DNA of 35,572 nucleotides from Dehalococcoidia bacterium (GTDB lineage: Bacteria; Chloroflexota; Dehalococcoidia; GIF9; AB-539-J10): contig DATBWO010000019.1 of the NCBI GenBank assembly GCA_036514775.1, forward strand, positions 1 to 35,572, in the 5' to 3' direction. Shown in pieces: positions 1-35,572 of the stretch (positions are counted from its first letter, which is position 1; each line of letters begins with the position of its first letter). A program made the translations under genes and the position numbers. Under the pieces are notes generated by a model. The model was not told the DNA's origin. It was given only the letters and a program-made list of their open reading frames with translations, and searched no databases.

Positions 1-179
1 TAGACGAGTCGAATTACTGAAGGTATCTGGAATACGAGGTTAGCAGAATGAAGCTCACCTCTGCTATTTTCCAGCACTTCAGCTTTGCCGCGAAACACTA
101 GCACTATGGCCCGACGCGTGCGACATAAGTTAAGGGGCTCATAACTCTGATTAAGCACTAAAACAGGAGAATTTATCAT
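1..179 (-). CDS. HNH endonuclease-family protein, N-terminal fragment (runs off the window)
   Basis: Minus-strand ATG at 179-177 opens MINSPVLVLNQSYEPLNLCRTRRAIVLVFRGKAEVLENSRGELH... and stays open to position 1. The VLVLNxSYEPL...RRAIxLVxxGKAEVL N-terminus is typical of a small bacterial HNH nuclease family. Too short to appear in the ORF track. Confidence 0.5.
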   Translation of the reverse strand, partial: MINSPVLVLNQSYEPLNLCRTRRAIVLVFRGKAEVLENSRGELHSANLVFQIPSVIRLV

Positions 180-377
180 AGCTACAACCTGTTATCAGTG
201 ATTTAGCTATTTTAGCAAGCCTTTCTGACCAATGCAACAGTGCGAATTAGCTGCGTCGGCTCTTTCTAGCTTGGTTTGCCAGACACTGCCTATACCTTAA
301 TCTTCCCCCTTATCCACTCCCAATCAGGCTCACCATGCTCGAAGAAAGACTAACTCTTTTGAGTTGCATTCAATCCC

Positions 378-638
378 TCACTCCCAGACTTCGTCTTCGG
401 CGAGGTCTTCCTCGAGTCCTGATTCGTCGGCCTCGTCCTCCATATAGTTGAAGGGGCCTTCATGCTCGAAGGATTCTTTCCGGTATAAGAAGGGGCGGGA
501 AAAGAGCCTCTTTATCTCGGCGCCGCATTCGGGGCATCTTTTCAACGGTTCATCGTTTATCCCCTGCCTGACCTCGAACCTTCCTTTACATAGTTTGCAA
601 TGAGCACCATTTTTTGATTTATACTCATAAATTGGCAT
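378..638 (-). CDS. FmdB-family zinc-ribbon protein (CxxC...CxxC) with acidic C-terminal tail
   Basis: MPIYEYK... N-terminus, CKLC...CPEC cysteine pairs and an acidic tail (DEADESGLEEDLAEDE) match the FmdB/CxxC_CxxC_SSSS regulatory zinc-ribbon family. Confidence 0.8.
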   Translation of the reverse strand: MPIYEYKSKNGAHCKLCKGRFEVRQGINDEPLKRCPECGAEIKRLFSRPFLYRKESFEHEGPFNYMEDEADESGLEEDLAEDEVWE

Positions 639-641
639 TTT

Positions 642-755
642 ACCCTCACCTCCATCCTCTCCTTTCGAGGGAGAGGAAATTTAGAAGCATTATCTTCAGC
701 AGCATCTCACCTTCACCCTCACCTTAGTCCTCTCCCGTCTAGGGAGAGGAGGTTA
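642..755. repeat. Two tandem copies of a GC-rich palindromic (REP-like) element in the secA-fmdB spacer
   Basis: Copy A (~642-677): accctcacct..cctctcc-tttcgag-ggagagg. Copy B (~706-755): caccctcacct-tagt-cctctccc-gtct-agggagagg. Both share the ccctcacct box and the cctctcc/ggagagg hairpin with the copy at 1293-1343. Confidence 0.75.
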
Positions 756-759
756 ATTA

Positions 760-3414
760 TTATTTCCCGCAGCAGTGCTTGTATTTCTTGCCCGAGCCGC
801 ACGGGCAGGGGTCATTACGCCCAACCCTTTTGCCCGCCATCACCGCTTCCTTCTTTTTTTGTGGAGCTTCCTTGGCAATCCCGACGTGGTAAATGCTATG
901 GGCAACATCGTGCTGAATGCTAGCTAAGAGGGCTTCGAAATAGGCATGCCCCTCTCTCTTATACACTATCAGCGGCTGTTCCTGGCCGACAGCTCGCAGC
1001 CCTATCCCCTGACGCAAATGCTCCATGGCAGTAAGGTGCTCCATCCATAACCGGTCAATAACTCGCAGCATGACCAGCCTCTCCGCCATGCGCATGTTAT
1101 CAGGGCCGAGCTCCTGCTCTCGCTGGTCGTAAAGCTCAATGGCATAATCAGTCAGCTTTTCTGTGATTTGCTGGGCGTCAGATTGAGATTGCTTCGTCCC
1201 GATTGCATCGGGACTCGCAATGACAGGATGCGGGGGCAGGGGGAAGATAGTGGATACATCCTCAAGTAAGCCGGCTAGATTAGATTTCGCCAGTTCACCC
1301 TCACCTTCTTCCTCTCCCTTCAAGGGAGAGGTTAGGTGAGGGCTGCTGAGGCGCTTGGCTACCAGGCTTTGGATTTCATCCCGGACCATAGATGTTATAT
1401 TGGCCTTGAGGTCGGCGCCAGTGAGGACTTTCTTCCTCTCGGCGTAAATCACCTCACGGTGCTTGTTGATGACATCGTCATATTCCACAAGGTGTTTACG
1501 AATATTGAAATGATAGCCTTCGGTCTGGACCTGGGAATTGGTCATAGCCTTATTGACGAAGGGATGCTCAATGGGGGTATTTTCATCCATACCCGCCCAC
1601 TGCATAATGCCCTTAATACGGTCACCGCCAAAGCGGCGAACAATCTCGTCTTCCAGGGAAGCATAAAAGCGAGAACTGCCCGGGTCTCCCTGCCTTCCTG
1701 CCCTTCCCCGGAGCTGATTATCAATGCGCCTGGCTTCGTGGTGCTCGGTACCTACAATGTGAAGCCCGCCCAGCTCAACCACCTTATTATGCTCTTCCTG
1801 CCATTCCGCTTCACCCTGTCCCTCAGGATTGCCACCAAGGATAATATCCACCCCTCGCCCGGCCATATTGGTGGCCACAGTTACCGCCTCGAGACTCCCG
1901 GCCTGGGCGATTATAGCTGCCTCCTTTTCATGATGCTTGGCATTTAACACTTGATGGGGTATGCCATTTCTCGTCAGGAGGTCGGATAAATACTCTGATT
2001 TCTCGATAGAGGTCGTGCCGATAAGAACAGGTCGTCTCTGGTCATGTAATTGCTTGATTTCATTGGTCACGGCGGCAAACTTGGTTTTCTCGTCTTTGTA
2101 AATCTGGTCAGGATATTCAGTACGAATCAAGGGCTTGTTGGTGGGGATAACCACCACTTCCAGCTTATAAATCTTGTGGAACTCCTCGGCTTCCGTGGCG
2201 GCGGTACCGGTCATGCCCGCCAGTTTTTGATACATGCGAAAGTAGTTCTGAAAGGTGATGGTGGCCATGGTAATTGATTCTCGCTGAATCTTTACCCGCT
2301 CTTTGGCCTCGATGGCTTGATGCAATCCTTCAGAATATCTCCGGCCAAACATCAATCTACCCGTGAATTCATCCACGATGATGACCTGTCCATCCTTAAC
2401 CACATAGTCCTTGTCCTTCTTGAACAAGACATATGCCTTAAGGGCGCTCTCCAGATATTGAGTGAGAAAGTAATTAGAGGGGTCATAAAGTTCAGGTGCT
2501 TTGAGCAAGCCTTCCCGCTTCAGCATCTTCTCCATCCTGGTCATGCCAATCTCGGTAAGGCTAGTAGTACGTGTACGCTCGTCAATGGTATAGTCCGCAT
2601 CTTTGCTAAGGTGGGAAACTAACTGGGCGAAGGTGTAATACTTCTGAGTGGCTTCTTCGGCAGCACCGCTGATAATGAGTGGGGTACGGGCTTCGTCGAT
2701 AAGTATGTTATCCACTTCATCGACGATGGCATAGCTCAAGGGACGCTGGACACATTGGGACAAGTCCCAGACCATATTATCTCTGAGGTAATCAAAGCCA
2801 AACTCGTTATTGGTGCCATAAGTTATATCCGCCTCATAAGCCTGGCGGCGGGTGATAGGGCGGAGAAAATTCCACTTCTGGTCTTCCGACTCATAGCTGG
2901 GGTCATAGATATAGGAAGGGGCAGGTTGGCCGGTTGCTTGCTGGGCATTAATGCAGGCCACGTTTATACCCAGGGCGTGGTAGATAGGGCCCATCCAGTG
3001 ACAATCCCGTTTGGCAAGATAATCATTAACGGTAATCAGATGGCTGCCTTGTCCGGTGAGGGCATTGAGGTAGAGAGGCAGGGTAGCTACCAGGGTTTTC
3101 CCCTCACCAGTTTTCATCTCGGCTATCTTCCCCTGGTGAAGGACGATTCCCCCCATTAACTGGACGTCAAAATGCCGCTGTCTTATGGTTCGCTTGGCTG
3201 CTTCTCTAACAGCAGCGTAAGCCTCCGGTAAAATCTCATCCAAGTTTTCACCATCGGCTAGCCGCGCCTTGAATTCATCGGTTTTGGCCCGAAGCTCAGC
3301 ATCGCTGAGCTTTTCCAACTCAGGCTCCAACGAGTTTATGTTATCAACCAGAGGCTGAAGGCGCCTCACTTCTCTCTCGTTGGAATCAACCAGATTGCTA
3401 AGCCACTTAAGCAT
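760..3414 (-). CDS. secA: Preprotein translocase ATPase SecA
   Basis: 884-aa ORF with [14 protein letters not shown] (Walker A), [19 protein letters not shown] (Walker B/DEAD motor) and the C-terminal zinc-binding tail [15 protein letters not shown]. Confidence 0.97.
1293..1343. repeat. Third copy of the palindromic element, inside the secA reading frame
   Basis: ttcaccctcacct-tcttc-ctctccctt-c-aagggagag-gtt-aggtgaggg. The outer 9-bp arms ccctcacct/aggtgaggg and the inner 10-bp arms cctctccctt/aagggagagg are both perfect. It is read in frame by secA as [18 protein letters not shown]. Confidence 0.8.
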
Positions 3415-3574
3415 CGTTTGATAAAACCCTAAACCCTAATTTCTAAGCCCTAAACAAATCCAAAATCTCAATGCTCTAAATCCAGAACCCTCTCCTGCCT
3501 TGGTCATTGGAGTTTTGAGTTTTGATATTGTTTAGTATTTCGTGCTTAGGATTTAGTATTTGCTAACCTCTCTA

Positions 3575-4516
3575 CTATCCCTCAAACATCGCTCCCACTG
3601 ATAAGCCGGTGTGAATGCGATGAATGGCTTCGCCAACAAGCGAAGCTATAGGCAAGACGGTGATCTTGTTCAGTTTCTTATCCTTATTAACAGGTATGGT
3701 ATCGGTAACGACTACCTCTTTCACTGGACTCGTGGCTATCCTCTGGATAGCGGGACCAGAGAAAACGGGGTGACTACAGCAAGCATAAACCTTAGTAACG
3801 CCACGTTCTAAAAGAGCATTCACTACCCCGACCAGAGAACCAGCGGTATCAATCTCATCATCAACGGTCAGGGCACACATTCCCTCAACCTCGCCAATGA
3901 CGTTGAGGGTTTCAGCGGCATCGGCATTTCCCAAGCGCCTCTTTTCAATTATAGCCAGAGGGGCTCCCAGTTTAGCAGCCATATCACGGGCTACCTTGGA
4001 AATACCAATATCAGTAGCAACCACTACCAGGTTACCCAAAGCTTTTTCCTTGAAATACCGAGCCAAGAGGGGCCGAGCGGTGAGTTCATCCACAGGGATG
4101 GTGAAGAATCCTTGAATTTGAGGGGCGTGAAGGTCTACGGTGAGTAATCTATTAGCTCCAGCGGTAGTAATCAGGTCGGCAACCAGGCGAGCAGTGATAG
4201 GAACCCTGGGTTGGTCTTTTTTATCAGTGCGGCTATAGCCATAATAGGGAACGACAGCGGTAATTCGCCCGGCTGAAGCGCGCCTGAAGGCATCGAGCAT
4301 GATAAGTAACTCGACCAGGCTTCTGTTAACTGGAGAGCAGATTGGCTGAATGATAAAAACGTCTCGTTCCCGGACATTCTCGAGAATGCGCACAAAAATG
4401 TTTTCATTGCTAAACTCGAAGACCTCAGCCTCCCCCAGGGGTATGCCTAAGTAATCACACACAGCCCCTGTTAAGGCAGGATGAGCAGTGCCGCTGAACA
4501 CTTTTAATTCGTCCAT
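3575..4516 (-). CDS. prs: Ribose-phosphate pyrophosphokinase (PRPP synthetase)
   Basis: Motifs DLHAPQIQGFF, RTDKKDQPRVPITARLVADL and the PRPP-binding loop VDDEIDTAGS. The ORF is open from GTG 4522, but ATG 4516 has the best spacing to the AAGAGG SD. Confidence 0.93.
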   Translation of the reverse strand: MDELKVFSGTAHPALTGAVCDYLGIPLGEAEVFEFSNENIFVRILENVRERDVFIIQPICSPVNRSLVELLIMLDAFRRASAGRITAVVPYYGYSRTDKKDQPRVPITARLVADLITTAGANRLLTVDLHAPQIQGFFTIPVDELTARPLLARYFKEKALGNLVVVATDIGISKVARDMAAKLGAPLAIIEKRRLGNADAAETLNVIGEVEGMCALTVDDEIDTAGSLVGVVNALLERGVTKVYACCSHPVFSGPAIQRIATSPVKEVVVTDTIPVNKDKKLNKITVLPIASLVGEAIHRIHTGLSVGAMFEG

Positions 4517-4798
4517 CATCACCTCTTAGCTATTTGAATACTGACGTGATTATAGCATGAAATCATCGCTGTTTCCTGAGTAGGGTTAGGAAAAGGTAAT
4601 AGTTTAGTTTTTCCAATAATTTCCCCCTAAGATAAGGGGGATAAAGGGAGTTATGAGCAAGTTAATCTTCGTCCAGGACAGCAAAACCGAAAGATGCTTA
4701 TCCATAACTCTCCCTCGCCCCCTCTTATTCTGAAGAGGGGATGTTACGGAGCCATCTCTTGGAAAAACTTGCCTGTTACATTCGGGGGAAGAGATGTC

Positions 4799-6055
4799 TT
4801 ATGCCAGCCCGGGAATGGGGAACTGTTGGCACATCTCTCGTACTTCCTGGCGGACTTGTTCTTGTGTCCGCTTATCCCCCGAAGGAGAAAGCACTTTGGC
4901 GATGAAAGAAGCGATGCGCTTCATCTCCTCTGTGCCAAAACCTCTGGTGGTCACTGCCGGGGTGCCCAGCCGGATACCGCTTGTAATCAGTGGTGGCTTG
5001 GGGTCAAAGGGAATGGTATTTCTATTTACCGAGATGCCCGCAACCCCTAAGGCTTCCTCAGCATCCTTGCCGCTTATCCCCTGACGGGAAAGGTCAACGG
5101 GGACAATGTGGTTATCCGTGCCCCCGGAAACGATACGCATCCCATATCTCTGGAGTTCGGAAGACAAAACGCGGGCATTCTCCAGCACTGCCTTCTGGTA
5201 ATCAACAAACTCGGGTTGCATAGCTTCAAAGAAGCACACGGCTTTAGCGGCGATGATATGCATGAAAGGACCACCCTGCATCCCGGGGAAAACTGCAGCA
5301 TTAATAGCTGAAGCCAGCTCTTTATCACATAAAATAAAGCCACCACGAGGTCCCCGCAAGGTCTTCTGCGTGGTGGCAGTAGTAACTTGAGCATAGGGCA
5401 CAGGAGAAGGATGAAGTCCAGCGGCTATTATCCCCGCTATGTGAGCCATGTCAACCAATAGCTTGGCACCTACCTTATCAGCTATATAGCGAAGCCTCTC
5501 AAAATCAATAATACGAGAATAACTACTCGCCCCAGCTATTATTAATTTAGGTTTATGCTTCAGAGCTAACCTTCCAATTTCATCGTAGTTGAGCATCTCG
5601 GTTTCAGGATTGACTCCATAAGGGATAAAGTTATACCATTTCCCGGAGAAATTGACCTCAGAGCCATGGGTGAGATGCCCGCCATGGCTGAGGCTCATTC
5701 CCATAACAGTATCTCCGTGTTCCAGTAAAATTGAATAGGCTGCCATGTTGGCTTGACTGCCACTATGAGCCTGGACATTGGCATGTTCGGCTTTAAAGAG
5801 CTTTTTAGCCCTTTCGATAGCCAAACTTTCAATTTCGTCTATGTGAACACAACCGCCATAATAGCGATGCCCGGGGTATCCTTCAGCATATTTGTCAGTT
5901 AGCACCGAGCTTTGGGCCTCAAGCACTGCCCGGCTGGCATGGTTTTCAGAGGCAATAAGATCTATGGTGCTTGCTTGCCTCTCTGCCTCCAGGCTGAGGA
6001 TGTGAGCTACTTTGCTATCACGCTGCGCCAAGGAAAATGCCTTTGCGGTTTTCAC
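4799..6055 (-). CDS. glyA: Serine hydroxymethyltransferase
   Basis: 418 aa with [18 protein letters not shown] and the PLP-lysine region [15 protein letters not shown] start. Confidence 0.96.
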
Positions 6056-6067
6056 ATTTGCGTTATA

Positions 6068-6096
6068 ATATTACTTGATATTCCATTCTCGGTCAA
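6068..6096 (-). promoter_or_regulatory. Candidate sigma70 promoter for glyA
   Basis: Minus strand reads TTGACC-17 nt-TAATAT. The -10 ends only 12 nt before the GTG start and no SD lies between, implying a very short or leaderless mRNA. Confidence 0.4.
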
Positions 6097-6133
6097 TAAG
6101 AAAAACCCATCAACAGAGGTCTCAACTGTGTCA

Positions 6134-6162
6134 TTGACAGAACGTGTTTACAGTGATAAATT
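6134..6162 (+). promoter_or_regulatory. Candidate sigma70 promoter for hrcA-grpE-dnaK
   Basis: TTGACA (6134-6139), 17-nt spacer, TAAATT (6157-6162), immediately upstream of the CIRCE operator. Confidence 0.55.
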
Positions 6163-6169
6163 AATCTAT

Positions 6170-6196
6170 TTAGCAATTAAAAGGGGAGAGTGCTAA
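6170..6196 (+). promoter_or_regulatory. CIRCE operator (HrcA binding site)
   Basis: TTAGCAATT-N9-GAGTGCTAA against the consensus TTAGCACTC-N9-GAGTGCTAA. The right arm is perfect and the left arm matches 7/9. The element ends on the base before the hrcA ATG and contains its SD (GGGGAG). Confidence 0.85.
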
Positions 6197-7213
6197 ATGG
6201 CTTTAAGGGAAAGAAGAGAAACCGTTCTCAGGGTGATAATCGAAGATTATATCACTGGAGCAGTGCCAGTAGCTTCAAGTGCTATCGTGGCAAAGTACGG
6301 CTTGAAGGTAAGCCCGGCTACCATTCGCAATGATACAGCATACCTGGAACGAGAAGGATATGTTATCCACCCTCACCGTTCGGCCGGAAGCATGCCTACT
6401 GATAAGGCTTACCGCTACTATGTGGAATTGATAGGGGAAGAGATTGAACTTCCTCCTGTTGAGCAGTATCTAATTCATCAGATATCTCAAGAAGCAAAGG
6501 AGGAGCTAGAGCAATGGCTAAAAACGGTGGCAGCACTTTTAGCGCGCCTTGTTCATAACCTGGTAGTAATAACCACCCCCAAAGCGGTTCGCTGTCGCTT
6601 TAAGCATCTCGATTTGGTAGCCTTGCAGGATTTTATGGCTTTGCTGATCGTGGTCTTGTATGAAGCAAAGGTTAGACGGCAGGTCGTATCTTTCAATAGA
6701 AAAGTAAGCCAAGATGAGCTAACAAAGATAGCTAATAAGCTTACTTCTATTTATGGCGGAATGACCAGCAGCGAGATCCTGGTTAAAAAGGAGGGACTTT
6801 CTTCTGAAGAAGGGCAGATATCTCAATATTTAGCAGAAATTATGGCTGCTGAAGACAAGCTAGAATATGGCGAGCCTTATCTTGAAGGATTGTGTTTGCT
6901 GCTGAGTCAACCAGAGTTTACTAGCAATCCTAGAATACTTGGAATTTTAGAAGTGCTGGAAGGGGAGGATTGGCTTAGAAATATATTTTGCCAGGAATCG
7001 AACAAGGGAGGGGTAAAGGTAATCATCGGGGAAGAAAACCCGGAGCCAGCATTACAGGGCTTGAGCTTAATAGCCAGTCAGTATGGTATCCCTGATAAGG
7101 CCAGTGGTATTGTGGGAGTGATTGGTCCCAAACGAATGGACTACGCTAAGGCTATTTCTTCGCTTAGCTGCCTCTCAGCATTGCTAAGCGACACAATGGC
7201 TGAATACATCTAG
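6197..7213 (+). CDS. hrcA: Heat-inducible transcription repressor HrcA
   Basis: N-terminal winged helix (VASSAIVAKYGLKVSPATIRNDTAYLEREGYV), typical length, CIRCE upstream and grpE-dnaK downstream. Confidence 0.94.
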   Translation: MALRERRETVLRVIIEDYITGAVPVASSAIVAKYGLKVSPATIRNDTAYLEREGYVIHPHRSAGSMPTDKAYRYYVELIGEEIELPPVEQYLIHQISQEAKEELEQWLKTVAALLARLVHNLVVITTPKAVRCRFKHLDLVALQDFMALLIVVLYEAKVRRQVVSFNRKVSQDELTKIANKLTSIYGGMTSSEILVKKEGLSSEEGQISQYLAEIMAAEDKLEYGEPYLEGLCLLLSQPEFTSNPRILGILEVLEGEDWLRNIFCQESNKGGVKVIIGEENPEPALQGLSLIASQYGIPDKASGIVGVIGPKRMDYAKAISSLSCLSALLSDTMAEYI

Positions 7214-7226
7214 AGGAGGTACAACG

Positions 7227-7778
7227 GTGGCTGAGAGTGACGAGGTCGTTGAAACAGGAATTGAGCAAGCTGAGGATATCCCGACGAAGTCGGTACAGCA
7301 GGCTCTGGCTGAGGAGAAGGAAAAGGCAGAAAGATATTTAGCCAATTGGCAAAGAAGCCAGGCGGACCTTGAGAATTATGCAAAACGCGCTGAGCAGGAG
7401 AAATCAGAGACAGTTGAGTTTGCTAACAGGATACTTATCTTGGACTTGCTACCTATCCTGGATGATTTTGAGAGAGCACTTGCTGCTCTGCCGGTTGAGC
7501 TTGATGAGCAAGATTGGACTAAAGGTATAAAACTCATCTATAATAAGCTTAAAACTATTTTAGAAGCGGAAGGGCTGGCTGAAATTAAGGCCAAAGGGGA
7601 ATATTTCGATCCCTACTTTCATGAAGCAGCAGGCCAACTAGAAGGGGAAGAGGGCATCATCATAGAAGAAATTCGCAAAGGTTATAAGTTTAGGGATAAG
7701 CTGCTTCGCCCCAGTATGGTCATAGTCGGCACAGGTAAAAAGACTAAGACTCAAGAGGAAAGCTCAGAGGAGAAATAG
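7227..7778 (+). CDS. grpE: Nucleotide exchange factor GrpE
   Basis: Motifs [13 protein letters not shown] and [11 protein letters not shown] start preceded by a GGAGG SD. Confidence 0.94.
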
Positions 7779-7779
7779 A

Positions 7780-9675
7780 ATGGCTAAAGCAGTAGGTATC
7801 GACCTAGGAACAACATTGAGCGAGGTCGCTGTTATAGAGGGGGGAAAACCGAAGCTTATCCCCAGCTCGGAAGGCTCTAACTTGTATCCTTCGGTAGTGG
7901 CAATAAGCAAGAATGGGGAGCGGCTGGTAGGGCAAGTAGCTAAACGTCAGTCTATTGTTAACCCGGAAAACACTGTTTATAGTATCAAACGCTTCATGGG
8001 CAGAAAATGGGGGGAACCACCGGGAAGAGAATTACCTGTGGAAGAGGACGCACGCCGCGTCTCTTACAAGACAACTCGCGGTCCCAATAACGAAGTCAAG
8101 GTAGTCATGGGTGGAAAAGAATACACTCCGTCAGAAATATCGGCAATGATATTACAGAAACTAAAAGCCGATGCCGAAGCCTACCTTGGCGACAAAGTGA
8201 CCGAGGCCGTGATTACAGTGCCAGCTTATTTCAATGATAGCCAGCGCCAGGCAACCAAGGATGCCGGCGCAATCGCCGGATTGAATGTCCTTCGTATCAT
8301 TAATGAGCCCACTGCTGCGGCTCTAGCTTACGGTGCAGATACAAAGAAAGAGGGAATAATTGCAGTGTATGACCTTGGTGGAGGCACCTTCGATATCTCT
8401 ATCCTGGAGATAGGGGAAGGGACCTTCCAGGTCAAGTCTACGAGTGGTAATACCCACTTGGGTGGGGATGACTTCGACCAGCGTATTATCGAATGGTTAT
8501 GCAATGAGTTCAAGCGAGACCAAGGAATCGACTTAAGGAACGACCGCATGGCAATGCAGCGTCTTAGAGAAGCAGCAGAACGGGCGAAGATTGAACTTTC
8601 TACAGTGCAACAGACTGAGATAAGCCTTCCTTTTATTACCGCTGATGCCTCGGGACCTAAACACCTTAATATCACCTTGACCCGTTCCAAGTTAGAACAA
8701 CTGGTCATGGATTTGGTGGAGCAGACTCTAGAGCCATGTAGTCAAGCGCTAAAGGACGCTGGACTGACTTCAGGCAAGATTAATGAAGTTCTCCTTGTCG
8801 GCGGTCAAACTAGAATGCCTTTAGTGCAAGAAAAGGTGAAAAAGTTCTTCGGCAAAGAGCCATCGAAGGGAATCAACCCCGACGAGGTTGTAGCCATGGG
8901 GGCTGCCATTCAAGCTGGAGTGCTTAAGGGTGAAGTAGGAGAGGTTCTCCTTCTTGACGTAACTCCACTTACTCTAGGCATAGAAACGTTAGGGGGTGTA
9001 GCTACACCTCTTATTTCCCGCAATACCACTATACCCACTTCAAAGAGCCAGATTTTCAGCACTGCTAGCGATCACCAGTCAAGCGTGGAGATACACGTTC
9101 TGCAAGGGGAACGTCCTATGGCTGCCGATAACCGAACCCTGGGACGTTTCATACTCGATGGCATTCTACCGGCGCCGCGAGGTGTACCACAGATTGAGGT
9201 GACTTTCGATATAGATGCCAATGGCATCCTTAACGTTAGCGCTCGTGATAAGGGCACGGGAAAAGAACAAAAGATTACCATTACTGCCTCGAGCGGGCTG
9301 AACAAGGAAGAAGTGGAGAAGATGAGGCGAGAGGCTGAGCAGCATGCTGCTGAGGATACTAAACGTAAAGAGGAAGTGGAGGTGCGCAATTCTGCTGACA
9401 GCCTGGCTTATACCGCAGAAAAAACCCTCCGTGACTACGGAGATAAGATACCCGCCGATGTAAAGAAGGACGTAGATGCTAAGATAGCCATTGTAAAGTC
9501 GGCTCTTCAAGGGAAGGACGTAAACGCCATTCGTAATGCGATGCAAGAGTTATCGCAGGCTCTGCAGAAAGCTGGGGCGTCGGCTTATCAGCAACCAGGG
9601 CAGCCTCCACCTGGTGGAGAGGAACCTGGCGGTGGAGATGAAGGCACGGTAGAAGGGGAGTTCCGCGAGGTCTAA
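7780..9675 (+). CDS. dnaK: Molecular chaperone DnaK (Hsp70)
   Basis: Motifs [19 protein letters not shown] and [11 protein letters not shown]; 631 aa. Confidence 0.98.
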
Positions 9676-9677
9676 GC

Positions 9678-9698
9678 AATCCCGACTTCATCGGGATT
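9678..9698 (+). terminator. Stem-loop after dnaK (weak terminator candidate)
   Basis: aatcccga-cttca-tcgggatt, a perfect 8-bp stem 2 nt after the stop codon, but with no U-tract. The core cccgactt..tcggg resembles the hairpin core of the TIR repeat family. Confidence 0.35.
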
Positions 9699-9752
9699 AG
9701 CCCCTGATTCCCGGGAAATTGATAACACGAAATTATATTTCTCTTAGGGAGC

Positions 9753-11375
9753 ATGATGGTAATGTTTGACTTGGAACAATTCGTCATAACTGCTGACAGA
9801 ATCTGGCAAAAGGCACGAGCAGAAAAACGGTTGACTCATAACCCCTCTGATGAGGAATTGAGAAAGCTTGTGGAAAAACAGCCAGGGGTTAGGAAAACGA
9901 TGTATGGCAACTTTGTCGCCCAAAGTGAGCCTACTTCCAGGTCGGCAATGTTTACCAAAAACAGTGTTGACCATACCTTTGGTGAGGATGAACTAAGGCT
10001 ATTAGCTCAGTGTGAAGAGGTTTTGGGCAAGGAAAGATTGATTTCCATAGACAGCATTGTGGGCAATGAAAATAGTAACACCACGGTCAGGTTAATTGTC
10101 TCAGAGCGGTTTGCCCATGTCGCCTATGGAGGCAAGAACCTTTTTATATCCCCGAAGGGGGAAGTCAAAAAGCCGACCTATTACATCTTATTCTTCGCTG
10201 ACAAGGCTTTTGAAACTAACCAGTCAAAGCCGCTCCCCGAGAAAGATATCACTATCAGATTGGCTATGCTGGATGATGGGAGGTTTGTCAAGATAATCAG
10301 GAATGGTAACTACATAGGTGAATATAAGAAAGGGGTTTTCGCCGCTGAGGATTGGGTAGTTAAGACGAGAAGAGGGGGCATCTTCTTGCATACTGGTTGT
10401 AGAGAGGATTACATTCAATCAGTAAGTGGGGACTATCGGATGGCGAGGACGTTGCTCGTGGCATTAAGTGCCAATGGGAAAACAACTACGACCTGTAGAA
10501 TCCTGGCCAGAAAAGGGAAGGAGAAATCCTGGCTCATTCAGGACGACGGGGGAACTCTCATGCCCGATGGTTCCTTTCATGGCTTTGAAGCCGGGGGAAT
10601 ATTTGTCAAAACAGAAGGCGTGAACCCCGGGGAGCAAATCGAAATATTCTACGGACTGTTGAAACCGGAAACTGTCTGCGAGAATGTTTACGTAACCGAA
10701 GACGGAGATTTTGACTTTTACAATTTAGACAGAACTTCCAATGGCCGAGCAGTGGTATTAAGAAGAGATTTCATGCATGCCAGTCGCTATATCGATGTGG
10801 ATAAGATTGACAATCTGGTTCTTATCACCAGGGGGCCACTGATTCCGGCAATATCAAAGCTAACCCGGGAGCAAGCAGCAGCCCTGATGGTTCTGGGACA
10901 GGCAATGGAATCCTCGGCTGGTGACCCAACCCAGGCCGGGAAAATTAGAAGCGAGTTTTTCTATGACCCCTTTGTCGCCGGAGACCTGGCTGAGCATGCT
11001 AATATATTTTATGAGATAATAAAAGGTATTCCCCACCTAAATTACTATTTGATAAATACTGGAGGGATAGGAGAAGGGGAACGTTACAAAGATATAAGAT
11101 TAGAATTTACCATGGCAATACTCGATTCTCTACTAAGAGGGGGGTTAGAGGATTGGGCAGATTCCCCCACGGGCTTTAAGGTGCCTAAGGCGATAAGATA
11201 TGTAGATGATATTTACCTGCATCCTGAGAAACTTTACTCCAGAACTGAGTTTGGAGAAAAGCAAAGGGAACTTAACAAAATTAGATACGAATCCGTGCAA
11301 AAACTGGGAGACTCCTTACATCCTGATATAAGAGGGGTTTTTGGCAAGCCCAACTCCGATAAAATCGGAGTATAG
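9753..11375 (+). CDS. Phosphoenolpyruvate carboxykinase (ATP)-family protein, divergent
   Basis: 540 aa with YIGEYKKGVF (compare GGEMKKG), the P-loop-like LSANGKTTTT (compare GLSGTGKTT), DRTSNGRAVV and INTGGIGEG (compare NTGWxGG). Confidence 0.65.
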   Translation: MMVMFDLEQFVITADRIWQKARAEKRLTHNPSDEELRKLVEKQPGVRKTMYGNFVAQSEPTSRSAMFTKNSVDHTFGEDELRLLAQCEEVLGKERLISIDSIVGNENSNTTVRLIVSERFAHVAYGGKNLFISPKGEVKKPTYYILFFADKAFETNQSKPLPEKDITIRLAMLDDGRFVKIIRNGNYIGEYKKGVFAAEDWVVKTRRGGIFLHTGCREDYIQSVSGDYRMARTLLVALSANGKTTTTCRILARKGKEKSWLIQDDGGTLMPDGSFHGFEAGGIFVKTEGVNPGEQIEIFYGLLKPETVCENVYVTEDGDFDFYNLDRTSNGRAVVLRRDFMHASRYIDVDKIDNLVLITRGPLIPAISKLTREQAAALMVLGQAMESSAGDPTQAGKIRSEFFYDPFVAGDLAEHANIFYEIIKGIPHLNYYLINTGGIGEGERYKDIRLEFTMAILDSLLRGGLEDWADSPTGFKVPKAIRYVDDIYLHPEKLYSRTEFGEKQRELNKIRYESVQKLGDSLHPDIRGVFGKPNSDKIGV

Positions 11376-11449
11376 TAGGACTGCAAGTCTCACACAGTTC
11401 GTGTGGAATTCTGGTGTAGGATAGCTGTAAAACATCGGGAGGACGAGAA

Positions 11450-11818
11450 GTGATAGAGGCCGCTGAACTTTATGAAAGATTGAAGAAGGAGAAAGCAGAG
11501 CTGTTAGAAAAGATAGAACAGTTGAGAGCTCTTGGTCAACCATCGGCAGAGAGAAAGGAAGGCAGTCCATTCGGCAAAAGGGAAGAAGGAGCCGATGAAG
11601 CCTCCGAACTAGAGAAAAGACTGGCCTTGGAAAAAAGGCTGAGAGAGTCTCTTAATGAAGTTGAGCATGCCATAGAAAAATATGAAGCCGGCACTTATGG
11701 ATTGTGTGATTCTTGTGGGCGACCTATAGAGCAAGCTCGCCTTGAAGCCATACCTCAAGCAAGCTTGTGCTTGAACTGCAAGGCAAGCCGCGAAAAGGAT
11801 GTAAAAGGTGCAAGATAA
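11450..11818 (+). CDS. DksA/TraR-family C4 zinc-finger protein
   Basis: Coiled-coil N-terminus followed by CDSCGRPIEQARLEAIPQASLCLNC. GTG start. Confidence 0.85.
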   Translation: MIEAAELYERLKKEKAELLEKIEQLRALGQPSAERKEGSPFGKREEGADEASELEKRLALEKRLRESLNEVEHAIEKYEAGTYGLCDSCGRPIEQARLEAIPQASLCLNCKASREKDVKGAR

Positions 11819-12401
11819 TGGGTCTCCAGGTGAATTGGAAGTCCGTAAAGCAACAGGTTTTGTGGGTGAAGATAAATCAAAAGTTTCTCCAGGCAGGTAT
11901 AGGGGAAAATTAAGGTTATTTCTGATTGTTGTTGCTGTGGTGGTTGTTCTTGACCAACTGAGCAAGCTGTGGGCCAGAGTCAATGTGTCTGAGATATGGA
12001 ACACAGAGCTGTTGCCAGGCTTTCTCGATTTAATTCGCGTTGCAAATACTGGTGCCATTTTTGGTTTGTTTTCCGACTACACCGGGGTTCTCATCGCTCT
12101 AGGCATAGCTGGTTCGGTCATTATCTTGGTATTTCTCTATTACTTTCCCCCAGTTAACAAAGTGGGTGTGGTGTCTTTCGCTCTGATTCTGGGTGGGGCT
12201 GTGGGCAATCTCATAGACCGCATCCGTTTTGGCTACGTAACCGATTTTATCAGTATTCATTTGCGAGATTTTTTCTACTGGTTTCCTTTCAACATCGCTG
12301 ACGCAGCTTTAACGGTGGGTATCTGTATTCTCATTTATTACTTTTGTAAGTCAGGGGTGTTTAGAAAAGCATATGAGCGCAAACACAGCCTCCAAAATTA
12401 A
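11808..12401 (+). CDS. lspA: Lipoprotein signal peptidase II
   Basis: Motifs NTGAIFGL, GGAVGNLIDR and VTDFI, with four TM segments. The start is uncertain (GTG 11808, TTG 11835 or GTG 11862). Confidence 0.88.
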   Translation: MQDNGSPGELEVRKATGFVGEDKSKVSPGRYRGKLRLFLIVVAVVVVLDQLSKLWARVNVSEIWNTELLPGFLDLIRVANTGAIFGLFSDYTGVLIALGIAGSVIILVFLYYFPPVNKVGVVSFALILGGAVGNLIDRIRFGYVTDFISIHLRDFFYWFPFNIADAALTVGICILIYYFCKSGVFRKAYERKHSLQN

Positions 12402-13296
12402 GACGTTGCAATTCAACTCACCTGTTCCTGACATCCGCCTTGATAAGTATTTAACCCAGGTCCTTCCACAATTCTCGCGCGCTTATTTACAGAAATTAAT
12501 TGTGCAAGGTTATGTTCTGGTCAACGGACAAAGAACAAAGGCGAACCAGAGATTAAATAAGGTCGATAGGGTAACGGTCGAGCTTCCTTCTTTACCTGTC
12601 TATCCTGTAGCTGAACCAATCCCTTTAACTATAATTTATGAAGATGAGGACATATTGGTCATAGATAAACCGGCTGGCTTGACAGTCCACCCTGCCCCGG
12701 GGCATCCCAGTCATACTTTAGTCAATGCTGTCTTAGCTCATTATCCCGGCCTGGTCACGGGCAACGAACTGATGCGCCCGGGCATAGTCCACAGACTAGA
12801 TAAAGATACCTCAGGGCTCATAGTTATTGCTAAAAATGACCCTGCCCGGGAATATTTAGCCGCACAGTTCAAAGGCCGTACTGTAACCAAGGGATATCTT
12901 GTCCTTGTTAAAGGGAGGCTATCCCCGGAACAGGGGATAATTGAAGCACCTATCGGGCGAGACCCTCATAATAGGCGAAGGATGGCGATAGTGGAAGCGG
13001 GAAAAGAGGCTAGCACCCAGTATCAAGTCCGGAAATACCTGGATACCTACACTTTAGTCGAAGTCACCCCGCTAACAGGGCGCACACATCAAATTAGAAT
13101 ACACCTGTCAGCTATTGGCTATCCGGTCGTTGGTGACCCCGTTTATGGAATAAAATCGGCTCATATTAACAGGCAATTTATTCATGCCTATCGTCTTGGC
13201 TTTCATCTACCATCAACTAAGCAATACCAGGAATTTACCTCGCCCTTACCTGTGGACTTGGAGCAAGCTTTGGAGTACTTAGCCCGAAATGTCTAA
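12373..13296 (+). CDS. rluD: RluA-family 23S rRNA pseudouridine synthase (RluD-like)
   Basis: S4-like N-terminus (RLDKYL), catalytic HRLDKDTSGLIVIAKN, and GRTHQIRIHL. Overlaps the lspA 3' end. Confidence 0.9.
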   Translation: MSANTASKIKTLQFNSPVPDIRLDKYLTQVLPQFSRAYLQKLIVQGYVLVNGQRTKANQRLNKVDRVTVELPSLPVYPVAEPIPLTIIYEDEDILVIDKPAGLTVHPAPGHPSHTLVNAVLAHYPGLVTGNELMRPGIVHRLDKDTSGLIVIAKNDPAREYLAAQFKGRTVTKGYLVLVKGRLSPEQGIIEAPIGRDPHNRRRMAIVEAGKEASTQYQVRKYLDTYTLVEVTPLTGRTHQIRIHLSAIGYPVVGDPVYGIKSAHINRQFIHAYRLGFHLPSTKQYQEFTSPLPVDLEQALEYLARNV

Positions 13297-13401
13297 CATG
13301 CTTGTGGCATCACTACTCAGATGAAGGGGTGCAGTTTCTGAGCTAGTTCAGATAGATGGGTGACACTTTATATGTTTGTAACGTTGGGTAATAACCTCCT
13401 G

Positions 13402-13495
13402 TGTCATTGCGAGCCCCGACCTGTCGGGGCGTGGCAATCTCTATCCCCAGCAGCCCCACAAGATTGCTTCGTCACTTCCGTTCCTCGCAATGACA
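13402..13495. repeat. 94-bp MITE/REP-like element with perfect 12-bp terminal inverted repeats
   Basis: tgtcattgcgag (13402-13413) and ctcgcaatgaca (13484-13495) are exact reverse complements. Internal hairpin ccccgac-ctg-tcggggc and internal pair gcaatct/agattgc. Related copies lie at 20188, 32551 and 34804. Confidence 0.75.
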
Positions 13496-13535
13496 AAAAA
13501 GAAGTGTCACTACTTAGATGAATGAGCGTAGTCTC

Positions 13536-13564
13536 TTGCAAGGAGAAGCCTTGTCTGGTATGAT
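13536..13564 (+). promoter_or_regulatory. Candidate sigma70 promoter for rplY
   Basis: TTGCAA-17 nt-TATGAT. The -10 ends 12 nt before the ATG, so the SD would sit at the extreme 5' end of the transcript, which lowers confidence. Confidence 0.35.
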
Positions 13565-13576
13565 GGGGGAGATAAA

Positions 13577-14257
13577 ATGGACAAAATAGAGTTGAAGGTT
13601 GCTAAGCGAGGCATTCTCGGTAAAAAAGTCAAGCATTTGCGCCGCCAGGGGATTACTCCGGTGCATGTTTTCGGGCACGGTATCGAGTCTCTAGCACTAC
13701 AGTGCAACACTGGCGAACTCGAACGAGTGTTAGCTCAAGCCGGGCAGACAGGGCTTATTGACCTCAAGCTCGATAAGGAGAAGAAACCAAGGACCGTTGT
13801 GGTTCGCGAATTTGATAGAGATTGGCGGAGGGGACGATTGGTCCATGTGGACTTTTATCAGGTAAGAATGGAGGAAAAGATAAAGTTAGAGATTCCTGTT
13901 GTCTTAGTCGGAGAAGCGCCAGCCCTGAAGTCTAAAGACAATATGCTGGAGCATGCGCTTGAGACTTTGACTATAGAGTGCTTACCGGCAAAAATCCCCG
14001 CTAGCGTAGAAGTGGGTATCAGTTCCCTCACCGAGACCGGGCAAGCGATAAGGGTCAAAGATATCGCCTTAGGTAAAGATATTACTATTCTTAACGATCC
14101 GGAGTTAGTTGTAGTGAAAATTAGTTTCCGACCTGTGGAAAAGATAGAAGAGGTGGTGGTAGAGAAGCCAGCAGAGGCGGTGGAGGAAGCGGTTGAAGCT
14201 CCCGAAGAGGCTGTGCCAGGTGCAGAGAAACCAACAGAGAAGTCAAAAGAAACATAA
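13577..14257 (+). CDS. rplY: 50S ribosomal protein L25 / general stress protein Ctc (long form)
   Basis: N-terminus ELKVAKRGILGKKVKHLRRQGITPVHVFGHG, two-domain length, and an acidic Pro/Glu/Ala C-terminal tail. Confidence 0.9.
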   Translation: MDKIELKVAKRGILGKKVKHLRRQGITPVHVFGHGIESLALQCNTGELERVLAQAGQTGLIDLKLDKEKKPRTVVVREFDRDWRRGRLVHVDFYQVRMEEKIKLEIPVVLVGEAPALKSKDNMLEHALETLTIECLPAKIPASVEVGISSLTETGQAIRVKDIALGKDITILNDPELVVVKISFRPVEKIEEVVVEKPAEAVEEAVEAPEEAVPGAEKPTEKSKET

Positions 14258-14308
14258 TCGGCTGACTTACCTGGCAATTGCTTCTGTATCTATGCGGATA
14301 CACCCGAT

Positions 14309-14337
14309 TTGACAGGCTGGCAAACCCCTGATATAAT
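14309..14337 (+). promoter_or_regulatory. Consensus sigma70 promoter of the tup-moa operon
   Basis: TTGACA (14309-14314), exactly 17 nt, TATAAT (14332-14337). Both hexamers are perfect. Confidence 0.75.
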
Positions 14338-14355
14338 ACCCACGCTTAAGTGTTA

Positions 14356-14468
14356 GCTCTCTCCGAGCTGTCTTGCCTAAAGAAAATCCATGGCAAGCAG
14401 ACGGTGGGCTGAAAAGCCTCGAGGGCACAGATAGAAATGCCTGTGCCTCCCGTGCTTGGAAAGGAGGG
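14356..14468 (+). promoter_or_regulatory. Molybdenum/tungsten cofactor (Moco-class) riboswitch candidate
   Basis: GCTCTCTCCGAGC ... GCCTCCC ... GGAAAGGAGGG resemble the conserved Moco-motif blocks as I recall them. P1 can form between CTCTCC (14359-14364) and GGAGGG (14463-14468). Three internal hairpins: cttgcc/ggcaag, gggct-GAAA-agcct, and gcacag/ctgtgc. It sits upstream of tungstate transport and moaAC genes. Confidence 0.72.
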
Positions 14469-14491
14469 AATATGGAACTTGGTTTTGGGAC

Positions 14492-14522
14492 AGCACCGTT
14501 TTTTATGACGGTGCTTTTTTAT
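14492..14522 (+). terminator. Intrinsic terminator (riboswitch expression platform)
   Basis: agcaccgt-tttttatg-acggtgct, a perfect 8-bp stem followed by TTTTTATT, located ~25 nt after the aptamer and 137 nt before the tupA start. Confidence 0.7.
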
Positions 14523-14658
14523 TCCCGCTTGTTGCTTCCTTATTACCTGCCAGGCGTTTGCTGAACTTAAATTGAGAAGGGGGAAGTAGGGAGCACATTT
14601 AGGGCTTCGGCAATTCATGTCTTGTAAAAAAGGTTCTAAAGATAAAGGAAGATTTTTA

Positions 14659-15570
14659 ATGAAAGGGATTTTGCCTAAGATAGCTTCGATTGTTTTGGTT
14701 TTGACATTGCTCGTAACGGTTCTCGGCGGTACCGGGCGAACAGAACCAGAAGTACTAAGGGGAGCAACCACTACCAGCCTTTACGACACAGGCTTGTGGG
14801 ATTATCTGGAGGACATATTTGAGGAAAGATATAACGCCGACTTGCAGATAACAGCTAAAGGCACTGGTATGGCTTTGCAGTTGGGTAAAAATGGCGATGT
14901 GGATGTGGTTACCGTCCATGACCCCGCTCAAGAGGCAGCATTTATAGCCGGTAACTACTCCGCTACAGCACAAAACTTTAGTGCGGAGCGAGTCACCTGG
15001 GCTTATAACTATTTCATCATCGTAGGCCCGGAAACTGACCCCGCAGGCGTTGGTAACTTGACTGGCAGCCTGGCTCCAGAAGAAGCCTTCGAAAAAATTC
15101 AGATAGAGGGGGCGGCTCACAATGAGACGGTAAAATTCGTCTCTCGAGGGGATAACTCGGGAACTCACGGCAAGGAAAAAGCCATCTGGGCATCAGCCGG
15201 CTATAATTATACAGCGGATATTCAAGGGGAAGGAGCGGCTGCTGGCTGGTATATCGAAGCGGGGACAGGCATGGGGGCAACACTGGTTATGGCTGACGAG
15301 ATGATGGCTTACACCCTGACAGATAAGGGAACCTTCCTGGCTTACCAGGGTGACCTGGATTTGGTACCCTTGGTAGTCGCAGGGGATATTCTGCTCAATG
15401 TCTATGCGGCTATCATCTGCAAAAACGGTAGCCATTATGAGATGGCTAATAATCTGGTAAATTTCCTCAGAGCACCTGATATCCAGGCTTTAATCGCCGG
15501 ATTCGGCGTGCCAGAATATGGAGAATCACTGTTCAACCCTTGGGATCCAGATATTTGCGGGTTGCCCTAA
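14659..15570 (+). CDS. tupA: Tungstate ABC transporter substrate-binding protein TupA
   Basis: Motifs GATTTSLYDTGL (TupA TTTS motif), VSRGDNSGTHGKEK and AYTLTDKGTFLA, with an N-terminal signal/anchor. The ORF is open from 14617, but ATG 14659 follows an AAGGAAG SD. Confidence 0.88.
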   Translation: MKGILPKIASIVLVLTLLVTVLGGTGRTEPEVLRGATTTSLYDTGLWDYLEDIFEERYNADLQITAKGTGMALQLGKNGDVDVVTVHDPAQEAAFIAGNYSATAQNFSAERVTWAYNYFIIVGPETDPAGVGNLTGSLAPEEAFEKIQIEGAAHNETVKFVSRGDNSGTHGKEKAIWASAGYNYTADIQGEGAAAGWYIEAGTGMGATLVMADEMMAYTLTDKGTFLAYQGDLDLVPLVVAGDILLNVYAAIICKNGSHYEMANNLVNFLRAPDIQALIAGFGVPEYGESLFNPWDPDICGLP

Positions 15571-15608
15571 CTATTAGGAGGTGTGACATTCTGGTAATAG
15601 CAGCGATA

Positions 15609-15737
15609 GTGAAGTGTAAGAAGTGCGGTGCTGAGGGCAGGTCAGACTGGAAGTTCTGCCCTAAGTGCGCTGCCAAGATTACCTGCACTGGCAAGTACGA
15701 AGCCTGTGCCAAGAAATCCCGACAGAGTCGGGATTAA
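15609..15737 (+). CDS. Small zinc-ribbon protein (start uncertain; ORF open from 15540)
   Basis: CKKCGAEGRSDWKFCPKCAAKI fits the double CxxC zinc-ribbon pattern, followed by CTGKYEAC. A GGAGG lies at 15577-15581. In-frame candidate starts are ATT 15588, CTG 15591 and GTG 15609. Confidence 0.45.
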   Translation: MKCKKCGAEGRSDWKFCPKCAAKITCTGKYEACAKKSRQSRD

Positions 15738-15752
15738 AGTAGGTAGGAGCAA

Positions 15753-16439
15753 TTGACTGAAATATGGGACGGCCTTACTAAGGCCATAGAACTCTTGATC
15801 TCCCTCGACCCGGAAGTGATGGAGATAGCTGGAAGGTCCTTGACTATTTCGGGGACAGCTTGCGTTCTGGCTTCTCTGATCTGTATACCGCTGGGGAGCT
15901 TAATACACTTCCATCACTTCCGGGGGAAGAGGGCCTTAATAAATATCATCCAGACGCTGTTCACTGTGCCCACAGTCCTTGTTGGCTTGTTTGTTCTGGT
16001 GTTATTTTCCCGGGCCGGGCCACTGGGTTTCTTCGGTATACTTTTTACGCCCCCTGTTATGGTGGTTGGCCAGATGATATTAATCACTCCTCTGCTGCTT
16101 GGTTTCACCATTTCCGCGTTGAACGGTGTAAGCAAGGAGATTGCGGATACTGCCACGTCGCTTGGTGCCAGCGGTTTTCAGACCGCCTGGCTTGTGCTGA
16201 AGGAGGCGAGGTATGCTGTGCTGGCGGCTGTGATAATGGGTTTTGCCAGAGCCATATCGGAAGTCGGATGTGCTCTGATGGTCGGCGGAAATATCAGAGG
16301 AGCCACCAGGGTCATTACCACAGTAATATCATTGGAGGCATCCAAAGGCAACTTAGAGTTGTCAATAGCGCTAGGCATAATTCTTTTATTCCTGGCACTC
16401 ATCATTAACATTGTCCTGAATAGGTTGCAGCAGAGGTAA
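15753..16439 (+). CDS. tupB: Tungstate ABC transporter permease TupB
   Basis: 228 aa and multi-TM, with a TupB-like ABC permease core (LGASGFQTAWLVLKEARYAVLAAVIMGFARAISEVG). TTG start after an AGGAG SD. Confidence 0.88.
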   Translation: MTEIWDGLTKAIELLISLDPEVMEIAGRSLTISGTACVLASLICIPLGSLIHFHHFRGKRALINIIQTLFTVPTVLVGLFVLVLFSRAGPLGFFGILFTPPVMVVGQMILITPLLLGFTISALNGVSKEIADTATSLGASGFQTAWLVLKEARYAVLAAVIMGFARAISEVGCALMVGGNIRGATRVITTVISLEASKGNLELSIALGIILLFLALIINIVLNRLQQR

Positions 16440-16441
16440 TT

Positions 16442-17542
16442 ATGTCTTTAATACAAGTGGCTGGTTTAACCCATACTTATGGTGAACGAGAGGTATTACA
16501 AGACTTGAACCTGAGTATCGGCAGGGGTGAGGTTTTCGCCTTGATTGGCCCGACCGGGGCGGGCAAAACAACGCTCTTACGTATTATAGGCCTGCTGGAA
16601 GTCCCTGGCGCGGGGGAAATCTATTTTGACGGCAAATGCATCCCCCGGTCAGGGAAACAAAGATTGGAAATACGTCGTCGGATGTCATTTATACACCAGA
16701 AACCTCAGGTATTTAATTTGAGCGTCTATGACAATGTTGCCTGTGGCTTAAGATGGAGGGGAGAAAAAAGGAATAGGATTGCTGAGAAAGTTGACCATAT
16801 TCTGGAAATGGTGGGGTTAGAAGGCTATAAGAATAGAAACGGCCGGACGCTTTCTGGAGGAGAGGCGCAGAGAGTAGCTTTAGCCAGGTCCCTGGTGCTC
16901 GAACCCGAGGTGTTGCTATTGGACGAGCCGACGGCTAACCTTGACCCTGTTTCCACAGCAAAGATTGAGCAATTGATTTCATATGTTGCCAGGCAATGCA
17001 ACACTACCATGATAATGGCCACGCATGATATGTCTCAAGGGCAGCAACTCGCTGACAGGATAGGGGTGCTTCTTGCTGGCCGACTTGTCCAAACAGGCAA
17101 TGCCACCGATATATTCCGCTTGCCCCAAAACGAAGAAGTGGCTAATTTTGTCGGTATGGAGAACATCATAGAAGGCATAATAGTTGCCAGCAACGACGGT
17201 ATAGCCACAGTCAATATAAGTGGCAATCCCGATGGGATCGGGATACAGGCAATTTCCAGCTATCCGGTCGGAAAGGAAGTATATGCTTGCATCAGGCCTG
17301 AAGATATCACTTTAGCTTTATCTGGCACCCAGAGTTCGGCGAGGAATTCCTTTCAGGCCAAGGTTACCCGAGTAACTACGCTGGGACCGCTTAGCCGGGT
17401 GGAAATAAATTGTGGCTTCCGATTAATAGCCCTGGTCACCAAAATATCAGTAGAGGAATTGAACTTGCAAGCGGGCAGGGAAGTCTATGCTACTTTCAAA
17501 GCTACCGGCGTGCATATTATGGAAAGGGACTCCAGTCAATGA
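16442..17542 (+). CDS. tupC: Tungstate/molybdate ABC transporter ATPase with C-terminal TOBE/Mop domain
   Basis: Walker A GPTGAGKTT, signature LSGGEAQRVALAR and Walker B LLLDEPTANLD. The C-terminal ~70 aa (NSFQAKVTRV...YATFKATGVHI) look like a TOBE oxyanion-binding domain. Confidence 0.9.
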   Translation: MSLIQVAGLTHTYGEREVLQDLNLSIGRGEVFALIGPTGAGKTTLLRIIGLLEVPGAGEIYFDGKCIPRSGKQRLEIRRRMSFIHQKPQVFNLSVYDNVACGLRWRGEKRNRIAEKVDHILEMVGLEGYKNRNGRTLSGGEAQRVALARSLVLEPEVLLLDEPTANLDPVSTAKIEQLISYVARQCNTTMIMATHDMSQGQQLADRIGVLLAGRLVQTGNATDIFRLPQNEEVANFVGMENIIEGIIVASNDGIATVNISGNPDGIGIQAISSYPVGKEVYACIRPEDITLALSGTQSSARNSFQAKVTRVTTLGPLSRVEINCGFRLIALVTKISVEELNLQAGREVYATFKATGVHIMERDSSQ

Positions 17543-18267
17543 CTAAAATCCTGGACGATTTAATTTCCAGCTTAAGCGGAGACAGCGTAGTCCGTGAGGT
17601 ATATACATGTGTCTTCTGGACCGCAGTGCTTGCTCAGCACTGCGGTCTGGCCTCTACTTTCCATGAGCCACATCCATCTCACAGGTCAGTGAGAAATGCG
17701 GGGAGCTTAACTGGACTATCGGCATTAGAGCTGGCACAGTATGCCAGGTCGGATAATGTTCTGGAGGCATCTATTGGAATGGCAGCCATTAATTCGCTAG
17801 TAGATATTGATGAAGCTAGGTGTGTTAAAGAAAATGCATTTGATGTTCTGGCACGGAAAGGCAGGGGCAAAAATATAGCTATAGTAGGTCGCTTTCCGTG
17901 GATTCCCAAGCTGCGAGCGGTAGCAAGAACGCTTTGGGTCATCGAGCAAAGCCCTCAAGAGGGAGAATTGCCAGCAGAGGCGGTGGCAGAGGTATTGCCT
18001 CAAGCTGACGTGGTTGGGCTTACGGGGACTTCATTCATAAATCACACTGTTGACAGGTTGCTAGACTTAAGTAAGAATAGCTTTGTTGTAATGGTGGGGC
18101 CCACCACGCCTTTATTGCCAGTTTTGTTTGATTACGGTGTGGATATCCTTGCTGGAGTGAGGGTAGTCGAACCTGACAAGACAATTCGTTCTATCAGCCA
18201 GGGTGCCATTTTCAGCCAGGTGGAAGGGGTGAGGCTTGTAACCATGGCTAAGGGAGAGAAAGAATGA
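17539..18267 (+). CDS. DUF4213/DUF364-family protein (putative heavy-metal chelation domain)
   Basis: ATG 17539 overlaps the tupC stop (ATGA), and the stop overlaps the moaA ATG (ATGA). The layout VYTCVFWTAV..., NIAIVGRFP (Rossmann-like) and VVGLTGTSFINHT is typical of DUF364 proteins. The track ORF start at 17410 is an upstream extension. Confidence 0.75.
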   Translation: MTKILDDLISSLSGDSVVREVYTCVFWTAVLAQHCGLASTFHEPHPSHRSVRNAGSLTGLSALELAQYARSDNVLEASIGMAAINSLVDIDEARCVKENAFDVLARKGRGKNIAIVGRFPWIPKLRAVARTLWVIEQSPQEGELPAEAVAEVLPQADVVGLTGTSFINHTVDRLLDLSKNSFVVMVGPTTPLLPVLFDYGVDILAGVRVVEPDKTIRSISQGAIFSQVEGVRLVTMAKGEKE

Positions 18268-19241
18268 CTGGAATTCTTGATTCTTTCGGACGGAGCATAA
18301 ATTACCTCCGGATTTCAGTTACCGACCGTTGTAACCTGCGCTGTATCTATTGCATGCCCCCCGGAGGTGTCCCACAAATTTCTCATAGCGAGGTTCTTTC
18401 TTACGAGGAAATTCGGACTGTTGTACTGGCGGCAGCAGAGCTGGGCATCAACAAGGTAAGGCTCACTGGTGGTGAGCCTTTGGTTAGGGCTGACTTCCCC
18501 CAGCTTGTTAAGATGCTCTCTAAAATTGAGGGAATCGAAGAGCTGTCTTTGACGACAAACGGGACAGTTCTCAAGAAATATGCTCTGGAGCTTAAGGAAG
18601 CGGGCTTGTCCAGAGTTAATGTTAGCCTGGACACACTTAAACCCGATAAATTTCGATACATAACCCGTCTGGGAGAATTAAAAGCTGTTCTTGAGGGCAT
18701 CGAGGCAGCCAAGGAAGCTGGCTTCGATCCGGTCAAAATAAACACCGTAGTCATGCGGGGCATAAACGATGATGAAATACTGGATTTCGCCAGGATGACC
18801 TATGAAGATGGGTGGCATGTCCGGTTCATCGAGCTTATGCCCTTCAAGGGTGTAGCGGAGTTTGTGCCTTCCGCTGAATTGCGACAACATATTAGTTTGC
18901 TTGGCAAGCTTGAGCTTTGTATGCCTGTAGCCAGCAATGGACCTGCTATGTACTACCGCTTATCGGGAGCCAAGGGCACTATAGGCTTCATCAGCCCCCT
19001 CACCGAGCTTTCTTTTTGCTCCCGGTGTAACCGTATGCGACTTACTCCAGATGGCAAGCTACGTCCTTGCCTTCTAGGAGAAGATGAGATTGACTTAAGG
19101 GTGCCGCTACGCAATAATGTCTCGATTGAGGAGCTAAAGAGCCTGATTCTGAAGGCAGTTGCTTCCAAGCCGGAGCATCACCAACTGAATGGAGGCACTA
19201 CTAGGTTGGTAAAGCGAAAAATGTCGCAGATTGGAGGTTGA
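18264..19241 (+). CDS. moaA: GTP 3',8-cyclase MoaA (radical SAM)
   Basis: [10 protein letters not shown] radical-SAM cluster, GGEPL, second cluster [18 protein letters not shown], and the C-terminal GG. Confidence 0.95.
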
Positions 19242-19243
19242 GA

Positions 19244-19708
19244 ATGGAGTCAAGGCAAATTCGCATGATAGACGTTACCCAGAAAAAAGAAACAGAACGC
19301 CAGGCGATAGCTAAAGGCAAGGTGCAGATGAAGCCTACTACCCTGGAACTTATCCGTAAAGGGGAACTAAAAAAGGGGGACGTCTTAGCCGTAGCGAAAA
19401 CGGCTGGAATCATGGCTGCCAAAGAGACTTACCGCCTTATACCTTTGTGTCACCCTCTCCAGCTCACCCACATTGCAGTTGAATTTGATCTGCCCGAAAA
19501 AGGCTCCGACGAAGTCGGAGTTGAAATCACCGCCAGCGTCAAAGGAGTTGGGAAAACAGGATTTGAAATGGAAGCGCTGGTAGCGGTATCTGTGAGTGCT
19601 CTGACTATTTATGACATGTGCAAAGCAGTGGATAGAGGTATGACCATCGGAGAGATTCACCTGGTAAGGAAGAGTGGAGGTAAAAGCGGGCTTTATCTAG
19701 CCGACTAA
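19244..19708 (+). CDS. moaC: Cyclic pyranopterin monophosphate synthase MoaC
   Basis: Motifs [18 protein letters not shown] and IPLCHPL. ATG 19244 lies 7 nt after a GGAGG SD. Confidence 0.93.
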
Positions 19709-20182
19709 CTCTTGCAGCACCATCTTAACCACTTCGGGAATTGCCTGCTCCACCTCAGGCGTGCATTTCTCGCTAAAGCTAGTAATGTCTTTGGCCTCCA
19801 CAGCGAATATAGTGATTGTTGGAGGCATGGCTAAGTCAAGCATCTTTCCTAATTCCAGAGCAGTGGCAAGGTTTATTTGATGAGGCGAGGAAAAGTGTTT
19901 GGTGAGGGAGAAATCTTCGGGCCCAATACGATATATCTGGCCGGTATTCCCTTCCCTGGTTTGGATGGCATCAATGATAATAACTTTATCATAGCCTACA
20001 ATAGAATCTAAAAGGTTGAGGCCAGCTCCGCTTGTTTCAGCTACAGTTACCTGGGGGCTGTTGAGTTGCTTCCCAACCTCTCGCGCCACCCTAATCCCCG
20101 CTCCGTCATCAGAGAGAATGGGATTTCCAATGCCTAAAACCAGGGTTTTCACCTTTCCTCTACAAGAACAATAATCACTCAC
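19697..20182 (-). CDS. [NiFe] hydrogenase maturation endopeptidase (HybD/FrhD family)
   Basis: [19 protein letters not shown] signature. The true start may be the internal GTG at 20152. The 3' end overlaps the convergent moaC by 12 bp. Confidence 0.85.
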
Positions 20183-20187
20183 CCTGC

Positions 20188-20265
20188 TGTCATTCTGAGC
20201 CCCGACTTGTCGGGGCGAAGAATCTTGGTGCTCTTTTTAGACCCTTCGCTTCGCTCAGGGTGACA
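20188..20265. repeat. 78-bp copy of the TIR-bounded palindromic element
   Basis: tgtcattctgag-ccccgacttgtcggggc-gaagaatct ... ctcagggtgaca. It fills most of the mvhA-protease spacer. Confidence 0.75.
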
Positions 20266-20296
20266 TGGAGTGGTTGAATGCTTTTGCGAAAACTTA

Positions 20297-21766
20297 CTAT
20301 GAGATGCCCTGGCTCAGTTTCTTAAGCTCGTTGCCCTGGGCATCATAGATGGTCACTTCCAGAGGCAATTGCCCGGGGAGAGAGTGTGTGGCACAGGACA
20401 AGCAGGGGTCATAGGGGCGCCACGCCATCTCAATACGGTTAAGCAATCCCTCAGTTATCACTACTCCGGGCTTTATGAAGTCTTCGGCTGCTTTCTTAAT
20501 TGACATAAACAAAGGAGCATAGTTATTGGTAGTGCCCACGATCAAGTTACACTTCTTTATCACCCCTCTTTCATCAGTTATGTAATGATGGGTGAGGGTA
20601 CCTCGCGGTGCCTCCACGATGCCCACTCCTTCATCGGGCGTTGCCGTCGGTATGTTGCGAATATCCGTGCTGGTTATTTCAGGGTCTTGACTGAGCTCCA
20701 GCAACCTTTCAGCAGCATAAAGGAGTTCAATCAAACGTGCCCAGTGGGTGGCCAGAGTATAGTTAGCTGGCTTGCCCCCGAGAGTGGAGTACATTTTTTC
20801 ATACTCTTTCTGGGCTAGAGGAGTTGCCATACCATCAGCGGCATTCAACCGGGACAGAGGTGTAGCTCGATACACTCCACTATTTTTGCCGTCAACAAAA
20901 CCTTTCCAGCCAATTTTCTTGAGATAGGGAAACTTGAGATAAGTCCAGGGCTCGACTCGTTCAGCTATATGGTCCAGATAGTCCCGGGGAGCATACTTGC
21001 AGAACTCTTTACCGTCAGGGCCAACTACTCGTACTTTACCATCATAAAAGTTGACCTTATTGTTTTTATCAACCAAGCCCATATTATAGGACTTTTGAGT
21101 AAACGTATCGCTCAGAATCATGTCCAAGTACACTTTATTTTTGAGAACAACGTCGTCGAAGACTTTGAGTGATAATTTGCCAAACTCCACCGACGCTTTG
21201 GCTATTTCTTCTATCTTGGCTCTTTCCTCTTCATTTATGGTTCTGCTCACGCCGCCGGGCAGTCCAAAACAGGGGTGTATGGGACGGCCACCGACTGTTT
21301 GAATAATCCAGTGATTTTGCTTACGGGTATTGATTACAGCACCACCTAGCTCCAATCCTACCTTGGCGATTACTCCCAGGATATTGCGTTCCGCAGGATG
21401 AGCATCTGGCCCCATAACGAAATCAGGGGCAGCAAGGATGTAGAAGTGGGTAGTGTGGTCAGTCACGTAGAAAGCGCTGTAGAGGAGTTCGCGAAGCTTT
21501 TTGGCAGTGCTGGTCGGCTCGACATGAAACAGGTCATCTAAAGCTTTGGTGGCTGCCATGTGGTGGGCTTCAGGACAAACGCCGCAGATACGCTGGGTTA
21601 TCTGAGGCATATCCTCAGCCGGACGTCCCTCAGAAAATTTCTCGAACCCTCTGAGTTCAGGAACCTGGAAATAAACATTGGCTACACTGCCATCCTCTTT
21701 GAGGAAGATGGTAATTTTGCCATGACCTTCAAGGCGGGTAATAGGGTCAATCGTTATCTTTTTCAT
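20297..21766 (-). CDS. mvhA: [NiFe] hydrogenase large subunit, MvhA-like (group 3c-like)
   Basis: RLEGHGKI, the N-terminal Ni-binding motif RICGVCPEAHH and the C-terminal DPCLSCATH, followed by a 28-aa extension of the kind removed by the maturation protease. Confidence 0.92.
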   Translation of the reverse strand: MKKITIDPITRLEGHGKITIFLKEDGSVANVYFQVPELRGFEKFSEGRPAEDMPQITQRICGVCPEAHHMAATKALDDLFHVEPTSTAKKLRELLYSAFYVTDHTTHFYILAAPDFVMGPDAHPAERNILGVIAKVGLELGGAVINTRKQNHWIIQTVGGRPIHPCFGLPGGVSRTINEEERAKIEEIAKASVEFGKLSLKVFDDVVLKNKVYLDMILSDTFTQKSYNMGLVDKNNKVNFYDGKVRVVGPDGKEFCKYAPRDYLDHIAERVEPWTYLKFPYLKKIGWKGFVDGKNSGVYRATPLSRLNAADGMATPLAQKEYEKMYSTLGGKPANYTLATHWARLIELLYAAERLLELSQDPEITSTDIRNIPTATPDEGVGIVEAPRGTLTHHYITDERGVIKKCNLIVGTTNNYAPLFMSIKKAAEDFIKPGVVITEGLLNRIEMAWRPYDPCLSCATHSLPGQLPLEVTIYDAQGNELKKLSQGIS

Positions 21767-22722
21767 TTTATCCTCGCCCTCCTCAGTAATGAATCTGGCA
21801 GACTGTAACGGTAGAAAGTGCCTGCCGGGTCGGGAATATCATCAATTATCCTCTGAATCTCCTCAGGGTCATTGGAGTCAATGATAGACGAGAGAGCACT
21901 CAAAAAATGAGCTCCTTGGTCAACTGCGCCTTCTACCGGCCCGTAGCAGCCGGTGCAAGGCATATTGGCCTGGGGACAAAGAGCGCCACAGCCCCCTCGA
22001 GTAGCTATGCCATAGCACAATAACCCCTGCTCCAGCAGACACTTTTCCGGCTCAGGGATTATTTCATAAGGGCGATAGAATTTTTTGATTTTCTTTTCCT
22101 CTTTCTTACGGGGGCACTCATCGCAAACAGCCTTTACCGAGTGGCTTATGACAGTCCCTTTCGGTGGTAACTTGCCTGAAATCAAAGCTTCAAGGGCAAG
22201 CCAGGTAGTCTTTTCTTCGGGTGGACAACCGGGGACGAAATAATCGACATCCACGGTTTGGGCTAGAGTCTTCACCGTGTCGTAGAACTCAGGAAGCTCG
22301 AGTTCGCCCTCGGGCACCTTAACTTTCGTCTGAGGATAGATTTTCTTAGGATTATCAGTAGACGGCGTTTCAATGTAGACCCGGTCGAACGTCAGCTGCC
22401 GATTGTAGAAGTTGGATAGCCCGGGGATACAGCCTTCATAAGAACAAGAGCCATAAGCTATCATTATTTTGGATTTGGCTCGCAGAAGATGGGCCATGTG
22501 CTCATTTTCTTCATTCCGAATAGCTCCGTTGAAAAGGCAGACATCTACACTCTTATCCGCCATCTTCTCTACGTCAGCATACTTGAAATCCAGGCCCACC
22601 GGCCAGAACACGATGTCGGCAACCTCAGCTAGCTTCAGTATCTTTTCATGTATAGCCAGAGTTGCAATCTCACATCCACCACAACTAGCCGCCCAATAAA
22701 GAGCTATCTTAAGTTTAGCCAT
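21763..22722 (-). CDS. mvhG: [NiFe] hydrogenase small subunit, MvhG-like
   Basis: [14 protein letters not shown]-terminus and multiple Fe-S Cys clusters ([20 protein letters not shown]). ATGA overlap with mvhA. Confidence 0.9.
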
Positions 22723-23158
22723 GTCTTGCCTCCTTAGAACTTTGCTGGGGAGGACCTAGCGAACTTGGCCCAAGGTTTTTTATGGTTTGGGTAAAATTAT
22801 TAGTTACCTCAGCAAATTTTGCTCCTTCAGACGCAGAAACCCACTCCAGCCGAACTCTTTCTTCCTCTATCCCAAGCTGTTTCAACATCTTCTTAAGCAG
22901 CGGGACGCGGCGCATTGTCTTGTAATTCCCTTCGATATAGTGGCAATCACCGGGATGGCAACCAAGAATTAACACGCCATCAGCACCAATGCTAAGTGCC
23001 TTAAGGACAAAAAGAGGACTTACCCTGCCGCTACACATCACCCTGATTATCCTTATATTGGGGGCGTACTGCATTCTGGAAGTGCCAGCCAGGTCAGCAC
23101 CAGCATAAGAGCACCAATTACAGCAAAAAGCTACTATTTTTGGTTCAAAGTTGTCCAT
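22715..23158 (-). CDS. mvhD: Methyl-viologen-reducing hydrogenase delta subunit MvhD
   Basis: [15 protein letters not shown] and GCHPGDCHY, the MvhD [2Fe-2S] domain signature. Confidence 0.9.
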
Positions 23159-23164
23159 CTAGCC

Positions 23165-24562
23165 TTACCTCCTCAAATACTCATCCATATCCCTTGCTGC
23201 ACGGCGAGCAGCGCCCATAGCGCTTATGACCGTAGCGGCGCCGGTAACTATATCCCCACCAGCCCAGACTCGGTCCTTCATTGTCTTGCCGGTAGTCTCA
23301 TCAGCCATTACCGTATCATGCTTAGTTGTCTTCAAATCAGGAGTAGTTTGAGCGATAAGGGGATTGGGACGGGTGCCTAAGGCAGCTACCACCATATCCA
23401 GATCCAGGATAAACTCACTTCCTTCTTTGACAACAGGGCGCCGCCGACCGCTCTCATCAGGCTCACCCAGCCCCATCTCGTAACACTCCATGCCAACTAC
23501 CCAGCCCGACTCATTGCCGATATACCTCTTCGGGTTGGTCAGCAGCTTGAACTGGATTTCCTCCTCCTTGGCATTCTCAACTTCCTCACGACGGGCAGGC
23601 ATCTCTACCTCTGAGCGACGGTAGATAATGTAAACAACGTCAGCCCCAAGCCGCAGAGCACACCGGGCTGAGTCCATAGCTACATTACCACCACCAATCA
23701 CTGCCACCCTTCTGCCCACCAACACCGGCGTATCATATTCAGGAAACTGGTATGCCTTCATCAGATTAACCCGGGTCAGGAACTCATTCGCTGAATAGAT
23801 ACCATTTAAGTTCTCGCCGGGAATGTCCATAAACATGGGTGCTCCGGCACCAGTACCCAGGAAAATAGCATGGTAGCCGCTCTTTAGTAATTCATCCAGC
23901 GTCACCACCTTTCCCACTACCGAATCCAGCTCAATCTTCACTCCCAGGGAAGCGACGTAGGCAACCTCAGCCTGCACAATTTCTTTGGGCAGCCTGAACT
24001 CGGGGATGCCATACATAAGCACCCCGCCAGCCACATGCAATGCTTCAAAAAGAGTAGCGCTATAGCCGAGCTTGGCTAAATCGGCAGAGGCAACCAGTCC
24101 GGCTGGTCCTGAGCCGACCACCGCCACCCGTTTACCAGTTGGTCTGGGCGGCTTTGCTCTGGGGTTTAGAGCTCTCATATTAGCCCGCTCCCAATCAGCC
24201 ACGTAACGCTCCAAGCGTCCGATGGCAATAGGCGCTCCTTTCTTAGCTAGCGAGCATGCTTGTTCACACTGTGTCTCTTGCGGGCAGACCCGCCCGCAGA
24301 TGCCGGGCAGGCTATTCTTATCCTTGAGTATCCTTACCGCTTCGGGCATATTATCGTCAAGGATAGCCTTGATAAAGCCGGGGATATCTATCTCCACCGG
24401 GCAGCCATCAGTACAAGGATGCTTGGGACACTGGAGACAACGGCTTGCCTCGGCTTTAGCCTGCTCGGCGCCGTAACCCAAGGCAACCTCGGTAAAGTTT
24501 TTACCCCGTGTCTTGGGGTCCTGCTTTATCATTGGCTCTCTGTTGAGATTTGCCTTAGCCAT
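23165..24562 (-). CDS. nfnB: NfnB / glutamate synthase small-chain-like NADPH oxidoreductase (SudA-like)
   Basis: CLQCPKHPCTDGCPVEIDIPGFI and GICGRVCPQETQCEQAC Fe-S motifs, plus two dinucleotide folds (VVGSGPAG, VIGGGNVAMD). Confidence 0.9.
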   Translation of the reverse strand: MAKANLNREPMIKQDPKTRGKNFTEVALGYGAEQAKAEASRCLQCPKHPCTDGCPVEIDIPGFIKAILDDNMPEAVRILKDKNSLPGICGRVCPQETQCEQACSLAKKGAPIAIGRLERYVADWERANMRALNPRAKPPRPTGKRVAVVGSGPAGLVASADLAKLGYSATLFEALHVAGGVLMYGIPEFRLPKEIVQAEVAYVASLGVKIELDSVVGKVVTLDELLKSGYHAIFLGTGAGAPMFMDIPGENLNGIYSANEFLTRVNLMKAYQFPEYDTPVLVGRRVAVIGGGNVAMDSARCALRLGADVVYIIYRRSEVEMPARREEVENAKEEEIQFKLLTNPKRYIGNESGWVVGMECYEMGLGEPDESGRRRPVVKEGSEFILDLDMVVAALGTRPNPLIAQTTPDLKTTKHDTVMADETTGKTMKDRVWAGGDIVTGAATVISAMGAARRAARDMDEYLRR

Positions 24563-24583
24563 ATATGTTGTTCAGACCTCCAT

Positions 24584-25423
24584 TCAACAACGCTTGCCCA
24601 CCTGAGCCTGCCAATGCTCAAAAGAGCGTTTCTCCTCATCAAGGTAAATACGCTGCCGGGCTGAGAGCAAGTCCCAGTCTACCTGATGCCCGTCAAAATC
24701 AGGCCCGTCCACGCAGGCAAACTTGGTTACGCCACCAACGGACACCCGGCAACAGCCACACATCCCGGTGCCATCAACCATTATTGGATTCAGGCTAACA
24801 ATAGTTTTCACCCCGAAAGGCCGGGTGGTCAGGGCACAGAACTTCATCATGATGGTCGGGCCAATGGCAATGACTCGGTCAACTTTCTCCCCACTCTCAA
24901 GCAGCTCCTTCAGTGGCACAGTTACTACCCCTTTGCGACCATACGTGCCATCATCGGTAGTAACTATCAGCTGGTGGCTGACACTGCGTAGCTTATCTTC
25001 CCAGAAGAGTAAGTCCTTGCTCCGTGCCCCCAAAATGGAGATAATCTTGTTTCCCTTCTCTTTTAGCGCCCTGGCAATAGGCGCTATGGGCGCAGCACCA
25101 ACCCCTCCCGCCACACAGACTACAGTACCAAATTTGTCAATATGCGCTGGTACACCAAGGGGACCAACAAAGTCAGCAATAGCGTCACCGGCTTTCAGAA
25201 ACGCCAGCCTAAAGGTTGTCGCTCCCACTTCCATAAACACTGTGGTAACACTGCCTTCCTTCTCATTCCAGTCAGCAAGCGTCAGGGGAATACGCTCGCC
25301 CCTTTCATCAATCCTGATGACAACAAATTGCCCCGCCAGCGCTTTTCTAGCAACTGCCGGTGCTTCGATTTTGAAAAGATGAATTTTCGTCGCTAAAGTC
25401 TCTCTATAAGTAATCCGAAACAT
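24584..25423 (-). CDS. nfnA: NfnA / sulfide-dehydrogenase beta-like FAD/NAD(P)-binding subunit (SudB-like)
   Basis: Ferredoxin-NADP-reductase-like fold (GQFVVIRIDERGERIPLTLADW, CVAGGVGAAP) and the C-terminal [2Fe-2S] motif CGCCRVSVGGVTKFACVDGP. Confidence 0.9.
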   Translation of the reverse strand: MFRITYRETLATKIHLFKIEAPAVARKALAGQFVVIRIDERGERIPLTLADWNEKEGSVTTVFMEVGATTFRLAFLKAGDAIADFVGPLGVPAHIDKFGTVVCVAGGVGAAPIAPIARALKEKGNKIISILGARSKDLLFWEDKLRSVSHQLIVTTDDGTYGRKGVVTVPLKELLESGEKVDRVIAIGPTIMMKFCALTTRPFGVKTIVSLNPIMVDGTGMCGCCRVSVGGVTKFACVDGPDFDGHQVDWDLLSARQRIYLDEEKRSFEHWQAQVGKRC

Positions 25424-25438
25424 TTTGTAAACTCCATC

Positions 25439-25579
25439 TCAATTCACTTGGCTAAATAAAGCTTCTACCTGAGCTAGAATTTGCTCATCGGTGAAGTGAT
25501 GCATGGCAATAGCTCCCGAGGGGCAGGCAGCACCTGTTACAGGAAAACCCCACAATTTTGGGCTGAAACCCGTTCCTTT
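25439..25579 (-). pseudogene. Degenerate duplicate of the hdrA 3' end, in frame after the hdrA TGA
   Basis: 46 codons (KGTGFSPKLWGFPVTGAACPSGAIAMHHFTDEQILAQVEALFSQVN*) continue the hdrA frame past its stop. They align with the HdrA C-terminus KGCGVCAGACPSAAITARQFTNEEIVAQVEGVLV, but three of the four cluster cysteines are lost. Confidence 0.55.
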
Positions 25580-27550
25580 TCATACCAGTACTCCTTCTAC
25601 CTGAGCCACAATCTCTTCGTTAGTAAACTGTCTTGCAGTTATCGCTGCGCTAGGACATGCACCAGCACAAACCCCGCAACCTTTGCACAACGCCTCATTA
25701 ATTTGGCAGGCTTTCTTTTCCTCGTCAAAAGAAATAGCACTAAAAGGACAGAGTTCAAGACAGATCTTGCAACCGGAGCATTTCTCTTCATCAATGGCTG
25801 AAACGGCGGCCTCGAGTGTAATTCTGCCTTTGCTTATCATTGCCAGGACCCTTGCTGCTGCTGCTGAAGCTTGGGCTACAGTATCGGGAATATCCTTGGG
25901 ACTCTGGCAACAACCGGCAACAAAAATCCCCTCAGTAGGTGTAGCTACCGGATCAAGTTTAGGATGCCTCTCCAGGAAAAAACCCGTCGCCTTTTGACTT
26001 ATAGTAAAACGATTTGCCACTTCTCCAGCATCGGCTTGAGGCTCCACAGCATTACACAAAATAACCATGTCCACCGGAATACGGAGCATGCTTCCCAGAA
26101 GAGTATCCTCAGCGACCACGATAAGTTTTCCCTTTTCTTCATCATTTATAGCCCGATCGGTGACTTGAGCTACCTTTCCCCGGACAAAGTTGACTCCTTC
26201 GTCTGAAAGACGCTTATAAAATTCCTCGTATCCATCTCCGAAAGAGCGCATATCTATGTATAGCTGGTAGACATCCGCGTTTGGTAGCTCCTCTTTAATA
26301 TAATTTGCTTGTTTTAAGGCATACATACAGCAAACACGCGAGCAATACTCGTGGTAATTCTTATCTCGGCTGCCAACACAATGCACTATGGCCACGCTCT
26401 CTGGTTCCCTGCCATCTTTAAGTTGGATTTTCCCTCCTGTGGGGCCTGTAGGGCTCACTATCCTCTCAAATTCAAGTCCGGTTATAACACCGTCGTATTT
26501 ACCATAGCCATATTGAGAAATGCGTGTTGGATCCATGAGGCCGAAACCAGTGGCTAAGATTATCGAGCCCACTTCAACCTCGAGAATCTGATCCTGCTGA
26601 TTAAAGTCTATTGCCCCCGCGCTGCATAACTTTATGCAAGCTCCGCATTTCTTTCCCCCCGATTTGATATAAATACAGATATTGGGATCAATAGTGGCAA
26701 CGTTGGGCACAGCTTGGGGAAAAGGAATATAAGCAGCTTTTCTCTTTGTTAGGCCTAGCTCAAATTCGCTATCTGTTTTGTAAGGGCATTTTTGCATGCA
26801 TACAGCACAGCCAGTACACTTACTCTCATCCACATATCTTGCCTTCTTTCTTATTTTTGCCTTGAAATTTCCCACGTACCCTGAAACCTCCTGCACCTCA
26901 CTATAGGCTAACAGTTCAATGTAAGGGTGTGAGCCTACCTCACTCATCTTTGGAGTAAGGATACATTGAGAACAATCTAAAGTGGGGAACGTCTTGTCAA
27001 GCTGAATCATATGCCCGCCGATTGAGGGCTCCCTTTCTACCAAATAGACTTTATGCTCAGAGTTGGCAATTTCCAAAGCAGCTTGAATTCCGGCAATCCC
27101 TCCGCCTACAATTAGAGTATTAGGATTATAGGGGGCCTCCTTAACTTCTAAGGCCTCCTGGTAATGAACACGCCTCACCGCAGCGTCAACCAAAGCCTTC
27201 GCTTTCTCTGTATTTGCCTCTTTGTCTTCATTGATCCAAGAGCATTGCTCCCTTATATTTACCATTTCGAATAGATAACGATTTAAACCGGCGCTCTCAC
27301 AAACCCGGCGGAATGTGAGCTCATGCAACCTCGGGGAGCAAGAAGCGACTATAACACGATTAAGGTTATATTCCTTAATGTCTTTTCTAATAAGGTCTTG
27401 CCCTGGGTCGGAACACATGAATACATAATCACGGGATAGCACTACTCCAGGCAATGTCCCGGCATATCTTGCTACCTCTGCCACGTCAACTGTTGCTGCA
27501 ATATTCACTCCACAGTGACAAACATAAACACCAATCTTCACTTCTTCCAT
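25580..27550 (-). CDS. hdrA: Heterodisulfide reductase subunit A (HdrA-like flavoprotein)
   Basis: VYVCHCGVNIAATVD N-terminus, FAD fold IVGGGIAGIQAALE, inserted ferredoxin domain CTGCAVCMQKCP and C-terminal CSGCKICLELCP...CKGCGVCAGACP. Confidence 0.93.
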   Translation of the reverse strand: MEEVKIGVYVCHCGVNIAATVDVAEVARYAGTLPGVVLSRDYVFMCSDPGQDLIRKDIKEYNLNRVIVASCSPRLHELTFRRVCESAGLNRYLFEMVNIREQCSWINEDKEANTEKAKALVDAAVRRVHYQEALEVKEAPYNPNTLIVGGGIAGIQAALEIANSEHKVYLVEREPSIGGHMIQLDKTFPTLDCSQCILTPKMSEVGSHPYIELLAYSEVQEVSGYVGNFKAKIRKKARYVDESKCTGCAVCMQKCPYKTDSEFELGLTKRKAAYIPFPQAVPNVATIDPNICIYIKSGGKKCGACIKLCSAGAIDFNQQDQILEVEVGSIILATGFGLMDPTRISQYGYGKYDGVITGLEFERIVSPTGPTGGKIQLKDGREPESVAIVHCVGSRDKNYHEYCSRVCCMYALKQANYIKEELPNADVYQLYIDMRSFGDGYEEFYKRLSDEGVNFVRGKVAQVTDRAINDEEKGKLIVVAEDTLLGSMLRIPVDMVILCNAVEPQADAGEVANRFTISQKATGFFLERHPKLDPVATPTEGIFVAGCCQSPKDIPDTVAQASAAAARVLAMISKGRITLEAAVSAIDEEKCSGCKICLELCPFSAISFDEEKKACQINEALCKGCGVCAGACPSAAITARQFTNEEIVAQVEGVLV

Positions 27551-27551
27551 T

Positions 27552-28709
27552 TCATTCCCTCATCATTGCCTCGGCAACAAGCTCAGTTATATCTTTAACC
27601 TGCATAGTCTCTGCCTTGCCCATAGAGAGCACACTGTCCCTATAGTTGAGGAAGCAATAAGGGCAGGCAAGAGCTATAATATCAGCGCCTTTTTCAACAG
27701 CCTGCTCCACTCTTATATCAGAGAACCTTTCCCCTTTCGGCGTATCCATCCAGATTCTACCACCGCCACCACCACAACAAAGACCATCTTCACGAGCATC
27801 GGGAAACTCTATTAATTCCAAGCCGGGAATGCTTTGCAGGATCTTCCTTGGCTCATCATAAATATTATTATGTCTACCCAGATAGCAAGGGTCAGAATAA
27901 ATTACCTTTTTGTTTATCTCTCTGGATAGCTTTAATTTCCCTTGTTCGATAAGCGAAGCCAGGTATTGGGTGGTATGAAGTACTTCGAATTTACTCCCTA
28001 GCTCAGGATATTCATTCTTAAATGTGTGGTAGCAATGAGGTGAGGAAACTACCACGGTCTTAACGCCCTTGCTGTTAAAGAGATTAATATTGTTTTGAGC
28101 CAGACTTTGAAACGTCTCTTCATGCCCGGCTTTTCTAATTGCCTCGCCACAGCATTTTGCTTCAGTGCCTATAAGGCCATAATCAATCCCAAGCTTATTG
28201 AAGATTGTGGCATTAGCCCGAGCCACTGTTTTTGTATCGGGGTCATAGGATGGAACACAGCACGGAAAATAAAGTATTTCGGTACCCGGAGCAAAAAATT
28301 TCACATTAAGGTCTTTAGCCCAGTCATTTCGCTTTTCCGCCGCCTCACCAAACGGATTACCTACACCGGCAATGTTCTTAGCTGAAATCCTCAAGGCATC
28401 AGGGACAACTCCGATGCCCAGGCTAGCTACGGCTCGGCGTATAGCTCTCATTACATCGATTATCTCGACGCCTCGAGGGCAGCGCTGAACGCAAGCCCCA
28501 CAGGTAGCGCAGATCCAAACGTCCTCAGCCGCGAAATCAGTTGCTCCCAGTTGAGCTTCATGCATGATGCGGCGAACCATAAAGCTTCGCACTGTATTCC
28601 AGGGACAGGTTCCGGTGCATAGACCACACTGGTAGCACAATTTAAGGGGTTCACCACCAGCCTCGAGTATCACGTCTGTAGCTTCTTTGTAAGGACTTAG
28701 CACTTTCAT
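27552..28709 (-). CDS. Fused HdrC-HdrB (HdrD-like) Fe-S / CCG-domain protein
   Basis: N-terminal 2x[4Fe-4S] motifs CYQCGLCTGTCP and CATCGACVQRCP. The C-terminal half has two CCG-type cysteine regions (FPCCVPS...KCCGEA; DPCYLG...GLCCGGGGG...ACPYC). No TM segments. Its stop is 1 nt from the hdrA start. Confidence 0.87.
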   Translation of the reverse strand: MKVLSPYKEATDVILEAGGEPLKLCYQCGLCTGTCPWNTVRSFMVRRIMHEAQLGATDFAAEDVWICATCGACVQRCPRGVEIIDVMRAIRRAVASLGIGVVPDALRISAKNIAGVGNPFGEAAEKRNDWAKDLNVKFFAPGTEILYFPCCVPSYDPDTKTVARANATIFNKLGIDYGLIGTEAKCCGEAIRKAGHEETFQSLAQNNINLFNSKGVKTVVVSSPHCYHTFKNEYPELGSKFEVLHTTQYLASLIEQGKLKLSREINKKVIYSDPCYLGRHNNIYDEPRKILQSIPGLELIEFPDAREDGLCCGGGGGRIWMDTPKGERFSDIRVEQAVEKGADIIALACPYCFLNYRDSVLSMGKAETMQVKDITELVAEAMMRE

Positions 28710-28741
28710 TTTAGTTTACCTGACCTTTCAGAATTGGCTAC

Positions 28742-28785
28742 AAAAAAAGGTGGCCTTACGAAAGCATTGTAACCACCCTTTTTCT
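28742..28785 (-). terminator. Intrinsic terminator (A-tract/stem/T-tract, bidirectional in appearance)
   Basis: Minus strand reads aaagggtgg-ttac-aatgctttc-gtaa-gg-ccacc followed by TTTTTTT. It lies 110 nt after the permease stop and 33 nt before the hdrCB start. Confidence 0.6.
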
Positions 28786-28814
28786 CCGTAACATACATTG
28801 AAGCACGGCTGGGA

Positions 28815-28843
28815 AGTATAACAAATCCCGGCAAAGAAGGCAA
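28815..28843 (-). promoter_or_regulatory. Candidate sigma70 promoter upstream of the terminator hairpin
   Basis: Minus strand reads TTGCCT-17 nt-TATACT. If functional, the terminator at 28742-28785 would lie in the hdr operon leader. Confidence 0.35.
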
Positions 28844-28894
28844 GCCCTCCTGGGACATCACTCGGTTAAGGGGATTACCGATTTAAAGGTGGAT

Positions 28895-30319
28895 TCAGGG
28901 CATAAGGGGTAATTGAATAAGTAACAGTGCTTGGGCAACAAGCAGGGGCAGGAGACCGCCGGCCAAACCAATTAGAATCCATTTACGAAATGTCATAGGA
29001 TAACCTGTCCGCTTTTCCAGCATGCCCAGAGCCATAATATTGGCTGTAGAGCCAACCATGGTGATGTTACCACCATAACACGCACCCTGAAGCAATGCCC
29101 ACCAAATTGGAAAGTTATTAACCCCAGCCGCTCCCAAAGCCTGAACTACGGGGATGAGTGCGGCTACCAAAACCACGTTATCCAGTGCCGCTGAGCCGAG
29201 AGCAGACCCCAAGGCCATAATTATAGTGAGTAACACCGGGCTAGCTGTTAGCCCTGTAAAAGCGTTTGAAATCTTACCGGTAACACTGGTATAGGCAAGA
29301 CAGCCGGCCTTAGAAAACAAGAACATGAAGAAAATCAATGTCCACCAGTCAACACCGCTCTCTAAATATTCCCTGGCCTTGGCTCTTTTCCACAGCATAG
29401 CAATCCCAGCGCCTGCGATGGAAGTAGCCACAAGCAGCGTATCCTTTTCTACACCAAATAGCAGCTCCAGGCGGTAGTGCAAAGCAAGGCAAATCACCAC
29501 ACCGAGGAATAGGGCGATTCCCCCCTTGAAAAAAGTTTTATCTTTTACTTCAGACCATTCGTCCAAAGTAGCAGTGCCGCTTTCTAACTGGGCATTAATC
29601 CGAGTCTTAAGTAATTTGAGGTCACTACGTTGCCATACCAAAATTATGACCACGAGGCAAATGAGGCCAATAAAACTAACTGGGAAAGACCACCTCATAA
29701 AATCTTCAAAAGTCAGTCCAGCTCTGAGGGCTACCAATATTCCAATGGGATTCCCCAGAACAGTCCAAGAACTCCCGATATTTGTGGCCAGCACAACTGC
29801 TATAACATAATTTACTGGGTTAATCTTATAACGTTCGCAAAGCTCAAATACTAGTGCTGTCATAAAAAGTATAGAGGTTACTTCGTCTACACAGGCAGCC
29901 ATAATCGAGGAAAGGAGTAAAAGAGAAATCATGATGCTCCTCGGCTCATATCTAGCCAGTTTGAGCATTTTTATGCCCAGCCAGCGGAAGAAGCCGGTAT
30001 CTCGGAGAAGCGCAACCACTACCATCATGCCTATTAGAAAAACAATAACATCTAGATTCATGAATTCTATGGCATGCTTTATGTCCATTGTGCCAGTGAG
30101 AAGCAAAATCACTATACCTATAAAAGCTATGCCGACCCTGAATCTCCAAAACATTAAAGTCCCCACAACCAAAGATAGAAAAATGGTAGCTGCCAGGGTT
30201 TGGTGCGTATCTCTTAGCCACCAGTAACACAGGAACGCAATTGCTATAATAATGGCCGCGAAAATAGCAAACTGTTTTGGTGTTCCCGGGATACTACCAC
30301 TCTTCAGTTCTTTTACCAT
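28895..30319 (-). CDS. ArsB/NhaD/CitMHS-superfamily anion permease
   Basis: 474 aa, with about 10-12 hydrophobic helices and a central hydrophilic loop. The overall pattern fits citrate-transporter-like/ArsB permeases. No diagnostic motif could be read by eye. Confidence 0.7.
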   Translation of the reverse strand: MVKELKSGSIPGTPKQFAIFAAIIIAIAFLCYWWLRDTHQTLAATIFLSLVVGTLMFWRFRVGIAFIGIVILLLTGTMDIKHAIEFMNLDVIVFLIGMMVVVALLRDTGFFRWLGIKMLKLARYEPRSIMISLLLLSSIMAACVDEVTSILFMTALVFELCERYKINPVNYVIAVVLATNIGSSWTVLGNPIGILVALRAGLTFEDFMRWSFPVSFIGLICLVVIILVWQRSDLKLLKTRINAQLESGTATLDEWSEVKDKTFFKGGIALFLGVVICLALHYRLELLFGVEKDTLLVATSIAGAGIAMLWKRAKAREYLESGVDWWTLIFFMFLFSKAGCLAYTSVTGKISNAFTGLTASPVLLTIIMALGSALGSAALDNVVLVAALIPVVQALGAAGVNNFPIWWALLQGACYGGNITMVGSTANIMALGMLEKRTGYPMTFRKWILIGLAGGLLPLLVAQALLLIQLPLMP

Positions 30320-30323
30320 CTTT

Positions 30324-30737
30324 TTACCTTTTGCCGCGTTCGCTTGCTACTACTCCGAGGACTCCGTTTACTAGCCGTGAAGAAGACTCACTGCCAAAAG
30401 CTTTGGCTAACTCTATAGCCTCATTTATAGCTACCTTGATGGGGGTTTTGTCATCAAATAAAATTTCAAAAATAGCCAGTCGCAAGATATTCCTATCAAT
30501 GATGGACATCTGTTCTACGGGAAAGGCTGGGGCAAACTTTTTAATGAGAGCATCAAGCTCAGATTTGTTCTGCAGCACTCCTCTCACAAGCGCCTCACTG
30601 AAGCTAAGTGCTTCTTGATTCAATGTTTCCCCGGCTCTTAAGCGAGCTAAAGCTTCCTCCAATTTGTGCTTCGCGCAATCAAGCTCATAAAGCACCTGGA
30701 GAGCAGCGATTCTTGCCTTTCGCCTGATACCAACCAT
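30324..30737 (-). CDS. nusB: Transcription antitermination factor NusB
   Basis: RRKARIAALQVLYELD N-terminus, with INEAIELAKAFGSESSSRLVNGVLG near the C-terminus. Confidence 0.93.
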   Translation of the reverse strand: MVGIRRKARIAALQVLYELDCAKHKLEEALARLRAGETLNQEALSFSEALVRGVLQNKSELDALIKKFAPAFPVEQMSIIDRNILRLAIFEILFDDKTPIKVAINEAIELAKAFGSESSSRLVNGVLGVVASERGKR

Positions 30738-30777
30738 TATTTGTTTACCTCTGGGAAACTTCGTTTTTCAGGGGGTA

Positions 30778-31728
30778 CTAGTTAGTCGGGCCTTCTGTAC
30801 GTGCTAGCAGCGCTATATCCTCAACTCCTGATATATTGAAAGTTTGGAGCTCGGACTTGATTCGCCTGATTAAACCGCTAAGCACTTTCCCGGGACCTAT
30901 CTCATAAAAGGCAGTGGCTCCTCTGTGCATCATATATTCCACTGACCCTTGCCATCGGATGCAATTGCGAAGTTGCTTCACTAATTCTGTTTTTATCGAA
31001 TCAACATCGGTTAACGGCCGGGTGGTCAAATTAGATATTACAGGAATAACTGGCGGGTGAAATCTAAAGCTGGAGACGGTTTTACTGAATTCAGCTAAGA
31101 CTGGTTCCATTAAGGCGGAATGAAAAGCCCCGCTAACCTTTAGAGGGATAAGGGCGCGAACACCTCTTGCCTTAGCTAATTTGTTGGCTTCAGCCAAAGC
31201 TTCAATAGCCCCGCTGACTACGATCTGTCCGGGACAATTTATATTGGAGATTTCGGTTCTACTTTGAAGGCATATATCTTTAACTGTTTCTTCATCAAGC
31301 CCTATCACAGCTAGCATGCTCCCGGGATTTTTTAGCCCAGCTTCATACATTAATCTCCCTCTTTCTCGGACAAGCAAAACAGCATCGGCCAAGCTAAGCG
31401 CACCGGCAGCCACCAGAGCAGTATATTCACCCAAGCTATGTCCCGCAACAAAAGTGGGAGATGGGAAATGAGCTATGGTTGCCTCCTCAAGCGCTTTAAG
31501 GCAGGCAATGCTGACGACTAGTATTGCTGGCTGGACGTTATGCGTCTTTGTTAATTCCTCTTCTGGACCTTCAAAGCATAGACGGGAAAGGGAAAAGCCT
31601 AAAGAAGCGTCAGCTTCATCAAAGACTTCCCTGGCTGAAGGATAGCTGTTATACAGGTCCAATCCCATACCAGCGCTTTGGGAGCCCTGCCCTGGGAAGA
31701 CATAAGCTACCTTGGATAACTTGGCCAT
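30778..31728 (-). CDS. fabD: Malonyl-CoA:ACP transacylase
   Basis: YVFPGQGSQSAGMG, the active-site GHSLGEYTAL, and SGAFHS. Confidence 0.93.
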   Translation of the reverse strand: MAKLSKVAYVFPGQGSQSAGMGLDLYNSYPSAREVFDEADASLGFSLSRLCFEGPEEELTKTHNVQPAILVVSIACLKALEEATIAHFPSPTFVAGHSLGEYTALVAAGALSLADAVLLVRERGRLMYEAGLKNPGSMLAVIGLDEETVKDICLQSRTEISNINCPGQIVVSGAIEALAEANKLAKARGVRALIPLKVSGAFHSALMEPVLAEFSKTVSSFRFHPPVIPVISNLTTRPLTDVDSIKTELVKQLRNCIRWQGSVEYMMHRGATAFYEIGPGKVLSGLIRRIKSELQTFNISGVEDIALLARTEGPTN

Positions 31729-31733
31729 GCAAA

Positions 31734-31925
31734 CTATTTCTTGATGGGCTTGACCTCGATTGTTTCTCTATCATTGTACCAGCCACAGTTATGGCAAACA
31801 TGGTGAGATAGCTTGGGGCTGTGACAATGTGGACAAACATCCATAGCCGGTGGGGTTAGTCTAAGGTGGCTGCGCCTTTTCCCCTGGCGCGCTTTAGCAG
31901 TTTTTTTCTTAGGTAGTGGTGCCAT
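31734..31925 (-). CDS. rpmF: 50S ribosomal protein L32
   Basis: 63 aa with the KKKTAKARQGKRRSH N-terminus and the zinc ribbon CPHC...CHNCG. Confidence 0.93.
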   Translation of the reverse strand: MAPLPKKKTAKARQGKRRSHLRLTPPAMDVCPHCHSPKLSHHVCHNCGWYNDRETIEVKPIKK

Positions 31926-32011
31926 TTGAATTCGCCTCCTTCATTTCACCCCACGAAAATCTTACGGTTTTCGTGGGAACCCCGTCAATTCCGAATCAAG
32001 ATCATACGGGG

Positions 32012-32443
32012 TTAGTTCATTCCCGGGCAGTCAAGTCGACATAGTGGTTTCATGGGCAAATTTAACAGTATATATTGCCGTATTAGCTCGCTCAGGTCAA
32101 GTATATTTTTATCATCGATAGTGAACTCTTCCGATTGTTCCGGTGCAGAGGGTGCTAAATCACCAGACACATCAGATATTGGAAGAAATTCTTCTTCCGC
32201 AGTGAAACTTATAGGGCATAAGAATGTATCAAGGCAGCGGCTACATATGAGTTTTACCTCAGCAGTTAGTTTACACTGGGCTAACACTCCCCGACTGATA
32301 TGAATCAACTTTACAGTTCCTTCCACAAAACCTTCAATTTCCTCACCGATTGTCCCGCTTATATCATGGCTTTGGCTAGAGCCAACGGCCTCTTTTAGCA
32401 ACTGAGATATATTTATCGAAGCTCTCAAAGGTTCTCTTTCCAT
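32012..32443 (-). CDS. yceD: YceD/DUF177 family protein
   Basis: Conserved position upstream of rpmF, with CSRCLD ... CRLDCPG cysteine motifs. Confidence 0.85.
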   Translation of the reverse strand: MEREPLRASINISQLLKEAVGSSQSHDISGTIGEEIEGFVEGTVKLIHISRGVLAQCKLTAEVKLICSRCLDTFLCPISFTAEEEFLPISDVSGDLAPSAPEQSEEFTIDDKNILDLSELIRQYILLNLPMKPLCRLDCPGMN

Positions 32444-32550
32444 CTGTCACAGCCTAGAAATTTAAGTCGAGGACAAAGTATAATAACTATTCATAAGAGG
32501 TTCAAGTTTTGGAAGTAAAAAACGATTGTTATATCACCTTGGGCGGAATC

Positions 32551-32588
32551 AGATTCTTCGCCCCGACAAGTCGGGGCTCAGAATGACA
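32551..32588. repeat. Half-copy of the TIR element, inverted orientation
   Basis: The reverse complement of 32551-32588 is identical (38/38) to 20188-20225 (tgtcattctgagccccgacttgtcggggcgaagaatct). Confidence 0.85.
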
Positions 32589-32608
32589 GAAGGGAGTGTT
32601 AAACAATC

Positions 32609-33775
32609 TTGGAGATAGAGAAACTGAAGCTAAAGGTACATGATAGCGTCGAATCACAAAGGCGGCAGCTTATCCAGTTGAGCTTGAATATCCATGATAA
32701 CCCCGAGCTGGGCTTTAAGGAGGAGAAAGCCTCAGCTTGGCTTACTAGCTATCTTGAGAACAGCGGATTTCACGTGGAGCGAGGCATTGCCGGCTTGGCT
32801 ACAGCCTTCCGAGCGACATACGGCGAGGTGAGCCCAAGAATCGCCTTGCTTGCTGAATACGATGCTTTACCCAAAATAGGACATGGCTGCGGGCATAATA
32901 TAATAGGTGTTTCAGCAGTCGGGGCTGCTGTGGCTAGTAAGTCTATCATTGACCAGTTAGGAGGCAGCATTGTGGTTCTGGGTACTCCCGGAGAGGAAGT
33001 CTTCGGTGGCAAGATAGACATGGTGAAAGCGGGAATCTTCAAAGAAATAGATGTGGCTATGATCGTACATCCTAATACCAGGAACATGCCGACCGAAGAT
33101 GCGCTCGCCTGTAGCTCCTTGGAAGTGGAGTTTTTTGGCCAGGCAGCTCACGCTGCTGGTCAACCTCACAGAGGCATAAACGCCCTTGACGCTATGATTT
33201 TAGCTTTCACCTCGATAAATTCACTGCGCCAGCACATAAGAGGGGATGCACGCATCCATGGCATAATCACTGACGGAGGTGAAGCGCCTAACATAGTGCC
33301 TGCCCACAGTGCTGCCGTGTTTTTGGTACGTGCTCTAGATGATGATTATCTTGCTGAGCTGAAGAATAAGGTTCTGAACTGTTTTACAGGCGCATCTGTA
33401 GCTAGCGGGGCAAGATTGGAACATAGATGGAGAGATAGGACTTATGCTCCGATGAAAAACAATATGACCTTAGCCGGGCTATTTAAGCAAAATCTAGAAT
33501 CGCTGGGGCGCAAAGTAGAAGCTTTCGACCCTCATTTTGGCCTGGGCAGCACCGATATGGGAAATGTCAGTCAAGTGGTACCATGCATACATGCCACAGT
33601 AGCCATTGCTCCCCTTGAGGTAGTGATACATACACCGGAGTTTGCCGCAGCCGCCGCTTCGCAAGCAGGACAGCAAGGCTTAATGGATGCAGCCAAGACA
33701 ATGGCTATGACCGTGGCTGATATCCTCCAGCCAGGAACGATTGATAAGATTAAGCAAGAGTTCTACCGTGGTTAA
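32609..33775 (+). CDS. M20-family amidohydrolase (AbgB/hippurate-hydrolase-like)
   Basis: ELGFKEEKAS..., the metal ligands in GHGCGHNIIG, and GTPGEE. 388 aa, TTG start. Confidence 0.85.
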   Translation: MEIEKLKLKVHDSVESQRRQLIQLSLNIHDNPELGFKEEKASAWLTSYLENSGFHVERGIAGLATAFRATYGEVSPRIALLAEYDALPKIGHGCGHNIIGVSAVGAAVASKSIIDQLGGSIVVLGTPGEEVFGGKIDMVKAGIFKEIDVAMIVHPNTRNMPTEDALACSSLEVEFFGQAAHAAGQPHRGINALDAMILAFTSINSLRQHIRGDARIHGIITDGGEAPNIVPAHSAAVFLVRALDDDYLAELKNKVLNCFTGASVASGARLEHRWRDRTYAPMKNNMTLAGLFKQNLESLGRKVEAFDPHFGLGSTDMGNVSQVVPCIHATVAIAPLEVVIHTPEFAAAAASQAGQQGLMDAAKTMAMTVADILQPGTIDKIKQEFYRG

Positions 33776-33896
33776 GGTGGGCGTTTCTAATCCAAAGGCA
33801 AAAGTCGATGGTATAATTAGTGTAAACCTTGTCCCACCTGATATGAGATTGCTGTAATTTCTGAGAAGGCGCAGCTACATATTAAAATTTCAAGCT

Positions 33897-34814
33897 ATGG
33901 GCAAAAATTACCAGGTAGTCATCATTGGTGGTGGACCGGCGGGCCTCACCGCCGGGTTGTATTGTGCCCGCTCGAGGCTTAAGACTTTGCTTATCGAAAA
34001 GGGAGTAATTGGCGGGCAAATAACCAACGCCGAGCGAGTGGAGAATTACCCTGGCTTTCCCAAAGGTATTTCAGGTATTGAGTTAGGACAACTTATCCAT
34101 GAGCAAGCCACTAGCTATGAATTGGAGACCTTGCTTGCCGAGGTTATCAAAGCAGTACCCAGCCCGAGGCATAATCTGGTCAGTACCAGTGAAGGCGATT
34201 TTGTATCTGAGTCGATAATCATTGCCTCTGGCTCGCAATTTCGCAAACTAGGCGTGACCGGGGAAGATAAATTTGTGGGTAAGGGAATTTCCTATTGTGC
34301 TACCTGTGACGGTCCTTTATTCAAAGGTAAAACAGTGGCTGTAATAGGTGGCGGCGATGCTGCCGTCACTGAGGCTCTCTACCTGAGCAAATTTGCTTCC
34401 TCGGTTAAGGTCATCCACCGTCGCAGCCAGCTTCGAGCCAACAAGATATTGCAGGAAAGAGCTATGGCCGAACCCAAGATAGAGTTTATTTGGGATACTG
34501 TAGTAACCCAAATTAAAGGCGATGGGCTAGTTAAGCAACTCATGCTAAAAAGCAACAAAAATGCTAAAATATTAACATTAGAGCTGGCGGGTATTTTTGT
34601 GGCTATCGGCTCAGAGCCCAATAGTGCTCAGTGGCGGGGATTGTTGCCTTTAGATGAAGGGGGCTACATAATCGCCACTGAACTCATGGAAACGAAGATT
34701 CCAGGAATATTTGCTGCTGGAGATGTTCGCCATAATTCAGCCAGGCAGGCGATAACTGCGGCTGGGGATGGCGCTACTGCTGCTATGTCAGCAGAGAGAT
34801 TTCTGTCATTCTGA
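33897..34814 (+). CDS. trxB: Thioredoxin-disulfide reductase
   Basis: VIIGGGPAGLTAGLY, the redox-active CATCDG, the second fold VIGGGDAAVTEA, and FAAGDV. Confidence 0.93.
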   Translation: MGKNYQVVIIGGGPAGLTAGLYCARSRLKTLLIEKGVIGGQITNAERVENYPGFPKGISGIELGQLIHEQATSYELETLLAEVIKAVPSPRHNLVSTSEGDFVSESIIIASGSQFRKLGVTGEDKFVGKGISYCATCDGPLFKGKTVAVIGGGDAAVTEALYLSKFASSVKVIHRRSQLRANKILQERAMAEPKIEFIWDTVVTQIKGDGLVKQLMLKSNKNAKILTLELAGIFVAIGSEPNSAQWRGLLPLDEGGYIIATELMETKIPGIFAAGDVRHNSARQAITAAGDGATAAMSAERFLSF

Positions 34815-34827
34815 GTGAAGCGAGGAG
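34804..34827. repeat. Fragment of the TIR element spanning the trxB stop and the rplI SD
   Basis: tgtcattctgag (identical to the 12-mer at 20188) followed by tgaagcgaggag. It lacks the ccccgac..gtcgggg hairpin core. Confidence 0.6.
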
Positions 34828-34831
34828 TTTT

Positions 34832-35443
34832 ATGAAAGTTGTTTTACTAGAAGACGTCCCCGGAAAGGGAAAAGCTGGAGAGATAAAGGAGGTAAGCAAA
34901 GGGTATGCCAAGAATTTCCTTTTGCCCCGGCGTTTAGCTTTGGTAGCTACCTCTGCGGTCATTAAGCAAGTAGAGTCCAGGCTAGAGAAGGAGAAGCTTG
35001 AGGAAAGTATTGACCGGGATAAACTAGCTGAACTGGCTCAGCAAATTGAGGGGAAGGCAATTCGTTTTAGCGCTCGCATGGGTGCCGGAGAACGCTTGTT
35101 CGGCTCTATTACCGCTGCTGATATAGCTGAAGAATTAAGTCGGGTCATAGGTTCTGTTATTGATAAGAAGAAGATAGACATAGAGGAATCTTTACGCAAA
35201 ACAGGCAGCTATGAAGTAGCCGTTAATTTGGCCAGCGACATTAAGCCGAAAATCACAGTGGTTATCGAGGAAGAGAAAGAGATAGAGATAAAGAAAGAGA
35301 AGGCGAAGGAGAAGACGAAAGCGAAAGAGAAAGCGAAGGAGAAGGAGGACGAGAAGGAGAAAGAGGACGCGAAGGAGAAAAAGAAGGAAAAGAAAGAGGA
35401 GAAGGAGAAGGAGAAGGAGAAGGAGAAGGAGAAGAAAGAGTAA
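34832..35443 (+). CDS. rplI: 50S ribosomal protein L9 with ~55-aa Lys/Glu-rich C-terminal extension
   Basis: MKVVLLEDVPGKGKAGEIKEVSKGYAKNFLLPRRLA N-terminus. The canonical L9 length ends near KITVVIEEE and is followed by a KEKAKEK...EKEKEKEKEKEKKE tail. Confidence 0.9.
   Translation: MKVVLLEDVPGKGKAGEIKEVSKGYAKNFLLPRRLALVATSAVIKQVESRLEKEKLEESIDRDKLAELAQQIEGKAIRFSARMGAGERLFGSITAADIAEELSRVIGSVIDKKKIDIEESLRKTGSYEVAVNLASDIKPKITVVIEEEKEIEIKKEKAKEKTKAKEKAKEKEDEKEKEDAKEKKKEKKEEKEKEKEKEKEKKE
35277..35440 (+). repeat. Purine-rich tract including a perfect (GGAGAA)x6 microsatellite
   Basis: Six perfect GGAGAA units at 35398-35433, an uninterrupted all-purine run at 35371-35440 (70 nt), and only occasional C/T back to ~35277. 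Confidence 0.9.
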
Positions 35444-35445
35444 GC

Positions 35446-35572
35446 ATGGCAGAAGAAAAATTACCACCCCACGATATCGAAGCTGAGGAAGCAGTAATTG
35501 GATCTCTGCTTATTGACCCTGAGGCTGTATTGAAAGTTGCCATTTCCCTCAAGCCCGAGGATTTTTTTTCGG
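35446..35572 (+). CDS. dnaB: Replicative DNA helicase DnaB, N-terminal fragment (runs off the window)
   Basis: MAEEKLPPHDIEAEEAVIGSLLIDPEAVLKV is the canonical DnaB N-terminus, in the conserved rplI-dnaB order. Confidence 0.85.
   Translation, partial: MAEEKLPPHDIEAEEAVIGSLLIDPEAVLKVAISLKPEDFFS

Follow-up and report, generated by a model that had tools for sequence, protein, structure and literature searches.

A reduced hdr-nfn-mvh redox gene cluster in a subclade of the Dehalococcoidia

The hydrogenase locus analyzed here, from an uncultured Dehalococcoidia bacterium, derives by reduction from a larger hdr-nfn-mvh redox cluster that belongs to one Dehalococcoidia subclade. The stretch of DNA under study (the window) is 35,572 nucleotides long, and we established the gene content of the locus, the family membership of its products by sequence, its conserved synteny and its rearrangement history. 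We cautiously favor a reading in which an Mvh/Hdr bifurcating hydrogenase is co-expressed with an ordinary NfnAB transhydrogenase and linked to it by a shared ferredoxin pool; judged by sequence, NfnAB most likely accompanies the complex as a co-expressed partner rather than forming a new subunit of it. The interpretation put forward in an earlier note, made from the letters of the window, is partly supported.

Gene content and family membership

The locus consists of eight intact open reading frames, all on the minus strand, in the order hdrCB, hdrA, nfnA, nfnB, mvhD, mvhG, mvhA and a hydrogenase maturation protease gene. The hdrCB/hdrA, hdrA/nfnA, nfnA/nfnB and nfnB/mvhD gaps measure 1, 156, 21 and 6 nt, respectively, mvhD overlaps mvhG by 8 nt, mvhG overlaps mvhA by 4 nt, and 114 nt separate mvhA from the longest protease frame. 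All gap and overlap sizes in the earlier note agree with ours, every diagnostic motif it quoted was found in the translations, and its family identities are borne out by Pfam and NCBIfam profiles, which are in agreement for all eight genes. The 156-nt and 6-nt junctions are gap-free in two independent assemblies, contigs L001 (99.9% identical, 12,683 nt) and L003 (99.5%, 3,536 nt), and are therefore not assembly artefacts. The longest protease frame (Pfam HycI and TIGR00072) starts at 20182 (161 residues); however, the gene probably starts at 20152 (19697-20152, 151 residues). It is called from the matching start on L001, and homology to relatives begins at 20151. This start would extend the mvhA/protease spacer to 144 nt.

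The hydrogenase is of the Mvh type. The large subunit gene mvhA (20297-21766) encodes 489 residues (NiFeSe_Hases; NCBIfam VhuA, 407 bits) that include the motifs RICGVCPEAHH and DPCLSCATH and are all-cysteine, without selenocysteine. Its best match in the PDB is MvhA 5odc_F (393 bits), followed by 7t2r_D (390 bits), the group 3d subunit 5xf9_D (321 bits) and group 3b subunits (about 90 bits). The small subunit gene mvhG (21763-22722, 319 residues; Pfam Oxidored_q6) scores 243 bits against NCBIfam VhuG compared to 80 bits against group 3b HydD, and mvhD (22715-23158, 147 residues; Pfam FlpD, 198 bits; NCBIfam VhuD, 139 bits) encodes a [2Fe-2S] adaptor subunit of standard length. With 5odc_F as the best structure and VhuA, VhuG and VhuD as the best NCBIfam profiles, the hydrogenase is of group 3c character, as the earlier note had supposed.

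HdrA (25580-27550, 656 residues; Pfam HdrA) is a canonical type I protein that aligns end to end with the solved HdrA 5odc_A (738 bits, residues 1-654 against 1-649) and is comprised of a FAD domain with inserted and C-terminal ferredoxin domains (Pfam Fer4 at residues 233-325 and 586-640). In hdrCB (27552-28709, 385 residues; Pfam Fer4_8 and two CCG matches), an HdrC-like domain for two [4Fe-4S] clusters is fused to two CCG domains of the HdrD/TfrB-like kind. Its top NCBIfam match is TfrB at 155 bits, which is under the 385-bit cutoff of that profile, and in the PDB it reaches 78 bits with HdrC and just 30 bits with HdrB.

NfnA and NfnB are, by sequence, canonical. The small subunit NfnA (24584-25423, 279 residues; Pfam DHODB_Fe-S_bind; [2Fe-2S] cluster, FAD and NAD(H) site) scores 367 bits against P. 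furiosus NfnI-S (5jca_S) and 287 bits against T. maritima NfnA (4ylf_A), and its cluster motif DGTGMCG.CR...FAC is conserved. The large subunit NfnB (23165-24562, 465 residues; Pfam/NCBIfam Fer4_20 and Pyr_redox_2; two [4Fe-4S] clusters, bifurcating FAD and NADPH site) scores 590 bits against T. maritima NfnB (4ylf_B) and 511 bits against P. furiosus NfnI-L; its cysteine/glutamate motifs and YRRS..MPAR are conserved, and comparison with the solved homologues revealed no large indels. The standard lengths of NfnA, NfnB and MvhD, with no extra docking domains in either Nfn subunit, argue against a hard-wired supercomplex, which we regard as unlikely. Such an Mvh-Hdr-Nfn assembly would have two sites of flavin-based bifurcation. 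In it, the low-potential electron of HdrA, or electrons from MvhD, would pass directly to the [4Fe-4S] clusters of NfnB, replacing free ferredoxin, and one machine would couple H2 oxidation to both disulfide and NADP+ reduction.

Rearrangement history of the locus

The window is collinear with four relatives (L086, L013, L059 and L004); the alignments break at 25579/25534 and 23166/23165. The ancestral-type cluster, found in L086 and L013, has an mvhD gene after hdrA and another after nfnB. A deletion of approximately 5.9 kb took out the hdrA-linked mvhD, a second hdrCB and two hdrA genes, one GltD-inserted and one short, and left the 156-nt chimeric relic between hdrA and nfnA. One part of the relic (25529-25583, minus strand), with the translation MKRNGFQPKIVGFSCNRCC, is the remaining 5' end of the lost mvhD, as its alignment with the start of the upstream mvhD that L013 retains intact shows. 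The ATG of this part overlaps the stop codon of hdrA (ATGA), so that the original overlap is retained. The other part (25439-25534, minus strand), which encodes ...ACPSGAIAMHHFTDEQILAQVEALFS, is the 3' end of the lost short hdrA; it shares ~88-89% identity with the hdrA 3' ends in all four relatives, and its junction to nfnA is the original one. In contig L002, which is 99.7% identical where it aligns, the short-hdrA frame remains open upstream. The spacer had been described as an hdrA relic, which holds for its short-hdrA portion but misses the mvhD portion. A scan of this spacer revealed no terminator-like structure (fold z-score 0.05), which is in favor of the supercomplex, as is the packing of the window genes, whose junctions are of 1-21 nt or overlap except at the relic- and repeat-filled spacers.

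The 6-nt nfnB/mvhD junction (23159-23164, minus strand) is the scar of a second deletion, as judged by gap sizes, leader alignment and the breakpoint at 23166/23165. The gap is 107-222 nt in seventeen relatives, and in the 18 relatives aligned it carries a conserved promoter-like leader that is deleted in the window lineage and that combines an extended -10-like box with a hairpin, a U-run and a ribosome-binding site. This leader is conserved irrespective of what lies upstream, be it nfnB, a regulator or a MetV-like gene. By this comparison the 6-nt junction is specific to the window lineage. The leader argues against the supercomplex, and it groups nfnAB with the hdr genes and not with mvhDGA.

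A third event affected the mvhA/protease spacer, which holds a short repeat with a palindromic CCCCGACAAGTCGGGG core (20177-20296, minus strand). Two further copies within the window (13364-13431 and 32551-32626) confirm that it is a repeat, and since L086 lacks it and has its called mvhA and protease genes 22 nt apart, it represents an insertion. The two recent deletions, together with this insertion elsewhere in the operon, would have joined transcription units that are separate in the relatives. The eight genes are indeed packed here, as the claim of one tightly coupled unit held, but on the alignments this coupling is derived from the two deletions and is not an ancestral design.

Upstream of hdrCB, a consensus scan matched a promoter-like site (28815-28843, minus strand; TTGCCT, 17 nt, TATACT, with a TG extension), a putative promoter box that is conserved in L059, L087 and L013. 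Between it and the hdrCB start codon, folding predicts a leader hairpin with a U-run (28744-28779, minus strand), which is kept in relatives and has no matching Rfam family. The motif AGGGTG..YACCYTTTT has its single match in the window at this hairpin (0.03 expected by chance). L059 and L087 have hdrCB directly after nusB and lack a permease between the two, which counts against the suggestion that the adjoining anion permease supplies the substrate.

Conserved synteny and the place of NfnAB

The nfnAB pair directly precedes mvhDGA in 18 of the 23 species-level loci that could be assessed at an MvhA identity of 84% or more, compared to none of ~41 more distant species. The arrangement is thus conserved in relatives, and the nfnB-mvhD order also occurs in metagenome contigs L086, L087, L089, L094-L097, L143 and L147. 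Through at least three independent rearrangements, nfnAB kept its place between the hdr genes and mvhD; these are the window deletion, an in-frame chimeric hdrA in L087/L059 and tandem nfnAB pairs in L089/L026. Two diverged nfnAB paralogues occupy the same position (~90/90% and ~50/67% NfnA/NfnB identity to the window). We count both observations against a free NfnAB, and the persistence in 18 of 23 close species favors the supercomplex.

The same observations make it very improbable that nfnAB merely landed in a recombination hot-spot of paralogous modules and stayed there, functionally unrelated to hydrogenase or Hdr. The many rearrangements, gene fusions and relics among relatives, the repeat insertion, the strain-level polymorphism and the restriction of the linkage to one young subclade would fit such a neutral juxtaposition. 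However, every independent deletion spared nfnAB, always between hdrA and mvhD, the linkage is conserved in 18 species-level genomes with two paralogues at the same site, and the partners all use ferredoxin or pyridine nucleotides, a consistent redox theme that was also noted for RBG-1 (PMC3903129).

The relatives of NfnAB point to an ordinary enzyme. The NfnAB types found with near-identical MvhDGA share only ~50-69% identity, and some near-identical MvhDGA have no NfnAB at all, both of which argue against the supercomplex; MvhDGA without nfnAB occurs in L007, L020, L021 and L023 (MvhA 88-94% identical). Among metagenome loci, mvhD directly follows nfnB in 4/4 where NfnB is at least 85% identical to that of the window, in 0/21 at 75-85%, all of which are stand-alone, in 3/24 at 65-75% and in 0/15 at 55-65%. 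The stand-alone state at 75-85% likewise speaks against physical integration; the stand-alone locus of L084 (NfnB 81% identical) has nfnAB without hydrogenase or hdr genes.

Four-gene operons in which a GltD/NfnB-family flavoprotein gene directly precedes mvhD-mvhG-mvhA, without Hdr, are common in the same class and make a direct electron link from GltD-family proteins to MvhD plausible, which we count against a free NfnAB and in favor of the supercomplex. They also fit a reading with two enzymes, which we consider quite improbable. Here NfnAB-MvhDGA would be an Hdr-independent, NAD(P)-linked and possibly bifurcating [NiFe]-hydrogenase with MvhD docked on NfnB, and HdrA-HdrCB would be a distinct enzyme whose own MvhD this strain has lost. 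The two mvhD genes of the ancestral-type cluster are consistent with this, as is the location of nfnAB in L012, L015 and L018 at the site of the second hdrA of more distant relatives (order hdrA-mvhD-hdrCB-hdrA-mvhD-mvhG-mvhA). In addition, the large subunit scores nearly as high against 7t2r_D, a NiFe hydrogenase large subunit that we take to be from an Acetomicrobium mobile enzyme with a non-Hdr partner. However, the hdrA-linked mvhD is lost in the window, L059 and L087, so that the sole adaptor available to HdrA adjoins mvhG and canonical MvhD-HdrA pairing fits better. The grouping of nfnAB with hdr genes by the relatives' leader, and the lack of divergence of NfnAB from stand-alone orthologues, also oppose two enzymes.

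Proposed electron flow and comparison with known systems

The electron path, its direction, the substrate and the quaternary structure are inferred from these parts: a group-3c [NiFe]-hydrogenase (MvhA and MvhG) with its adaptor MvhD and maturation protease, a canonical flavin-based bifurcating HdrA, a canonical NfnAB and an HdrC-HdrB (CCG) fusion that may act as reductase of a putative disulfide or persulfide. In the favored model, electrons from H2 would travel through MvhAGD and, by way of the [2Fe-2S] cluster of MvhD, reach the flavin of HdrA, where bifurcation would send one electron to HdrCB for thiol/disulfide chemistry and the other to ferredoxin. NfnAB, as an ordinary free heterodimer, would then use reduced ferredoxin and NADH to form NADPH. 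All steps could also proceed in reverse, disposing of reductant as H2. If so, the operon is an H2-to-ferredoxin-to-NADPH redox-balancing unit in which NfnAB is coupled to Mvh/Hdr by the ferredoxin pool and co-expression and is not wired into the complex.

The locus relatives are Dehalococcoidia metagenome-assembled genomes, in keeping with the bacterial, non-methanogen setting noted earlier, and our literature search found no paper describing this exact Mvh-Hdr-Nfn subunit set, in line with the earlier note, which was aware of no characterized complex with it. Two precedents favor the supercomplex. A GltD-inserted HdrA is predicted to work with MvhADG in Bathyarchaeota (2025, PMC12054007), and in class II benzoyl-CoA reductase an MvhD-like adaptor can join two bifurcation modules in one complex (2026 preprint). 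However, the adaptor of the latter, BamF, exceeds the usual MvhD length by more than 100 residues, while the window MvhD is of standard length. In support of the favored model, the RBG-1 genome groups NfnAB with MvhADG/HdrABC and other ferredoxin-dependent enzymes, and its authors read that cluster as a set of ferredoxin-dependent complexes (PMC3903129).

Gene content of the operon

Reading the open reading frames of the window bore out the eight intact minus-strand genes that the earlier note had described between positions 19697 and 28709, together with their lengths and junctions: hdrCB, hdrA, nfnA, nfnB, mvhD, mvhG, mvhA and a protease gene are joined, in that order, by 1 nt, 156 nt, 21 nt, 6 nt, an 8-nt overlap, a 4-nt overlap and 114 nt. 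Every motif quoted there was found in the window translations, and the observation of a tightly packed operon stands as a whole, with corrections to its relic content, to the start of the protease gene and to the standing of the 6-nt nfnB/mvhD junction. Because two contigs from other samples (L001 and L003), which are 99.5–99.9% identical to the window, match it gap-free over both unusual junctions, the operon structure is not an assembly artefact. The best 80 genome matches to MvhA are nearly all from Dehalococcoidia or Chloroflexota MAGs. The remaining window genes are of the housekeeping kind (secA, prs, glyA, hrcA, dnaK, PEPCK-like, rluD-like, nusB, fabD and yceD) and methanogenesis genes are absent from the 35,572-nt window, in agreement with the bacterial, non-methanogen setting proposed before.

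In group 3c large subunits two cysteine pairs are carried by the motifs L1 and L2 (ICGxCxxxH and DPCxxCxxH; PMC6085437). The 489-aa MvhA reading frame contains both motifs, as RICGVCPEAHH and PYDPCLSCATH. In NCBIfam MvhA scores 407 bits with VhuA and 170 bits with the second-best family. Against the PDB it scores 393 bits with MvhA (5odc_F), almost equalled by the NiFe hydrogenase large subunit 7t2r_D at 390 bits, followed by group 3d (321 bits), group 3a (~110 bits) and group 3b (~90 bits). By profile and PDB scores MvhA is nearer to Mvh/Vhu than to groups 1, 3a, 3b and 3d, with 7t2r_D almost level, and the group 3c assignment is upheld by HMM. The adjoining genes form the group 3c set with overlapping junctions: MvhG (Oxidored_q6 in Pfam; VhuG, 243 bits, in NCBIfam), MvhD (FlpD in Pfam; VhuD, 139 bits, in NCBIfam) and a HycI-family protease (Pfam/NCBIfam). 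A group 3b NADP-linked sulfhydrogenase was weighed because its gamma subunit is NfnA-like, and was rejected: MvhA scores 109–159 bits with HydA/ShyA against the 407 bits for VhuA, and NfnA scores 50 bits with the group 3b partner HydG but 420 bits with NF004862, a model of the Nfn type.

HdrA matches the HdrA2/HdrA models at 640–840 bits (Pfam/NCBIfam) and aligns end to end with the solved methanogen HdrA 5odc_A (residues 1–654 with 1–649, 738 bits). It is full-length, with an N-terminal cluster, a TrxR-like FAD domain and inserted and C-terminal ferredoxin domains, the Fer4 matches falling at residues 233–325 and 586–640 (Pfam/NCBIfam). HdrCB combines a 2x[4Fe-4S] HdrC part with two complete CCG domains (Pfam/NCBIfam; Fer4_8 and two CCG stretches, 109 bits in Pfam), and its translation shows two CxxCxxCxxxCP motifs, KCCGE...HCYH and DPCY...LCCGGGGG...CPYC. 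The HdrC part is of the ordinary kind. The likeness of the CCG part to methanogen HdrB is weak: against HdrB in the PDB it reaches 30 bits, HdrCB scores 34 bits with the HdrB model TIGR03288 (cutoff 345 bits), and its best NCBIfam match, TfrB at 155 bits, lies well under the 385-bit cutoff. This makes CoM-S-S-CoB an unlikely substrate.

One related locus offers a hint of a protein persulfide substrate for HdrCB, in that TusA, DsrE2-like and FlpD genes lie divergent from hdrCB (L089:1–809, minus strand). By tblastn the only other locus with TusA/DsrE2 is L068, where they are far from the hydrogenase; they are not conserved in other loci, and we treat these sulfur carriers as a weak lead only. 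The anion permease, which had been put forward speculatively as a supplier of the substrate, is dropped as a part of the system: no homologue was found in any related locus, and in relatives L059 and L087 nusB is followed directly by hdrCB.

Elsewhere in the window, a Moco (molybdenum/tungsten cofactor) riboswitch (14349–14482, plus strand, 72 bits) precedes a modA-modB-modC-DUF364-moaA-moaC operon, which is convergent with the hydrogenase operon, the moaC and protease reading frames overlapping by 12 nt (19697–19708). A 305-aa thioredoxin-reductase-like flavoprotein is encoded ~5 kb from the operon (33897–34814, plus strand), and the window end holds a coding repeat of low complexity, rich in Glu and Lys (35255–35460, plus strand).

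Deletions, relics and leaders

The fullest form of the cluster is found in L086 and also in L004, L009, L014, L019 and L022, and the window is collinear with it except for two deletions and one insertion. The first deletion removed ~5.9 kb, from codon ~18 of the first of two mvhD genes to ~95 nt before the end of a short hdrA, and the 156-nt hdrA/nfnA spacer is its scar. A 5' relic of mvhD (25583–25529, minus strand) keeps the ATGA overlap with hdrA, a 3' relic of the short hdrA (25534–25439, minus strand) lies in the spacer, and the two share a GGTGCT microhomology at the join. On contig L002, 99.7% identical to the window over the aligned stretch, the short-hdrA frame is still open. An apparent 270-aa MvhD fusion on the same contig was discarded, since its tail (3192–3609) switches from mvhD to a high-GC RlmE-like frame and is probably an assembly chimera; the 3' tail was left out and the 5' part, with the undeleted short hdrA, was used with caution.

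The second deletion took out the nfnB–mvhD spacer, which measures 107–222 nt in 17 relatives and 6 nt in the window. The insertion is a short repeat that separates mvhA from the protease gene; L086 has 22 nt there between called genes. This copy (20177–20296) belongs to a dispersed family, with further copies at 13364–13431 and 32551–32626, that is defined by a palindromic CCCCGAC(A/T)(A/G)GTCGGGG core and a TCAGAATGAC flank. A second, unrelated palindromic family occurs at 639–702, 712–775 and 1294–1357.

Other lineages arrived independently at this compact order: in L087 (5145–7115) and L059 (4247–6232) an in-frame hdrA chimera of the first hdrA and the short-hdrA C-terminus abuts nfnA. Other partial deletions are seen in L013 and L006, the latter with a reading frame that joins the mvhG N-terminus to the short-hdrA C-terminus (L006:5826–6188), and L012 encodes a natural MvhD::HdrCB fusion protein of 527 aa (4575–6158). 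This part of the genome is a hot-spot at which paralogous modules recombine.

In relatives (L004:8500–8616; L006, L013, L023, L007 and others) mvhD is preceded by a conserved leader, in which an extended -10-like box is followed after ~35 nt by a hairpin, AAGGGTGG-loop-CTACCCTTTTT, and then a ribosome-binding site. This leader occupies the nfnB–mvhD spacer, and it is kept when the gene upstream of mvhD is other than nfnB. A leader of similar build precedes hdrCB in the window (28710–28850, minus strand) and in relatives, and the hairpin form common to both is AAGGGTGG-loop-(C/T)(C/A)ACC(C)TTTTT. An Rfam search with the window hdrCB leader and the L004 mvhD leader returned nothing meaningful. 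This leader may act as an attenuator or regulator site that the hdr and mvh units share. The conserved mvhD leader suggests that the relatives have at least two transcription units, apparently one for the hdr genes plus nfnAB and one for mvhDGA plus the protease gene. The window lineage has lost this leader, which would place all eight genes behind the hdrCB leader. No terminator or significant structure was found in the 156-nt spacer (fold z-score 0.05; scan). Promoter and terminator counts over 19–31 kb were no higher than the shuffled expectation, and the scan alone can therefore neither split nor join transcription units.

Linkage of nfnAB to mvhD and the place of NfnAB

Both Nfn subunits are canonical. 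NfnB (Fer4_20 and Pyr_redox_2 in Pfam; TIGR01316, 562 bits, in NCBIfam) scores 590 bits with T. maritima NfnB (4ylf_B) and keeps CLQCP..C..GCP, CGRVCPQE.QCE, two GxGxxG motifs and YRRS..MPAR, which cover the FAD, the NADPH site and both [4Fe-4S] motifs of the large subunit, one of these motifs having a glutamate ligand. NfnA scores 367 bits with P. furiosus NfnI-S (5jca_S) and keeps DGTGMCG.CR...FAC; it has the [2Fe-2S] site with Asp and three Cys ligands and the FAD/NAD fold of the small subunit, and its gene lies 21 nt from nfnB. Cluster ligands, NADPH-site arginines and lengths are conserved in both, with no added domains.

To place nfnAB among its relatives, we mapped window proteins onto 80 species-representative loci. 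The nfnB gene lies directly upstream of mvhD in 18 of the 23 assessable loci with MvhA at least 84% identical to that of the window, and the linkage of nfnAB to mvhD, for which the earlier note had proposed a search in other genomes, is thus conserved elsewhere. Among ~41 assessable loci with MvhA 75–81% identical it was found in none; in these the order is hdrA-mvhD-hdrCB-hdrA-mvhD-mvhG-mvhA-protease, or else another hydrogenase, group-3b-like, comes after mvhDGA. Among close relatives, the place of nfnAB upstream of mvhD is taken in L007 and L020 by a MetV-like protein and a polyferredoxin-MvhD fusion, and L023 shows a regulator and a second hydrogenase operon instead. The linkage is restricted to one subclade. 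That it reflects neutral juxtaposition of unrelated functions we hold to be distinctly improbable.

A neighbourhood count of NfnB in 80 metagenome relatives gave mvhD directly downstream in 4/4 loci at an NfnB identity to the window of at least 85%, in 0/21 at 75–85%, in 3/24 at 65–75% (a second nfnAB paralogue of the same cluster) and in 0/15 at 55–65%. Both paralogues stand in tandem upstream of mvhD in L089 and L026. One stand-alone nfnAB locus, with NfnB 81% identical to the window's, is free of hydrogenase and hdr genes. Because of these counts and this stand-alone NfnB, the linked NfnAB is read as a young branch nested in ordinary NfnABs. The evidence argues against NfnAB being special and gives no sign of a new interface. 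The plain domain make-up and the stand-alone relatives at 75–85% identity lend indirect support to a free heterodimer that would exchange electrons with soluble ferredoxin.

On balance we think it somewhat probable that the operon encodes a canonical Mvh/Hdr bifurcating hydrogenase and an ordinary NfnAB that are co-expressed and coupled through the ferredoxin pool. Electrons from H2 would pass through MvhD to the HdrA flavin and there be bifurcated, and Mvh/Hdr and NfnAB, joined via ferredoxin, would together balance H2, ferredoxin and NAD(P)H as one unit. The composite module linking H2, NAD(P)H, ferredoxin and a disulfide, as first proposed, is kept in part, most likely as co-expression.

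Direct wiring of NfnAB has some points in its favour, as nfnAB stays at its site through several rearrangements, and operons that join a GltD/NfnB-family flavoprotein to mvhD, mvhG and mvhA without Hdr are common in the class. Under this reading, which we regard as unlikely, HdrA/HdrCB, NfnAB and MvhAGD would assemble into a single soluble machine that has two different flavin-based bifurcation sites, one of the Hdr type and one of the Nfn type. Equally unlikely in our view is its further claim, that H2 would be coupled directly to NADP+/NAD+ and a thiol/disulfide couple without free ferredoxin and that the deletions would have streamlined the operon for this. The Hdr-free four-gene order was confirmed in 4/4 inspected loci (L023:1908–6639 and L091–L093, 6001–10731); its flavoprotein of ~597 aa has a C-terminal 2x[4Fe-4S] domain and 2078 homologues at E <1e-30. 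These operons seem to encode an uncharacterised Mvh-type hydrogenase linked to NAD(P). An Hdr-independent NfnAB-Mvh hydrogenase in the window itself seems improbable. Next to the Hdr-free operon of L091 and L092 are a gene for a molybdopterin protein, a NuoF-GltD fusion of 1029 aa and, divergently oriented, a NuoE-like gene.

Dehalococcoidia abound in anoxic sediments, in peat and in aquifers. Most of the members that do not dehalogenate have yet to be cultured, and to our knowledge little has been established about how these connect H2, ferredoxin and pyridine nucleotides. As a compact set of eight genes, the locus is a candidate for a bifurcation-based route from H2 to NADPH, conserved in ~18 species-level genomes, and larger and smaller natural variants show which modules are dispensable. 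Were NfnAB wired in, this would be a new, so far undescribed pairing of bifurcating modules and a test case for the partner choice of MvhD-type adaptors. Under the co-expression reading that we prefer, it would be a clear example of operon-level coupling between ferredoxin-producing and ferredoxin-consuming bifurcating enzymes.

Comparison with known systems

A full-text search of the openly accessible literature found no paper describing nfnAB between hdrA and mvhD. The MvhAGD-HdrABC complex of hydrogenotrophic methanogens (5ODC, 8RVU, 7BKB) is alike in subunit families, cofactor motifs and the proposed H2-MvhD-HdrA path; the window differs in its bacterial host, in the fusion of HdrC to HdrB, in a CCG part weakly like HdrB and in the nfnAB genes interleaved between hdrA and mvhD. 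Compared with NfnAB of T. maritima (4YLF/4YRY) and NfnI of P. furiosus (5JCA), both window subunits are full-length and keep the cluster ligands and dinucleotide motifs, whereas their genes sit inside an hdr-mvh operon.

FlxABCD-HdrABC of Desulfovibrio is an NADH-linked Hdr system in which an NfnA/HydG-like FlxA, polyferredoxin-type FlxB and FlxC and an MvhD-like FlxD are encoded beside HdrABC, with no hydrogenase known in the set. Both systems pair a pyridine-nucleotide module with Hdr, but their subunit families differ, Flx having FlxB and FlxC instead of NfnB. By that definition the window falls outside the Flx family, with its GltD-type NfnB and [NiFe] hydrogenase.

In RBG-1, NfnAB is encoded in one large cluster with cytoplasmic MvhADG/HdrABC, read as ferredoxin-linked enzymes of a non-methanogen (Castelle et al. 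2013, PMC3903129). Complex I-like, PFOR and OGOR genes lie in that cluster as well, its lineage is a different one, and neither an interleaved hdrA-nfnAB-mvhD order nor a single operon is described there (PMC3903129). Type III HdrA, which has an inserted GltD domain, is predicted to work with MvhADG in Bathyarchaeota (PMC12054007); the paper defining it surveyed only methane-metabolising archaea. The ancestral-type relatives L004 and L086 encode such a protein, a 910-aa HdrA with a Fer4_20 and Pyr_redox_2 insert (1385–4117 and 3671–6403, respectively), which is a further point for direct wiring. Common to both is a GltD/NfnB-family NAD(P)H module with HdrA and the Mvh hydrogenase, but the window encodes its GltD-family protein separately, as a canonical NfnB accompanied by NfnA, and the GltD-inserted HdrA is deleted.

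Direct wiring also finds a parallel in BamB-I, the class II benzoyl-CoA reductase described in a preprint, in which an HdrA-type module and an HdrBC-fusion-like subunit are connected by an MvhD-like adaptor to a second bifurcating module (bioRxiv 10.64898/2026.04.10.717634). Its second module is of the HydBC/NuoEF type rather than the Nfn type, its output is a tungsten AOR-type subunit, and its adaptor, BamF, is far longer than a usual MvhD (bioRxiv 10.64898/2026.04.10.717634). By analogy, BamB-I would be a precedent for a single machine in which an MvhD-type protein joins two bifurcating modules.
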